Shown: positions 1 through 64,000 of the stretch, in pieces
How the letters are laid out: each line of letters begins with the position of its first letter
Position numbering within the stretch: position 1 is the first letter of the stretch
Virus record (IMG/VR): IMGVR_UViG_3300005512_000001
Coordinates: 128,001-192,000 of that record
Origin: a virus
Taxonomy: Duplodnaviria; Caudoviricetes
Direction: 5' to 3' (one strand)
Length of the DNA stretch: 64,000 bases
Program-made: the position numbers and the translations under genes
The notes under the pieces: generated by a model
Databases searched by the model: none
What the model saw: the letters and a program-made list of their open reading frames with translations, nothing else
What the model was told of the DNA's origin: nothing

Positions 1-200
1 GAGTAGAGAGAAGCGATTTAAGCATGAAGCCGAACATTATGCATGGATGGCGAATAATATACCAAAGCCGGTGCGGAACACGATAACATTTTGCACACGG
101 TATAATACCTGGCCATTTATAAAATCATTCGAGCAATTAGACCACATCGCAGCTATTAGCAAGATTTCTGATAGGCATACTGATTTAAGTACATAGTCGT

Positions 201-473
201 ATGAATATGTTGCTTAAACTCGGTAAAAATGGCCATCCAATAACTAGAAAAATAAAAGTTCCATTAAGCCATTTAGAACTTAAGCTCATTGATAATTGCG
301 GTGTGGATATTGAAATTGGCGACAGGAAACCAATAATGACTCATATGTTTCTTGTGCGCGGACCTGGAATAAACTCAAATCTTGTTAAAAGTGTTAAGTT
401 ACCAAAACTAACATATGACGACGCATGTGAAGCTATTGCTATTGTAGAATCATACGTCTTACATGGAGATTAA
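201..473 (+). CDS. hypothetical protein
   Basis: 90 aa ORF converging on the large Ser-rich gene; no recognisable motif. Confidence 0.55.
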   Translation: MNMLLKLGKNGHPITRKIKVPLSHLELKLIDNCGVDIEIGDRKPIMTHMFLVRGPGINSNLVKSVKLPKLTYDDACEAIAIVESYVLHGD

Positions 474-3400
474 GCAGAATCACCGTCAATTGCCTCGTAT
501 GCACCCATATCGACCCTTGAACCCTGCGGCCTAGTGACACCATTTATACCAACACTGATATCTTCACCATATAAGTAGAAATACAAGTCAATGTATTCTT
601 GGAGTGACCCATTTCCAGTTCCGCTTGGAGCACCAGCATTAATAGCTGGCGATATTATACTGCCATCTTTAAGGTCGAAGTCATTATTAACTAAATCAAC
701 AAACTCGGGGTCTCCCTCTATGCAACCTTCGCCCTTGCCAGTAGCATTCTGGAAGTCAACTATTGAGGCATAAACTCCACTCCAAAGCATTCTAATGGTA
801 GAATCGCTATGTGGGTCTAATAAATTATATTCCATATCAGAAGTGCTGGCAGTAGAACCCTCAAAATTGATGTGATAATTTCCATCTGTTATCTCGGCTA
901 CGATGTTGTTTATTAAATTAATGCCATTATTAAAGCCAGCAGTTAGTCCAACGTCGCAATTACTTATTGTGTTGTTTATGAAATAAGTGTTGATTGAATT
1001 TCTCGCATGGAAGCCCACACCAATGGTGTATACACTATCTGGGTCTACTACTACATCACCATGGCTCATATTGTATATCTCATTGCCTATGACGTAAAAG
1101 TTTGTTGATTCAGTGGTTTCTATGCCATTCTCACCATCATGGATGCTGTTATTAATAAACCAAACTCTTTCTGGATTATAATGTATAACATTAGTCGCAC
1201 CAGGTCGCGGTTTGTACGCTCTACCAAATGCATATGTCTCATTTTCTGAACATACAACATCTTGGCACTCTTTTATATCAATAGCGTTTTCGCCTTCATG
1301 GTGCATAGTATTTCTAGCGACATAAATAAATTCATCGCTACTTAAATCATCGTCCATTCCATTAACTTGTATTGAATCGCCACCATTGTGATACATTTCA
1401 TTATCTATAACCCACACTCTACGTGCATATGAGTTCACAGTAACAGCATGAATGTCATTTTCATCTACCGATTGCCAATCACCATTATCATATATGATAT
1501 TATTATAAAATATGATATCATATATATAGTCAGTTGACTCTGTGCAGTAAATTGATACTCCGCCACCATCACGGCATGTGCAAGTCCTAATTATAATGTG
1601 ATGCGCATCATTTCTGCAGGTTGCACTTACTAAATCCAAATTTTCAACTATCAAATAATACGATGGATTATAATAACCTATATTAAGAACTCTATCGAGC
1701 CTTGGTAATTCCATATCGCTAGTACCACGCAAAAAGACTGGTAATTCTGCTGTACCATTTGCATATACGGAATTCTTCCCAGCTGCCCCAAGATACCCAT
1801 CTCCATGTACTTCAACAACACTGCCAGCCGCTAGAGTCTGTGGTATTGTTACTCTAGGTAAACTCGGAGTTCCATAAGTATTGCCACTATCTGTTGCGAG
1901 TGGGTCCTCTCTATCAACATAATGCGTATATGGCCCATCAGACCCAATTTTATATGGCTCTGGCCCAGCACCATAATCATAAGTATATTGTTCTCCAGTC
2001 CCATTCAGCCCGGCGTACATCCAATGTGTTTGTTCTATGCTAAATTCAGGTCTTGGTATACCAGTTGGTTTAACCCATATACCAATGCGTTCAATTTGTA
2101 TATTGTTGGTGGTGTCACTCTCACGCACCTCAACAGTTAATGTTCGCCCACGGATTAGAACAGGGTCGCCAATATTTTTCCATGGCCCTTCGGTATCAAC
2201 ATAATCGTCCGGCGGCACTGTCTGGTCTACCGTTTCAGCTTCAAGTAGGTTTGAAATATCAGAGTTTACATTGTTTACAACCCTATATTCTGCTTCAGTA
2301 GACCCAACTGTATCTGGGTCCCATGTAGCAGAAACTTGGTATTCATAACCAGGAGATAGGTTTTCGAATGCAAATACTGCTACAACACCAGAACTAGAAG
2401 AGCTAGTACTCGATGAGCTAACAGAGCTAGATGAACTGCTAGTACTCAATGAACTCGACGAGCTACTTACCGAAGAACTAGAGCTACTTACTGAAGAACT
2501 AGAACTAGACACCGAAGAGCTAGAACTCGATGAACTAGAAGAATAGCCAGATGAACTTGATGAACTCGATGAGCTACTTACTGACGAACTAGAGGAGCTA
2601 GAGGGCACCGCAACCTCGCCAATAGCACCCATAGAGAAAACAGCCATACTATTTCTTGGTTTAATAAGGTCATAATAACCTCTAGCATGCTCATGGATTT
2701 CACCGGCACTCAACGCCCGATTCCACATAGCCGCCATCCCAACCCAACCGTCCCAATAAGAGGTCTCGGCATTCCGGCCACCTATTATTAACGGATGGGA
2801 AGTATCAGCTATATCACCAGCAGTATCAGCGGCATTTTCCGCCCCTATCTCTCCATTATAATAAATAGCGCTATAGCCACTCTTGCGAACACATGTTAAT
2901 ATAAACCAATTTCTCGGGTCACGACCCGATGCTGGGTCAAGACCTAGAGGCCAGTTCGTCTGCCAATTATCGCCGCCTGTCACATCGCCGAACCATAATA
3001 GATTCTCGCTTTGTTGCCATACTAGCTCAAACGAATCGATACCGCTACCAGAACGATAAAATATATATTCTGAGCCAGTGGTAATCACCCCTTTATAATT
3101 TCTGGCCAAAATACTAACAGTGACTTCATTTACATCTAGCCTAGAATTATTAGCAACCTCAACAATCCCCAACGCCATTGCCTGGCCTTCCCAATCCCAA
3201 TTAGGGCCAGTCGGTGTCCCAAATAGTGTTTGGTCGGCAACGTTCATTACTCTGTCGCCAGTTCCTTCCCAGAAAGGCCAGTAACCTACTAATCCATTAG
3301 AAAGAGGATGCTTATTGTTAATGCCTGGTGCCCATATACGTGGTTTAACCATCGTCAATGCATTAGGTGCACCAGCTGGCGATATTTGAGAACTCGATGA

Positions 3401-4489
3401 GCTACTTACTGACGAACTAGAACTAGACACCGAAGAGCTAGAACTCGACGAGCTGCTAGGCGACACTATACTAGAGCTAGATGAACTACTGTATGGTGGT
3501 GATACTATAGAACTCGACGAGCTACTTACTGACGAACTAGAGGAACTACTTACGCTCGATGAACTACTTACTGACGAACTAGAGGAGCTACTTACGCTCG
3601 ATGAGCTACTTACTGAAGAACTACTGCTACTTATGCTCGATGAGGAGCTACTTACTGATGAACTAGAAGAGCTACTTACGCTCGATGAGCTACTTACTGA
3701 CGAACTAGAACTAGACACCGAAGAGCTAGAACTCGATGAGCTGCTAGGCGACACTATACTAGAGCTAGATGAACTACTGTATGGTGGTGATACTATAGAA
3801 CTCGACGAGCTACTTACCGAAGAACTAGAGGAGCTACTTACGCTCGATGAGCTACTTACTGAAGAACTACTGCTACTTATGCTCGATGAGGAGCTACTTA
3901 CTGAAGAACTACTGCTACTTATGCTCGATGAGGAGCTACTTACTGAAGAACTAGAAGAACTGCTCGCACTAGATGAGGAGCTACTTACCGACGAACTACT
4001 GCTACTTATGCTCGATGAGGAGCTACTTACTGAAGAACTAGAAGAACTGCTCGCACTAGATGAGGAGCTACTTACCGACGAACTACTGCTACTTACGCTC
4101 GATGAGGAGCTACTTACTGACGAACTACTGCTACTTATGCTCGATGAGGAGCTACTTACTGATGAACTGCTACTACTAGATGAGCTTGATGAACTCGGGA
4201 CAAAATCTGGGTCATATATAGTGCTAGTAAATTTGTATGCTGATATTTTGCCAGATAATATAAAATCATTAATTTGCGAGGCATTAAAACGCGTTGCTTC
4301 TATATATATAATTTCATCTATAGATAATGTTATAAGTCCACCAACATAGTGTGGAATTCTAGAATGGACCAATATTCGTGAAGCGGGTATAGTTCCACAA
4401 ATTAATGACAGCCTTTGCCCACTAATATTGGTAACAACTATTATTTCTTTGGTCAGACGAGTCTGATTCGTCTTACGTACCCGCTTCAT
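470..4489 (-). CDS. large poly-Ser surface/virion protein with LamG (ConA-like) domain, golvesin/CBM-like domain and right-handed beta-helix (pectin-lyase-like) domain
   Basis: Two poly-Ser tracts. GLVGYWPFWEG...LIIGGR...WDGWVGMAAMWNRALSAGEI is LamG-like. FENLSPGYEYQVSATW...TVDQT is golvesin-like. Repeated IxxNxIYxN / GGDSIQ / ENAIDIK turns and a C-terminal GDPEFVD..DFDL..SPAINAG..DMGAYE end are typical of beta-helix proteins. Confidence 0.8.
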   Translation of the reverse strand: MKRVRKTNQTRLTKEIIVVTNISGQRLSLICGTIPASRILVHSRIPHYVGGLITLSIDEIIYIEATRFNASQINDFILSGKISAYKFTSTIYDPDFVPSSSSSSSSSSSSVSSSSSSISSSSSSVSSSSSSVSSSSSSVSSSSSSASSSSSSSVSSSSSSISSSSSSVSSSSSSASSSSSSSVSSSSSSISSSSSSVSSSSSSISSSSSSVSSSSSVSSSSSSSVSSSSSSIVSPPYSSSSSSSIVSPSSSSSSSSSVSSSSSSVSSSSSVSSSSSSSVSSSSSSISSSSSSVSSSSSVSSSSSSSVSSSSSVSSSSSSSVSSSSSSIVSPPYSSSSSSSIVSPSSSSSSSSSVSSSSSSVSSSSSSQISPAGAPNALTMVKPRIWAPGINNKHPLSNGLVGYWPFWEGTGDRVMNVADQTLFGTPTGPNWDWEGQAMALGIVEVANNSRLDVNEVTVSILARNYKGVITTGSEYIFYRSGSGIDSFELVWQQSENLLWFGDVTGGDNWQTNWPLGLDPASGRDPRNWFILTCVRKSGYSAIYYNGEIGAENAADTAGDIADTSHPLIIGGRNAETSYWDGWVGMAAMWNRALSAGEIHEHARGYYDLIKPRNSMAVFSMGAIGEVAVPSSSSSSSVSSSSSSSSSSGYSSSSSSSSSSVSSSSSSVSSSSSSVSSSSSSLSTSSSSSSVSSSSTSSSSSGVVAVFAFENLSPGYEYQVSATWDPDTVGSTEAEYRVVNNVNSDISNLLEAETVDQTVPPDDYVDTEGPWKNIGDPVLIRGRTLTVEVRESDTTNNIQIERIGIWVKPTGIPRPEFSIEQTHWMYAGLNGTGEQYTYDYGAGPEPYKIGSDGPYTHYVDREDPLATDSGNTYGTPSLPRVTIPQTLAAGSVVEVHGDGYLGAAGKNSVYANGTAELPVFLRGTSDMELPRLDRVLNIGYYNPSYYLIVENLDLVSATCRNDAHHIIIRTCTCRDGGGVSIYCTESTDYIYDIIFYNNIIYDNGDWQSVDENDIHAVTVNSYARRVWVIDNEMYHNGGDSIQVNGMDDDLSSDEFIYVARNTMHHEGENAIDIKECQDVVCSENETYAFGRAYKPRPGATNVIHYNPERVWFINNSIHDGENGIETTESTNFYVIGNEIYNMSHGDVVVDPDSVYTIGVGFHARNSINTYFINNTISNCDVGLTAGFNNGINLINNIVAEITDGNYHINFEGSTASTSDMEYNLLDPHSDSTIRMLWSGVYASIVDFQNATGKGEGCIEGDPEFVDLVNNDFDLKDGSIISPAINAGAPSGTGNGSLQEYIDLYFYLYGEDISVGINGVTRPQGSRVDMGAYEAIDGDSA
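2390..2603 (-). repeat. second poly-Ser coding tract (linker)
   Basis: About 70 codons of mainly Ser between the LamG and golvesin-like domains. Confidence 0.85.
3385..4197 (-). repeat. low-complexity poly-Ser coding tract with internal tandem duplications
   Basis: Recurrent gagctacttactga(c/a)gaacta units; the block encoding SSSSIVSPPYSSSSSSSIVSPSSS occurs twice. Confidence 0.9.
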
Positions 4490-4513
4490 ATATATATATT
4501 TGTCAGATTTGGA

Positions 4514-5470
4514 TTATGACATAAACCCCCTTATGTCTTCTTTACGCTTTTGTACCAACTTCTTTTTGTCTTTTGGCATATCGCCTTCACCCAAAAGCTG
4601 ATCGCAACCTTCCAAGAAGTATTCATATGCAAAATCATCAGTATACACTCGTTCTTCAGCGGTTCTAGTTTTGACGGATTTTAGAAACCCTTTAAATTCC
4701 TCAAAATAACTACCATAAATATGAAACGAATCGACGATATGAACATATTCCCCTATTTTTATACCAAGTTGTGATGCTACATATGATTGCAACTCTACAA
4801 ACGCATACATATTCATAAATGATGCCTTATAGGCATCATTGCTTCTCATATGGACAGTCATATTTAATTTAGAAATATATCCATTATCACAATTGGCACA
4901 ATGCCCCGACCCATGATTGTTATGGCATGTTTTGCATAACGACTTTTCTATTCTAAACCAAAGCCTTTGTAAGCATGCTGGGTCATGGATGCCTAAATCT
5001 TTCCAACACTGCCATGTGACTGCTTGGGCACGCCTGGTGTGGCCACAATTTTTTAGTATTTTGACGCATTGTTCGATTTGGTTTATTAGTCTTTCTTTTG
5101 GAGAATATGTTCCTTTAAACCTGCCATATTCCCAATCTTCTTCTTTTTCTATAATATCATATTCAAACAACCTCTCATGATATGTATATTCCCATTTACC
5201 AGCTGATGGGTCTACCCAGTGGTCATGGACTCCCAAAAGCACCTCATCTCTGTACTTTTCTAAATCATCTAAACCACCTGGAAATGCTCGATGGATACGT
5301 GGTTCAGCCATTGGGTTCAGGATATGTATCATTGCAGTTACATCACGGCTATTCGGGTCATCTGCCTGATCGTATTCTGTTGGGAACATTGCACCATGCC
5401 TCCAGCACTCAAACACAGCTTTTTCCCAGGCAATTGGCAGCGTATCTTCGACAATATGGATTGTTTTCAA
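4514..5470 (-). CDS. thyA: thymidylate synthase (short archaeal-type ThyA family) with a Cys-rich insertion
   Basis: Motifs YTYHERL, TRRAQAVTW, DPACLQ (catalytic Cys), MRSNDA..FMN (Asn gives dUMP specificity), DSFHIY. Probable TTG start at 5470 after GGAG. Confidence 0.8.
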   Translation of the reverse strand: MKTIHIVEDTLPIAWEKAVFECWRHGAMFPTEYDQADDPNSRDVTAMIHILNPMAEPRIHRAFPGGLDDLEKYRDEVLLGVHDHWVDPSAGKWEYTYHERLFEYDIIEKEEDWEYGRFKGTYSPKERLINQIEQCVKILKNCGHTRRAQAVTWQCWKDLGIHDPACLQRLWFRIEKSLCKTCHNNHGSGHCANCDNGYISKLNMTVHMRSNDAYKASFMNMYAFVELQSYVASQLGIKIGEYVHIVDSFHIYGSYFEEFKGFLKSVKTRTAEERVYTDDFAYEYFLEGCDQLLGEGDMPKDKKKLVQKRKEDIRGFMS

Positions 5471-5557
5471 TTTTAATCTCCAAAATTTGTTGTTGGTTCT
5501 AATACATAACGATGGTATATACTGCAAATATAAATGTGGCACTTTAGGAGTACTGAA

Positions 5558-5791
5558 ATGGTCGAAAAAGAACATAATTACCCAAAAACTAGTAGTACAG
5601 AGATGAAAAAGGTCAACAATGCTGTTGTGGGCGATTCTAAGAAACAAACCACATACAACGGCCCACACTTAAATGGTGGAAAGGGCACTGTATATAACCA
5701 AGCCAAAATCACAAATGGTTTTATGACACAAGATTCAAGACCAGGGCATAAACAGCAAGGAAATATAGAGGATAATGCGACTAATAAGTAG
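5558..5791 (+). CDS. hypothetical small protein
   Basis: AGGAG upstream of ATG 5558; hydrophilic ORF. Confidence 0.55.
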   Translation: MVEKEHNYPKTSSTEMKKVNNAVVGDSKKQTTYNGPHLNGGKGTVYNQAKITNGFMTQDSRPGHKQQGNIEDNATNK

Positions 5792-5806
5792 CTGTATTTA
5801 AACCGC

Positions 5807-6406
5807 ATGAATCTATCAAACACAAAAGTTTATCTATGCGGACAAATTGAAAACGATCCAGAGGCGATGGGTTGGAGATTAGATCTGGCCCGCCGCCTCC
5901 CGCTTATCAACCCAACAATATCTGTTTGGGACCCAATGGTTAAGCCAGAATGGGTTCATCCAGATATTAAAAATAACGAAATGGCCTTCGCATGGAAACA
6001 ATATATCAATAGCAACCCCAGCGATGAGTGGCAAGGCGAAATGTGCCATATTGCTAATAAAAAAGTTCGAAGAATATGCAAACAATTGGCCAATAAATGC
6101 GATTGGATGATTGCTAGAATATGCAAAAAGTTTACATGGGGTAGTATAGATGAGTTGGAAATTGCAATAAACAGGAAAATTCCTGTATTTCTATGGCTAC
6201 CTGATGGATTGATTAGCATATATGGCATAGCTGGAGTCATAGAGGATTACAGCCTGGTCCCATATTATATGCATGAAGATATGGAATCATTACTAACTAC
6301 GATTTCCGATGTAGATAAGGGTATTTCTGATTTGCTGAAGAAAGACCCAGAGACTTGGATGACGTTATCGTGGACTAATGCTGCCTCGGAGACAAATAAT
6401 GCGTAA
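5807..6406 (+). CDS. nucleoside 2-deoxyribosyltransferase / dNMP N-glycosidase family protein
   Basis: N-terminal KVYLCG...WR, WDP, and D-x(9)-GSIDELEIA..RKIPV match the NDT/DNPH1 pattern, with the catalytic Glu retained. Confidence 0.65.
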   Translation: MNLSNTKVYLCGQIENDPEAMGWRLDLARRLPLINPTISVWDPMVKPEWVHPDIKNNEMAFAWKQYINSNPSDEWQGEMCHIANKKVRRICKQLANKCDWMIARICKKFTWGSIDELEIAINRKIPVFLWLPDGLISIYGIAGVIEDYSLVPYYMHEDMESLLTTISDVDKGISDLLKKDPETWMTLSWTNAASETNNA

Positions 6407-7103
6407 AGTAGAATTAGATGTAAACAAACAGTCACAACTAAACAGCGCGACTGAATTTACCAGGAGGCATATGTGTCCTGCGATTGTAGTGTCGCCAGAT
6501 TTGGTTACCGGCGCACATATCGCTAGGTCGGTATCAAGGTCAAACCACAAGATTATCACAGCTGTTGATTGGCCTAAAGGGACGCAATATTTAAGTGATA
6601 AATTCAGGGGAATGCCATCGGAATCAATTAGTGCTGATGGGTTTGAAATTTTACTAACTGCTAATGGAAAGCTTGGCATCCTAAAGGAAATAAAATTCCT
6701 TTCAAATTTCTTTCGTGACCATTTCCCACCAACTATAGAACTTAGGTTTGTCTTGGGGTGGCACATGCAGGATAGAACTGTAGACCAATTTGAGTATATG
6801 GTTGATGCGTGTAAACAAATACCAAATCCTACATTAATCAGAACTACCCACTTAACTAAGATTAGTTCTGCAAATGGGTCTATAGAATCACATAATAGCG
6901 TGATTGATAAAATTCTGGCAATTAGAAATATCCCAATCAAGATTAGTGGCAACATCAACGCTAAATCACGTATTGGCTGCAAAAAAGCTGTAAGATTTGC
7001 ATGCACTTTAGAGCAAGCCACAGTATTACAAAAAGCATTATCAAATAATGCTATTGGTCAAATCAATAAAGCAGTACACGAAGCTGAAGAATCCATTTCG
7101 TAA
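6399..7103 (+). CDS. deoxyribose-phosphate aldolase (DeoC)-like TIM barrel, divergent
   Basis: AIVVSP, AVDWPKG (cf. VIGFPLG), ADGFEIL (cf. ADEIDMV), IKISGNI (cf. VKASGGI). The Schiff-base Lys position appears to be Arg (LIRTT). Confidence 0.5.
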   Translation: MRKVELDVNKQSQLNSATEFTRRHMCPAIVVSPDLVTGAHIARSVSRSNHKIITAVDWPKGTQYLSDKFRGMPSESISADGFEILLTANGKLGILKEIKFLSNFFRDHFPPTIELRFVLGWHMQDRTVDQFEYMVDACKQIPNPTLIRTTHLTKISSANGSIESHNSVIDKILAIRNIPIKISGNINAKSRIGCKKAVRFACTLEQATVLQKALSNNAIGQINKAVHEAEESIS

Positions 7104-7161
7104 ATCTTAGTGTTAAATTCTTTTCATATTGCACCTTCAAATATATCATAGGAGGTGCAAT

Positions 7162-7386
7162 ATGAAAAGAATTATATTAGCACTCATCATCATCTTATTG
7201 TTGCCGGGATGCGGCATATTGGACGGTTCAACCCGTATAGTCCCAGCAGAATCTATGGCCACTAGAGAAATAGAAGAGAAAGGCGAGGGACACACTGCCA
7301 CTGGTGTATTTGTATTTAGGTATTATCCTAAGGGTACGTACCCAAAATTCGCAATGCCTATAGAGGAGAAAAACAATGAGCAATAA
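7162..7386 (+). CDS. small lipoprotein
   Basis: AGGAGG RBS; MKR + hydrophobic stretch + LPGC lipobox. Confidence 0.7.
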   Translation: MKRIILALIIILLLPGCGILDGSTRIVPAESMATREIEEKGEGHTATGVFVFRYYPKGTYPKFAMPIEEKNNEQ

Positions 7387-8266
7387 AGGCATACGAAGAA
7401 CTATCATAGGATTATTGATTAGCACTACCTCGTTGGCTATATTGTGCGTACTATTAACAACGATTGTGATTATGCGGCCAACAGTAATAGAGAAAGTTGA
7501 CTCAGGCCCAGGTGTTGTGACATATGACTTGGGCAATGGCAGGAAAATTACCGCACCAGGCGATGGGATTATAGAATGGAGTGGGAATTTCACTGATATA
7601 ACAACCCCCACATCATTGAGTCGTACAGATGAAGCTGAAGCTGTAGGCGTGGCGTTTAAAGCTACTGGTGCGAATGGCAAGTTTATTTTAGAGATGGACT
7701 TTGAGCTGCCAGAAGCGAACATACCTGATGGCCCAACGAGCTTAGCCGGTCATGCTAATATGGGTGTCAAAGCCATCTTCTCTAATGGCGCAACATCAAT
7801 TTATATTATCGCCGCACTATCGATTTTAGTTGGTTGTGTGCTAGGATTCTGGCTAAAAGCTTGGAAAGTTGGGCTAGGGTTTATAGTTGGCGGCGTGACG
7901 ATGTTTGCAGTCGCAAAATTTTTCACAACATATCCTTGGGTGTTACTCATATTGTTTTTTGTGGTGATAGCTGTAGTCGGATTTATATTATGGGATTACT
8001 GGAAGAAACGAAAAACCGGCGAGACAATGGACGCCATTATTGCTGCTGGCGAGGGCTTGCCAACAAAAGTCAAGGCTGCTTTTACTAAATTAGTAAGTGC
8101 AGAGGCGCAGGCACGTGGTGTTAGCAGCACGGCTAAGAAGATTGTAAGTGAGCTTAAAACTAAGTCTGCAGTGCCGCTAGCTAAAATAGATTTAAGCGAT
8201 GAGTTAAAAGAAATATATGAGACGTTAAAAGAGCAACCAAATAATCTATCGGAGGATGAGGGTTAA
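7376..8266 (+). CDS. multi-pass membrane protein
   Basis: One N-terminal and three central hydrophobic helices; overlaps the lipoprotein gene. Confidence 0.7.
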   Translation: MSNKGIRRTIIGLLISTTSLAILCVLLTTIVIMRPTVIEKVDSGPGVVTYDLGNGRKITAPGDGIIEWSGNFTDITTPTSLSRTDEAEAVGVAFKATGANGKFILEMDFELPEANIPDGPTSLAGHANMGVKAIFSNGATSIYIIAALSILVGCVLGFWLKAWKVGLGFIVGGVTMFAVAKFFTTYPWVLLILFFVVIAVVGFILWDYWKKRKTGETMDAIIAAGEGLPTKVKAAFTKLVSAEAQARGVSSTAKKIVSELKTKSAVPLAKIDLSDELKEIYETLKEQPNNLSEDEG

Positions 8267-8318
8267 ACATTCACGCTGTTTCTTGATGTATTTATTATTA
8301 TATAGATTAGGAGACAGC

Positions 8319-9569
8319 ATGTTTAATACAAACTTCGTATTTCATCCAGGGAAAATAGCAGTACTGCTAGATGGTGGTGCTGGTTCTAGCGGCAAAGGCA
8401 AATTAGCATCTTTTATAGGTGAAAACGCCAGTAATTGGCAATTTTGCTGCCAAGCATTTATGTCGAACGCCGCGCATTGGGTAATCGACGATGATGGCAA
8501 TAAATATCTATACCAAGCCCTAAACTCGGTGGCACACCTAAAAGACAAATATGAAAAGATGTATATCTGCGGTGGTGCTGTTTTAGAACTAGAGCCGCTT
8601 CTAAAAGAAATCGAGCTACATGGGCTGACACCAGATAAACTTGGCATACATCCTGTTGTTGCGATTGTGCAGCAAAAAGATGTGGATTATGAGCGTGGGG
8701 TGTGCAATTTTGAGGGCGATCCGTTTGACAATATTGTTCAATCAGATTGTATGAAGCTTGGTTCCACATTACATGGGGTCGGAGCGGCTAGAGCTAGAAG
8801 AATTTTGAGGCGGTCAGATATCTTGATTGCTAGAGACGTACCAGAGCTGCAACCTTTCCTATGTCAAACAGACTGTGAGATGATGGATAGGTTAGAACGC
8901 GGCCAAGCAGGGCTATTGGAGATAGCCCAAGGCTACCAGCTCGGCTATCTCACAAAGTTCTATCCCAAAACCACATCTCGCAATTGTACTGTCGCAGCCG
9001 GGTTGGATGATTGCGGACTACCACCATCCGTAGTACAAGATGTTCTTATTAACTTTAGAACATTCCCAATTAGAGTTAACAATAATAAATATATTCATGC
9101 TGAAACTGGTGCAGTGCTTACAGGCCAGGATATGGATGAGATGCGGGCCGCTGGCAATGCTGATATGATTAAGACACTCAAGGGCGACTCCGGTGGTTGT
9201 TATGATGACCAAGAAGAAGTGACATGGGAGTATATTACCGAATCAAGTGGCGTTAAGAATCTAGACCCAACAAGGGAGATTCGCGAGAGAACATCACTCA
9301 CAAAACTAGAACGTAGAGCATACACTTTTAGCAAGCAAAATCTACAAGATGCGATAAGGTTCAATCGTGGTAATGGCCACACATATCTATCTATCAATTT
9401 CATAAACTATGTTGATATGGCAATTGAAGGAAAACGTGGCGGGCCTGAGCAATTGACCGACAAAATCAAGACATGGATAGACGCAAATATTGAAATTATA
9501 AACCCAGAGACAGAGACTCTGAAATTCCTGGGTACCGGCGCATTAACAAACGATATGGTCGTATTATAA
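8319..9569 (+). CDS. purZ: N6-succino-2-amino-2'-deoxyadenylate synthase PurZ (adenylosuccinate synthetase paralog)
   Basis: PurA fold motifs NAAH, LGST..GVG, EIAQG, YP.TTSR, RTFPIRV. PurZ-type substitutions: GSSGKG (Ser where PurA has Asp in GDEGKG), TSLTKLERR (Leu where PurA has Arg in TTGRxRR), NFINY replacing the GTP-specific TKLD. AGGAG before ATG 8319. Confidence 0.85.
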   Translation: MFNTNFVFHPGKIAVLLDGGAGSSGKGKLASFIGENASNWQFCCQAFMSNAAHWVIDDDGNKYLYQALNSVAHLKDKYEKMYICGGAVLELEPLLKEIELHGLTPDKLGIHPVVAIVQQKDVDYERGVCNFEGDPFDNIVQSDCMKLGSTLHGVGAARARRILRRSDILIARDVPELQPFLCQTDCEMMDRLERGQAGLLEIAQGYQLGYLTKFYPKTTSRNCTVAAGLDDCGLPPSVVQDVLINFRTFPIRVNNNKYIHAETGAVLTGQDMDEMRAAGNADMIKTLKGDSGGCYDDQEEVTWEYITESSGVKNLDPTREIRERTSLTKLERRAYTFSKQNLQDAIRFNRGNGHTYLSINFINYVDMAIEGKRGGPEQLTDKIKTWIDANIEIINPETETLKFLGTGALTNDMVVL

Positions 9570-10006
9570 TGGCAAAATTATCTATTGCTACTGGTATAAT
9601 CGCAGATGAGCCGACAAATTGCTTAACTACGTATCCAAAAGAGGTTTTGGAAAAAGCAGTTAAGCAATTTAATAATCGTACGGCCAAAAATCCTATAAAA
9701 GGTGGTGTATTAGACCTATCTAATATAGACGAGATAGGCGAAGCAACACACATCACACGCAGGATGTTTATAAACGAATCCGGAATGTTATGCGCTGAAA
9801 TTGAGACGCTAGATACTGACGCTGGACGCGAATTATTAAAGAAGATACGCGGTAATTCTAGGGTCATAGCTAGACCAATTATGTGTGTTCCCGCATATAT
9901 CGATATTTTAAAATCGCAACCAAACAGGAAAGACCCACTAGAGGTAACTAAAATTAACAGTATCATGAGGATACAGATACAGGCGGAATGCGATGAAGCT
10001 AAATGA
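9569..10006 (+). CDS. degenerate T4 gp21-like prohead protease homolog
   Basis: YPKEVLEKAV...ATHIT...EIETLDTDAGRELLK resembles gp21-family motifs, but the catalytic ELxHP and SSRG motifs are absent. Confidence 0.4.
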   Translation: MAKLSIATGIIADEPTNCLTTYPKEVLEKAVKQFNNRTAKNPIKGGVLDLSNIDEIGEATHITRRMFINESGMLCAEIETLDTDAGRELLKKIRGNSRVIARPIMCVPAYIDILKSQPNRKDPLEVTKINSIMRIQIQAECDEAK

Positions 10007-10184
10007 GGCAATTGAGAAAATAACAAAAGCTGGGCCAAATAATGTTAGAATCGTTTCAGACAAGTCACGATACAAGATAGAAGCTAAAATAGGCGGAGTT
10101 TGGATTTCTGTTATTGATGGCGTAGAAAAATCAATAGCAGAAAACCTGGTCCGAAAAGCTTTAAACAGGACAATATTAGGATGA
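9993..10184 (+). CDS. hypothetical protein
   Basis: Translationally coupled small ORF. Confidence 0.6.
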   Translation: MKLNEAIEKITKAGPNNVRIVSDKSRYKIEAKIGGVWISVIDGVEKSIAENLVRKALNRTILG

Positions 10185-10567
10185 GTAAAAACAAAGCCTA
10201 TGTATTTGCATTTGGCGGCAAAATATTAGAGTGTGAATCGCTACTAGAGTTGCGCAGCGGTATTTCTGAGGAAGAATGGAGCATGATAGTAGCTCAGACT
10301 GCAGAATTTTATCTGCAGCTAAATGCTGTGCACCAGTCTAGTGTATCACTAGATAGAGCTGACCATATGATTATGCGGCAACTCAGTAGAACACTTAAAT
10401 TCATAAAAAAACTGGACCCGATATCATATTCGCAGCTTAATATTGAAGAAAGAAAGCAGGAGTATAAAACAATTGCTAATAACGAAATACAAAACACTAT
10501 AGATATAAGCTATGGTAATGAGCCCAATAAACATGTCGATATTGTATCTGTCAATAGGCTTGACTAA
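10181..10567 (+). CDS. hypothetical protein
   Basis: ATGA overlap with the previous gene. Confidence 0.6.
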   Translation: MSKNKAYVFAFGGKILECESLLELRSGISEEEWSMIVAQTAEFYLQLNAVHQSSVSLDRADHMIMRQLSRTLKFIKKLDPISYSQLNIEERKQEYKTIANNEIQNTIDISYGNEPNKHVDIVSVNRLD

Positions 10568-10869
10568 TGCCGCAATATGATGAGATAACGATAAAATGGC
10601 CAAATGCTATTTTAAAAGTAGTTGGTGAATTTACTGAATTTGCCGACCACGTTCGATTTGATGCCATATTAATTTATCAATCAGAAAGTTACAACGATAA
10701 ATTAATATATAAGACATGGGTTAGGAAGAAACTAGGATATTTTGACCCAGACTCTATGCTGGCAATCCCAGACCCAAAATTAGTCAAAATTGCCCATAAG
10801 TTTGAAAAGATGGGCCAACAAATTTTTAATATTCGCTTCCAGTCGCTGCTAAATGCCCGCAAGTTATAA
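10567..10869 (+). CDS. hypothetical protein
   Basis: TAATG overlap with the previous gene. Confidence 0.6.
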   Translation: MPQYDEITIKWPNAILKVVGEFTEFADHVRFDAILIYQSESYNDKLIYKTWVRKKLGYFDPDSMLAIPDPKLVKIAHKFEKMGQQIFNIRFQSLLNARKL

Positions 10870-10907
10870 CACCAAACTCACCAATATATGTGGTTTGGTG
10901 TTCTTTT
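10868..10907. terminator. putative intrinsic terminator between convergent genes
   Basis: aacaccaaac...gtttggtgtt stem followed by ctttt. Confidence 0.55.
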
Positions 10908-10977
10908 AACCTTATGTGTACCAAACCTTTCGAGATGCTCATAATATATATAGAATATTAGAGCGGGCACGTGATGG

Positions 10978-13900
10978 TCATTCTATCAAACACGCACCGC
11001 CTGCACAAGCCTTCTCAGAACGCAGTGTTGTGTTGTCGTCTTCTTCCCTAAATTTCGTCCAGTCGATTGATTGGCTATTATTAATTAAATTCTGCCAGAT
11101 AGTTTTATCTGATTCTGTCTTAACCTCTTCCCTTGGTGCGTTAACATATTCTTTATCGCCTGTGTCTGGCAACATTGATACGCCGCTGAAGAATTTACGG
11201 TGCCGCCATAGGAATTCTTTTACATCATCCCATTCATCTTGCTTTACAGTAATGGTGTTAGAAACATTATGTGTCACACCAGGTGACGAATTTGGTTTTG
11301 CAGTTCCAGGAATAACCCAATTACGCTGGGTCATTAATACCTTTTCTAAGAATTCAATCGCTGTTAGGTCATGCCTAGTAATAGCATTTTCAGGTGCTTT
11401 GATAGGGAATGTGATTAGGTCTTTCCTGGCATCAACTGAAATGCACATATGTGGGTTCTTATTTTTAAAATGTTTATAGACTGGGCAGTCTGGGTTGGCA
11501 CGCACTCTCCTGAAATATTTCTCTGCATGATGAGTATGAATGCCACTACCAACTGCACCTAATACAATAGATGCAGAACCGCTTGGCTTAATACATGTGA
11601 CTCTGGCTGCGGTGTTAATTCCGATTCTATTTGCAATATCAATATTGGTTTCGACTGCTACCTGTGCAGCGTTTCTCTGGATTTCCGGATTTAGTGCGAT
11701 ATCAGGATTATCCATAACGCCGGTCATCGATACACCAAGTAGTGCCTCTTTATTGCAAACTGCTTCACTTACCCATCCAAGATATTTAAAATCAGTATAG
11801 CCAGCTTGAGCTGTGCCGATAATCGCAGCAGCCTTTACACGCTCATATAGCTCTTGTTCGTTATCAACATCAGATACATTTACTTCTGTTAGGTTGCACA
11901 TCTGCCATCCCCAATGGGTGGCATTTACTTTCAGGTTTGGGAGTTTGCGGTTAGTTGATGCTGCCCACTTGCTGAGGGACATCTTCAATTCTGGTGTGAT
12001 GGTCAACTTCGGATTCATCCCGATTTCTACACAATTATGAACATACAACCCATTAGCGTCAAAAGCAGATGGGCCTGGCACCGTACAATCATACACTGGA
12101 TGAATACCTATATGATCTATTGATTTGATGGTGTCATATATATTATCAGACCAAAAGTTATTGTCTTTAATCTCTTCTAATTTTTTGGCTTTTTGTGCGT
12201 TGCTAAACCCAACCTGTGACGCGAACCTTTTAATCGATTTACCAGATATGATTAAATCATGCGTCGCTGCACAAATTACTTTTTTATATCCACCATGACC
12301 ATTAGGCATTGGAATGCGACGTTCTGCATGCCTTTCTTTAGCAATATTAGATTTTATGCCAAAATAACTTAATATGAGTTGTACTTTTTTTAGGTTATCT
12401 AGTTGATTAGAACACAATCTAATACTATATCTTCCTTTAGACGCGATAGTAACAGTTCCATCTGCATCAAAATATCCAGTCAGAAACCCTCTTAATAACG
12501 ATTTGGATGACTTCAATAATTGATCAGATATATGCTTACCACCACCCTTTAAATTTAAATCTCTGAATAGATGATATGAAACTGCTAAATTATATAATTT
12601 TTTGCTTTCTGATTGCACATAAGGATTTGCAATAATTGCTTTACTAAATTTTTCTCTACTATAATTCGGATGATTTTCGGAATTAAGTCCAGATTTTTGT
12701 AAAATATCATTGGCAAATACCCTATCTTGATATTTATCATCACCCCAAAATTTTATTTGTGCTGAATTGCCACGTGCTCTTTTAACAATATTTCCATCAC
12801 CAATAAACCATCCCAATACCAGCCCCTTGCCCCATTCTTTTTCATCTGAATATTGGTTTGATGCAGAATGGCTACTATGATCATGCAATTTGATGTTGTC
12901 ACCAACCATCAAATTTCCAACAGATTGCCACCCATTATTAGTCATGACTTTGTGATTAGCAGTAATATCAATATGTCGGCCACTTTTCATCTCAACACGT
13001 AACACTTGTTTTGATCCTGTTGGGAAGAACCCATTAGATTTGAACTTTTTACCGTCAACTACTGCTTTAAATGGCACGTCAAGTAGGTCACATACTTGTT
13101 TTAATCCATCATCGGTGCTAACCCAAGTATCGCCAGTAACACATGGGTTTGCGCCGGTATCTTCATCATCTGTAAAATAAAATCCTGGCTCGCCCCATTG
13201 CTCTGTGGCTTTAAAGATTCGACAGAATTGTCTTTTCTTGATGTCTTTGCGATGCAAAACGACAGAATTATTTGCTCTAGCACGCCATGGATGTGTACTA
13301 TACCAGTTGCCAGTTTTTGAATTCATCATCTCACCATCATCTAGTGAGAATAAACAAATCATTGCTGCTTCTCTGATTCCGCCAGCATAAACGGCGTTAG
13401 CTAGCATACACATAATATCATAACATTCGATTGGTTTTAGTTGTCTACCTTGAGCATTTTCAAGCACCTTTCTGACATTGTTTAATGACGACTTCAATGG
13501 CAGATGCCCAGGTGCTCTTCCACCTGACGTTTTGAGTAATGCACCTTGTGGCCTGATTTTGTTGTATGCGAATTCAACATATACTCCTGTACGTAAGTAT
13601 GACCTAATAAGCTCATGGGCAGCGTCGGCCCATCCTTCTATAGTATCAGGTACTATATGGTGAATAACGTTTTTCTTGTCAATAAACTTGACAGGTTCTA
13701 GCTGGTCAATGTGCTGGAATTGGACTGAAAATCCAACGCCTGTTCCACTAAGTAGAAGCCAGAATGCTTCTGAGAATGCACGCGCCCTGTTTATAATAGA
13801 AAAGCTACAGTTATAACCTTTAGCATTATTTGCCTCCATCGCTGGGCCGCCAAACTGCATAGACCTCATTGATGGTAAGACTTGCTTCGCCCGCACTTTA

Positions 13901-14373
13901 TTAAACGCCCATTCCAATTCTTTTGTGATAGAAGGATATCTATCTATATGCATTTGCTCTACACGGTCGACTATTTCTGGGAAAATTTCCCGTCGATTGA
14001 GTTCTGGTTTAAAACGTGAGTATCGCGTCATAGTTACATAATCGGCCATCATTTCAGTGTTTGGCTCTATGCGTAATTTAGCTTGCCTATCACTAAAGAG
14101 GATGAAAGCTTCTGCTACCTCATGGTATTGGTAATCCATTAACTTGCGTTTGACAATACCAGTAATAACATCGGTAGCGATTACACCATTATCAGCGGTA
14201 ATAGCAGCCTCATTGATGATAGATTCGATCAGATTTTCAAATTTACCATTTATGTCATGGCCGGTTTCTGCCGCTGACCTTTTAATCCCATACTCAATTT
14301 TAGACTTGTCAAAATCGACTAATGAACCATCACGTTTTGACACCTTTGGTGTAGTTGCAACAGAAGTGGGCAT
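10978..14373 (-). CDS. nrdJ: class II (B12-dependent, monomeric RTPR-type) ribonucleotide reductase with N-terminal ATP cone and an intein
   Basis: ATP cone VSKRDGSLVDFDKSKI; YNCSF, GTGVGFS, DTIEGWA, GEPGF, NP|C..E, CNLTE, TCIKPSG; C-terminal CAGGAC. Confidence 0.9.
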   Translation of the reverse strand: MPTSVATTPKVSKRDGSLVDFDKSKIEYGIKRSAAETGHDINGKFENLIESIINEAAITADNGVIATDVITGIVKRKLMDYQYHEVAEAFILFSDRQAKLRIEPNTEMMADYVTMTRYSRFKPELNRREIFPEIVDRVEQMHIDRYPSITKELEWAFNKVRAKQVLPSMRSMQFGGPAMEANNAKGYNCSFSIINRARAFSEAFWLLLSGTGVGFSVQFQHIDQLEPVKFIDKKNVIHHIVPDTIEGWADAAHELIRSYLRTGVYVEFAYNKIRPQGALLKTSGGRAPGHLPLKSSLNNVRKVLENAQGRQLKPIECYDIMCMLANAVYAGGIREAAMICLFSLDDGEMMNSKTGNWYSTHPWRARANNSVVLHRKDIKKRQFCRIFKATEQWGEPGFYFTDDEDTGANPCVTGDTWVSTDDGLKQVCDLLDVPFKAVVDGKKFKSNGFFPTGSKQVLRVEMKSGRHIDITANHKVMTNNGWQSVGNLMVGDNIKLHDHSSHSASNQYSDEKEWGKGLVLGWFIGDGNIVKRARGNSAQIKFWGDDKYQDRVFANDILQKSGLNSENHPNYSREKFSKAIIANPYVQSESKKLYNLAVSYHLFRDLNLKGGGKHISDQLLKSSKSLLRGFLTGYFDADGTVTIASKGRYSIRLCSNQLDNLKKVQLILSYFGIKSNIAKERHAERRIPMPNGHGGYKKVICAATHDLIISGKSIKRFASQVGFSNAQKAKKLEEIKDNNFWSDNIYDTIKSIDHIGIHPVYDCTVPGPSAFDANGLYVHNCVEIGMNPKLTITPELKMSLSKWAASTNRKLPNLKVNATHWGWQMCNLTEVNVSDVDNEQELYERVKAAAIIGTAQAGYTDFKYLGWVSEAVCNKEALLGVSMTGVMDNPDIALNPEIQRNAAQVAVETNIDIANRIGINTAARVTCIKPSGSASIVLGAVGSGIHTHHAEKYFRRVRANPDCPVYKHFKNKNPHMCISVDARKDLITFPIKAPENAITRHDLTAIEFLEKVLMTQRNWVIPGTAKPNSSPGVTHNVSNTITVKQDEWDDVKEFLWRHRKFFSGVSMLPDTGDKEYVNAPREEVKTESDKTIWQNLINNSQSIDWTKFREEDDNTTLRSEKACAGGACLIE
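12034..13143 (-). mobile_element. intein with LAGLIDADG homing endonuclease in NrdJ (370 aa)
   Basis: GANP|CVTGDT ... ITANHKV ... LGWFIGDG ... LTGYFDADG ... VYDCTV ... VHN|CVE. Confidence 0.9.
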
Positions 14374-14590
14374 CTATGGCCTTCCTATATCTATGTAAGT
14401 ATTTCTATTAATTAGACTTAAGTATTTTCGAACTGTCTTCCACATGGCCGCTGGGTTTATTTTTGAGCAACCGATATGTTAGGCACATTATTGTTCTCTG
14501 AACCCTGTCCCGAGCGTTTAGAATACTATCCGAAAAATCATAAAGTATTTAATACAAACACGAGATCTACTAATTTTCGAGGATGAAAGA

Positions 14591-14884
14591 ATGAATAATT
14601 GCCCTGAACCTGTAAGTGGGGCTGTGCCACAAGATAGCCCACTTACTATTATTACTACTAAGATTAAACAGGCTAATTTATTTTCTATAGAATTAATAAA
14701 GCAAGCAGAATCTATATTACAAGTTCTCGATCGTAAGCTGCTTGGCAATCAAGCAACTGACGACGATTGTAAAGACAATCTTAAATCGATTGATGAAGAA
14801 TATATTATGCCGTATTTATGTGATACAGAAGCAAATCTTGGAAAGCTAGAAGCAATAATAATAAAGATAGCAGCACTAATCTAA
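14591..14884 (+). CDS. hypothetical protein
   Basis: 97 aa ORF with GAGGA upstream. Confidence 0.55.
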   Translation: MNNCPEPVSGAVPQDSPLTIITTKIKQANLFSIELIKQAESILQVLDRKLLGNQATDDDCKDNLKSIDEEYIMPYLCDTEANLGKLEAIIIKIAALI

Positions 14885-14914
14885 AGCAAAACTAAGACGC
14901 GCAAAATAGCAAAA

Positions 14915-14983
14915 CAATTACGAAACTCAGCAATTACGAAACTCAGCAATTACGAAACTCAGCAATTACGAAACTCAGCAATT
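14915..14983 (+). repeat. tandem direct repeat, 4.3 x 16 bp CAATTACGAAACTCAG
   Basis: Perfect copies at 14915, 14931, 14947 and 14963, plus a partial CAATT; no spacers. Confidence 0.95.
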
Positions 14984-14999
14984 TGTTCGCAGCAGAAGT

Positions 15000-15375
15000 G
15001 TTAAAAGGCCACGATCGGCATAAAGACAGCTCGCCGTCCAGAAGATGGCAGCGGTGAAATCCAATGATGATAGAGTGCCCGGTGGCCTCTTTTTACCAGG
15101 TAAAAGCCACCATAAAGAAGCGCAGGATCCCCTGGCCGACCAGAACCGTTAGGTTGGTGCAACGGGCCTATCGTTGGTTAGTACCCTAAGGATTAGAAAT
15201 TAGGCTCTACTAAGGAGCTGGAGAGAATCCGGCTGTAACCGAAAGTTCTTAAGTTGGCCACACTTAAAGGGTGAGGTGCGCTGGTACGGTATGGCCCCTC
15301 AGCCTGTGGTGGGTAGTTCACTATACTTAGAATATCCTTTCTTTTCTTTGTGAAACCTACCCCTGCGCAACTAAA
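15000..15375 (+). ncRNA. putative large structured non-coding RNA or structured DNA element, family unknown
   Basis: GC-richer, ORF-free stretch with stems at 15033-15049, 15081-15111, 15134-15168, 15249-15267, 15269-15304 and 15312-15361, and a long-range helix gcgcagg(15120)/cctgcgc(15362). Strand is a guess. Confidence 0.55.
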
Positions 15376-15462
15376 GGAGACCTGACTATTCTGATTGTAT
15401 TTAATGTTGGGAAAGATTACTAAAGCATTAAAGCATTAAAGAACTCAATAATCGGAGATACG

Positions 15463-16137
15463 ATGAGAGTACCAATTCGTGATGCGGATAGGTTCTTTGT
15501 TGAACTTGATGAGATAGAAAAAATACACTCATACAATATTGATATTAGAAATAGGGAAATATTCATATCTGGGGAGGATGGGCTTGACCCAGATATAGAG
15601 CCTGGCGTTAATTATATTATGTCTGCTAGGTTGATACGTAATCTCCGAATATTAGTTAATCGCAGTAATAAGCCAATATTAATTCATATGAAAACATGTG
15701 GGGGCAGTTGGAACGAGGGGATGGCCATGTATGATGCAATCAAATCATGTCCAACCCATGTTACTATATTGAACTATACTCACGCACGTAGTATGAGTTC
15801 ATTGATATTGCAAGCTGCAGACAGACGAGTTATGATGCCACATTCTGAATTTATGTTTCATCATGGGACATATAGCGATGACGGCGAGATGGTAACTGTT
15901 ATGTCCAACTTAGATTGGTACCGGCGCACAATAGATGTTATGTGCGGCATCTATGTTGATGTTATGAAGGAAACTCCAGGCAGTAAATGGGTAAAGGTTT
16001 CAAAAGATAAGATTAGGCAATGGCTGGATGAGCAGATGGAAAAGAAAAATGATGTATTTATGTCTGCCGAAGATGCTGTGTGCAATGGGTTTGCTGATGC
16101 GGTATTCGACAATGATTGGGGAAAGTTAGTTGGATGA
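15463..16137 (+). CDS. clpP: ClpP-like serine protease
   Basis: REIFISG, PILIHMKTCGGS...GMAMYDAIK, ARSMSSLIL (catalytic Ser), MMPHSEFMFH, DVFMSAEDAV..GFAD. Confidence 0.85.
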   Translation: MRVPIRDADRFFVELDEIEKIHSYNIDIRNREIFISGEDGLDPDIEPGVNYIMSARLIRNLRILVNRSNKPILIHMKTCGGSWNEGMAMYDAIKSCPTHVTILNYTHARSMSSLILQAADRRVMMPHSEFMFHHGTYSDDGEMVTVMSNLDWYRRTIDVMCGIYVDVMKETPGSKWVKVSKDKIRQWLDEQMEKKNDVFMSAEDAVCNGFADAVFDNDWGKLVG

Positions 16138-16724
16138 TTGTTTCAAAGAAGCACAAGTTTGCTTTTGTACATATTCCGAAAACTGGTGGGACTTCTATTA
16201 CGTTGATGCTTAAGCCATATCTTGGTAGTGGGCCGACCCATGGCCGAGGGTGGCAAAAGGCATATCATAAATATGAATTACATTCCCCATTAATGCCATT
16301 TAATCATATGGGTAATTATTTTAAATTCGCATTTGTTAGAAATCCGTGGGATTGGCTGGTCTCGTTATATCATACTGGTGCGATTAATAGGATGATAGGC
16401 CGAGCTAAAAGGGCTAAAAAACCAGCATGGAATGAATTAATACGAATGATAAATGCTGGGGCTGTGTCAGTTAGATGCCAATCAACATGGCTCAAATGCC
16501 ATGCTGTGTCAGTTGATTATGTTGCAAGATTTGAACAATATGAAAAAGAAGTAGCATATATCTTTAACCGATTGGGACTTAAGTACAAAAATATACCACA
16601 TAGATTGAACAATGGAAGGAAGCGGCAACATTATACTGAATGGTATGATGCTAATAGCCGACGGGTGATTGGGCGGCTGTTTAAACATGATATAACTGCT
16701 TTTAAATATAAATTTGGGAAATAA
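16134..16724 (+). CDS. sulfotransferase family 2 protein
   Basis: FVHIPKTGGTS and FVRNPWDWLVSLY (PAPS-binding motifs). Confidence 0.85.
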   Translation: MIVSKKHKFAFVHIPKTGGTSITLMLKPYLGSGPTHGRGWQKAYHKYELHSPLMPFNHMGNYFKFAFVRNPWDWLVSLYHTGAINRMIGRAKRAKKPAWNELIRMINAGAVSVRCQSTWLKCHAVSVDYVARFEQYEKEVAYIFNRLGLKYKNIPHRLNNGRKRQHYTEWYDANSRRVIGRLFKHDITAFKYKFGK

Positions 16725-16732
16725 TAATAATA

Positions 16733-16951
16733 ATGTTACAATTATTAAAAAAATGGCTAAAGCGTGAGACTCATGTGTTTGTACATTTTGATGGCCCTAT
16801 AAATATAAATATTTCCGGCGAGTATACAAGTTCACAAAATGCAAGTATTTTAAAACAAGGTACGAACGCTGAAGATGATGTTCAGGTTGAGCCAGTATTA
16901 GGCAATATTGAGCTACCTGTGGCAGACTTCGGACAGAACATTAAAGGTTAG
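16733..16951 (+). CDS. hypothetical protein
   Basis: 72 aa ORF directly upstream of the actin-like gene. Confidence 0.55.
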   Translation: MLQLLKKWLKRETHVFVHFDGPININISGEYTSSQNASILKQGTNAEDDVQVEPVLGNIELPVADFGQNIKG

Positions 16952-16953
16952 AT

Positions 16954-18018
16954 ATGGCCACTGAATACAATAGAATCGGATTAGACCTTGGGACCAAAAC
17001 CATTGTGTGTGCGATCAGGTCTGGTGATGGTAGACTTACATTTCGCAAAGAAATAAATGGATTTTTTGTGTTTCCTAAGAAAGATGCGTTCACTAGGAAT
17101 ATGTTAGTGAAGCAGAAGATTCCGTTTATAGAGCGAGATGGGAGATTTATTGCCCTCGGGTCTAGGGCGGAACAATTTGCGTATGCGATTAACTCGACAT
17201 TACGTAGGCCAATGGCTGAAGGCACTGTTAGTAGAGAACAAGAGGCCATAAATATTATGGCTTCGATTGTTCAAGCACTTATTGGCAAGCTTGAAAAAGA
17301 TACGATTTTATATTATTGCATCCCAGCAAACGCACTTAATAAACAGACGAATGTGCAATACCATGATAAGGTTGCTAGGTTGATATTTGATAGTTATAAG
17401 AGGTCCGAAGTCACAATTAATGCATACTCAATTAATGAGGCTAGGGCGATTGCAATTGGCAGTGACGAACCTTTAGCGGTTGCAATCTCTTGGGGCGCTG
17501 GCATGATTAATACATGCTATACGATGTTTGGTGTGCCGATATTTGAATTCTCGTTGGTGGGGTCAGGTGACTGGATTGATACTGAAGCTGCAAAGCAATT
17601 TGGTTACAATCCTGATAACCCAACTCAGAAATCTCAAGAAACTCCTACTAGTATTTGCCATCGGAAGCATGATATTGATTTGACAGTTCCTTTGAAAGAA
17701 GCTAATAGGGTTGACCAAGCAATAATGTTGCATTACCAGCTTCTGATTGAGAATGTCATTAATGGCATTATTAATGGATTTGAAAGCAACATCGATAAAG
17801 CCAGAATCGAGCAACCAGTTCCAATCATAATGGCTGGTGGCACAGCTTCACCTGTTGGCTTCAAGGAATACTTCACTCAAATCCTTAACAATCATACATT
17901 GCCGTTTGAGGTATCTGAAGTTAAATTGAGCCCAAAACCTTTGTTTGCAGTCGCAGAAGGCTGCCTTGTTGCCGCTGAGATGCATGAAGTTGAGGAATCA
18001 GAAGAGGCAGAAGGTTAG
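16954..18018 (+). CDS. actin-like ATPase (MreB/FtsA/ParM superfamily)
   Basis: Phosphate-1 IGLDLGT, LRRPMAEG, connect-1 INEARA, phosphate-2 SWGAGMIN, GSGDWID, adenosine IMAGGTA, connect-2 AVAEGC. Confidence 0.8.
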   Translation: MATEYNRIGLDLGTKTIVCAIRSGDGRLTFRKEINGFFVFPKKDAFTRNMLVKQKIPFIERDGRFIALGSRAEQFAYAINSTLRRPMAEGTVSREQEAINIMASIVQALIGKLEKDTILYYCIPANALNKQTNVQYHDKVARLIFDSYKRSEVTINAYSINEARAIAIGSDEPLAVAISWGAGMINTCYTMFGVPIFEFSLVGSGDWIDTEAAKQFGYNPDNPTQKSQETPTSICHRKHDIDLTVPLKEANRVDQAIMLHYQLLIENVINGIINGFESNIDKARIEQPVPIIMAGGTASPVGFKEYFTQILNNHTLPFEVSEVKLSPKPLFAVAEGCLVAAEMHEVEESEEAEG

Positions 18019-18593
18019 AACTTAGGTTTTTTAATCATTGACTTTAGACTTTGCGGCGATTTGACCTTCAGTAGATTCCATACTTTTGACATTTCAGAAT
18101 CCACATCGTCTAATAGTGATTCATACCGAACCATAGCAGATTTTCTCGGATATTCTTTACAGAACATAGAGAATCGATTGTTCATCAATTGGTGAAATGG
18201 TTTGTATATTTCTTCCGGTATAAAGCCGCGTTTTATATTGGCATCTTCTTTTTTATATGACCTATAATTACTATCGGCATTCCTAGAAATAAATATAAAT
18301 CTAGCTTCTGGAAATAGTCTCTCAAGCCATACCCATTCCAACGCATCTATTCCTGGGTTTAGGACTAATTTGGCACCTGACCACTTTGGTAATTTGTCGA
18401 ATGATTCTAAAACTTTAGTATGATATGGTGAGTTTTTATATCTTCGAATCTTCAATAATTGAGCCGCATGCAAAATTTCATGCGGCTCGAACAACACTTT
18501 TTTGACCTGTGGTGATTTAGCAACTAGGTTCCTAAATATTGATGTCCCACTTCTTCTAAGACCTATTAAGAAAAATTTTCCAATCCCAATCAT
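18015..18593 (-). CDS. sulfotransferase-like P-loop protein
   Basis: IGLRRSGTS, FPEARFIFISRN, VRYESL. Confidence 0.75.
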   Translation of the reverse strand: MIGIGKFFLIGLRRSGTSIFRNLVAKSPQVKKVLFEPHEILHAAQLLKIRRYKNSPYHTKVLESFDKLPKWSGAKLVLNPGIDALEWVWLERLFPEARFIFISRNADSNYRSYKKEDANIKRGFIPEEIYKPFHQLMNNRFSMFCKEYPRKSAMVRYESLLDDVDSEMSKVWNLLKVKSPQSLKSMIKKPKF

Positions 18594-18636
18594 ATTATAT
18601 TTACACCTGATATATTAGTAAAGGTAAATATAATAT
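18592..18636. promoter_or_regulatory. perfect 13-bp inverted repeat = divergent GTAAATATAATAT promoter-like motifs
   Basis: atattatatttac (18592-18604) and gtaaatataatat (18624-18636) each lie just upstream of a divergent start codon; resembles the T4 late promoter TATAAATA. Confidence 0.55.
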
Positions 18637-18649
18637 TTGGAGAGAAGTT

Positions 18650-19309
18650 ATGATTCCTATGCAATTCACGGGCACAGAATGCGTCAGACCCAAATTAAAT
18701 GAAGCTAGTTATATGTCATTTCATGAAAATTTGGTTGGTGTTGATTGGGGAGCATCAACATTGTTTTTGAACATAGACCCTCTTCCAAAGGGTGCTGATC
18801 CCACTAAGGTCATCGAAGTTGCCGAGAAATTTTTTGGGACTGTTAAACCTAGAATCACACGTAAACCGAATGCGACTGCGGCGCTACAATGGTGTTGGTT
18901 ACAACCAACTGAACCATACTTCTTTCATCTACAAGCAGATTGGGCATTAAGAAAGAAATTTAATATACGAAGCATGATTAAGCTTCTGGTAAAACAGAAA
19001 TTAATAGCAGTTAATTTGCGTTGTTATAGCAAAAAGAAGTTTGAACTATGTCTGTCGCCATCATTGGTTCGCACGCGAGAAGCTAAAAGAATTGCAAGGG
19101 CTTTGAGGCTGGATTGGAATGCAGAACGGCAACTTAGGAAGAGAAAGAAGAATAATCCGAATGGCCGCGATTTACAAGGCAAAATGCGGTCTATACATAT
19201 TCCGCCAAGAGGCAAAGTAATATTCGATATTGGCCGAGCATGGCTTAACGAACACAATTATAAGCGTAATGATGGGTGTAATTTCACCACTTGGGCTAAT
19301 AAGAGATGA
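18650..19309 (+). CDS. glycosyltransferase, GT-A fold
   Basis: LNIDPLP, YFFHLQADW, DIGRAW; paralog of 25070-25711. Confidence 0.6.
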   Translation: MIPMQFTGTECVRPKLNEASYMSFHENLVGVDWGASTLFLNIDPLPKGADPTKVIEVAEKFFGTVKPRITRKPNATAALQWCWLQPTEPYFFHLQADWALRKKFNIRSMIKLLVKQKLIAVNLRCYSKKKFELCLSPSLVRTREAKRIARALRLDWNAERQLRKRKKNNPNGRDLQGKMRSIHIPPRGKVIFDIGRAWLNEHNYKRNDGCNFTTWANKR

Positions 19310-20178
19310 TAGTTGCTGTTGAATCTAGACACAAAATAGGTATCTTAAACCAGATTAGCAAGTCTCTTGATGCTGCTGGGTTTAAAGTTGTTAGGTATGC
19401 CAGCCCGATGCATGATAACTTTGCTGTTGTGCCGAATTGCGATGTTACAATTGTGTTTAATGGCACACATCATAAATATTGTAAGATTATTAAAAATGCT
19501 AAAAAACGCGGCATTAAGATATTATATGTCGAGCTAGGTTGGCTGCCACAACGTCAATATAGGCAACTTGATTTTAGCGGGATAAATGCTGATGCTTCAT
19601 GGGTAAATGATGAGCTACCAGAATCAAAACATGTACCTTTAAAAATTCGTAGTGGTGGTATATTAGTGCCGCTGCAAAATGATAATGACACATCTATAAA
19701 ATCACATTCACCGTGGTTTGGAAATATGTTTAAATTTTTGCAACACTTAATAAGTTGTTCTACTATGCATATAAAAGTCCGTAAGCACCCTAGACATATT
19801 AAAAAAACAGACCCAAGAGTCATCAAATTAGTTAATAGAAATAAAAAAACTAGTTGGGACTCATCTGGATCGTTTGCAGAGGCAGTACGGTCCGTTAGGG
19901 CTGTAGCTACTATAAATAGCACATCTGGCTTAGAAGCTATAGAAATGGGGTACCCAGTATTGTGTTTTGGTCATGCGATGTATAGAAGGAGCGATGTTTC
20001 GATATGTTTATCAAATAATGTAAAGAACACTATTAAGGCAATAAAAACTATAGAGCGTGGCGATGTTAATCTTAATGGTGGCAATTTAAAATCGTTTATA
20101 AAACTTGTAAAGTCGAAACAAGTATTGTTTGCTGATGTTGCTACTAGGGTGGTTGAGATGTTGGGTGGTTTGTCATGA
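19306..20178 (+). CDS. KpsC/KpsS-like (beta-Kdo-transferase-like) capsule biosynthesis protein
   Basis: VELGWLP, VPLQNDND, VRKHP, TINSTSGLEA..GYPV..FG. Confidence 0.75.
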   Translation: MIVAVESRHKIGILNQISKSLDAAGFKVVRYASPMHDNFAVVPNCDVTIVFNGTHHKYCKIIKNAKKRGIKILYVELGWLPQRQYRQLDFSGINADASWVNDELPESKHVPLKIRSGGILVPLQNDNDTSIKSHSPWFGNMFKFLQHLISCSTMHIKVRKHPRHIKKTDPRVIKLVNRNKKTSWDSSGSFAEAVRSVRAVATINSTSGLEAIEMGYPVLCFGHAMYRRSDVSICLSNNVKNTIKAIKTIERGDVNLNGGNLKSFIKLVKSKQVLFADVATRVVEMLGGLS

Positions 20179-20951
20179 AATGGTTTTATCAAGATGTTAG
20201 GTGGGGCCTTGGTAATTTTGTGATGGCTACTCCTGCGCTTAGATTAAAATCTGCTAATGATAAGGCGAACATTAAGGTGTTTTTTGGGTCGCCTCATGTT
20301 GGCGATTTATTTGATTATTGCCCGTTTATAAAAAGATTGCATCAAAAACCTGCGGGACCTCCTACTATGCAAATAAGATGCCCCAAGAGGCATGCTGGTG
20401 AGACTGATGCAGAGGCTTGGTGTAGAATATTGTGTGGACACATACCAAAGCCGATGCCAAATACATATGTTGACCGAACTATAACAAAGAGGTTAAATAA
20501 GGTCACAGGAAAGCGGTATATAGCAATTTTTCATGGCTGCTTGAATATGAAAGCTGGGCCGATTGCTAAAAAAGATATTGGTGGGTATGCCAGGCAACAC
20601 ATGATTAATGCAGTATTAAATCGTTCTATGATTCCAGTATTATTGGGTAGCGTAGAAGATTTAAAACGGTTTTGGTGCGATATAAACACAAAAAAATGTG
20701 TTAATTACGTCGGGAAATTATCTTTGAAAGATAGTACCAGCATCCTTGCACAATGTGATAATTTTATGTCGAATGATACTGGTCTATATCATGTGGCTGG
20801 TGCACTAGAAGTTCCAGGGCTGGTTATATGGCGTAAAACTGATATGCTGAAGAATCGGGCTGTTTTTGGTGATATTAAGCATGTTGTGAGTAAGGATATT
20901 AAATTTAAGCATTTGAGATCACATATTGATAAGTATTTGGATTCGCTATGA
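20175..20951 (+). CDS. GT9 (heptosyltransferase-like) glycosyltransferase
   Basis: GLGNFVMATP, GKLSL, SNDTGLYHVAGAL. Confidence 0.8.
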   Translation: MKWFYQDVRWGLGNFVMATPALRLKSANDKANIKVFFGSPHVGDLFDYCPFIKRLHQKPAGPPTMQIRCPKRHAGETDAEAWCRILCGHIPKPMPNTYVDRTITKRLNKVTGKRYIAIFHGCLNMKAGPIAKKDIGGYARQHMINAVLNRSMIPVLLGSVEDLKRFWCDINTKKCVNYVGKLSLKDSTSILAQCDNFMSNDTGLYHVAGALEVPGLVIWRKTDMLKNRAVFGDIKHVVSKDIKFKHLRSHIDKYLDSL

Positions 20952-21925
20952 ATATAGTATTCTTAAGGGGTGCAGTGCCCCCGAAATCAGAACACCCTGA
21001 AAAGCTATTATACAATGAGATTGATGATTGCGAAGATGCATGGACGCAGTTATTTTATCGCTTGACGAAGCTGCTTAATGCGAATGGCCAGTTATTATAT
21101 CAAGGTAAATTTAGGCGTTTTGTAGTTGATGAGTCATTTATCGAAATATGGGTGCCATCTTTTGGGAAATATGTTCCAGACACTAAACCAGACCTGATTA
21201 TATGTCGTGGTGGGTTCCCGTACTATGATGCGTTTGTAAAGATGTTTCCAAACGCAGTTAAGATATATTATGGCGCTGGGAAGCGATTTTATCCAACTAG
21301 ATATGATAACTACAATTTATTTTTAGTTGATTCTAGAAAACAATTAAAAACTATTAGGGCTAAGCACAAAAGGGCTGCTTTATTTATCAAGCCAGCTGCC
21401 ACCTTATTCAAACCAGTCAATGTCGAAAAGAAATACGACATATGCTTCGTGGCAAATGCTGGGCAGGCTAAAATCAAACGACACAACTTGTTTCTTAGGG
21501 CATTTGCTGGGTCGCGATTTAAAATTCTAAACCTTGGTAATACCAATAAGAAATTAATCGCATTAGCAAAAGAGCTGAAAGTCGATATTGAATGGGGTGG
21601 ATGGTCTTTGCGAAAGGACTTGCCACGTAAGATATCACAATGCAAAGTCGGTGTCTGTTGCTCTACTAATTATGACTCGTGCCCACGTGTGATACCGGAG
21701 TATTTAGCATGTGGTATACCAATTGTGGCGACTAAAAACATGAATTTTTGGCACGAGAAATATATCACACCAGCTACTGGCATATTGGCATCTGAAAACA
21801 AATTACTTGCAGCAACTAAACAAGCACTAGCAATAAAATCAGACGTACGACATTATTATGATCAAAATCTATCCTTAGATGCAGCTTCAAAATATCTTGC
21901 TGGTGTAGTCCAGGAAATATTATGA
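20948..21925 (+). CDS. GT-B (GT4-like) glycosyltransferase
   Basis: KKYDICFVA, DSCPRVIPEYLACGIPIVAT. Confidence 0.75.
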   Translation: MNIVFLRGAVPPKSEHPEKLLYNEIDDCEDAWTQLFYRLTKLLNANGQLLYQGKFRRFVVDESFIEIWVPSFGKYVPDTKPDLIICRGGFPYYDAFVKMFPNAVKIYYGAGKRFYPTRYDNYNLFLVDSRKQLKTIRAKHKRAALFIKPAATLFKPVNVEKKYDICFVANAGQAKIKRHNLFLRAFAGSRFKILNLGNTNKKLIALAKELKVDIEWGGWSLRKDLPRKISQCKVGVCCSTNYDSCPRVIPEYLACGIPIVATKNMNFWHEKYITPATGILASENKLLAATKQALAIKSDVRHYYDQNLSLDAASKYLAGVVQEIL

Positions 21926-22833
21926 GAATTATTTTTAATGCACATCGTGTTGGATTTGGCAATAATGGTGGTAGTAGGACGCTTATTAGGTGTGGGGAAA
22001 CATTGTCGTCGATGGGCAATGAAGTTGTGATGTTTGGTGCGAATAAGTATTCATGGCATAAACCCAGAGGCATAAAGTTTATAAATTGCAGTATATGCCC
22101 AAAATGCGATGTAGTTGTGGCTACAGGGTATCGTAGCGTTCATAGTACTATGTGCACAGATGCTAGTAAAAAATTTTATTATATCCGAGGCTTGGAATTG
22201 TGGGCCGCAAAAGAGTCTCAATTATTGAAGTCTTTTAAATCCTTAGAATGTGTTGTCAATAGCCAATGGTTATATGGGTTTTTAAAAGAACATGGAATAC
22301 AGTCCCGTATAATTTATCAAGGCGTTGATTTTAATAGGTTTTATGACTTAGGCATACCCAGAGATGGGATGGGGTCATTATTTCACCGAAAACACAAAAC
22401 TAAAAGACATGTTGATGCCAACATAGTGGCTGGCATAGCAAATTGTAGTCTAAAATTATTGAATAAAGACATAAAAAATGCGAATGATGCGCAACTAAAT
22501 AATTGGTATAATTCAGTGAAAGTTTGGTTCGCACCAACTGAGCTAGAAGGGCTGCATAATCCGCCGATGGAAGCAGCATTATCTGGTTGTGCTTTAGTAT
22601 GTAGTGATCACCATAGAAATGGCATGGCAGATTATGCTATTGATGGGAAGACTGCACTAGTTTACCCAGCACGTAATTTACAAGTCGCGTCGAAACATGT
22701 ACGACAATTGTTGAATGATGATGACTTGAGGCAGAAGTTGAATACAAACTTGGTAAATCTTTTAAAAAATAAAATAGGTACCAGAATTGCGAATATGCGG
22801 AAATTATTGAAAGTATTTACAAATGAAGGTTGA
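21922..22833 (+). CDS. GT4 glycosyltransferase
   Basis: NNGGSR, EGLHNPPMEAALSGCALVCSD. Confidence 0.8.
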   Translation: MRIIFNAHRVGFGNNGGSRTLIRCGETLSSMGNEVVMFGANKYSWHKPRGIKFINCSICPKCDVVVATGYRSVHSTMCTDASKKFYYIRGLELWAAKESQLLKSFKSLECVVNSQWLYGFLKEHGIQSRIIYQGVDFNRFYDLGIPRDGMGSLFHRKHKTKRHVDANIVAGIANCSLKLLNKDIKNANDAQLNNWYNSVKVWFAPTELEGLHNPPMEAALSGCALVCSDHHRNGMADYAIDGKTALVYPARNLQVASKHVRQLLNDDDLRQKLNTNLVNLLKNKIGTRIANMRKLLKVFTNEG

Positions 22834-23482
22834 AAGTCGAGGGCGAAGTGATTTAGAAATACTTAGAGACAATGAGTGTTTTTTTAATAACGCACTAAAT
22901 GATAATGGTGATTACCATTTGTTGATGGGTAGTTGTTATGTTGATCATATATTTAATCTAACTAATAAATATAAATGGTATCTATGTAGAATAATAAATG
23001 TCAGAAGGCATTTACCACAATTAGTGGAATTTTGCAAGTTAACACCAATTGGTGTGTTGTTCGTGACAGCCTTAGGCAATGCGATGGCGATATTGACTAA
23101 AAAACAACTAAGGATTCATCCGCCGTTGTGGCGGAAAGTTGTTGATGATATCGACAAAATTGGAGCCCCAGTATTAATGATTGATATGCCGGCCGCATTC
23201 CATCGTTGTAATATTAATAAAAAAGGATTTTTAAAATTTGCAGCAAGAAGACGCGAAGAATATAAATCATATGTTGTTGGAAAACGCCATAACATCACAC
23301 ATATTGACCTTATGGATTTTGTTAGCCATAAATATAGTGACATAATCGAAAATCGCGATAACAGTCGTCGCACTAAAGCACCATGGCACATCGGGGAATG
23401 CACTTTACGACATATTGTGAAAGCATATGATATGTTTATGAATGGGCGACTTGACCCGAGCTACTTTAACCGATTGTGTTGA
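22823..23482 (+). CDS. hypothetical protein in glycan cluster (possibly SGNH-like)
   Basis: LLMGSCY near the N-terminus and PWH near the C-terminus; weak. Confidence 0.5.
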   Translation: MKVESRGRSDLEILRDNECFFNNALNDNGDYHLLMGSCYVDHIFNLTNKYKWYLCRIINVRRHLPQLVEFCKLTPIGVLFVTALGNAMAILTKKQLRIHPPLWRKVVDDIDKIGAPVLMIDMPAAFHRCNINKKGFLKFAARRREEYKSYVVGKRHNITHIDLMDFVSHKYSDIIENRDNSRRTKAPWHIGECTLRHIVKAYDMFMNGRLDPSYFNRLC

Positions 23483-24277
23483 TTACCCATCCCATCTGCC
23501 TTTTTGATATTTTCGCTGGTCATTCTCACACGGCAGCATATTATCTATACTGCAGTTTACCTGCGATTCTTCGAAGTAATCAGCAAATTTACGTAGTTCA
23601 GCCATCTCATCTGGTAGTATAGCGAATTGATTATCGCGGCCTGGTAACTCGTGGTCGATGGTGAAGTGCTTCTCTACTATGGTTGCACCAGATGCTATAG
23701 CTACAACAGCATCCCATATGGTAGGTGAGTGCCCACTAAATCCCCACTGCTTAGATATCGACTTGATGAAATTCATTTTATTTGGATGGAAATTGCATGA
23801 ATCACATGGGTATGATGATATGCAATGCAATAATATGACGTTATCGAATTTAGCTAGGTATTCATATTCATCGCGTTTAGCCGTCCCGGTCGATATAAAT
23901 ATTCGTTTGAACATTTTAATTGCGGCCGATGTTAACTCTTTATTACTAGATTCTGTGCCTGGAATTTTTAATTCATCAGTGAATTGTTTTATGAGATTCA
24001 GGTCGCGTGATGAAAAACATGATGTGAGGAATTTTATGTTATTTGCTACACATATATTTTTTAGAAGCTTATGTCTCTCTTCCGTCAGTTCAGCCTGTTC
24101 ATAAATCTGTCTACGGCCATCATGGTCCCATGGGCCTGGTGTGAGTCTATCCACTTTCCAAGTCTGGAATTTGGCGTAGTCTGCACCAGCTTTAGCCGCT
24201 GATTCTATCATTTTTGTAGCAACTTCCATATTGCCCATGTGATTCCAGCCGATCTCAGCTATAAGTTCAATAGACAT
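23483..24277 (-). CDS. neuB: N-acetylneuraminate/nonulosonate synthase (NeuB family, no C-terminal SAF domain)
   Basis: IAEIGWNHMG, AKFQ, ISTG, LLHCISSYP, GFSGHS, IVEKHFT. Confidence 0.88.
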   Translation of the reverse strand: MSIELIAEIGWNHMGNMEVATKMIESAAKAGADYAKFQTWKVDRLTPGPWDHDGRRQIYEQAELTEERHKLLKNICVANNIKFLTSCFSSRDLNLIKQFTDELKIPGTESSNKELTSAAIKMFKRIFISTGTAKRDEYEYLAKFDNVILLHCISSYPCDSCNFHPNKMNFIKSISKQWGFSGHSPTIWDAVVAIASGATIVEKHFTIDHELPGRDNQFAILPDEMAELRKFADYFEESQVNCSIDNMLPCENDQRKYQKGRWDG

Positions 24278-24318
24278 AATAGGTGGCCCTTATTCTAGTC
24301 GTAAAAATATATACTTAT

Positions 24319-25077
24319 ATGAATAATTATAAAGTGCATAGTAGAGCCGAAACATGTAAATTGATTGAGTCGTCAATTCAAAATGGCGATAGGCTGGTTG
24401 TGTCTAGATATAGTGATGGTGAAGTGAATATAATGTCAGGTATTGATGCCAGACCATCACTTGCTACTGGCAATGAAAATCCGAAATTTTTGGCCAATAA
24501 ACTAATTAATGCTATTGCTACAAAAGGGCAACTTGTGTGTATTAATGAATTAAAAGCCAAAAACATCGCTCGTAATGATAAGTGGGTTGGGGTTCAACGA
24601 TTTTTAGCAAATGCTGGTAAACGGAATACATATGGCGCAGCTAATTGGAACATTTATGATTTCCAAAATGGTTCGAAGATTTTGTCGCATCTATTTTCTG
24701 GCAAGCTGCTTGTCATAACTGGTTACGATATGATAAAAGGTGTGTTAAAGAGATATAGATCGCATTTTGATATATATAAGACGCCATTAAAAGAGATGTC
24801 CGCTAGGTTTGATGAGCATGCTATGGCTATTAATAAAATGGCTAAAAATAATTATGACAATATTTTATTTTGTTGTGGGCCATCAGGTAAAATTATTTTG
24901 TCGAAGCTTATTGGCGTATGTGAATCAAATTTGGTTGATTTAGGGTCAGTAATAAATGCTATTATAACTGGTCTTGGTAAGGCTGATATCACAAAGAGAT
25001 GGAATATGAGTTGGGTTTCTAATGTTGATCTCAATAAGTGTGCTATGCAATTTGTAAAAGGGCTTAAAAATGTGTAG
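24319..25077 (+). CDS. GT-D fold (DUF1792-like) glycosyltransferase
   Basis: SRYSDGE, CCGPSGK, VDLGS. Confidence 0.7.
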   Translation: MNNYKVHSRAETCKLIESSIQNGDRLVVSRYSDGEVNIMSGIDARPSLATGNENPKFLANKLINAIATKGQLVCINELKAKNIARNDKWVGVQRFLANAGKRNTYGAANWNIYDFQNGSKILSHLFSGKLLVITGYDMIKGVLKRYRSHFDIYKTPLKEMSARFDEHAMAINKMAKNNYDNILFCCGPSGKIILSKLIGVCESNLVDLGSVINAIITGLGKADITKRWNMSWVSNVDLNKCAMQFVKGLKNV

Positions 25078-25711
25078 CATTGTCTTTACGACCACAGCAA
25101 CAAATAGGCCAGAGATATTACGCAGAACTTATGCATCATTTTCTGCGAATCTAGTCGGCCTTAATTTAAAAGACATTGATTTATTGATTAATATAGACCC
25201 ACTACCAAATAAAATCAATATCAACGCAAATGTTGATGTTGCGAAATCATTTTTCAAAACTGTCAGAGTCAATACTCCTGATAAACCTAGCTTCTCAACT
25301 GCTATAAATTGGCTCTGGAGCGAGGCACAATCACCGTATATTTTCCATCTAGAAGATGATTGGATACTATTAAAGCCAATTAAGGTAAAGTCGTTATTGA
25401 AAAATATGGGCAATAAGTTACAAATTATTTTGAGAGCTTATGGATATAAATATGATAAAATGGTGTTGTCTCCGAGCATTATTAGACATGAATTGTATTC
25501 TCGAATTGGTGGTAGATTAGATGAAACTATAAACCCAGAAATTCAATTGCGTAATCCATCTATTGTTGGCGTTAAAATCGATAAATCAATGTTGCTTGAT
25601 TTTCCTCAGAATAAGATTATTGTTAAAGACATAGGCAGGAAATGGATGGACCAGCAAGATTTCAAGAAACCAGATAAGAAATTTAAATTTTATAGATGGA
25701 TAAGAAAATGA
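25070..25711 (+). CDS. glycosyltransferase, GT-A fold
   Basis: TTTATNRP, INIDPLP, FHLEDDW, DIGRKW. Confidence 0.65.
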   Translation: MCSIVFTTTATNRPEILRRTYASFSANLVGLNLKDIDLLINIDPLPNKININANVDVAKSFFKTVRVNTPDKPSFSTAINWLWSEAQSPYIFHLEDDWILLKPIKVKSLLKNMGNKLQIILRAYGYKYDKMVLSPSIIRHELYSRIGGRLDETINPEIQLRNPSIVGVKIDKSMLLDFPQNKIIVKDIGRKWMDQQDFKKPDKKFKFYRWIRK

Positions 25712-26832
25712 AAAAACTACTATTTATTGCGACTATATATCGGCCCGGCGAAAAAGTATATCCAATACTACCCCGATTGGCAGAATTTTGTGATGTCGAC
25801 GTTTATTTATTCAACCAGATGAGCCCAACAATGGAGTGGCAAGGCAATATTGATATACGGGAGAAATTCTACCGGTCTGCTAGGCAGCATGCTAATGAAG
25901 TTATTGTCGGCCCAACATACCATAAAGTCCATAGAGAGCATAGAACAAGCGGATTTAAAAATCTAATAAACAAACAGATAAATTTTTCAAAATATGACTT
26001 GGTATTTATTGATGATAATGTATCTAAACCAGCATGGGGTACTCCATTATTATATAAAAAAGCTAAGAATGCTGGCGTGTTGGTGGTTGCGCAACCACAT
26101 GGTAACAGAGAGTTTAATTTATATGTGTCTCGGTATATTTTTAAGTCATTTGATATGTCTTTTGTTTTTGGGCCAAAAGAAGTTAGGAAATTTAATAGCG
26201 GCAAGATGAAGGGGCGCATATTTGGTGGCGGCATCCCTGCTAATGACAAACTAAAAGACTATAAACGTGGAAATAAGTATATTCTGGTAATACCAAATCA
26301 TACTTCTGTTCCAAAGAGCAGAACTGGATATTTAAGATTTACTAGTGAGTCTTTTGCGCAATGTGGGGCTTTACAACTTAGCCAGAAGCTAGGATGCCCT
26401 ATAGTTGTGAAAATGAAGACTAGACCAAGTTGCATGAAAGATAAACGGAGATTTGAATCTGATTTAGGGACACTAGCAGGGCGAGGTGTTAAGATATTAT
26501 TAGATGTTGATGATGATAATGAGTTAATAATGAATGCAGCATGTGTAATTAGCTCCCCATCAACATTAGCGTTTAAATCTATCCAAGCTGGCATCCCTAC
26601 CGCTGTTCTAAATAAACAAGGAATGATTGGGAATTTTGCTGACTACCCTGGTTTGGTGCCATGTAAGCCAAAGCTAGTTCTTAAAACAATTATAAATCAG
26701 ACGAAGATTGGTAGGCTTACGGATTGGATTGTTGATAATTTAGATGGGGGCATTGATTATTCATCGACGGATATTTACCTAAAAAAGCTCAGGTGGTTGC
26801 TTTATAATCGCAATGTTTCTCTAAATATATAG
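25708..26832 (+). CDS. GT-B fold protein (sialyl-/glycerophosphate-transferase-like)
   Basis: QPHG, GGIPAND, VISSPSTLAFKSIQAGIP; glycan cluster context. Confidence 0.5.
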   Translation: MKKLLFIATIYRPGEKVYPILPRLAEFCDVDVYLFNQMSPTMEWQGNIDIREKFYRSARQHANEVIVGPTYHKVHREHRTSGFKNLINKQINFSKYDLVFIDDNVSKPAWGTPLLYKKAKNAGVLVVAQPHGNREFNLYVSRYIFKSFDMSFVFGPKEVRKFNSGKMKGRIFGGGIPANDKLKDYKRGNKYILVIPNHTSVPKSRTGYLRFTSESFAQCGALQLSQKLGCPIVVKMKTRPSCMKDKRRFESDLGTLAGRGVKILLDVDDDNELIMNAACVISSPSTLAFKSIQAGIPTAVLNKQGMIGNFADYPGLVPCKPKLVLKTIINQTKIGRLTDWIVDNLDGGIDYSSTDIYLKKLRWLLYNRNVSLNI

Positions 26833-27576
26833 ATGTGGGTGTTTTAAATAGTGTCTATCTTTAGGGTCATTAGTGACTTTGTATGATGGGTCGTTAAATG
26901 GTGGGGTAGGCCCGAATAACTTTTTTGATAGTTTCAATATTTGTTTATTGAACATCGATAAATAGAATTGATCTCCAGCGTATGTTTTCCACCGGTTGAG
27001 AACATCCATATTTTGTGCTTTGCCATTGTATCGTGTTTTATCGAAGCTACTACCAGCACCATGTTTTGTTACTTTGTTTATGGATTTATCCTTGCATGAT
27101 AAACCTAAAGATTTTGCCAGCTTATCACGGTATGGTCTTTCGCTGAACCATTTATTATAATTAACAAAAATGGAATTAGATGGAAGATATGATGATAAAC
27201 TCAATGCTTCGGTGGCAAATTCTATCCATCCAGTCTGAATGTCATTGATGGTTTTCCGCACCCAATTTCTGCTTGGTGCCACCCCCCAAGATCTAATTTG
27301 CGACGCAAATAAATTAAATGGGTCACGCAGTACATAGGTTATAATTTTGTTTGTATCCCTATGAGGATTTTGTTCCGATAATATTTTGAATTGTTTGAGA
27401 GATACAGTCCCCTGCTTTATAACCACTGGGCAGCGTGATTTTTGCTCAAAATATCTAATGTACCCATCTTTTGTTGATACTCTGGATTTTACCTTCGTAT
27501 TTGCATTAATCCAATATAATACTGCACTCGAACCAGACCGGCCTAATGCAAATAGATAAATTTCTCTATATTTCAT
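26821..27576 (-). CDS. sulfotransferase-like protein
   Basis: ALGRSGSSAV, LRDPFNLFAS, VNYNKW, GAGSSFD. Confidence 0.65.
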   Translation of the reverse strand: MKYREIYLFALGRSGSSAVLYWINANTKVKSRVSTKDGYIRYFEQKSRCPVVIKQGTVSLKQFKILSEQNPHRDTNKIITYVLRDPFNLFASQIRSWGVAPSRNWVRKTINDIQTGWIEFATEALSLSSYLPSNSIFVNYNKWFSERPYRDKLAKSLGLSCKDKSINKVTKHGAGSSFDKTRYNGKAQNMDVLNRWKTYAGDQFYLSMFNKQILKLSKKLFGPTPPFNDPSYKVTNDPKDRHYLKHPHLYI

Positions 27577-27631
27577 ATAATATTTTTTAATAGAATATTC
27601 TCATATGTGATGTTTCTGGTAAATATCATAT

Positions 27632-28405
27632 ATGAGTAGAACACAAACCACTATTACGTGCAGAGATTGTGATTATATCCCTAAAGTGCCAAATGCTGGT
27701 GAAGTTATAGGTAATTGCCAGATCATGCATAATGGCATTAAAGTGTATATTGGTGGGTATTATGGCAAATGGATGACTGATATTATACATGAGCTTAAGG
27801 GGCATCATGAGCCACAAGAAGAAAAAGTTTTCTTTGAGATTTTAAAGAGAATCAAGCCGGGCTCAACTATGATTGAATTAGGAAGTTTTTGGGCTTATTA
27901 CTCTATGTGGTTTAACAAATCAATTAAAAATGCTAATAGCATTATGGTGGAGCCTAGTCCCAACAAGCTATTATTAGGTAAAAAACATTTTAAACTTAAT
28001 AATATGACTGGAACTTTCATTCATGCTGCGGCTGGTAATTGCTATAAGGATTCTATGGCGTTTAAGGACTGGAAAGGTAAGATTAGAGACATATCCCAGG
28101 TTTCAATTGATTATTTAGTGAGCGAATTAAAACTTGAAGATATACATATTGTGCATTCAGATATTCAACGCGCTGAAGTTGATATGTTGCGTGGGTGTGC
28201 AAAATCATTTGGGAAAGTACATTACTTCGTTATTTCTACACACGGCGATGATAATCATAGGCGGTGCCTTAAGATTTTAGAAAATAGGAAGTTTAATATA
28301 ATAGCACAACACAAACCATCTCAGAGTTATTCTGTTGATGGTTTGATAGCGGCTGGCAACCCACGTAAAGTTGAAGCGTTTAATATAGAAATTAGTCGGA
28401 GATAG
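27632..28405 (+). CDS. FkbM-family methyltransferase
   Basis: MIELGSFWAYYS, MVEP, VHSDIQRAE, ISTH. Confidence 0.8.
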   Translation: MSRTQTTITCRDCDYIPKVPNAGEVIGNCQIMHNGIKVYIGGYYGKWMTDIIHELKGHHEPQEEKVFFEILKRIKPGSTMIELGSFWAYYSMWFNKSIKNANSIMVEPSPNKLLLGKKHFKLNNMTGTFIHAAAGNCYKDSMAFKDWKGKIRDISQVSIDYLVSELKLEDIHIVHSDIQRAEVDMLRGCAKSFGKVHYFVISTHGDDNHRRCLKILENRKFNIIAQHKPSQSYSVDGLIAAGNPRKVEAFNIEISRR

Positions 28406-28408
28406 GTA

Positions 28409-29059
28409 ATGCCAAAGTTTTATGGTCAACATCGTGAAGATCGCATTTTAGCTAACTTTTTTAAGAAAAATACCGGGTTTTATGTTGATGTTGGTGCTGC
28501 TAGCGGCATTAAACTTAGCAACACTTATCATTTTGAGTTATTGGGTTGGGATGGAATTTGTGTTGAACCATACCAACCATTTTTTAAGCAATTGAGGCGA
28601 AATAGGAATGCAATTGTGGTTTTTGGTGCGGCATATGATCAGACTGGTAAGGTGGTATTGTATGGTCATGAGAAAGGGTTTATAAGTACAACTGAAATTG
28701 ATGATGCAGTAAAGATGCGACGTAAAACCAGAAGGGGATGTGGTACTGATAAGTCAGAATATAATGGTCGTGTGGTGCCGAGTTTTAGAATTGCCGATAT
28801 TCTCGATGAACACAATGCACCAAATAATATAGACTTATTCTCTCTTGATGTTGAGGGTGGAGAGTTCAAAGTCCTTGATGGGCATGATTTTGATAAATAT
28901 GATGTGAGAGTATTTGTGATTGAAGCGAATACAACATCACAACGTGAACAATTAAATAGTCGAATGAGTGAACATGGATATGAGTGCGCATTAGTACATA
29001 AATGCAACTGCTTTTATTCTAAGCATAATGATGTTTTAGGATTAAGGAATTCGAAATGA
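28409..29059 (+). CDS. FkbM-family methyltransferase
   Basis: GFYVDVGAASG..SNT, GICVEP, IDLFSLDVEGGE. Confidence 0.85.
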   Translation: MPKFYGQHREDRILANFFKKNTGFYVDVGAASGIKLSNTYHFELLGWDGICVEPYQPFFKQLRRNRNAIVVFGAAYDQTGKVVLYGHEKGFISTTEIDDAVKMRRKTRRGCGTDKSEYNGRVVPSFRIADILDEHNAPNNIDLFSLDVEGGEFKVLDGHDFDKYDVRVFVIEANTTSQREQLNSRMSEHGYECALVHKCNCFYSKHNDVLGLRNSK

Positions 29060-30021
29060 GTATTGGCGTCTATTTGACTAGCCGAAATAATTACAATATG
29101 TTGGACCAATATTGGGCACCGAACTTGAGGCCATTTCTAACGCCAAATATGCGTGTGCTTAATATTGATGAGGATTCTAGCAAAGAAGAGAAACATAAGG
29201 GTCGGAAGATATGCAAGAAACACAATATAATATATATGGACCGAGAAGAAAAAGGCATGAGTTTTAATGCAGTGTCTGCATGTAACTTCTTCAATGCTGA
29301 CTGGCTAATTTGGTTCCAACACGACTGTTGGCCTATTACACCCGGTTTTTTTGAAAAGTTCGACGCAATGGTAGTTAGTGGTGCATTAGATAAATTTGGT
29401 GCGGTAGGTTTTAATACAGTTGCGGCTGATGTGGAAACTGATTATGACACAACTATTGTGGCAGCGAAGAAGGGAGAAAAACCACTTGCATTGATTGGCA
29501 GAAGTGGCCTTACACCATATAGATGGTACACAGGGCGTCCAATAAAGCGGAATGCAATGTTGCCGAAACCAAGAAGATGGCGCAAGCCATCGGCTGTAGA
29601 ATCAATCGCTTGGATGGCCATAGCCATTAATGTTAAGTTGTATCAGAAACATATCATACCAACAACAGATTTTCTGTTCTTCCATGCTTGGGATGATGTG
29701 TGTTATCAATTTTTGGCTAAAAACATATATAATGTAGCAATACCTAGCTTATATATAGACCATAGGCCAGGCTTGAAAGGCCAAGCTGGCTTGCCGAAGT
29801 CATCTACTAAAGTGGCTAAGAGAGGCATAGAAACTTATCATCCAGGTAAATGGACACATTTAAAAACATGGAAGAACAAATGGGGGTGGGATTGGCGTAA
29901 TCCGCAATCTTTCGCTAAAGTGGCTAAGAAGTATAGAAATACATTGCTGCATGAATTTTTTAATCATAATTTTGCTACTGGCCCATTAGCAACATTTGAT
30001 GTGCCTGGCGGCAGCATCTGA
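29056..30021 (+). CDS. GT2-like glycosyltransferase
   Basis: NIDEDS, WFQHDC, WDDVCY. Confidence 0.65.
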   Translation: MSIGVYLTSRNNYNMLDQYWAPNLRPFLTPNMRVLNIDEDSSKEEKHKGRKICKKHNIIYMDREEKGMSFNAVSACNFFNADWLIWFQHDCWPITPGFFEKFDAMVVSGALDKFGAVGFNTVAADVETDYDTTIVAAKKGEKPLALIGRSGLTPYRWYTGRPIKRNAMLPKPRRWRKPSAVESIAWMAIAINVKLYQKHIIPTTDFLFFHAWDDVCYQFLAKNIYNVAIPSLYIDHRPGLKGQAGLPKSSTKVAKRGIETYHPGKWTHLKTWKNKWGWDWRNPQSFAKVAKKYRNTLLHEFFNHNFATGPLATFDVPGGSI

Positions 30022-30032
30022 GGAGATATATC

Positions 30033-30740
30033 ATGATTAATGGTAAGAAGGTTTTAGCAATTACTTTGGCTAGGGGCGGGTCAAAGAGCATTCCACGTAA
30101 GAATATTATAGATATAAATGGCAAACCACTATTGCAATATACAACTGATGAGGTAGCCAAGAGTGCATATATAGATGATTATTATTTATCTACTGAAGAT
30201 TCTGAGATAATGTCAGTAGGACGCAATCTTGGTGTGCCTATAATTGAAAGGCCGACTGAATTAGCATCAGACACTGCTACTTCGTATGATGCAATAATGC
30301 ATGCTATAGACCATCTAGACGCGTGGGGTGTGTACGACTATATAGTAGAGGTGATGGTAACTAATCCATTGAAAACTGTTGATGATATTGATGCATGCAT
30401 CAGTAAATTGTATTCTAGTGGTGCTGATAGTGTCACATCTGTGGTAAGAATTTACGACCACCACCCATCACGTGTTAAATATATTCAACACGATAGGATG
30501 ATGAGTTTTTATCCGGAGCAGCCTGAATCTAGAAGACAAGATTTATTGCCGCCAGCATATGTGCGTAATGGATCGATTTATGCAATAACTTTGTTGGCTT
30601 TTAATAAGTATAAGTCTAGAGTAGGTGCTGATGCTGTTCCGTACATAATGCCGCAAGAAAGGACTGTTAATATTGATGAACCTGCTGATTTGAAATTAGC
30701 TGAGCTTCTAATTACTGGGTCCATGGCGTTTAGGAAATAA
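30033..30740 (+). CDS. neuA: CMP-N-acylneuraminate cytidylyltransferase
   Basis: LARGGSKSIPRKN, STED, RPTELASD, TNP, RRQDL, YVRNGSIY, NIDEPAD. Confidence 0.9.
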   Translation: MINGKKVLAITLARGGSKSIPRKNIIDINGKPLLQYTTDEVAKSAYIDDYYLSTEDSEIMSVGRNLGVPIIERPTELASDTATSYDAIMHAIDHLDAWGVYDYIVEVMVTNPLKTVDDIDACISKLYSSGADSVTSVVRIYDHHPSRVKYIQHDRMMSFYPEQPESRRQDLLPPAYVRNGSIYAITLLAFNKYKSRVGADAVPYIMPQERTVNIDEPADLKLAELLITGSMAFRK

Positions 30741-30741
30741 C

Positions 30742-31680
30742 ATGAAAATTTTATGTGTGACGCCGGTTAAACATATTGCTGGAGTTTGTGAAACTCTTAA
30801 TTCATATGGCGATGTCACATATGAAGAGGCTGCCAATAAATCTGAAGTGCAGGAATTATTACATCATAATTATGATGTCCTATATGTGAATCCCAATAAG
30901 ATGACATATAGAATAGATGATGATTTATTAGGCGATGCTTGCACTCTGCGTGCTGTTTGCACCGCATCAACCGGCACAAATCATATCGATAAGGATATGT
31001 GTAAAAGACGCGATATAAAAGTTCTATCTTTAACAACAGACTACGCTACGATAGAACGCATTAGTTCTACAGCAGAACATGCATTTTGTTTGATGATCTC
31101 ATTAGTTCGTAATTTACCAAGTGCATTCGCTGCAGCGCAACAGTTTAAGTGGGATTATACTAAATTTATAGGGCGGCAATTAAACCATCTGACTGCTGGA
31201 ATTGTTGGATATGGTAGACTTGGCAAAATGATGGCAGGATATTGTGAGGCATTTGGTATGGAGATTTTGGTCTGCGATCCATATAAAAATACTGATGGAT
31301 TCCCAAACTTAGAATTAAGTGAACTGTGTTCTAAAAGTGATGTTGTGTCTATGCATGTTCATTTAAACAATGAAACGACGGATATGATTAATCACCGTAT
31401 CATCAAAAAATGCAATGATGCATATTTGATTAACACATCACGCGGGGGTGTTGTCAATGAAGTTGATGTGGTGGATGGTCTGGAATCTGGCTACTTACAT
31501 GGGTATGCGACTGACGTAATAGGCGATGAACTAGGCAATGTCGCCCGTAGTATCTTGATTGAAAAATCTAAAGATTTAAATATCATAATAACACCACATA
31601 TCGGTGGGATGACCACGGAGGCGCAGGAAATCGCTTATAATAGTGCCGCAAATAAAATTGGAGATTTAATAGATGAGTAA
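30742..31680 (+). CDS. D-isomer-specific 2-hydroxyacid dehydrogenase
   Basis: TGTNHID, TAEHA, GIVGYGRLG, INTSRG, ATDV, ITPHIGG. Confidence 0.88.
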   Translation: MKILCVTPVKHIAGVCETLNSYGDVTYEEAANKSEVQELLHHNYDVLYVNPNKMTYRIDDDLLGDACTLRAVCTASTGTNHIDKDMCKRRDIKVLSLTTDYATIERISSTAEHAFCLMISLVRNLPSAFAAAQQFKWDYTKFIGRQLNHLTAGIVGYGRLGKMMAGYCEAFGMEILVCDPYKNTDGFPNLELSELCSKSDVVSMHVHLNNETTDMINHRIIKKCNDAYLINTSRGGVVNEVDVVDGLESGYLHGYATDVIGDELGNVARSILIEKSKDLNIIITPHIGGMTTEAQEIAYNSAANKIGDLIDE

Positions 31681-32263
31681 ACATTTGGATTATTGGCGAA
31701 AAAGGAATAAAGCTGGGTATCAGAGGCTAATTGCGACACAACCGTTTTTACATGAGAATTCAGAGGAATTGATTAAATTTCTTGATGAGAATAATATATT
31801 CTTTGATGGTATCTCGGTTTTCGAAATTGGTTGTGGGTGCGGGCGTAATTTGAAGTATATGGCAGATGCACAACCAACTGCTAGGCTTGCTGGTAATGAC
31901 CTTAGCAAAGCATTGTGTTTTAAGCATATGGCGAAAAACCTAAAAAAAGTAATAGATTTCCGCGAGATTGACACCAAATCATTATTTTCCGGCAAGCCAT
32001 ATCAATGTGATTTGCTAATATCGTCAGACCATATGATGCATTTAGACCCAGATACTGCACAGTTTGTATTGAGGGCAATATGTGATTCATGGAAACCTAA
32101 GTATTTTGTTACTAGGGAGTCAAAACGCGACCGCATCGTAAAAGGCAAGGCGATTAAATATGCGCACGATTATTCTGTGCTGAATACAACATATGATTTA
32201 GTTGCTGAGAAAGTAAGTGCACAAGATGATAGCTATAACATAAGGATATATCAAAAGAGATGA
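31673..32263 (+). CDS. class I SAM-dependent methyltransferase
   Basis: VFEIGCGCGRNL, GNDLS. Confidence 0.75.
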   Translation: MSKHLDYWRKRNKAGYQRLIATQPFLHENSEELIKFLDENNIFFDGISVFEIGCGCGRNLKYMADAQPTARLAGNDLSKALCFKHMAKNLKKVIDFREIDTKSLFSGKPYQCDLLISSDHMMHLDPDTAQFVLRAICDSWKPKYFVTRESKRDRIVKGKAIKYAHDYSVLNTTYDLVAEKVSAQDDSYNIRIYQKR

Positions 32264-33138
32264 GATATTGTTATGTAGCTTGTTTATCAAGGGGTGGATC
32301 AAATCTATTAGCAGCCCTGATGCACAACAATCCTGTTGTTTATGCCGTTGCTAAACGAGATTGGCGTAGATTTTATAAATCAAAAGTGCTTACACCAGGT
32401 ATATTAGGGCATGTTGCGAAAACTAAAAAATCTATATATTTTAGGGGTGGTTTTTACAAAAATCTTGACGACATAAACGTTTTTATGCTTGATAAGTTTT
32501 TAGAGAAGGGTTTCGGTTTTAAAATTCCGCCACATGATAATGTTGTTGGGTTGATTAGGAACCCGTTTGCTATTATTAATTCAATGAATAGGTATGGGCA
32601 CAAATACAAATTCAAACAATGGTGCATGACGCCCGCAAAGGTCTATCGTGTCATTAACAACCGATTTGTGTCTTTGATTAGATATTGTAATTCGCATCAA
32701 AATGCAAAATTATTCTGGTTTAATGATATTGTTACAGATACTAATGCTGTAATAAATGAGGTATCAGTATTTCTAGGTATTGAACCACACACACACATAA
32801 GCTTCTCCAAAACATTCAATGATAATGGTTGTGTGCATTGTGGCGGTGAATTTAGCACAGTAATGTCGGATTGTGCTGATGCCTCGAATGTATTGCTTGA
32901 ACGTGGCATGAAGTATCGGCCTAGTAACCATTTTTATTGCCCTAAATGCAAATTGCTTACACTTGGGTATGGTAGTTTTAATCCATGTAAAGAGATAAAA
33001 CAACCCGAAGGGTGGAGCCAAATACCAGATAATCTTAGGAAGGCTGTTAGGTCTGTGTTGATTAAGGAATTTGGCAAGAAAATCGCGACGCGATTTGAGA
33101 AAAATAATATAACAAAAGAAATCATAAGAGGTTTGTAA
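32260..33138 (+). CDS. sulfotransferase-like protein with Zn-finger insertion
   Basis: SRGGSNLL, LIRNPFAIINS; CVHC...CPKC. Confidence 0.55.
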   Translation: MRYCYVACLSRGGSNLLAALMHNNPVVYAVAKRDWRRFYKSKVLTPGILGHVAKTKKSIYFRGGFYKNLDDINVFMLDKFLEKGFGFKIPPHDNVVGLIRNPFAIINSMNRYGHKYKFKQWCMTPAKVYRVINNRFVSLIRYCNSHQNAKLFWFNDIVTDTNAVINEVSVFLGIEPHTHISFSKTFNDNGCVHCGGEFSTVMSDCADASNVLLERGMKYRPSNHFYCPKCKLLTLGYGSFNPCKEIKQPEGWSQIPDNLRKAVRSVLIKEFGKKIATRFEKNNITKEIIRGL

Positions 33139-33196
33139 TATCACATCGTATTTTAAGTATCAGACGCTATTTATATGGGCCAACTGATTTGCTCAC

Positions 33197-33360
33197 TTAG
33201 GCACATTCAGGGCATCCTTGACCATTAAGGTGTCCGTTTGGTTTTTGTGAGAATCCTCCGTGTTTAGTACAGATTTTGCTTTGGTCGATGTATTAAAACC
33301 ATATTGTTGTGAATTTTATTGGTTTTATTAATGAATTCCGCTGCTGGAAGCTTTTGCCAT
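33197..33360 (-). pseudogene. frameshifted remnant of a DUF723-type zinc-binding module of a homing endonuclease
   Basis: Minus strand encodes KLPAAEFINKTNKIHNN in one frame and KICTKHGGFSQKPNGHLNGQGCPECA* in another. Confidence 0.7.
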
Positions 33361-33406
33361 TATATGAACACCTGTGCTGTATTTATATTGAATAAATGAC
33401 GATACA

Positions 33407-34786
33407 ATGAAAATGCCCGTAAAAGAAATTAAAGCATGCATAAAATACACAGGCCCAACTGAGTTTGTTCACTTACATTGTCATACCGTCTATTCAACTC
33501 TAGATGGTGTGCAGACGCCGGAACAACTATTTGCTGCATGTGCTGAACGCGAATGGCCCGCTATTGCGATCACAGAGCATGGTGTGTTATCGTCTGTACC
33601 TGATAATTATTTTGCGGCGAAAGCGAATGGGGTTAAGTATATCGCAGCTTGTGAGATATACTTTAACGACTTTGAGCCATTAAGGCAAGAAATTATAGCT
33701 AATGGCGATACACTTAGTTCTATAAAACAGTCTGACCCTATGTTGCATTCTAGGATAGTTCGTAATCGGCATCTTACATTATTGGCTAAGAACATGACGG
33801 GCTTCAGTAACCTTATTAGGATGGTTACTGAAGCCCATAAATTTGGATTTTATGGCAGACCTAGAATATGGTTTGATAAACTACTTGAATATAAAGAGGG
33901 TCTGATAGTATTGTCTGGATGTTTAAATGGGCCAGTATCTCATGAGATTAGGCAAGATATATTACGGTCGGACAATGGGCGTGGTGCTATAGATTATGTG
34001 TTGAAATTTAGAGAGGCATTCGGAGATGATTATTATCTAGAATTACAAATGCCATGTCTTCCGGATGCTGATGCTAAAGATAAACCAGCGTTTTGGGTAT
34101 TAGACAAAATCTCTAAGAAGTTCAACATTCCATCTGTTTTGACTAATGATGCGCATTATTTAAACCGGGAAGATTTTCAAATCCAAAAACTAATGATGGC
34201 CATTAGTCAGAATTTGACAATAGATTCTCCTGATTTATTCCACGTCAATAGTGATGAACAATTCCTAAAAACTAGGGCTGAGCTATATGATACTTTCAAG
34301 CGGCATGGTTATGACAAACATACTGGCGATGACCGATTCGAAATCATGTGCGACAATACGTTGGCTGTGGCTGGTAAATGTGAATATTTCGAACCAGACC
34401 TAGAGCCGAAAATACCCACTGGCGACGGCGACCCCGTAAAATTGAAACAAATGGTTGTTCGAGAGCTTATGCGTCGTGGTTTGCATAAATGTGCTGATAA
34501 ATATGTTGTTGATAACCGCGAAGTTACATATTTTGAACAAGCTAAGATTGAACTCAATAGGTTCATAGAAAAGGGGTTCGCTAGTTATTTTTTAATTACC
34601 CGAGATTTGATACAGTTTAGTCTATCTAATGGATGGCCTATAGGGCCTAGAGGTAGTGTGGGTGGCTCGCTAGTATGTTATTTGCTTGGCATCACAGAAT
34701 TAGACCCATTGAAATGGGGGCTATCGTTTAATAGGTTTTTATCGCCATCGCGTGGTGGCTACATGTTAAATATAAAGGCTGAATAA
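33407..34786 (+). CDS. dnaE: DNA polymerase III alpha, N-terminal half (PHP domain to first palm segment)
   Basis: HLHCHTVYSTLDG, TEHG, HLTLLAKN, TNDAHY, GFASYF, GPRGSVGGSLVCYLLGITELDP, FNRFLSPSR; ends before PDID. Confidence 0.9.
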   Translation: MKMPVKEIKACIKYTGPTEFVHLHCHTVYSTLDGVQTPEQLFAACAEREWPAIAITEHGVLSSVPDNYFAAKANGVKYIAACEIYFNDFEPLRQEIIANGDTLSSIKQSDPMLHSRIVRNRHLTLLAKNMTGFSNLIRMVTEAHKFGFYGRPRIWFDKLLEYKEGLIVLSGCLNGPVSHEIRQDILRSDNGRGAIDYVLKFREAFGDDYYLELQMPCLPDADAKDKPAFWVLDKISKKFNIPSVLTNDAHYLNREDFQIQKLMMAISQNLTIDSPDLFHVNSDEQFLKTRAELYDTFKRHGYDKHTGDDRFEIMCDNTLAVAGKCEYFEPDLEPKIPTGDGDPVKLKQMVVRELMRRGLHKCADKYVVDNREVTYFEQAKIELNRFIEKGFASYFLITRDLIQFSLSNGWPIGPRGSVGGSLVCYLLGITELDPLKWGLSFNRFLSPSRGGYMLNIKAE

Positions 34787-35247
34787 TGTCTAAATTTACA
34801 AAATTAGCTGCTATGCTTAGGCGAGAATCAGAATATTCGCATTGGGCATATGCAAATGGGTCCGCTGTGTGGTCCAAGATTGTTAAATGGTTGGCGGAAA
34901 TTGAAAAATCATCTGAATTAGACTTTGATGAGTATCAATCAAAATCGCGGGCGACAGCCATTTACCCAAACTTAAATGACAATATTGCATATCCGGCTTT
35001 AGGATTGGCCGGTGAGTCTGGGGAAGTATGTGAGAAAGTCAAAAAGATTATTCGTGATAAAGATGGTGTTATTGATGATGATGATAGGTCAGAATTAGCG
35101 AAAGAGCTTGGGGATGTTTTATGGTACCTATCTAATATAGCATCTGAACTTAATATAAGCCTAGGTGGTGTGGCAAGAATAAATATTGATAAACTTGAAA
35201 GCAGAATGAAGCGTAATGCGCTTCATGGTGATGGTGATAATCGATGA
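34786..35247 (+). CDS. mazG: MazG-like nucleotide pyrophosphohydrolase
   Basis: LGLAGESGEVCEKVKK...KELGDVLWY...NIDKL. Confidence 0.85.
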   Translation: MSKFTKLAAMLRRESEYSHWAYANGSAVWSKIVKWLAEIEKSSELDFDEYQSKSRATAIYPNLNDNIAYPALGLAGESGEVCEKVKKIIRDKDGVIDDDDRSELAKELGDVLWYLSNIASELNISLGGVARINIDKLESRMKRNALHGDGDNR

Positions 35248-35621
35248 ACAATAAAAATCTTATAGAGCGTTATCCAGAGGCTATTAATGTTCTTAAGCGT
35301 AGTTTACGTATATTGACATCGTTAAAAGTGGAACTTGCCGCTGCGGCGATATCGATGAAATTGGTGGATGTATTAGACTGTCTAGTTAAGAAAGATTTCA
35401 AACAGTCACTTGATGATTTATGGGCATGCTCACTAGTTGTGCAGCGCATTTTGTATGATGCGTTTTCGGAGAAGATTGGGAAAGAGTCTGAGCGAGCTAT
35501 TGTTGCGAAGTGCGCTGCTGATGATGGGGAGTTTGAAAAAGCCGCTAGGCAATATATACTAGCAAACACAGAAATTACTAAATTAACTGGGTTTAGTTCT
35601 CTATTTTTGGATAAAAAATGA
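35244..35621 (+). CDS. hypothetical protein
   Basis: Coupled ORF. Confidence 0.6.
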   Translation: MNNKNLIERYPEAINVLKRSLRILTSLKVELAAAAISMKLVDVLDCLVKKDFKQSLDDLWACSLVVQRILYDAFSEKIGKESERAIVAKCAADDGEFEKAARQYILANTEITKLTGFSSLFLDKK

Positions 35622-35998
35622 GGTCGATAGCATACATAGTTACAGGACGCCCTAAGAATAGGGCTGATTGTTTAGATTACGCATTTAAGCGTAATCTAAT
35701 GTATATTTCTTATGAGCTACATGTTAGGGGTGTTGCTAACGAAGATTATGCATATAAAGAATTATATGCGACATTCGTATGGAGATTTGATAGCACAACG
35801 ATAGCATATGATGAGGTGTATGGGGCATGGTATTATCATGAAGATGATGAAAGGAAAGGGATTAGCATTGAAAATGCGAACCGCCGGTTAAAACATGCAG
35901 TTGACGTTATAAATAGCAGAATCGGAACTGATTTACAATATGACAAGCAGTTTGAGCATAGCTTAATTATTGATGGAGATAACGATGAGGCAAATTGA
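35618..35998 (+). CDS. hypothetical protein
   Basis: Coupled ORF. Confidence 0.6.
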   Translation: MRSIAYIVTGRPKNRADCLDYAFKRNLMYISYELHVRGVANEDYAYKELYATFVWRFDSTTIAYDEVYGAWYYHEDDERKGISIENANRRLKHAVDVINSRIGTDLQYDKQFEHSLIIDGDNDEAN

Positions 35999-36401
35999 AA
36001 TTTTTGCAGCAAGTAGTAGAGACAATCAAATGGCAAGTTATGGTGCAGTGCTGCATGATGCCACTTTAGATGAGAAGTTTGAGTCATCGCAAATAATTGG
36101 TGATTATTCAAGGAACCAAGCAGATTTGATTGCTATGGTAATGGCATTGCGATGTGTTAAGACTGAATTTAAAGATGCCGAGATCATATTACATAGTCCG
36201 CCAGCATATGCCTCGCAGGTGGTTGAGAGGAACGACGATAACAAGTGGGTTTCAAACTCAAAAGCGAATATAGATATTGTGCGAGAGGTCCGGGGTTTGA
36301 TTGAAGAGTTTCCCAATTTGATGATTAAAAAATCTAGCGCCAACGAGGCGGCATTCAAAAGATGCATTGAGATTGCTAAAATATGTCTAAACAACAAGTA
36401 A
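35985..36401 (+). CDS. RNase HI-fold protein, apparently catalytically degenerate
   Basis: YGAVL, SRNQADLIAMVMAL, W...KANIDIV align with RNase HI, but the DG and TDS acidic residues are missing. Confidence 0.55.
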   Translation: MRQIEIFAASSRDNQMASYGAVLHDATLDEKFESSQIIGDYSRNQADLIAMVMALRCVKTEFKDAEIILHSPPAYASQVVERNDDNKWVSNSKANIDIVREVRGLIEEFPNLMIKKSSANEAAFKRCIEIAKICLNNK

Positions 36402-38899
36402 GTTGGAGCAAATTAAAAAAGCTCGCCACTATGCTTGCTGAGAAAAGGAAGCTTGATGCTGAGTATGTACGTAGACTCAAATTCGAGATAAAGGAAATTG
36501 AAAAACAGGGTGCCAATACATATTGGACCGAGCAATTTAATGATGGCAATAAATACGATACCAATAAAAACGGATTAGTATTGCCATGGTTAATTGGACT
36601 CACCCCTGTTGACCCCTTGAAGTCTGAACATGAGATTATTAGGTCGACCGATTTGCCAGATATTGATGTTGATTGTTTACCGCAGGCAAGAGATAAGATT
36701 AAAGCATATGCGGCTGAAAAGTATGGCAAAGAATATGTATGTAGTGTTGGCACATGGTTGACATATAAGTTTCGGTCTGCACTTCAGGATGCCGCGAGAG
36801 GTCTTGGTAGTGATTTCCGAGACGCGATGATAGTAACAAAAACGCTGCCTGACGATATAGATGACTTAAAAGATGGTGGGTATGCAGCATGCTCTAATTG
36901 CGGCAATAAGCATAAGCGTGTGCAATGTCCGTCATGTGGTAGTGTCGATACTGAAGGCATCACTATTGGCCAGATGTTGGAAGAACATGAAACTTTAAAT
37001 GCATATTATACACAGAATCCTGATGTTGTTGATAAAGCGGTGCTGCTTGTTGGTAAAATTAGGGCTATGGGCAAGCATGCAGGTGGCGTGATTATAACGA
37101 ATCGTAAGCTCATGGGCAATGTGCCGATGGGAATCAGTAAAGGGTCCGATGGCGAAGCACAATGGACTAGTATGTGGACTGAAGGCCGGAATACTCAACT
37201 ATCCAAACTTGGATATGTAAAATGGGACTTGCTTGGGTTAAAGACACTTCAATATATTCATGATGCTTGTAAGTTAATAGAACAGACACGCGGTTATAAA
37301 TTCAATATTCTACCGTGGCAGGACAATGACCCGACAGCTAATTTGGTTGGTTGGTATTTAGATGATAATGGCGAGCGGCATGATGTACAGATGGACGACC
37401 CAGATGTTTTTAAGATGATAAATGATTTAAGGGTTGAAACGTTATTCCAATTCGAGACCGACGTGCAACGCAATGTGCTGTCTAATGGTGTGAGAAATTA
37501 TTATGATTTACAGGTTTTTAATGCTATGGGCCATCCTGGGCCGATTGCATTTATACCAGAGTATGTGGAACGCAGAGATGATAATAATCAGACCTGGAAG
37601 CGCTTAGAACATCCAGATATAGCTGCGGAATTGGAAGATACGCACGGCATTATTGTTTATCAAGAGCAATTGCAGAAGATATGGCAAAAATTTGCCGGAT
37701 TTACAGCCCCCGAGGCTGAAAAAGCTAGAAAAGCTGTAGCCAAAAAATGGCGCGAACAGCTTAAGGGTATAGAGGCACATTGGAAGACTGGTGCGGCTAA
37801 AACATTAGGTGTCAAATGGGCTGATATAATGTGGGACCGCATGATTAGTTTTGGTAGGTATGCCTTCAACTTAAGCCATAGCTGTGCTTATATTTTGGTG
37901 GCGTATTGGTGTGCATGGTTAAAAGCACATTTCCCGCCAGAGTGGTGGGCAGCGGTAATGAGCGGGTGCCATCCCGATCGAATACCGAAATATATGAACA
38001 CCGCCAGGCTAGAAGGAGTGAAATTCGGTGCTATAAGTGCAGAGGAGCTTACTAAAAACTTTTCTGTGGCACCGAATTTAGAAGTAACACCAGGTCTTAC
38101 GAGCATTAAAGGAATTGGTGCTAAAGCTGCTGTGAAATTAGAAGGCCGCCATGCATTTAAAGACATAGATGAATTTATTACGGTTGTAGGCAAGGACAAA
38201 CGGGTAATGGAGCCTCTTATTAAATTAGGGGCATTTTCAAAATATCATCAAAATCTAAAAGCAACATGGATGTGGTATCAATTCAAGTATTGTACAAGCA
38301 AAGCAATAACGGCGTTAAAGAAGGAAATTAAAGAAAAATTAGTCGCACACTGGACCCCGGAAGCGATTGAAAAGCAACGGAAGCTTTTTGTAGATGGTTT
38401 TAAAGCAGAATTTCCAAAACGCAAAGTTCCAGCGAAGACGCTAAATTGGAAGCCAAAACCAGACCCCACCCGGAAGAATGTGATGGCGTTGTTTGAGGAT
38501 GACTTCTCTTTGAAAGAGCGGTTGGATTTTGAAAGGCAGTATTTAGGATATTATTGGCACTCGCCATTAGACCTCTATGATATTGATGGGTTGACAATAC
38601 AATCTGTTAAAGAAGCGATTGGCAATAGAGGTAGGATTGAAGTAGTGGTTGAGAGTCTGACTATTGGTAAGACTAAAACCCAAAAGAGGATGGGTAGGCT
38701 GAAAGTAACAGATGGGTTAGCGGACTGTACGATTATCTTATGGGCCAACCAGTTAGAAGTGCTGGGGCCATATTTAAAAGAAGGTGTCGGCATACGATTA
38801 GATGTTAAGTATGACCCATCTAGAAATAGTTTTACGTTAGGGCAACGTGATACAGTGCCGATTTTGCTGAGGCCGAGGTCTGATGAAAAATCAGAATAA
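36383..38899 (+). CDS. dnaE: DNA polymerase III alpha, C-terminal half (catalytic palm, fingers, HhH, OB fold) with Zn-ribbon insertion
   Basis: LPDIDVD, GKHAGGVII, VKWDLLGL, LFQFE, THGIIVYQEQ, YAFNLSHSCAY, WLKAHFP, IKGIG, ERQYLGYY; CSNC..CPSC insert. Confidence 0.9.
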   Translation: MSKQQVSWSKLKKLATMLAEKRKLDAEYVRRLKFEIKEIEKQGANTYWTEQFNDGNKYDTNKNGLVLPWLIGLTPVDPLKSEHEIIRSTDLPDIDVDCLPQARDKIKAYAAEKYGKEYVCSVGTWLTYKFRSALQDAARGLGSDFRDAMIVTKTLPDDIDDLKDGGYAACSNCGNKHKRVQCPSCGSVDTEGITIGQMLEEHETLNAYYTQNPDVVDKAVLLVGKIRAMGKHAGGVIITNRKLMGNVPMGISKGSDGEAQWTSMWTEGRNTQLSKLGYVKWDLLGLKTLQYIHDACKLIEQTRGYKFNILPWQDNDPTANLVGWYLDDNGERHDVQMDDPDVFKMINDLRVETLFQFETDVQRNVLSNGVRNYYDLQVFNAMGHPGPIAFIPEYVERRDDNNQTWKRLEHPDIAAELEDTHGIIVYQEQLQKIWQKFAGFTAPEAEKARKAVAKKWREQLKGIEAHWKTGAAKTLGVKWADIMWDRMISFGRYAFNLSHSCAYILVAYWCAWLKAHFPPEWWAAVMSGCHPDRIPKYMNTARLEGVKFGAISAEELTKNFSVAPNLEVTPGLTSIKGIGAKAAVKLEGRHAFKDIDEFITVVGKDKRVMEPLIKLGAFSKYHQNLKATWMWYQFKYCTSKAITALKKEIKEKLVAHWTPEAIEKQRKLFVDGFKAEFPKRKVPAKTLNWKPKPDPTRKNVMALFEDDFSLKERLDFERQYLGYYWHSPLDLYDIDGLTIQSVKEAIGNRGRIEVVVESLTIGKTKTQKRMGRLKVTDGLADCTIILWANQLEVLGPYLKEGVGIRLDVKYDPSRNSFTLGQRDTVPILLRPRSDEKSE

Positions 38900-39407
38900 T
38901 GATGGAATATTTTGCGATTATTGCGGTAGTGAGGTAAAAGGTGACTTTATATATTATTCATTTGATTTTTATGAAATCAAAATCATGAATAAATTTACAA
39001 GGTCATCTGACGCTACTGTGATGTCTGTTGATTTATGTGAGATGTGTATGGAGTTATTTCGTCAGCGATTATTGAATGTAGCAGGGGTTGTTCAACAATC
39101 ACCAACGCGGTGTGATGTCACTGGCAAAAATTTCGGTACGCATGACCAAGTTTACTATAAATGCAAAATTTCGAGTGTTGAAGTAGATTTATCTGGTCAG
39201 CCGTATTTGTGTGCTAAATGCAATAAACCAAGAGACCCACAAGCAGGGCCATGTGAATGCTCTAGTGATGCTAGAGAATTAATTAAAATTGCAGATGTTC
39301 GCCAAGATGATGGGTATCTTGAGCTAATATTCTGCAGTGAAATATTTGCTAAATTCAAAAAGCATGTGGAATACATAGGAAATTTAGGAGAAGCAGAATG
39401 GTCATAG
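38883..39407 (+). CDS. Cys-rich zinc-binding hypothetical protein
   Basis: CDYC, DLCEMC, CAKC, CEC. Confidence 0.65.
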   Translation: MKNQNNDGIFCDYCGSEVKGDFIYYSFDFYEIKIMNKFTRSSDATVMSVDLCEMCMELFRQRLLNVAGVVQQSPTRCDVTGKNFGTHDQVYYKCKISSVEVDLSGQPYLCAKCNKPRDPQAGPCECSSDARELIKIADVRQDDGYLELIFCSEIFAKFKKHVEYIGNLGEAEWS

Positions 39408-39967
39408 ATGATGTTAATCCATTTAGCCTGGTTGAAATAGTTGTTGGTGGAGCTGCTGTTTATGGTAGGCCAGTAGAATGGAATAAAGAAATAATTGATA
39501 GCGAAGGCCATATTGATGATGGGTCGATAGCGAAAGTTACTATGCTTGAAACGGTTTGCCCACAGTGTGGGCAGATGGTATTGTTTAATACCATCTATGA
39601 TGCCATACAGTGCCCAGAATGTTCGGCTGGTGAGGATGTTTTAGCCGACACTATGACTGCGTTTATGGACCCCGGCAAATACGGAAGTGCCACAGACTCT
39701 GACCCACAAGATGGTGTGGAGGTCATAGAGGCAGAAGAAGTCCCTATCCCTGATGTTGTTATTGATAAAGAAGAAATCTTAGCGATTGTGGAAGAGGAAG
39801 ATATTGTTCCTGACGAAGAGGAAGATGTCGAAGAAGAGCTAGATGAAGAAATAATAGAAGATGTCGTTCCTGGTGATGAAGAACCAGAAAGCCTACAAGA
39901 GGAGCCAGAGGAAGATATTGAAGATATGAATGCGTTATTGGATTCGATTGAAGAGATTTCAGAATGA
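39398..39967 (+). CDS. zinc-ribbon protein with acidic tail
   Basis: CPQC..CPEC; D/E-rich C-terminus. Confidence 0.65.
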   Translation: MVIDDVNPFSLVEIVVGGAAVYGRPVEWNKEIIDSEGHIDDGSIAKVTMLETVCPQCGQMVLFNTIYDAIQCPECSAGEDVLADTMTAFMDPGKYGSATDSDPQDGVEVIEAEEVPIPDVVIDKEEILAIVEEEDIVPDEEEDVEEELDEEIIEDVVPGDEEPESLQEEPEEDIEDMNALLDSIEEISE

Positions 39968-40854
39968 AAATCATACTTGGTGGTGGTTTAATAGGTTTAA
40001 TCGCACGTGATATATTAGGTAGTGATTGGATTATTATCCCGATTGGAAGAAGTAGGTATTATTCGTTCGACCCACCATTAGCAGATAATTATGTTGTCAG
40101 AGATGACCTGATTGATGAGTATATGCGGGAGTATACTATCGTGCCATGCCTATACAGAATTGGGTATTCTTATGGCGGGCAGATATTATTTAATACTACC
40201 ATACCGTTATCGCCGTACTTAGATAAGCTATATGGCGGCAATGTGCCACCGCATGCATCATCGTATTGGGGCAATAGGATTGATTTGTGGGGTTATGGTA
40301 ATTGTATTGATATGTATATGCGATTACAAGAAAAATACAAAGATGAAATATTAAATAATAATAATATATATGGGGTTCCCAGTAAGATTAGCGACCATAC
40401 CATAACGGCCAATAAGCAGTTCGAATATGATGAGATTATATCGACTGTGCCACTCCCGGCGTTGTTGGGATGGATGAATGTTAGTTGGCCAGAGTTAAAA
40501 GCTAAGGACGTCTATTGTTATCATGTTCGCACCGACTGTCTTGATTTTGAAGGTGCGACACATCTGTTCGTGGCCGACCCGGAAATTGAATTCTTCAAAG
40601 CTAGCATGATAAATAAGCAGAATTACATCTTTTATGCTCAGAAGAAAATAGAACAACCTGGGCAATATTTCATGGGGTTTATGAAGAGGTTTGAGCTAAT
40701 AGCGGAGACATCTGTGCCAGAATCTATATGTTGTGGCCATATCCCTGCTATATCGGACATAGATGATGCAGACATAACATGTGTCGGTAGCTCTGCAGTA
40801 TGGGATGATTGTTTAGATGTTGGTAGCTGTATAAAAAGAATATTAAAATTATGA
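39964..40854 (+). CDS. FAD/NAD(P)-binding oxidoreductase-like protein
   Basis: IILGGGLIGL, YDEIISTVPL, C-terminal CVGSSAVW (amine oxidase/UDP-galactopyranose mutase-like). Confidence 0.6.
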   Translation: MKIILGGGLIGLIARDILGSDWIIIPIGRSRYYSFDPPLADNYVVRDDLIDEYMREYTIVPCLYRIGYSYGGQILFNTTIPLSPYLDKLYGGNVPPHASSYWGNRIDLWGYGNCIDMYMRLQEKYKDEILNNNNIYGVPSKISDHTITANKQFEYDEIISTVPLPALLGWMNVSWPELKAKDVYCYHVRTDCLDFEGATHLFVADPEIEFFKASMINKQNYIFYAQKKIEQPGQYFMGFMKRFELIAETSVPESICCGHIPAISDIDDADITCVGSSAVWDDCLDVGSCIKRILKL

Positions 40855-41483
40855 GTGGACTAGATGCTGCTAATGAACGTTATAAGATGTTGGCACATTT
40901 GAAAGATGCGTGTGCTGAATGTAAAATGTGTGAGTTAGGTTGGAGAAAAGCAACACGCGGTGCTTATAATTACAACCCACATGTTTTTAGCAACTACACT
41001 CCTATGTCGCCTACTGCGAAGTTCATGATAGTTGGCCAGAATCCGGGATGGAATGAAGTAAAGGAAGGAATGCCATTTATTGGTGCGGCTGGCAAAAATT
41101 TTGATGATGCATTACTAAAAAATACCAGATGGACACGTGGTGATTTTTATATTACCAATAGCATTAAATGCTTTACAAAAGATAATAAGCCGCCATCACA
41201 CCAGAATTTAAATAGGTGTGAGCCATTCTTAAGAATGGAAATATCGATTATTAAACCGAAGCTAGTAATAACTTTTGGGTCTGTAGCATTTGGGATATTG
41301 TGTGGCTGTAAATTCTCAGACAATATAGGCAAAATTGTTGATAGCGACAAATTTGGGGTTAAGGTCTTCACCACATATCACCCATCGCCACTGAATCTGG
41401 CCAATCCACAACGGAAGAAAAAATTTTATCAAGATATTCGTACTATTGGTAAAATTATGGACCACTATCTGTCACCATTCTAG
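40851..41483 (+). CDS. uracil-DNA glycosylase family 4
   Basis: CAECKMCEL, VGQNPG..E...GMPFIGAAG, YITNSIKC, TYHPS. Confidence 0.9.
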   Translation: MSGLDAANERYKMLAHLKDACAECKMCELGWRKATRGAYNYNPHVFSNYTPMSPTAKFMIVGQNPGWNEVKEGMPFIGAAGKNFDDALLKNTRWTRGDFYITNSIKCFTKDNKPPSHQNLNRCEPFLRMEISIIKPKLVITFGSVAFGILCGCKFSDNIGKIVDSDKFGVKVFTTYHPSPLNLANPQRKKKFYQDIRTIGKIMDHYLSPF

Positions 41484-41493
41484 GGAGAATATT

Positions 41494-41751
41494 ATGCACC
41501 AACTAGTTGTGCATTGTAAGCGATCTAAATACGATATTTATATTGGTAGACCTTCTAAATGGGGGAATCCATTTAATATTGGAGAAGACGGCACTAGAGA
41601 TGAGGTCATTGAAAAATATAAAAAGTGGATTTTGGCGAGGCCCGATTGGGTGTCACAGTGTAAACTGGAATTAAAAGGTAAAGTTTTAGGGTGTTGGTGT
41701 GCACCGCAAAATTGCCATGGTGATGTATTGGCGGAGATCGCTAACAGCTAG
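41494..41751 (+). CDS. DUF4326 family protein
   Basis: YIGRPSKWGNPF...LKGKVLGCWCAPQNCHGDVL. Confidence 0.85.
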   Translation: MHQLVVHCKRSKYDIYIGRPSKWGNPFNIGEDGTRDEVIEKYKKWILARPDWVSQCKLELKGKVLGCWCAPQNCHGDVLAEIANS

Positions 41752-41782
41752 GTGTGTATTCAAAAATATATTTGGTGATATA

Positions 41783-42418
41783 ATGGCTATACAAGTAACA
41801 GACACAGCATTTCGCGGTGGTGGGATGACCATGACCTTTAGTGATGGGTCGGTTGCAGAATGCCGCATTCAATTGGTTGATGGTATATTGTCGTTAACCG
41901 GACTGAACGACGAGCAACTCGCAGCAGCAATTGCAATGCAAACAAATGCTAATCATTCATGCGAAGCGGATCCGCGACTATCTAATATGCTAATAAAAAG
42001 AGGAGTATTTGCAGCACTAGAGAGTTCTGCAAATACTACTATTGTAAGTGCCGGGACTTATTATCCGATTAATGGGACTTTTTCAAATTCACCAATGGAA
42101 TCATTTGATTTTGTTAGCGGGCCAGCAATCAGATATACTAATACATATGCTTTTTATGCTGAGATTGATTGGCATGCTACTATAGTCGTGGTCCCTGGAA
42201 ACGCCAACGTAATAGTAGGTATCAAAAAGAATGGGGTACTTATACCATCGAGTCGTATGGGCACATTTGCAGCAGCAATTTTAATACAAATGTCAGGCAC
42301 CGTAGTCGTGCAGTTACAGCATCATGACACTATCCAATTAGTGGTGACATCAGATGCTGATGGGGATGTTGTTACATTTCATAGTTTTACTACCACCATC
42401 CGCAATTTTTTTGGGTAG
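41783..42418 (+). CDS. hypothetical, possibly virion protein with C1q/BclA-like C-terminal domain
   Basis: Beta-rich C-terminus: IKKNG..IP.S...VVVQLQHHDTIQLVV. Confidence 0.5.
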   Translation: MAIQVTDTAFRGGGMTMTFSDGSVAECRIQLVDGILSLTGLNDEQLAAAIAMQTNANHSCEADPRLSNMLIKRGVFAALESSANTTIVSAGTYYPINGTFSNSPMESFDFVSGPAIRYTNTYAFYAEIDWHATIVVVPGNANVIVGIKKNGVLIPSSRMGTFAAAILIQMSGTVVVQLQHHDTIQLVVTSDADGDVVTFHSFTTTIRNFFG

Positions 42419-42796
42419 TCAGCCGATATTGCCAATAATTGAAGCTTTAGTGATACAATAAATAGTGGAGACACCACTGCCGCTTTTTGTTAGGGTATAT
42501 AGATTATCTTTTTTAAGGCGGTTCCTGATTCTAATAACTAATGAGATAATATTTTCTGATTCAGAAGCAGCCAGTAGATTTGCCCTGCTGACGCCTTCTG
42601 GGCTTTCCAGAAGCTCTGCTATAGCTGCTTCAGTACCTTTATCTGCTGCCGTTTTTTCATTATTCTTTTGCTGTCTCGCTTTTTGCGCCTCGACGGCTTT
42701 AGATAGAATCGATTTTATAGTGTCTATATTATCATCTGTAAGTTGTGGGTTTGGGATTGGCGGTTCTTCGATTAATTGTATAGGGATATGACTCAT
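42419..42796 (-). CDS. hypothetical protein, possible winged helix
   Basis: EGVSRANLL...ISLVIRIRNRL...KSGSG..TIY; start MSHIPIQ. Confidence 0.5.
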   Translation of the reverse strand: MSHIPIQLIEEPPIPNPQLTDDNIDTIKSILSKAVEAQKARQQKNNEKTAADKGTEAAIAELLESPEGVSRANLLAASESENIISLVIRIRNRLKKDNLYTLTKSGSGVSTIYCITKASIIGNIG

Positions 42797-43586
42797 GGAA
42801 ATACCAAAACATTGTGTTTTTAGTGGTTCAGATATTAATTTAAATACATCTATGACTGTGAAACTTGACGACGGCACTAAAGTTGAAGCATGGATATCTG
42901 ATGACTACTTAGAATCTGCGACACCGTTGAAAGTAAAAGCTGCAGTTATTGAAATTATAAACAACCAACAAAACAATCAACGAGAAATAGATGAATTATT
43001 GGCGCGGGTTAAAGCACTTGGGTATGAGATAATGCCAAAAGGGGCAGTGCCAACACCTGTGTCAACAGTAGTTGCGCCTATATCGCCGCAGCCTGGCCCA
43101 ATCAATGAGAGTATCGAGTTATTAGACCCATCTCATAGACTTGTTGATGGAAGGATGGCTGATGCACGTAGTGTGTCGCCGAATGTTCAAGGTAATGTTA
43201 GTGCACTTGGTGGGAGTGTTAGTGGTAGTGGGTCGGAATATGCGATAACGTCGGCCGATAAGCCAACTACTGATTTAAAAGAAGGTGAGCAAGCAGAGAT
43301 TGGTACAGTACGTGGCAGGGCTGGGATGGAAATCGCTATACCAGTTAGGCGTGTCGGGAAGACTGGTGAGACCAGGGTGTCTGTTATTAATACTGGTGGC
43401 GATGCTGGGTTGCAACAAAGGTTTAAGGCTTTGGCGAGTCAGTCAGAGATAGACCCGCCGGATTTCATTCATGGTGGATACCAAGTTAAGACCATAACGT
43501 GCGGCTTGTGTCGTGGCCAGGGCAAAACTATGGGTAAGGAATGCCCGAAGTGCCATGGTGCTGGCTCATATGATGTGGAAGCCTAA
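42795..43586 (+). CDS. hypothetical protein with C-terminal DnaJ-type zinc finger
   Basis: CGLCRGQG..CPKCHGAG. Confidence 0.65.
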   Translation: MEIPKHCVFSGSDINLNTSMTVKLDDGTKVEAWISDDYLESATPLKVKAAVIEIINNQQNNQREIDELLARVKALGYEIMPKGAVPTPVSTVVAPISPQPGPINESIELLDPSHRLVDGRMADARSVSPNVQGNVSALGGSVSGSGSEYAITSADKPTTDLKEGEQAEIGTVRGRAGMEIAIPVRRVGKTGETRVSVINTGGDAGLQQRFKALASQSEIDPPDFIHGGYQVKTITCGLCRGQGKTMGKECPKCHGAGSYDVEA

Positions 43587-44266
43587 TATGGAATTTGCGG
43601 TTTGTCTAGCCCGAAGAATTTTCTATGGCGTGGTTTGTTGGGCACCGGAGATGTATTTATCCTTGGCCCAGACGGATATGCCTGGCCTAATCTTTTGCGC
43701 CGTGTTTTTTGTGTGTCTCTAGCGAATGATTTTTTGCCAAACAGAGCCAGCCCCATTGCTTTAGATATTTTGAGACCCAGATTCTTTGAACTACGAAATG
43801 CTACGCCTTCGGGTGCTTCCTCATATAATGATTGTAGCCTATGCGACGATTCTGTTGTAGTCTTTGGTTCAACAGCTATAGTGATGTGAAATTCATGGCC
43901 GTTCTTCTTTTTCGCCAACCCGTATTTTTGTCGTAGGTTTTCTAGTTCTGGTGACTTTACCGAGATGAAGTATACTTGTTTCATCTCGTCCCAACCATCA
44001 GGGTTGACTTGCTCCATGCGATATAATGTATATTCTATCTCATCGCCTATTTCAGAAACAGTTTGGCCACCCAATTCGTCTGTGTTGGTGACGGAAATAT
44101 GGGCACCGACTTTATTGAACTTTTTTGAGAAATATGGCGGTTTTTTGACATCGCCAGAAAGAATAGTATAGAATCCATGTAATATTTCATCAGGCACATC
44201 TAAATAAACAAACCCATCGCTAGTTTGTTTAAGCTTGCCGGTTAACTTAACTGTTTTATTTGGCAT
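43583..44266 (-). CDS. 2H phosphoesterase family protein
   Basis: Two HxT/S motifs: AHISV and FHITI; SPELENLRQKYGL. Confidence 0.75.
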   Translation of the reverse strand: MPNKTVKLTGKLKQTSDGFVYLDVPDEILHGFYTILSGDVKKPPYFSKKFNKVGAHISVTNTDELGGQTVSEIGDEIEYTLYRMEQVNPDGWDEMKQVYFISVKSPELENLRQKYGLAKKKNGHEFHITIAVEPKTTTESSHRLQSLYEEAPEGVAFRSSKNLGLKISKAMGLALFGKKSFARDTQKTRRKRLGQAYPSGPRINTSPVPNKPRHRKFFGLDKPQIPY

Positions 44267-44951
44267 TAGCTTGGTAGTCTGCATGAATTTCTTCGAACAG
44301 TTCGTGCATCCTTGCCCGGATTACATATTCTATAGCTTCATTATCATATGCTTCCCAAAACGCATTATTTGATGTGCACTCGCACCCGATTTCCTCTAAG
44401 AATGGTTTGATGCGTTTGTCGACCGCTTCCCAAAAGTATTGTTTGTTATCAATCCATTTTCTAACATCTTTATCTCTATAGAACCCATGCTCGTGGCTAT
44501 AATTGTCGGTATCTTTTATGATTGATTCATCGATTTGTGGTGGTTGTGATATTTTTACGATTTCATCTAAATCCGGATTCCATCCAGCGTCTTTCTCATC
44601 TTTTTCAGCTAGCATTTTCTCTTTGATTTTGCCCATAGCTTCCAAAGCAGCAGTCATATCTTCCATAGGGACGGCTCTAGCTGTCATCTCTTTTTTAAAT
44701 GATAGGGCAAAGCTTGGGTCATCTAAATATTTATGGCTATGTATTTTAGCAAATGCTGAACATACGGATTCTTGGTGGTCTAAGTCTATGGTTTCCAGCC
44801 TATATGCTTGTTCGATTTCTTCGTGCAAAAATGTGAAGGTGTTTGCCCGTTCTTCATCTTGGCCTTTATGTGCATCGACCCCAAGGGCGGTGTCGTCCAA
44901 CATATTTTTAATTGCCTCGGAGAGCATTTGTTCGTTTCGGTTTAATGACAT
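44256..44951 (-). CDS. hypothetical protein
   Basis: GAGGAGG RBS before MSLNRNEQ. Confidence 0.65.
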   Translation of the reverse strand: MSLNRNEQMLSEAIKNMLDDTALGVDAHKGQDEERANTFTFLHEEIEQAYRLETIDLDHQESVCSAFAKIHSHKYLDDPSFALSFKKEMTARAVPMEDMTAALEAMGKIKEKMLAEKDEKDAGWNPDLDEIVKISQPPQIDESIIKDTDNYSHEHGFYRDKDVRKWIDNKQYFWEAVDKRIKPFLEEIGCECTSNNAFWEAYDNEAIEYVIRARMHELFEEIHADYQANAK

Positions 44952-45002
44952 CTGCGCAACCTCCTCTGGTGTATTTTTGACATAATAAATGGGTTTACAA
45001 TA

Positions 45003-45269
45003 ATGCCATATTATGAAATACGACAATTTGATAAGATTAAATTACGTACCACTAAAAATATCCGTTACTTATCGGCACCGCCCAATGAGATGCCAAGCCC
45101 GCATGGTATCTGGACTGTAGTGGCTAATATAAATAAGGATTTATTAATTTGTAAAGGCGATGCTATATGTAGAGTGCCAGTCTCAGATGTTGTTATCGCC
45201 GGACGATCAGAAATAGACCGTATACTGGAGAGAATAGATGGCAAAAAAGCAAAAGCCAAATCAGAGTAG
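45003..45269 (+). CDS. hypothetical protein
   Basis: First ORF of the recA-helicase operon. Confidence 0.6.
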   Translation: MPYYEIRQFDKIKLRTTKNIRYLSAPPNEMPSPHGIWTVVANINKDLLICKGDAICRVPVSDVVIAGRSEIDRILERIDGKKAKAKSE

Positions 45270-46929
45270 AGAATTTGACAATAAAGAAGATGTCATGAAA
45301 GCTATTGATGACAAATTTGGGAATGGTGCTATAACATTGGGAGCTGGACCGGCACTTGATGTTCCATCTATTAGTACTGGATCGGCTTCACTTGATTTGG
45401 CATTAGGGGTATGGGGAATGCCAAAAGGCCGTATCGCTGAAGTATATGGCCCAGAGAGTAGTGGTAAGACCACATTATGCTTATCAATAATCAAGGAGTG
45501 TCAGAAGCAAGGTGGCGTAGCTGCTTTTGTTGATGCTGAACATGCGTTAGACCCAACATGGGCAAGCAATATAGGTGTTGATATTGACAACCTAATGATT
45601 AGCCAGCCATCATCTGGTGAAGAGGCATTAAGTATTGTTGAGATGCTGGCCGGTTCAAAACAGGTTGATCTTATTGTGGTTGATTCAGTTGCTGCGTTGA
45701 TTCCTCAAGCTGAAATTGATGGTGAGATGGGCGATAGGCAGATTGGTGCCCAGGCTCAATTAATGAGCAAGGCTATGCGTAAGCTTGTTAGTATAACCAA
45801 TAAATCCAATTGTACAATTATATTTATCAACCAAATTAGAATGAAGATTGGTGTTATGTTCGGTTGTTTGCATGGCGATACATTGATTAATTTTGTTGAT
45901 GGTAGTGCATTGCCAATTAAAGATGTTGTTGAAAAGAAAATTGAAGGCGATGTCTGGTGTTATGACGAAGGAAGCAATAACTTTGTTGGACGCAAGATTA
46001 TTGATTGGCACAATAATGGTGATGTTCTTGATAAATGCGATTTTCTGTCTATATTGTTGAGGGGGCCAGGCAATGGCAATGGGCGTATGAATATATGTGT
46101 TACGCCAAATCATCGCGTTTTGACCGATAATGGATGGGCTGAAGCCGGTGACTTGATAATTGGTGATAGAATAATGACGAAGCAAAAGAATATTCTATCT
46201 GGTGATTCGCATTGTATGAGAAGGAAATTACCAGATGGCGTAGATGATTGTAGGGAGTGTACACTACATGTGACTGGCCAATATAGCACCACCTATGCGG
46301 AAGTGGTATCTATTAGAACGGCTAGTAGCAGACAGTTTAGAACAAAAGGGAAATATGATATAACTGTTGATGGCTGCCACAATTATTCCGCTGGTGGTCG
46401 CCATAATGGTGTGATTGTTCATAATTCGCCGGAGACCACACCAGGCGGCCGGGCATTGAAATTCTATTCTTCCATTAGACTTGATATTCGGCGTGCCGGT
46501 GCGATCAAGAAGGGCGATGATAACATTGGGAACTCAATTAAGGTAAAAGTTGTTAAAAATAAGGTTGCGCCGCCATTTAGGCAAGCTGAATTCGGACTAT
46601 ATTTTGGGAGAGATGGATATCCGAGTGGTATTGATTATGCTAGTTCGTTGGTTGATATTGCAGTTGATGTCGGCATTATCAAACAACAAGGGTCGTGGTA
46701 CAATTATGGCGAAATGAGACTTGGGAATGGCCAAGAGAATGCCTATGGCATGATTCGTAGTAATATTGATTTGATGGCAGAGATTAGCGATAAAGTGCGA
46801 GCGGCTTTTAGTCCTGATGGTGTCGATACGGATACAGAAGATACAGAAGATAAAGATATAGAAGATAAAGATATAGAAGATAAAGATATAGAAGATAAGT
46901 CTGATGTATTAGAGGATTTCGAAGAATGA
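45238..46929 (+). CDS. recA: RecA recombinase with mini-intein and acidic repeat tail
   Basis: ISTGSASLDLALG, GPESSGKTT, DAEHALDP, VDSVAAL, FINQIR.KIGVMFG|...|SPETTPGGRALKFYSS, KNKVAPPF. Confidence 0.95.
   Translation: MAKKQKPNQSREFDNKEDVMKAIDDKFGNGAITLGAGPALDVPSISTGSASLDLALGVWGMPKGRIAEVYGPESSGKTTLCLSIIKECQKQGGVAAFVDAEHALDPTWASNIGVDIDNLMISQPSSGEEALSIVEMLAGSKQVDLIVVDSVAALIPQAEIDGEMGDRQIGAQAQLMSKAMRKLVSITNKSNCTIIFINQIRMKIGVMFGCLHGDTLINFVDGSALPIKDVVEKKIEGDVWCYDEGSNNFVGRKIIDWHNNGDVLDKCDFLSILLRGPGNGNGRMNICVTPNHRVLTDNGWAEAGDLIIGDRIMTKQKNILSGDSHCMRRKLPDGVDDCRECTLHVTGQYSTTYAEVVSIRTASSRQFRTKGKYDITVDGCHNYSAGGRHNGVIVHNSPETTPGGRALKFYSSIRLDIRRAGAIKKGDDNIGNSIKVKVVKNKVAPPFRQAEFGLYFGRDGYPSGIDYASSLVDIAVDVGIIKQQGSWYNYGEMRLGNGQENAYGMIRSNIDLMAEISDKVRAAFSPDGVDTDTEDTEDKDIEDKDIEDKDIEDKSDVLEDFEE
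45865..46425 (+). mobile_element. mini-intein (187 aa) in RecA, no intact endonuclease
   Basis: FG|CLHGDT ... VTPNHRV ... KYDITV ... IVHN|SPE; no LAGLIDADG motif seen. Confidence 0.88.
46846..46898 (+). repeat. 3.5 x 15-bp tandem repeat GAAGATAAAGATATA (EDKDI)
   Basis: Directly visible at the recA 3' end. Confidence 0.9.
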
Positions 46930-47264
46930 GCGCACCACTGTTTGAAATAGAAGATGTAGTGTATTTGGTTGAGTCCGCGAAAGTGGGGTCAATTGAATCT
47001 TACCAGATAAGCGGGGTTAGGCAAGGCCCAAGTGGCAGTTGGATGTATAGGATATCAGTAGCCCAACGTCCTCCGAATGGTGCGCCGACATATGGTGACC
47101 GCAACACTTTAAGAAGAACATTAGATTTTGAGTTGTCGGAATCTGAATTGACCACATATTGTGCGGCGCTTGACCTTGCGGAGATTGCTGCGATGTCAAA
47201 TTTGGCCGCTATACGGAGTTTGAAGGCAGCACATTGTACTGATGGAACAGGCGGTACTGGATGA
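46926..47264 (+). CDS. hypothetical protein
   Basis: Coupled ORF. Confidence 0.6.
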   Translation: MSAPLFEIEDVVYLVESAKVGSIESYQISGVRQGPSGSWMYRISVAQRPPNGAPTYGDRNTLRRTLDFELSESELTTYCAALDLAEIAAMSNLAAIRSLKAAHCTDGTGGTG

Positions 47265-48607
47265 TTGAAGCATTAAAACGGGCTGATCATAATGCTAAAC
47301 AACCGTTTGGTGAATATGAAGAGGAAGCGATAGTATCGCTTCTTATCGACCACCCGGAATTCTTCACAAATGTTGCTAGATTTCTTACGCATGAATTATT
47401 CAATCGGACTGAAGTACAATATGTAATAGCCCACATCACAGAATATTATGAGCAATATGGGGTGTTTCCGACCAGAGGCATATTGGTTGATAGTATTAAA
47501 CACAGTCTCACTGTCGACGACATAGCATACCAAGATATTATCGACATAGCATCAAGACCCTCAAACCCGCGAGAGGTTCCTTGGCTTAAAGATATAATTT
47601 TGAAATGGGCTAGGTCTAAAGCATATGGCTTAATATATGATGTTGATACTATCGCCAAGTATAAAGATGGTAATTTTGAAGCTATAGAGGCTGTGTTCAA
47701 TCAGGCACGCAATATACAAGATATCGGAAGTGGTACACTCTGGTTTTTTGATGAGTTAGAAAAACTGTTTGCCCACGACCTGATAGAAAAATTTACGACT
47801 GGTTTTGCGCAATTAGATGCATGTATGCATGACGACCAAGATGAGCGTGGCCCAGCACGCAAAGAAATGGTAGTTTGGATGGCACCGACTGGTGTTGGCA
47901 AGTCTATTATGCTGATTAATAATGCGATTTCCAATGTATTGAGGGGCAGGAACGTGTTGTATATCACATTGGAATTGTCAGATGCAATGTCTGCTTTACG
48001 CGGGATGGGTGTTATATCGAATAAACCAATAAAGCGTAGATTCGATTTGAAGAATGAGATTATAGCAATAATAAATCACATTAAAAGTGATGGAAATATT
48101 GGTGACCTTGCGTTTCATGAATTTCCACCAGATGAGATATCAGTTGATGAAATCTATGCATTAGTTGACCATTTAAAAAGGTCAAAAGGCTGGGTGCCAG
48201 ATATCATATGTATTGATTATCTTGAATTGATGATTAGTAGACGCCAATCTGATAATGCTGATTCATATATGAAGCAAAAAGGTGTATCCACTCAAGTTAG
48301 AGGGCTTGCGAAGACTGAAAATGTGTTGGTATTCACCGCGACACAGACAAATAGAGGTGGAAACGATTCCGAGATTATTGATGTAACAAAGATTGCTGAG
48401 AGCTATGGTAAGTCAATGGCGATGGATTATTTGATAAGTCTTAATCAAACCCGCGAAGAATACCAATCAGTTTTAGACCATAATGGCATAGCAGTGCATC
48501 CAGCGCCAGCGCGAATGTATATAGCTAAGAATAGGAATGGAGCTAAATTTGTCACTATTCCTGTGAAGATTAATTATTCAACAATGAAGATACAGGAGAT
48601 GACATGA
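47261..48607 (+). CDS. replicative helicase, DnaB/T4 gp41-like
   Basis: TTGFAQLD, APTGVGKS, YITLEL, IDYLELM, TATQTNR, IAESYGK, KNRNG. Confidence 0.9.
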   Translation: MIEALKRADHNAKQPFGEYEEEAIVSLLIDHPEFFTNVARFLTHELFNRTEVQYVIAHITEYYEQYGVFPTRGILVDSIKHSLTVDDIAYQDIIDIASRPSNPREVPWLKDIILKWARSKAYGLIYDVDTIAKYKDGNFEAIEAVFNQARNIQDIGSGTLWFFDELEKLFAHDLIEKFTTGFAQLDACMHDDQDERGPARKEMVVWMAPTGVGKSIMLINNAISNVLRGRNVLYITLELSDAMSALRGMGVISNKPIKRRFDLKNEIIAIINHIKSDGNIGDLAFHEFPPDEISVDEIYALVDHLKRSKGWVPDIICIDYLELMISRRQSDNADSYMKQKGVSTQVRGLAKTENVLVFTATQTNRGGNDSEIIDVTKIAESYGKSMAMDYLISLNQTREEYQSVLDHNGIAVHPAPARMYIAKNRNGAKFVTIPVKINYSTMKIQEMT

Positions 48608-48933
48608 GTGATGTGATTAAACTGAAGCCAGTTGGGGTTCTTAATGATTATGTTGCTGTTATGAAGCTGCTCGATGTGCCAGATGGCATTGAAGTAGATA
48701 AAGAAGCAATGGCAAAGATGTCGAATGAAGGTGTTGTGGTGGGGGTTGGACCCGATGCGAAAGGCGTGGTAGAACTTGGCGACAGGGTTATTATAAATAA
48801 AAGGCAATACTTGGGCATATGTCCAGCTAGTGGCGGGTATGAAGGCCAAATCGTTGCTATGGTTAAGAAGCCCGATTTAGTAGTGAAACTTGGTGTAAGT
48901 GATAAATACAGATTTATAGATGAGGCAGAATGA
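48604..48933 (+). CDS. groES: co-chaperonin GroES-like
   Basis: LNDYVAV, EGVVVGVGPD..VELGDRVI. Confidence 0.7.
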   Translation: MSDVIKLKPVGVLNDYVAVMKLLDVPDGIEVDKEAMAKMSNEGVVVGVGPDAKGVVELGDRVIINKRQYLGICPASGGYEGQIVAMVKKPDLVVKLGVSDKYRFIDEAE

Positions 48934-49295
48934 AACGTTATTTTATATGCTTAGAATGTATAGAACGCTCGACCGGCAAATCAGCATATGATTTGCCGGT
49001 CGAGCAATTTAATGAGATTCGAGCTAAGTTAGCGTTTGAATCTGAAACGGCTGTATGCACTTGTTGTGGTAGTAAAAATTTGAAACCTGTGCTTGGCTTA
49101 GAGACTTCCTATGTAAGAGGATACGGTTTTGCCGATAAAAAGGGTGTCAAACGTGATATGGATATTCACGCTATGACCACTGATAGAGACCCTTATAAAG
49201 AGCATCGTCAGCTTGGCGAATCTAGAGAAGTGGTAACTAAATTGCAGCGAGACAGAGAGCATCATAAAAAGCCTAAGACTATTGGCATGGGCTAG
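48930..49295 (+). CDS. FmdB-like zinc-ribbon protein
   Basis: YFICLEC...CTCCGSKNL..YVRGYG. Confidence 0.55.
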   Translation: MKRYFICLECIERSTGKSAYDLPVEQFNEIRAKLAFESETAVCTCCGSKNLKPVLGLETSYVRGYGFADKKGVKRDMDIHAMTTDRDPYKEHRQLGESREVVTKLQRDREHHKKPKTIGMG

Positions 49296-49311
49296 TAGTA
49301 TTGTAAATAAC

Positions 49312-50478
49312 ATGCTATATGTCTATACGTTATTCGATGAACGACGAGATTCATATCCATTAATGTCGGCCATTTATGATGGCGAACTTAGTAAGCTAGA
49401 ATTTTTCACATTTTATTTGCCAGGCACCAAGAAATCGATTTACGATATAGAAGCTACCTGTGATCGATTTTCTAAAATCATATCAAATAATAATGTGATG
49501 CTCAATGATTTCAAGCAGCATTGCGTTGCATTCGCACCGAAGCCCAATTGCAAGGTGTTTGATGTCGACCTCCCGACTTTCACGCCGAAGGATATAAAAT
49601 CGTGTCGTAAGAATATAGCTACTATTATAAATAAAATGAAGCTGATAAAACCACGATACTGGCATCTAGTGCGTGCTATGGCTTCTGAGGTATATGGGCA
49701 TCTACAAACACGTGGGGCTATGTACTCGTACCAATTGAGACACTCAATTTGGGGCCGGGTTTATTCTGGTAGGAGCAAGACTAGTGGGTTTAATATACAA
49801 GGTCTTGGAGAATGCTATTTATCTAATATTAATGGCGATGACATACTTATAAACTTCGACTGGATTGCTGCTGATATGAGAGCAATTGCAATCATGAGTG
49901 GCGATAAGAAGTTAAATATGTCTTTCGATGAGAGTGACCCATATATAGTATTGTTAAACCATTTGAATTCAGGGGTTCAAAACGACAAACTGCGCAGGGA
50001 TGAAGCTAAGAGATTAATGTTCTCATCTATCTATTCTTTCGATGATGATAATCCAGCATTGGATTTTTATAATGGTTTTAGGTCTTGGATACAGGTATGC
50101 CGCAATAGATTAAGAGAAGATAAATATCTCAAGAGCATACTAGGCAGACGATTCTATGTTGGTAGGGGTCGCACTGAACGCTCTGCGTTTAATGCGATGG
50201 TACAGGGCTCAGTTGCTAATGCTATGCAGATATGTATTAGAAAAGTATGGGAATTGTTTCCAGATAGCATATTGACAGAAAACCATGACTCATTAGTAGT
50301 GACATCCAAGAAATCTGATTTAGCCTTCAAATTGCATGAGGTTGCCAAAATAATGACACAACCATTTTGTGGTATTATAAAAAGTAACCCGCAATTTCCG
50401 ATTAAAATTAGCATCGGACGTAAATATAAAGGCTGGAAGGAATATAAAAGATATGACAACTGTGGGCAGGTCAAATAA
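49312..50478 (+). CDS. family A DNA polymerase catalytic domain without exonuclease domains
   Basis: SGRS, motif A NFDWIAADMR..SGD, motif B RDEAKRLMFSSIY, SILGRR, AFNAMVQGSVA, motif C NHDSL. Confidence 0.75.
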   Translation: MLYVYTLFDERRDSYPLMSAIYDGELSKLEFFTFYLPGTKKSIYDIEATCDRFSKIISNNNVMLNDFKQHCVAFAPKPNCKVFDVDLPTFTPKDIKSCRKNIATIINKMKLIKPRYWHLVRAMASEVYGHLQTRGAMYSYQLRHSIWGRVYSGRSKTSGFNIQGLGECYLSNINGDDILINFDWIAADMRAIAIMSGDKKLNMSFDESDPYIVLLNHLNSGVQNDKLRRDEAKRLMFSSIYSFDDDNPALDFYNGFRSWIQVCRNRLREDKYLKSILGRRFYVGRGRTERSAFNAMVQGSVANAMQICIRKVWELFPDSILTENHDSLVVTSKKSDLAFKLHEVAKIMTQPFCGIIKSNPQFPIKISIGRKYKGWKEYKRYDNCGQVK

Positions 50479-50674
50479 AAAACGCAAACATGAACTTAAG
50501 CGTAAGGCGCATAGAACTGTGGTGCGTAAAGCAAGATTGGCCAAGAAGATAAAAGATTCTAAACCTAAGATGAGCGATAAAATGGGTGTTGCTCATTCTA
50601 CAGCTACTAACGCGGGCACCACAAAAATCGCTGAAGGCATTGATAAGGCAGCATGGGGTATACAAAATGGCTAA
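50453..50674 (+). CDS. small basic hypothetical protein
   Basis: K/R-rich coupled ORF. Confidence 0.5.
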   Translation: MTTVGRSNKKRKHELKRKAHRTVVRKARLAKKIKDSKPKMSDKMGVAHSTATNAGTTKIAEGIDKAAWGIQNG

Positions 50675-51167
50675 ACGTCGCAAACAACCAAAATGGTTTG
50701 ATGAATATGTGCCAAGCGAAGTTGCGAATAGTACGCTATTTAAATTTAAAATAAAGATTGGGCCAAGTCAGGTTATCGAAGTTGATATGCGGTCTGACCT
50801 AGAAGTAGATTATAAGATTGTGCAGGACCAATTAGAAGATACACCATCTGAATTCGCTTACTGGGCTGCTATTTATAGCGAATTAAAATTGCAGGTCAAT
50901 AAACTAGAACGCCAGATTAAAGCCAAACGCGGTAAATTAATTGATAAGGCTGTGAAAGAAGCAGCTCAGGCAAATGTAAGGTTGACGGACAAGCAAGTAC
51001 AAGCAATAATAGAAGCAGACAAAGAATTAAATGTGCTAGAAGCGAAATTGATGTTAATGAATAAGCATTGTGGCAAGATGTATTTTATGGTTGAAGCGAT
51101 AAGAATGAAGTCAGACAATCTAAGGTCATTAGCTGGATTTGCACGTATAGAAATGAGCAGCAGCTAA
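50667..51167 (+). CDS. UvsY-like recombination mediator
   Basis: Helical: YWAAIYSE...LTDKQVQAIIEAD..L...VEAIRMKSDNLR; lies between recA/helicase and SSB genes. Confidence 0.6.
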   Translation: MAKRRKQPKWFDEYVPSEVANSTLFKFKIKIGPSQVIEVDMRSDLEVDYKIVQDQLEDTPSEFAYWAAIYSELKLQVNKLERQIKAKRGKLIDKAVKEAAQANVRLTDKQVQAIIEADKELNVLEAKLMLMNKHCGKMYFMVEAIRMKSDNLRSLAGFARIEMSSS

Positions 51168-51181
51168 ATCAAACATAAAAT

Positions 51182-52561
51182 ATGAAGAATAATGATGTGA
51201 TAGACGCAAAATGTAGTGTTTGCAACACCATTTCCAAAATAAAATGCGAATCATATAAGCGGACCCTAAAGCGTAGCGGTAAATATCGATGTTTATCTTG
51301 CGCAACTTCACAGGCTCTCAAAAAATCACCACGCAATACAGATAAGCTGATTGGATGGTCCAAGAGCGATGCAGGGCGAGCTGCAGCATCGCGTGTACTA
51401 AAGCAGAGGTGGGAGGATAACTACGACGAACTTTTGGGGTATATTAATGCTAATTGGAAAAACCAAGAGACTATCAACAAGCAAAAAGAAATACATGAAT
51501 TTTCCAATCGCCCTGACCTCCGTGTAAAATTTAGGAAGATATGGGCGTCAAAAGAATATCGGGAAGCTGTTAGTGATGGTGTTCGAAGATTGTGGGAAAA
51601 CCCAAAATATAGAGAAAAAATGGCTGCGTCTAGGATTAGGTATAGAGGCATTGTATCTAATATCCAGAAAATATTGTATTCATTGCTTGATGACTTGGGG
51701 ATAAAGTATTATAGAGAATATAATGGGCATAGTGATCCACAATGTAAAATCGGACCATGGACTTTTGATTGTGTAGTCCCGAGAAGCAATAAACCAGACC
51801 TATTAATAGAGTGCCAAGGCGATTATTGGCATTCTCTGTCAGAAAATATGCAGCGTGACCGGCAAAAGGCATCATATATCTCAAATAATTTGAGTGGTCG
51901 ATATGAATTGAAGTATATTTGGGAACATGAATTTTATGCGAAAGACCGAATACGAATGCTTTTGGCGTATTGGGTTGGTTTGAAGCGACATGATATTATT
52001 GACTTCAATTTTAAAGATGTTGCTATTAGAAAATGCGTAGCTAAAGATTATAAATTGTTGTTGTCTAAATACCACTATCTTGCGAATGCTGGGAGAGGAG
52101 GGATTGCTTATGGGGCATATGTGGGAGATAGACTTGCCTCTATATGTGTTTTCTCACCACTACCTAGACAGAATATTGCTAAATCACTAGGCTGTTTAGA
52201 TAAAGAGGTGCGTGATTTATCTAGATTATGTATTCACCCTAATTATCAAAAGAAAAATTTTGCTTCTTGGTTTGTGAGCCGATGTATAAAACTACTCCCA
52301 CCACAATATGCAATAGTCATCGCATATTGTGATACTACATTTGGGCATAACGGGGTTGTCTATGAAGCGTCTAATTTTAAATTAGATAAAGAAATTAGAC
52401 CCGATTATTGGTACACAAAGCCAGATGGATGGATAATGCATAAAAAGACGTTGTATGATCGTGCTGTGAAAATGGGGATTAAAGAAAGGGAATTTGCTGA
52501 ATTGCATGGATATATTAAAGTAAAGGGTGATAAGAAATATAGATATGTTTTTAAAAGATAA
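51182..52561 (+). CDS. DUF559/Vsr-like endonuclease fused to Mom/Hef-like GNAT-fold domain (copy 1)
   Basis: NUMOD-like W-x-x-P-x-Y-R helical repeats; WTFDC...IECQGDYWH...RD..K...YIWEHE; KYHYL...DLSRLC...AYCDTTFGHNGVVYEASNF...PDYWY. Confidence 0.75.
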   Translation: MKNNDVIDAKCSVCNTISKIKCESYKRTLKRSGKYRCLSCATSQALKKSPRNTDKLIGWSKSDAGRAAASRVLKQRWEDNYDELLGYINANWKNQETINKQKEIHEFSNRPDLRVKFRKIWASKEYREAVSDGVRRLWENPKYREKMAASRIRYRGIVSNIQKILYSLLDDLGIKYYREYNGHSDPQCKIGPWTFDCVVPRSNKPDLLIECQGDYWHSLSENMQRDRQKASYISNNLSGRYELKYIWEHEFYAKDRIRMLLAYWVGLKRHDIIDFNFKDVAIRKCVAKDYKLLLSKYHYLANAGRGGIAYGAYVGDRLASICVFSPLPRQNIAKSLGCLDKEVRDLSRLCIHPNYQKKNFASWFVSRCIKLLPPQYAIVIAYCDTTFGHNGVVYEASNFKLDKEIRPDYWYTKPDGWIMHKKTLYDRAVKMGIKEREFAELHGYIKVKGDKKYRYVFKR

Positions 52562-52632
52562 CAATAATTTGATGTATTTGAAACTCAGCAGCTAATGAGT
52601 GTCAAAAAGCTCAAAGCAGAAAGGAAAATGAA

Positions 52633-53712
52633 ATGAGCAAGTATGATGTAGCAAAAGTACGCAAGAAGTTGCAGGAAAAGCAGGGTAGTCGGTTTAAGGA
52701 CCCCAATGAGTTCAAGCCGCCCCAAGCATCTGATGGGGACACGATCAAGTATCGTTTCTATGTTCTACCGCCACTTAAGAAGGGCGATGTTTGTGCTGAT
52801 GGCACGGCTAGTAGAACCATGGAATTATTCTATGTTCAGAACGGTGCTCATTGGTTGAATAACCGGACGCATGCATGTCCACGTGTGCATGATGAGGAAG
52901 AATGCCCGATTTGTTCGTTGGGGTTCGACCTAATGGGAGAGACTGACGACAAAGACCGTCGTCGTGATATTGCCAGGCAGTGGCTCCCACGCACCCAGTA
53001 CGCCGTAAATGTTTACTTCCCGAAGGATAAGGTTAATCCTGAAGAAGTTGGCGGGAAGGTTATGTGGATGAATGCGTCTAAGCAGCTTTATGACGCATGG
53101 GAAGCATGCATCATGAATGATGATGCTGGCGATCCAGATGACCCGCAAGCATTTGGCGTCTTTTTTGATGAGGAAGATGGATATCTCTTCCAACTCCAAA
53201 TCAAGAAGAAAAATAAATGGAATGATTATAGTACCTCTAAATTCCTTGCTAGCGTTGGAAAGCGTCCAATTGCAAGCAAGGGAGGCAAGCCACTGCCAGA
53301 ACGCATTGAGACTATTTTGAGCCAGCGGCACGATTTGTATACTAAGTTCCAGCCTAGGGACCCAGAGGCTCTGCAGAAGATGCGTACTGTGTTTGAGAGC
53401 GGCGAGCCTGAAGATGACAATGGTTTTGACGAGGACGACACCTCCTCTGCGAGTAAGGTTGCAGACGCTACGACGACAACTGCAACTACGAAACCTGCTA
53501 ATGAGCCTGAAGCAGTTGTTGCAGAAGAAGCCATCTCTGACGCCACTACACCTAAGACAGTCGTGGATGATGCTGTTGATGATGCTGTTGATGATGTTGA
53601 TGACGATGCCGGTGACGATGTTGTTGATGGTGACGATGCCGGTGACGATGCCGGTGATGTTGTTGAAGATGTTGAATTACAAAGTTTGCTCGAGCAGATT
53701 GAAGAAGAGTAG
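52633..53712 (+). CDS. single-stranded DNA-binding protein, T4 gp32-like
   Basis: RFYVLPP, HW...CP...CPIC, YAVNVY, DYSTSKF; long acidic tail; AAGGA RBS. Confidence 0.8.
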   Translation: MSKYDVAKVRKKLQEKQGSRFKDPNEFKPPQASDGDTIKYRFYVLPPLKKGDVCADGTASRTMELFYVQNGAHWLNNRTHACPRVHDEEECPICSLGFDLMGETDDKDRRRDIARQWLPRTQYAVNVYFPKDKVNPEEVGGKVMWMNASKQLYDAWEACIMNDDAGDPDDPQAFGVFFDEEDGYLFQLQIKKKNKWNDYSTSKFLASVGKRPIASKGGKPLPERIETILSQRHDLYTKFQPRDPEALQKMRTVFESGEPEDDNGFDEDDTSSASKVADATTTTATTKPANEPEAVVAEEAISDATTPKTVVDDAVDDAVDDVDDDAGDDVVDGDDAGDDAGDVVEDVELQSLLEQIEEE

Positions 53713-53719
53713 ACAAAAA

Positions 53720-53763
53720 CAGATACACACTGGGGCACCAATTGGTGCCCCAGTGTGTATCTG
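53720..53763. repeat. perfect 44-bp palindrome
   Basis: cagatacacactggggcaccaa|ttggtgccccagtgtgtatctg with no spacer. Confidence 0.9.
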
Positions 53764-53774
53764 GGGGATTTAAG

Positions 53775-54635
53775 ATGGAAAACATATTGTTGATTGATGG
53801 CAAAAACACTGCTTACAGGGCGCTGTTTGCTTCACGTGGGAATAGAGAATTCAGGACTAAGGGTTATCATCCATTCACAACGTGGGTGAAGCTGTCTCAT
53901 GTATGGTTGGAAAAATTTAAGCCGTCGTCTGCTCATGTTTTCTGGGATTGTCCAAAAAATGAGGTATGGCGCAAGAAGCTACTGTCTGAATATAAAGACC
54001 ATAGAGATGCTATGCCACATTATGATAATGACGTGCAGGAGCAATTACATAAGTTAATCGATGCTGCCAGTGCGATATTGTCGCATATGGGCGTCAGGCA
54101 ATATACCCGGCCGGGACAGGAAGCTGATGATTTGATTTACTCAGCATGCCGACTTTTGACGCCGACAAAATCAGATACGCGTAAATTAATAGTAATATCG
54201 AGTGATTCAGATTTCGCACAATTGCAATGGTATATGCCATATGTTTCAGTTTACGACCCACGGAAAAACAAATTTATTGACTCGCCAGAATGTAATCCCG
54301 CAGTACAAAAAGCTCTGTGTGGCGATCGAGCTGATAATATAGATGGGTTTAGAGGTATAGGGCCAGTTAAGAGCAATCAAATAGCTTCAGACCCTAAAAA
54401 ACTAATTGAATTCCTGGATTTGTCGGATGCGCGTAAATTTAAACGCAATTTAGCTTTAATAGACTTATCAATGAATCCATCAAGGTTAAATAATGAATTA
54501 TATATGTTACGAGTGTTATCTAATGATGCGGAATTTGACAAAGCTGCTATCAACCAATTGAGCATCGACCATAAAATTAGAGGTTTAATGTCTGAATACC
54601 CTAACATATCATTAGAATATAAACGGTTAAAGTAA
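53775..54635 (+). CDS. 5'-3' exonuclease / T4 RNase H (FEN family)
   Basis: LLIDGKN..YRA, WR..L.SEYK..R, EADDLI, ISSDSDF.QL, GDRADNIDG..GIG. Confidence 0.9.
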   Translation: MENILLIDGKNTAYRALFASRGNREFRTKGYHPFTTWVKLSHVWLEKFKPSSAHVFWDCPKNEVWRKKLLSEYKDHRDAMPHYDNDVQEQLHKLIDAASAILSHMGVRQYTRPGQEADDLIYSACRLLTPTKSDTRKLIVISSDSDFAQLQWYMPYVSVYDPRKNKFIDSPECNPAVQKALCGDRADNIDGFRGIGPVKSNQIASDPKKLIEFLDLSDARKFKRNLALIDLSMNPSRLNNELYMLRVLSNDAEFDKAAINQLSIDHKIRGLMSEYPNISLEYKRLK

Positions 54636-55052
54636 ATCTTTATTCTCTTTTAATAAATTAGATAATTCAATATGTTTTTCCATAAAGTTTGTTGATTGCT
54701 CTGTAATAACATCCCAATTGCTAAATTGTGACATCAACCACTCCCATTGTTCTGGATTTTTTTGTTGCAGCAACCATGCCAATCCAAATGCGCCTTTGTG
54801 GCCAGACACCTTACGCCCCCACTTGTGATGTGCTGGGCACAATGAGACGCCATTGAGTGGTTCATGTCTTAGTTGCAAAACCCATCTATCTATAATATGG
54901 TGTGCTTGTAAATTTTGGTCTGTGCCGCAGACAAAGCAGTTATTCCGTCTTATTAATAAAGACCAAGATTTGTCTGCCTTATTCCGCCAATACTTGGAAT
55001 TGGGGTTTGCTTTAGCCTTAGCCAATTTACTTATTTTTTTCTTTTTTGCCAT
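54627..55052 (-). CDS. HNH nuclease (NinG-like)
   Basis: CFVCG...LQAHH...NGVSLCPAHH. Confidence 0.75.
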   Translation of the reverse strand: MAKKKKISKLAKAKANPNSKYWRNKADKSWSLLIRRNNCFVCGTDQNLQAHHIIDRWVLQLRHEPLNGVSLCPAHHKWGRKVSGHKGAFGLAWLLQQKNPEQWEWLMSQFSNWDVITEQSTNFMEKHIELSNLLKENKDLL

Positions 55053-55187
55053 ATTATTATTTACATATTGTAAGTATTCAGCAAACAAATGCGATATGTG
55101 CGTTTGAGTAAATAAATTGCAGCCGAATCCATCAATATTTCGGTGGAAAGATATATAAATGGTTGCTTATTATATGAGGTTTAAATC

Positions 55188-55475
55188 ATGGGATGCGGTT
55201 GTAGAAAAAAACGTAGTAGTGCTACGGCACGTACTAGAAATGTTGTGAAATCTAAACCAGCTAAAGCCCGCACTATAGCACAACGCAAGGCTACGCGTGC
55301 GGTTTCCAATATTGGGAAACGTGTTGGGAATATTAGAAGCATAGCTATGGATGCGAAAGCTGGCTTACGATGCCCTATTTGCAAGGCCACTATGAAACGT
55401 GTCTCTAGGTCTGGACATGGAGACTTGTTGCAATGTGTCAATCCTAACTGCCGGCATATTAGTAAAAGGAAGTGA
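55188..55475 (+). CDS. basic zinc-ribbon protein
   Basis: MGCGC start, K/R-rich, CPIC..CVNPNC; GAGG RBS. Confidence 0.6.
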   Translation: MGCGCRKKRSSATARTRNVVKSKPAKARTIAQRKATRAVSNIGKRVGNIRSIAMDAKAGLRCPICKATMKRVSRSGHGDLLQCVNPNCRHISKRK

Positions 55476-55879
55476 TAATGAAGATTAATGCGGACCAGAT
55501 TGTAACAGTTAATACATTGAGTGATATCAAAAGTGCTATTCAAGAATTTTTACCGAGCAGTACGACCGCGCCAGAGGTTCATTCGACTATTAAAGCAGAG
55601 GGCAAGACTTACAAATTGTCTGCGCCGACATCATGTGGTTATAGAGATATGCTGATTGAGGGTTTTGGTATAGTCAAGAAAAGATTGGAAGCTAAGAACC
55701 CATCCCAAAACGCTGAACTGGGAATAGACCCGGTAAGTGTTGATGGGCATATGTGGCTTGACGAACTTATTGGCAGAAGATTAGGTGGCAAACGAGATGG
55801 TGTGAGAGTCAGATGGGATGTCGTAGAAGGCACATTTTATTTTGACCCGTTTTCAGGAAAGCTGACTAAATGTTCATAA
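55472..55879 (+). CDS. hypothetical protein
   Basis: Coupled ORF. Confidence 0.6.
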   Translation: MIMKINADQIVTVNTLSDIKSAIQEFLPSSTTAPEVHSTIKAEGKTYKLSAPTSCGYRDMLIEGFGIVKKRLEAKNPSQNAELGIDPVSVDGHMWLDELIGRRLGGKRDGVRVRWDVVEGTFYFDPFSGKLTKCS

Positions 55880-56061
55880 CAGACACTATAATCCTAGCAT
55901 TATTTATTACCGGGTTGTGGTCGTTAATCTCAATATTAGTTAAGATACATATGACTTGGCAATACGCTTTGCGGTTTATATTGCCGATGTCCTTTTTTGT
56001 GGCTTTAGGAATGATATATTTCGGGATAATGCAATGGATAGGAAAGTTGATGCTGAGTTAA
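55870..56061 (+). CDS. small membrane protein
   Basis: Two hydrophobic helices. Confidence 0.55.
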   Translation: MFITDTIILALFITGLWSLISILVKIHMTWQYALRFILPMSFFVALGMIYFGIMQWIGKLMLS

Positions 56062-56348
56062 TTCGGTATCGCAGCATGCGAGAATGGGTTCCAGCTGTTG
56101 GGGATGTCATTATCAAGCATGGATGGATATTTAGAACAAAATGGTTTGGTGTGATAAATTTTGTTCGGCCAGATGGCACGTTGGATATTATAAAGGATGG
56201 AATGTTGAGATTGCTAGTCACGACAGCGCCAGATTCTGTTCGCAAGAAGGCAATAACTATAGTTCCAGATGTTATACGAGCTGCTGCTGCTGGTAGTTAT
56301 GCTGTAATGCAATATGACCCTAATAATTCGGTGGTGTGGTATGTTTGA
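56034..56348 (+). CDS. hypothetical protein
   Basis: Coupled ORF. Confidence 0.55.
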   Translation: MDRKVDAELIRYRSMREWVPAVGDVIIKHGWIFRTKWFGVINFVRPDGTLDIIKDGMLRLLVTTAPDSVRKKAITIVPDVIRAAAAGSYAVMQYDPNNSVVWYV

Positions 56349-56874
56349 AGTCCCATCATTATTGCCGTACCCAGTGATTCGCGACCTGAATGAATGCCCG
56401 GAAATTCATGGCATATTTTGTTATATCATAGATAAATATGCTCCTGGTATATCTGCAGTTATTAAATTAGATGCTAATGATGCTGGGATTATTGTTGGAA
56501 ATTGGGATGGTGAAAATGCAAGCCCTAAAAATAAAGATGAATGGGAGAAGGTTGAGCATTTTTTAAATCATACAGCATATGATTTAATTAAAATTATGAG
56601 GCATATACGTTTACAGCAAGCAGAATTCTTCATTTCTGATAATGGTCGTCTCGTTGATGTCCAATTGTCGTTGAATAAATTTATTGGCCCTGGGATGTTA
56701 AAAGATTTATTCGCCCCGGTAGTGAATATACAAAATTCAACAGAACTAGCTGTTTTAGACCCCGATAAAATTGCTGAACTTAATAACGGTGAAAGGCGAT
56801 TTATTTTAAAGCCCAGTAAAAGCAGGCATTATATGCATGATAACAAAGTATTGCCACTCTATGCGTGTATTTGA
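56341..56874 (+). CDS. hypothetical protein
   Basis: Coupled ORF. Confidence 0.55.
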   Translation: MFEVPSLLPYPVIRDLNECPEIHGIFCYIIDKYAPGISAVIKLDANDAGIIVGNWDGENASPKNKDEWEKVEHFLNHTAYDLIKIMRHIRLQQAEFFISDNGRLVDVQLSLNKFIGPGMLKDLFAPVVNIQNSTELAVLDPDKIAELNNGERRFILKPSKSRHYMHDNKVLPLYACI

Positions 56875-57422
56875 TAGATATGTTTATTATACTTGTAGGA
56901 TATCCTGGGGCTGGTAAATCGACATTTGCTGACCTAATTAAATCTAATGATGAGTCGGTCGATATTATGAGGCCAAGCGATTGGTACCCAAATAATATCG
57001 AAGAGATGCCAAGCAAAGCACAGATGGACTATAAAATAGCGTGTTGGGAGCATGCTATAGATAAAACATCTAACTGGTTGGGATCGAATTCACCGAGTAG
57101 CGTTGTTATCTTGGACACATGTGGGGCATCTGCTAAATCACTTACAACACTATTCGCTATGGCCGCATTGCATAAGCATAAGACCATATGTATGATTGTG
57201 CATACGCCGATGTCAATATGTGCATCGAGGTCTGACCCTGGCGTGGTTCAAAAATATACTAATAAATTAAAAGTCGCAATCCCAGAGTATAAAGAAAAAT
57301 GTGATGAGATTATCGTGGTTCGTTATGACTCGCTAGATAAATGGCAAGAATTAAGCAACGAATTATGCCGAAAAATATTAGCACCACAAAACAACCAAAA
57401 GCCAGCTGGCACGAACCAATAA
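56865..57422 (+). CDS. P-loop kinase (AAA_33 / polynucleotide-kinase-like)
   Basis: ILVGYPGAGKSTFA, VILDT, TP..IC..R. Confidence 0.75.
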   Translation: MYLIDMFIILVGYPGAGKSTFADLIKSNDESVDIMRPSDWYPNNIEEMPSKAQMDYKIACWEHAIDKTSNWLGSNSPSSVVILDTCGASAKSLTTLFAMAALHKHKTICMIVHTPMSICASRSDPGVVQKYTNKLKVAIPEYKEKCDEIIVVRYDSLDKWQELSNELCRKILAPQNNQKPAGTNQ

Positions 57423-58243
57423 TCGGCAAATATTGCGTTGTGACTGGATGCGATTCAAACCATGATTGGATATTGGAATGGTGGTACAATCACTATAAAC
57501 AAGACAATAAGTATCCATTGTACTTTGCTGATTTTGGGATGAGTCTAGAAGCACGCAAGTGGTGTGCCGAAAGAGGTCAATTAATTGACCTTCGGTTCAA
57601 GCATCGTCGTAAGAATTGGTTTAAAAAGCCATTGGCGATATTGGCTTGCCAATATCAGAAGATATTGTGGGTTGATAGCGATTGTGAAGTTCGCGGTGAC
57701 TTATTGCCACTACTTGAGTTTGCCGACCAAGGTGTGGGCCTCACTCTTGACCCACATAATCCGTGGATTAAGACTGATAATTGCGTTGCGAGCGGTGTTG
57801 TATCAGTATCGCATAGCAATAAACTTATGATAGATTGGGCTAGAGACTGTTTAGCTGCTAATAGGATACGTGGTGACCAAGAAGTTTTAAACCGGCTGAT
57901 ACAAGAGCGAAATCGTAACATAGTTATTATGCCACCGGAATACCAGTGGCTTCGTATTGATGGCGACAATCCAGATGCATTGATAATGCATTGGACTGGT
58001 GTAAGAGGTAAGGATTATATACGAAGAAGCATTGGACTACAACCAACATTTTATAGACAACGTGTTACAACACCTAGAACACGGAGACGCAATCTTAAGG
58101 CTGGTGCTGGAAGAAGCGGTCGCGATGTGGCGAGGGCGCTGTCGCTGAGTACCAAAATCAACAGAAAGCGAGTAAGGCCATTAAAATCGAAGCCAAAGCC
58201 AATTATAGAAGGCAAAATCTCGCTACATAAGCCGAAGCGTTAA
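57341..58243 (+). CDS. GT-A glycosyltransferase (GT8/GT77-like) with basic C-terminal tail
   Basis: FADFG, WFKKP, LWVDSDC, GDQEVLN, IMHWTG. Confidence 0.75.
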   Translation: MARIKQRIMPKNISTTKQPKASWHEPIIGKYCVVTGCDSNHDWILEWWYNHYKQDNKYPLYFADFGMSLEARKWCAERGQLIDLRFKHRRKNWFKKPLAILACQYQKILWVDSDCEVRGDLLPLLEFADQGVGLTLDPHNPWIKTDNCVASGVVSVSHSNKLMIDWARDCLAANRIRGDQEVLNRLIQERNRNIVIMPPEYQWLRIDGDNPDALIMHWTGVRGKDYIRRSIGLQPTFYRQRVTTPRTRRRNLKAGAGRSGRDVARALSLSTKINRKRVRPLKSKPKPIIEGKISLHKPKR

Positions 58244-58272
58244 AGTGTTGCATCAGCTCGGCTATCTCACAT

Positions 58273-58614
58273 TCATATCTCATTCCATTCACCTTCACCT
58301 GGCGGTGGGCGGTCGTTATTTGGAACTGTAGAATTATTTGATTGCAGGTCTTTTAAGTCTTCTACAGCATCATCGATATTACAGCACGCGATAGTTTCGG
58401 TAAGCTCCAGCCATTCTTGTACACCAAATTTCCCGCCAGCTAGTCTAGCTCCGCCCGTTTTAGCTGTTAGTGATGATATAGCTATATTTGGATTTTCTGT
58501 GACCGCATCATTGAGTGACACTGCGGACTTATTTTTCTCTAGGTTGTTTGGTAGCTGCACGAAGCCGTTAATTATTGGTAACTGTCGTGTTATAGTGATT
58601 GTTTCGAATGACAT
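58273..58614 (-). CDS. hypothetical protein
   Basis: GAGGA RBS; 113 aa. Confidence 0.6.
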   Translation of the reverse strand: MSFETITITRQLPIINGFVQLPNNLEKNKSAVSLNDAVTENPNIAISSLTAKTGGARLAGGKFGVQEWLELTETIACCNIDDAVEDLKDLQSNNSTVPNNDRPPPGEGEWNEI

Positions 58615-58654
58615 AATTAATCCTCTTTATACTATTTTTGCTAGTAGATAATAT

Positions 58655-59299
58655 ATGTCTAAAGTATTTATTATTGGCGGCGGCCCCAGCCTGGGGGGAT
58701 TTAATTTTAAGTCCTTAGATGGACATGACTGCATAACTATCAATAAATCGTTATTTAATGTGCCAAACCCAAAATATTTTATTACTATTGACCATAGCTT
58801 TTTGAATAAAACAAAAGGTGTTAGACGACAAATAGCTGAGTCGAGTGCTAATTCATTTTTTGTTTCGAACTATGCTGGTGGGACTCTAAAGGATGATGAT
58901 GGCAGGATATTATGCACGAAGACCAAGCGACATTATAATCTGGCCGGGTTCGATGTAATTATCAAAAGCAAGAAGCATGCTGGAATTGGATTCGATTGGG
59001 GCGATTTTAGGAATGGCAATTGTAGCGGTTATTGTGCGATGCAATTAGCGGTATTATTGAGATATGATGAAATTTATATGCTTGGGATAGATTTAGCAAC
59101 TAGCGGCAATAAAACGCATTATCACAATGGTTATGGCACAAGACTTGACAAAATGGTGTCGTCATTGGACGGATATTTTAAATATTTTAGGGATGGTGTT
59201 AAAGTAGCTCTGAACAACAATATTAAGATATTTTCTTGTTCTAGCATAAGCCGGTTAAATGGGATTATACCATTTGTTGATTCTTCAACGGTTTTATAA
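58655..59299 (+). CDS. DUF115/Maf-like (sialyltransferase-related) protein
   Basis: IIGGGPSL, ITIN, NCSGYCAMQLA..LRYDEIYMLGIDL, HYH. Confidence 0.7.
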   Translation: MSKVFIIGGGPSLGGFNFKSLDGHDCITINKSLFNVPNPKYFITIDHSFLNKTKGVRRQIAESSANSFFVSNYAGGTLKDDDGRILCTKTKRHYNLAGFDVIIKSKKHAGIGFDWGDFRNGNCSGYCAMQLAVLLRYDEIYMLGIDLATSGNKTHYHNGYGTRLDKMVSSLDGYFKYFRDGVKVALNNNIKIFSCSSISRLNGIIPFVDSSTVL

Positions 59300-60638
59300 A
59301 GTCATTGAAGAACTCATCTACTTGTTCAACTGCACGGCCCACTAAGATGTCGTTTTGATATTCGCTAATGTCGATGTCTTTTAGCTCTTTCATCGCCGAG
59401 AGTTCCTTTATCAATTCATCGCCAGAATAATTCAATGAGCATTGTCGTAGCTTCTCATGCAATTCTTGTCGGTCAGCTCCACGTTTGACGGCAGCCATTA
59501 GAATTTTTTCGACAGTCATGAGTGCGATTTCGGTGTTGAGATTGTCAGCGATGGCTGTGTGATTTACTACCAGACCACCAAATATTTTTATCATTGTGTT
59601 CAATATGCCATCGACCGATAAGAAGATTTCTGGCAATACTAATCTGCGGGCACTAGAATCATCTAGTGAGCGTTCCAACCATTGTTCTGATGCTGTAATT
59701 AAAGCGGTTGTTGATAACCCAATGGCAAATTTTGCAATACCGCATACTCGTTCGCAATATAGCGGGTTCTTTTTGTATGGCATTGCAGATGAACCAACTT
59801 GTTTAGCTCCAAATCCTTCGGCTAATTCTTTCTTACCGGCTAACAGCCGTATGTCTGTGGCTATTTTTTGACATACTGCGGCCAGTGACGACATCAGACA
59901 TACTAAAATAGAATCGTCTATTCTTGGGTAGACTTGACCAGTAACAGCATACTTGTTTTGCCCAAATCCCATCATATTGCAAATTAGAGTATCCAGCGAC
60001 TTGACTTTGTCGTGATTGCCGTCGAATAATTCCAAATATGATGCTTGCGTTCCTGTCGCCCCTTTTACTCCGCGTGCCTTTAGATTAAGATATTTATGAT
60101 TAATCTCAGACAGAACTAGATATAGGTCATATGCCCACAGCGAGGCTCGTTTGCCAACTGTTGTTGGTTGTGCTGGTTGGAAATGTGTTAGCCCCAGTGT
60201 CGCTACTGACTTATGGTTGTTGGCAAATTCGCCAATATTTACAATTAATGATTTTAATTTTGTGATGATTAGAGACAACGATGTTTTAATTCGCATTGAA
60301 TCAGCATTGTCTACCACGAATTGGCTCGTGGCACCTAGATGGATGATTCCACGCGCAGATGGTGCTTGGTCGCCAAACGCCTTGATATGTGCCATTACAT
60401 CATGATGTAATTCTTTTTCATACTCTTCTGCACGCCCCATATCAGCATCTTTCAGAGCAGACTCTAGTTCATTTAATTGTTTGTTTGTAATAGATAACCC
60501 CAATTGCGATTGTGCGCGTGCTAAATTGCACCACAACTCTCTCCATAAATTGAATTTATATTCATCGCTCCATATATGTGCCATTTCTGGTGATGCACTT
60601 CTGCCGACTAGTGGTGACTGATATATGCTCATAGACAT
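59265..60638 (-). CDS. purB: adenylosuccinate lyase
   Basis: YQSPL, HDVMAH, IIHLGATSQFV.DN, THFQPAQPTTVGKR, GVKGATGTQAS, SSAMPYKKNP, ERSLDDS. Confidence 0.95.
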   Translation of the reverse strand: MSMSIYQSPLVGRSASPEMAHIWSDEYKFNLWRELWCNLARAQSQLGLSITNKQLNELESALKDADMGRAEEYEKELHHDVMAHIKAFGDQAPSARGIIHLGATSQFVVDNADSMRIKTSLSLIITKLKSLIVNIGEFANNHKSVATLGLTHFQPAQPTTVGKRASLWAYDLYLVLSEINHKYLNLKARGVKGATGTQASYLELFDGNHDKVKSLDTLICNMMGFGQNKYAVTGQVYPRIDDSILVCLMSSLAAVCQKIATDIRLLAGKKELAEGFGAKQVGSSAMPYKKNPLYCERVCGIAKFAIGLSTTALITASEQWLERSLDDSSARRLVLPEIFLSVDGILNTMIKIFGGLVVNHTAIADNLNTEIALMTVEKILMAAVKRGADRQELHEKLRQCSLNYSGDELIKELSAMKELKDIDISEYQNDILVGRAVEQVDEFFNDFIKPLKNQQMV

Positions 60639-60657
60639 CAAATACACTATACTTGTT

Positions 60658-62163
60658 TTATAAGTGCAGGATAAATCGTTTCTTTTGAGACCCATGCACT
60701 TTTGTATATCCGAATTTTTCGGCGAATTCTGATTCTTTCATCCCCATTTTAATAGCGCGATTATATAAAGTTTTTTTATGCATGACCCATTTATCTTGAG
60801 AGACATACCAATAGCTAGGCGGGATTGTTTTATCTAGTTTAAAGTTGCATGCTAGATACAACGACCCCGTGTGGTTAAATGTAGTATCAGTATATGCGAT
60901 AATGCATTTGTATTTCTTGGGCAATTTGTTTATGCATTTAGATATTAACCATGACCCAAAATTTTTCTTCTGGTATTTGGGGTGTATGCAGAATCTTGAC
61001 AATTCTCTTACGCACGACTTGTTATAATTAGCGATTTGGATGTTTTGTCTAACCAATGGCGAGAAAATGCATATAGCAATTAATTTGTTCTCCAAATATG
61101 CCCCGTAAGCGATTCCACCACGTCCTGCGGTCGCTAGATAGTGGTATTTTGCAAGTAGTGGTGTGTATTCGTTCGATTTTGATTTATGTATTGCAACATC
61201 ATCGAAACTAAAGCTTATAAGTTTGGTATTGCTTATATTGAGCCAATATTCTATAGTATTAATAATCTTGTTGTGTTGGTAAAATTCGTGTTCCCATAAG
61301 TATTTAAGCTCATATTCGGATGCCAAATAATTTTTCACATATTCTTGCTTTCTGATGTCTCTTAATTTCGTCTTTGTATTATTGTGCCAATAATCGCCTT
61401 GGCATTCAATTAGTAATGTTTTGCTATTGGGTCTTGGTATAACACAATCGAATGACCATGGCCCTATTCTACATTGTGGGTCATCAGGCTTGTCATTATA
61501 TTCTCTGAAGTATGTTATGTTTAAATCATCTAATATTGAATATAACATACTTTGAATATTGGATACTTTTGGTGTATTGGCGAGCCTAATAGCTTGTTTT
61601 TCTAAATATTCAGTTGTTTTATGCGACTTTATTTGTTTCTCTATGAATCCTGGTTTTCTTATAGCTTTGTAATACTTGCTTCTGTGTTCTGGTGACTTCC
61701 ATAAATGGTTTGATATGCTCCTTAACTTTTCTATTTGCGATGCATTAATTGTGGCCATTTTTTGTTTGAATTCTGGGTCTAGCCATAACTTCCGCAATGA
61801 TTCGGTTATTTTTTGTCCGAATTCTGGGTCTTGCCACAATTTTTTGGATTTTTCGCTTATTTTCTTTTTAGTTGCAGGCGAGTGTGGTTGTTTATTTTTT
61901 GGCACTTTTTTATTGGCCCTATAAGATTGGTCCTGCCATACCCTCTTCATGTTGTCAGATTGCTTTGTTTTGTATTTGTCGCTTTTATTAACACAGGCCC
62001 TACATACATAAATTGGGTTCTTTTTGCGCAGCAATTTATATCCTTTATAATTCTGTTGTGTAATTTTATTGCATTTAGAGCATTGAATAATAACACTGTC
62101 TTTATTTTTTGCAGTTTCCTTTGTGATTCCATATTTTTTCTTGGTTTTGTCCCACAATATCAT
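60658..62163 (-). CDS. DUF559/Vsr-like endonuclease fused to Mom/Hef-like GNAT-fold domain (copy 2)
   Basis: NUMOD3-like HSPATKKKISE, WQDPEF repeats; WSFDC..IECQGDYWH; KYHYL..ELSRFC..AYTDTTFNHTGSLYLACNF. Confidence 0.75.
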   Translation of the reverse strand: MILWDKTKKKYGITKETAKNKDSVIIQCSKCNKITQQNYKGYKLLRKKNPIYVCRACVNKSDKYKTKQSDNMKRVWQDQSYRANKKVPKNKQPHSPATKKKISEKSKKLWQDPEFGQKITESLRKLWLDPEFKQKMATINASQIEKLRSISNHLWKSPEHRSKYYKAIRKPGFIEKQIKSHKTTEYLEKQAIRLANTPKVSNIQSMLYSILDDLNITYFREYNDKPDDPQCRIGPWSFDCVIPRPNSKTLLIECQGDYWHNNTKTKLRDIRKQEYVKNYLASEYELKYLWEHEFYQHNKIINTIEYWLNISNTKLISFSFDDVAIHKSKSNEYTPLLAKYHYLATAGRGGIAYGAYLENKLIAICIFSPLVRQNIQIANYNKSCVRELSRFCIHPKYQKKNFGSWLISKCINKLPKKYKCIIAYTDTTFNHTGSLYLACNFKLDKTIPPSYWYVSQDKWVMHKKTLYNRAIKMGMKESEFAEKFGYTKVHGSQKKRFILHL

Positions 62164-62265
62164 ATGTGAATTCCTTTATTGAAAGGTTCGCATTATATTA
62201 TTTTTGAATACTGGCACACATCAAAAATAATATAAGGTGTTTGTCCTGAGTAAAGGAGAAAGAAA

Positions 62266-62673
62266 ATGGCAAGTCAGCCACTAAACACACAGATTCAAGT
62301 TTTCCGCAGGGTTAGGGCGCAACGCGAACCGCAGCGTCATGACTCAATCAAGAACATCACGGGCAAGCTTCGTCGGCTAATCTTAATTGCGCCGGGTGAA
62401 GAAGTAAGGACAGCAGTCGTATCGCGTGATACTAGCGTTACCGACTTCTCGACCTACATGGGAGAGGCAAGCGCAGTGGCACAAAGAGGTCATCCAATTG
62501 TTGTTGGGGTCCAGGCGGTCAAGGACTTCAGCGTGGTCCAGCAAATTTCTGGCGTCGATTTCCCAGTCGAAATCGGTGGCGACAAATTTGTTCAGGAAAC
62601 TGCAGCTACCGTTGGTGGCGACGTACATCAGGACGCTCGCGACACTACCGGTGGTACAACCAACAGGCTGTAA
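62266..62673 (+). CDS. hypothetical, probably highly expressed (structural) protein
   Basis: AAGGAG RBS, distinct C-ending codon bias, own terminator. Confidence 0.65.
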   Translation: MASQPLNTQIQVFRRVRAQREPQRHDSIKNITGKLRRLILIAPGEEVRTAVVSRDTSVTDFSTYMGEASAVAQRGHPIVVGVQAVKDFSVVQQISGVDFPVEIGGDKFVQETAATVGGDVHQDARDTTGGTTNRL

Positions 62674-62704
62674 GCCTGTTAAAATTAAACTTGACAAACA
62701 CCAA

Positions 62705-62740
62705 GAAGGGCCAGGAAACTGGCCCTTCGTTTTGTATTTT
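62705..62740 (+). terminator. intrinsic terminator
   Basis: gaagggccag-GAAA-ctggcccttc followed by gttttgtatttt. Confidence 0.8.
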
Positions 62741-62762
62741 AATTAACCGATAGAAATGATTA

Positions 62763-64000
62763 ATGGCTAATTTAGAGCGGAAAATTTGGCGTAATTCTGA
62801 ATGGTTATATGACCATTATTATAATAAAAAATTATCATATTCGCAGATGTCAAATATTGTTGGGGTTTCGAAAAGAGCTATGATTTTCGCATGTAAACAA
62901 TTTGGGATTAAATCTAGAAGTACATCAGAATCGTTATCTGCACCTATGCCTACCCGAAAAGATTTAGAGAAGCTATATTGTACTCAACAATTAAGCCAAT
63001 CCCAAATATCTAAAATTTATGGGGTTTCACAATCAGTAGTCCATAAATGGATGAAAAAATATGGCATTAAAAGTAGAGACCATAAAAATGCTACCCAGAT
63101 AAGATTGGGATATGGTAAGAAACCATTATGCGAATGGGCAAATTCGCAATGGTTGATAGAACAATATGAAAGTAAATCTGTATCGGAGATAGCATCGGGT
63201 GTTGGCTGGTCAACTACTTTTGTGCATGACACGATGGCGGAGCTTGGCCTTGAAATGAGGTCCAACTCTGAAGCCATGCTGATGCAATCTAATAAGATAT
63301 CAAAGAGGATGCGTGATAAATGGTGTGACCCTGAATATCGCAAATTTATGCTCGCTAAAATGGCAGCATATCCGAAAGTATCTTCATTGCAGACAAAATT
63401 ATATGGCATATTAGATGAGATGGGAATTGAATACTATAGAGAACATAATGATAAAGAAGACGATGTGCAATGTGTAATTGGGTATTGGCATTTTGATTGT
63501 GTGATTCCGAAGCATGATGCTAAAAATCTTATAATTGAATGTAATGGTGACTATTGGCATTCGCTGCCAGAAGTAGTGGCAAATGACCGCAGAAAATCGA
63601 ATTATATTTATAAATACCAGAATGATGCTTATGACTTAAAATATTTATGGGAACATGATTTCGCTAATATAGATAGAGTGAAACAATTAATTAGATATTG
63701 GGTTGGATTGCATAAACTAGATGTTATTAAGTTCCAATTTAATATGGTAAATATACGTCAAATTAACTATGTTGAGGCTATTAAACTGCTTGGTGCCTAT
63801 CACTATATAGGCACAGCCAGAAAAAATTCCAAAAATTATGGTGCATTCCTTGGAGATGAATTGATTGCAGTTGGGTCGTTTGGTCCAATCACTAGAAAAC
63901 AATCAGCAGATAGACTTGAATTAAAATATGACGAATTAATAGAATATACCAGACTATGTATTCACCCAAGCTATCAGAAGAAGAACTTTGCGACCTGGTT
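62763..64000 (+). CDS. endonuclease-Mom/Hef-like GNAT fusion (copy 3), truncated by the window end; absent from the ORF track
   Basis: My translation from ATG 62763: MANLERKIWRNSEWLY.., HTH-like repeats, WCDPEYR, WHFDCVIP, IECNGDYWHS, YLWEHD, AYHYIG, EYTRLCIHPSYQKKNFATW. Confidence 0.75.
   Translation, partial: MANLERKIWRNSEWLYDHYYNKKLSYSQMSNIVGVSKRAMIFACKQFGIKSRSTSESLSAPMPTRKDLEKLYCTQQLSQSQISKIYGVSQSVVHKWMKKYGIKSRDHKNATQIRLGYGKKPLCEWANSQWLIEQYESKSVSEIASGVGWSTTFVHDTMAELGLEMRSNSEAMLMQSNKISKRMRDKWCDPEYRKFMLAKMAAYPKVSSLQTKLYGILDEMGIEYYREHNDKEDDVQCVIGYWHFDCVIPKHDAKNLIIECNGDYWHSLPEVVANDRRKSNYIYKYQNDAYDLKYLWEHDFANIDRVKQLIRYWVGLHKLDVIKFQFNMVNIRQINYVEAIKLLGAYHYIGTARKNSKNYGAFLGDELIAVGSFGPITRKQSADRLELKYDELIEYTRLCIHPSYQKKNFATW

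Follow-up and report, generated by a model that had tools for sequence, protein, structure and literature searches.

The closest described systems are those of cyanophage S-2L, Vibrio phage phiVC8 and Acinetobacter phage SH-Ab 15497, in which dSMP made by PurZ is cleaved to dZMP by an adenylosuccinate lyase (PurB) supplied by the host, the same reaction as is proposed for the present phage. In the searchable papers, the dSMP-to-dZMP step is always assigned to host enzymes and a phage PurB is undiscussed, which agrees with the premise of a first-pass annotation of the present DNA that model Z phages (Z, 2-aminoadenine) use host PurB for this conversion. As the literature gives the step to host PurB, a phage-encoded lyase would not be required. 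The Z-clusters of these phages further contain DatZ and MazZ, and their replication depends on DpoZ or PrimPol. The genome described here differs on each of these points: the lyase is encoded by the phage, DatZ and MazZ are both missing from what could be recognised, and the replicative polymerase is a split DnaE. The stretch of DNA analysed (hereafter the window; 64,000 nucleotides) comprises bases 128001-192000 of a 341,434-bp IMG/VR source record with direct terminal repeats, and the features relevant to the argument are the following:

8256..9569, plus strand: PurZ-type succino-aminodeoxyadenylate synthase homolog of the PurA/PurZ family, the presumed upstream partner of PurB.
34786..35247, plus strand: MazG-like nucleotide pyrophosphohydrolase (PF03819, 44 bits; phrog_229, 132 bits).
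56865..57422, plus strand: P-loop kinase (AAA_18/AAA_33) near purB (Pfam AAA_18, 30 bits; AAA_33, 28 bits).
59265..60638, minus strand: purB, an 'ADSL'-type (eukaryote/PVC) adenylosuccinate lyase of 457 aa when started at the ATG of 60638.
60658..62163, minus strand: nuclease and Mom-like GNAT fusion gene (PF25680 Mom and REase_MTES_1575), directly upstream of purB.

The first-pass annotation had described an intact adenylosuccinate lyase about 50 kb from purZ, and this description is confirmed. The product matches the NCBIfam equivalog model TIGR00928 (purB) with 373.2 bits against a cut-off of 326.2, spanning model positions 3-435 of 436, and the match was recovered again in a whole-genome profile search; the window PurZ lies 49.7 kb away, on the opposite strand and in another module. 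The purB ORF runs without interruption over 59265-60695 on the minus strand (476 aa from its most upstream start), and the ATG at 60638, the second in-frame ATG of this ORF, gives 457 aa. The latter is the better start, since the database gene call for the window PurB (P0002) is of 457 aa, the homologs and human ADSL all begin aligning at residues 22-25 of the 476-aa ORF, and a gap of 19 nt separates the TAA of the upstream gene (60658-60660) from this ATG. In an alignment with relatives, stops and frameshifts are absent and more than 100 columns, including all catalytic residues, are invariant. A promoter and terminator scan around the gene gave no signal above that of shuffled sequence.

By Pfam, the protein has a Lyase_1 domain and a probable ADSL_C domain. 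The ADSL_C match (PF10397) scores 29.9 bits, slightly below the cut-off of 32.7; the alignment with human ADSL extends through residue 470, and the precomputed database Pfam assignment for P0002 includes PF10397. The closest solved structures are those of human ADSL (5NX8/2J91, about 396 bits), against merely 130-160 bits for Bacillus/Thermotoga-type lyases. Human ADSL (5NX8, 2J91) and the PurB of Planctomycetota and Chlamydiae are about 45-50% identical to the window PurB over their full length and share with it the catalytic His, the Ser loop and, probably, the C-terminal domain; unlike them, the phage PurBs branch separately and have the equivalents of human Tyr21 and Arg309 replaced. The signature loop GSSxMPxKxNP is present as GSSAMPYKKNP, in which S302 aligns with human S289, while H171 (in LTHFQPAQ) aligns with human H159; we take these human residues to be the catalytic Ser and the catalytic His, respectively. 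Both positions are invariant in the clade, and the remaining conserved positions checked are likewise invariant across relatives. Judged by its residues, the purB product looks catalytically competent. It also matches the PHROGs family phrog_1703 (332 bits), which carries no annotation.

The nearest homologs of the window PurB, at 57-63% identity, are located on phage contigs, and the next, at about 50%, belong to Planctomycetota and Chlamydiae. A maximum-likelihood tree places the protein within a phage-only clade of 15 rows (SH-aLRT 98), with P0016/P0017 as the sister pair, the former being confirmed on a phage contig. In four relatives, purB occupies the same place, at the junction of the gp32/exonuclease/kinase and neck/sheath modules, with gp32, a 5'-3' exonuclease, the P-loop kinase, a 300-aa gene and a 214-aa gene on one flank and neck, gp15 and sheath genes on the opposite flank. 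Identity between the window PurB and those of the relatives (54-62%) falls inside the range of the flanking genes (36-84%), which, together with the fixed site, indicates that one jumbo-phage sub-lineage has passed purB on vertically as a resident gene. The relatives have, divergently preceding purB, a homolog of window 62266-62673 and not the nuclease/Mom-like fusion gene, so that the latter is best read as an insertion in the window genome; it is context and lies outside the Z pathway.

The IMG/VR relatives were recovered by alignment-based scans, whereas IMG/VR scans with PurB, PurZ or DnaE as the single query protein returned no close relatives. A metagenome scan yielded chiefly short or bacterial contigs. 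Several candidates were discarded: the top-scoring PurB match checked in the phage collection, an UNVERIFIED 'Bacteriophage sp.' record (MT835488.1), as bacterial DNA; similar top matches, likewise UNVERIFIED records without annotation; and the purB region of Microcystis phage MaAM05, for the cellular genes on its flanks.

With regard to the partner gene, the best NCBIfam match of the window PurZ is NF038379 (PurZ), at 140.6 bits and below the cut-off of 300, and its best solved relatives are phiVC8 PurZ (6FM1) and S-2L PurZ (7ODX), ahead of archaeal PurA. Its P-loop, GSSGKG (residues 43-48), has Ser at the position of PurA Asp13, and Ser in place of this catalytic Asp is a criterion for calling PurZ (bioRxiv 10.1101/2025.10.22.683976). 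The P-loop Ser is invariant in 22 members of the window PurZ clade and is found in 74 of the 76 related loci that match the motif search, a further 14 loci lying outside the motif pattern. Given the sub-cut-off score against NF038379, the window PurZ is treated as a divergent branch of the family to which PurZ chemistry is attributed from its relatives and motif; we infer that this branch would make dSMP and that the phage DNA would contain Z.

Neither a second PurA-family gene nor a SAICAR synthase (PurC) was found in the whole 341-kb genome, and Pfam scans of essentially all larger ORFs revealed no other purine-synthesis gene in the window, as had been stated on first reading for de novo purine genes. 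The Pfam matches in the window include nucleotide genes near purZ (ThyA-like and class II RNR), mobile nuclease genes, an island for sugar biosynthesis and a replication module. Across the 341-kb genome, a guanylate kinase was unrecognisable by profile search, DatZ (the HD-domain dATPase; HD_3, PF13023) had no match and no gene of the NDT family was detected; PF04447 (DUF550-type MazZ) also gave 0 matches, a weak negative since the control genomes likewise gave 0. A dUTPase and an NDK are encoded by the phage genome, outside the window.

The MazG-domain ORF lies at 34786-35247, exactly where the first-pass annotation had placed it, between the two halves of the split DnaE. Its description there as MazZ-like is not supported: phrog_229, to which the protein is assigned, is a generic phage family, MazG proteins of ordinary Mycobacterium, Gordonia and Streptomyces phages share about 50% identity with it, its similarity to S-2L MazZ is not significant (pairwise E-value 0.07), and the relative G013 lacks it. 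In its favour, it is 50% identical to a MazG that G027 encodes at a distance of 2.9 kb from PurZ. A contribution to dGMP supply is conceivable but unsupported for this gene. The P-loop kinase in the vicinity of purB is syntenic in all four relatives examined; its AlphaFold2 model has a pLDDT of 74 with Foldseek matches of TM below 0.5, and its matches to solved structures are weak. Only speculatively may it be proposed as the dZMP kinase that the pathway lacks.

Co-occurrence of purB and purZ in related genomes had been proposed as a check on the first reading, and its outcome is divided. In support, NCBI contig FUIF01015115.1 (104,859 bp) carries both PurB (P0016, at 39.9-41.2 kb) and PurZ (P0290, at about 78-79 kb; 67% identical to the window PurZ, with P-loop GSSGKG), the two genes being encoded on different strands, just as they are in the window, and both neighbourhoods syntenic with those of the window. 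PurB P0005 and PurZ P0284 (68% identical to the window PurZ) have longest contigs of exactly equal length (215,405 bp) and both occur in ERZ27313164 and in SRR5581337, two samples; we infer that the two almost certainly belong to one genome. Both clade relatives with a traceable PurZ region (2/2) would therefore carry PurZ, one on a single contig and the other by this reasoning. Among the IMG/VR records with a PurB homolog (n = 12), six have a Ser-type PurZ, one an Asp-type gene, one a His-type gene and four neither, the last four being fragments of at most 20% completeness that have no PurZ-family gene. PurZ relatives are rare in IMG/VR, so that the overlap expected by chance is far below one record. 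Further, purB adjoins purZ in 150-kb myoviruses and in G012, a complete record of 40.8 kb.

Against a strict association, three more distant PurZ-bearing relatives do without PurB, namely G013 (complete at 320 kb, with terminal repeats, a PurZ 57% identical to that of the window and a replication module syntenic with it), G017 (91% complete) and G020 (whose contig covers PurZ to gp15), which points to PurB as a dispensable or accessory gene. PurB likewise occurs without Ser-type PurZ: giant-virus MAGs have a PurB of another clade, and in G009 a PurB stands alongside an Asp-type PurA-like gene (P-loop GDSGKG). These cases suggest a general purine role for PurB in some viruses. As for its origins, the PurB of the 150-kb myoviruses has an E. 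coli-like ASL_C domain, not ADSL_C, and is thus best regarded as a separate recruitment. Two independent recruitments of PurB by PurZ phages, of the ADSL_C and ASL_C types, can be claimed, and independence is solid only between these two types. Independent acquisition of long-type PurBs by different PurZ phages was also considered and set aside, as a single clade of long-type PurZ-linked phage PurBs is compatible with the AU test (p = 0.21-0.22), though the maximum-likelihood tree splits them.

We consider it moderately probable that the phage PurB is functionally linked to PurZ and Z synthesis, since it forms a phage-only clade at a fixed site, co-occurs with PurZ and has a counterpart of another type in other PurZ phages; dSMP would then be the physiological substrate of the window PurB. 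A rather unlikely alternative is that PurB acts as a generic auxiliary metabolic gene, raising host purine flux for ATP and dATP independently of PurZ by boosting the conversion of SAICAR to AICAR and of adenylosuccinate to AMP. The resemblance of the protein to an ordinary bifunctional ADSL with canonical residues, the PurBs of giant-virus MAGs and of G009 (the latter beside its Asp-type PurA-like gene), the distance between purB and purZ, and the PurZ-bearing relatives that lack PurB are all in keeping with such a role. Nevertheless, the genome offers neither PurA, PurC nor another purine gene as a partner for PurB, the two clade relatives with a traceable PurZ region both carry PurZ, and the bona fide PurB-like genes checked in the curated phage collection belong to PurZ phages; moreover, a phage that depletes dATP, as this one presumably does, would gain little from more AMP. 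Still less can be said for purB as a recently acquired passenger or decaying gene without a role, which we regard as extremely improbable. The position of the gene at a module boundary, the mobile nuclease/Mom-like genes on its flanks and its orientation opposite to most neighbours would fit a passenger, but at least four diverged relatives retain it at the same site, its more than 100 invariant columns (with all catalytic residues) and freedom from stops and frameshifts speak against decay, and the mobile upstream gene is an insertion specific to the window genome.

The link to Z synthesis can also be stated more strongly, with PurB specialised for dSMP and PurZ, PurB and MazG together making dZMP independently of the host, and in this form it appears quite unlikely. 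The substitutions are suggestive, as the clade has Gly, Ser or Thr at the equivalent of human Tyr21, where cellular PurBs and those of other viruses have Tyr or Asn, and the equivalent of human Arg309 is Lys in 15 of 15 clade members; the PurZ-PurB-MazG cluster of the 150-kb myoviruses, the closeness of a related MazG to PurZ in G027 and the NDK encoded by the genome point in the same direction. Other PurZ-linked PurBs, however, retain Tyr at the Tyr21-equivalent position, so that a change at this position would not be needed for dSMP, and a literature search on the role of Tyr21 in human ADSL gave nothing useful. MazG is of the generic phage type, dissimilar to S-2L MazZ and missing in G013; guanylate kinase, DatZ, DUF550 and NDT-family genes went undetected; and model Z phages manage with host PurB. 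The earlier expectation that purZ, purB and MazG would render Z synthesis largely host-independent is therefore not upheld, given the undetected guanylate kinase, DatZ and MazZ-type genes and the PurZ relatives without PurB. A narrower proposal, that the phage-only ADSL clade has been retuned for dSMP with the Tyr21- and Arg309-equivalent substitutions as part of the change, is tentative and on present sequence evidence unlikely. If true, its carriers could make dZMP in hosts that lack PurB, repress it or have one that handles dSMP poorly, and the clade would represent a 'PurB-Z', the first such enzyme dedicated to the Z-DNA pathway.

Under the favoured reading, that of a functional link to PurZ, PurB would be a catalytically competent lyase inherited vertically in one sub-lineage of T4-like, DnaE-replicating jumbo phages, in which all carriers also have a PurZ-type synthetase wherever that region is visible. 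Its expected effect would be to add lyase capacity during infection, such that the step is no longer left wholly to host PurB. The phage enzyme would supplement the host. For converting dZMP to dZDP and for removing dATP, no gene could be recognised in the phage. Since published accounts leave the dSMP-to-dZMP step to the host, the repeated presence of PurB in PurZ phages, spanning at least two domain types, suggests a possible bottleneck, or point of host dependence, at the lyase step during infection. PurB is an enzyme directly testable on dSMP and could also improve engineered Z-DNA production. In addition, the locus lends further weight to the view that large phages of the DnaE type would synthesise Z-DNA using helper genes other than those of the known small phages.

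Among annotated cultured phages, the nearest parallels are Gordonia phage Ghobes, whose gp36 (KX557278) is annotated as a 'PurB-like adenylosuccinate lyase', and Streptomyces phage Galactica (MT316461, genus Hiyaavirus), whose gp75 is annotated as a PurB-like lyase; both proteins belong to the same superfamily as the window PurB, and the PurZ proteins of the two phages, identified in the present analysis, score 347 and 365 bits, respectively, above the NF038379 cut-off. With 377 and 461 aa, these lyases are either shorter or divergent, contain Lyase_1 only and are 28-36% identical to the window PurB over part of their length, and their carriers are small actinobacterial siphoviruses, while the window PurB is a full-length ADSL-type enzyme in a 341-kb myovirus-like phage. 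Uncultured myoviruses of about 150 kb (IMG/VR G043, G044, G047, G049 and G050) resemble the window more closely in gene content, with a PurZ-PurB-MazG cluster drawn from the same three families and a Ser-type PurZ that falls into the same broad clade as the window PurZ, at 34-36% identity. They differ in that the three genes lie within about 6 kb, against a dispersal over 50 kb in the window, and in that their PurB is of the ASL_C type and that of the window of the ADSL_C type. The pairing of PurB with PurZ is thus already visible in GenBank annotation, in Ghobes (since 2016) and in Hiyaavirus; what the present genome adds is a full-length ADSL-type PurB that a PurZ-bearing lineage of DnaE-type jumbo phages has stably inherited.

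Three genes in the window are fusions of a Mom-family GNAT domain with a nuclease of the REase_MTES_1575/Vsr-like type:

51182-52561 (+), nuclease/Mom-family GNAT fusion gene
60658-62163 (-), the same type of fusion gene, upstream of the adenylosuccinate lyase gene purB
62763-64000+ (+), the same type of fusion gene, running on past the window end

The copy upstream of purB is absent from the same site in four relatives, and these fusion genes therefore behave like mobile insertions. Inteins or LAGLIDADG inserts interrupt the following genes, and such inserts are also present in many PurZ homologs (750-820 aa) of other metagenomes (proteins P0123 and P0126-P0131).

10978-14373 (-), class II ribonucleotide reductase
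45238-46929 (+), RecA

The DnaE (PolIII alpha) replicase is encoded by two separate genes, and the gap of ~1.6 kb between the halves is occupied by MazG and three small ORFs. DnaE is also split in G013, a distant, PurZ-bearing relative, where the insert differs from that of the window.

33407-34786 and 36383-38899, DnaE halves

The window also contains the following features:

4514-5668 (-), thymidylate-synthase-family protein, 384 aa
5807-8266, upstream of purZ: three genes, for proteins of 199, 241 and 296 aa
16954-32263, large sugar island that encodes volactin, capsule-synthesis proteins, glycosyltransferases, NeuB, FkbM methyltransferases, a CMP-sugar cytidylyltransferase and a 2-hydroxyacid dehydrogenase
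58655-59299, conserved 214-aa gene, sialyltransferase/MptE-like, convergent with purB

A Pfam search gave no match for the three genes upstream of purZ, and PF05014, looked for with regard to an NDT-like role of these genes, had no match in the genome. All three are kept beside PurZ in FUIF01015115.1 (contig of a relative carrying both PurB and PurZ), and two of them are conserved in G013 as well as in one further relative. The 384-aa protein covers the ThyA profile only in part (48.7 bits) and could be a pyrimidine-modifying paralog instead of ThyA. Taken together, the sugar-island genes and the 214-aa gene hint at phage-run nonulosonic-acid glycosylation.

Two purB records of the phage collection look like contamination and were rejected as phage carriers owing to their gene neighbours: the near-top PurB match, 'UNVERIFIED Bacteriophage sp.' (GenBank MT835488.1, L257), is a bacterial chromosome with purC, purF, enolase and RNase R, and cellular genes (mtaB, glgX) surround purB of 'Microcystis phage MaAM05' (MW495066.1, L242).

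Outside the window, the whole genome (G000) carries further nucleotide genes:

G000:316852-317250, nucleoside diphosphate kinase
G000:278065-278385, dUTPase

In PurZ0 phages, the dUTPase homolog DutZ hydrolyses dATP and dGTP.
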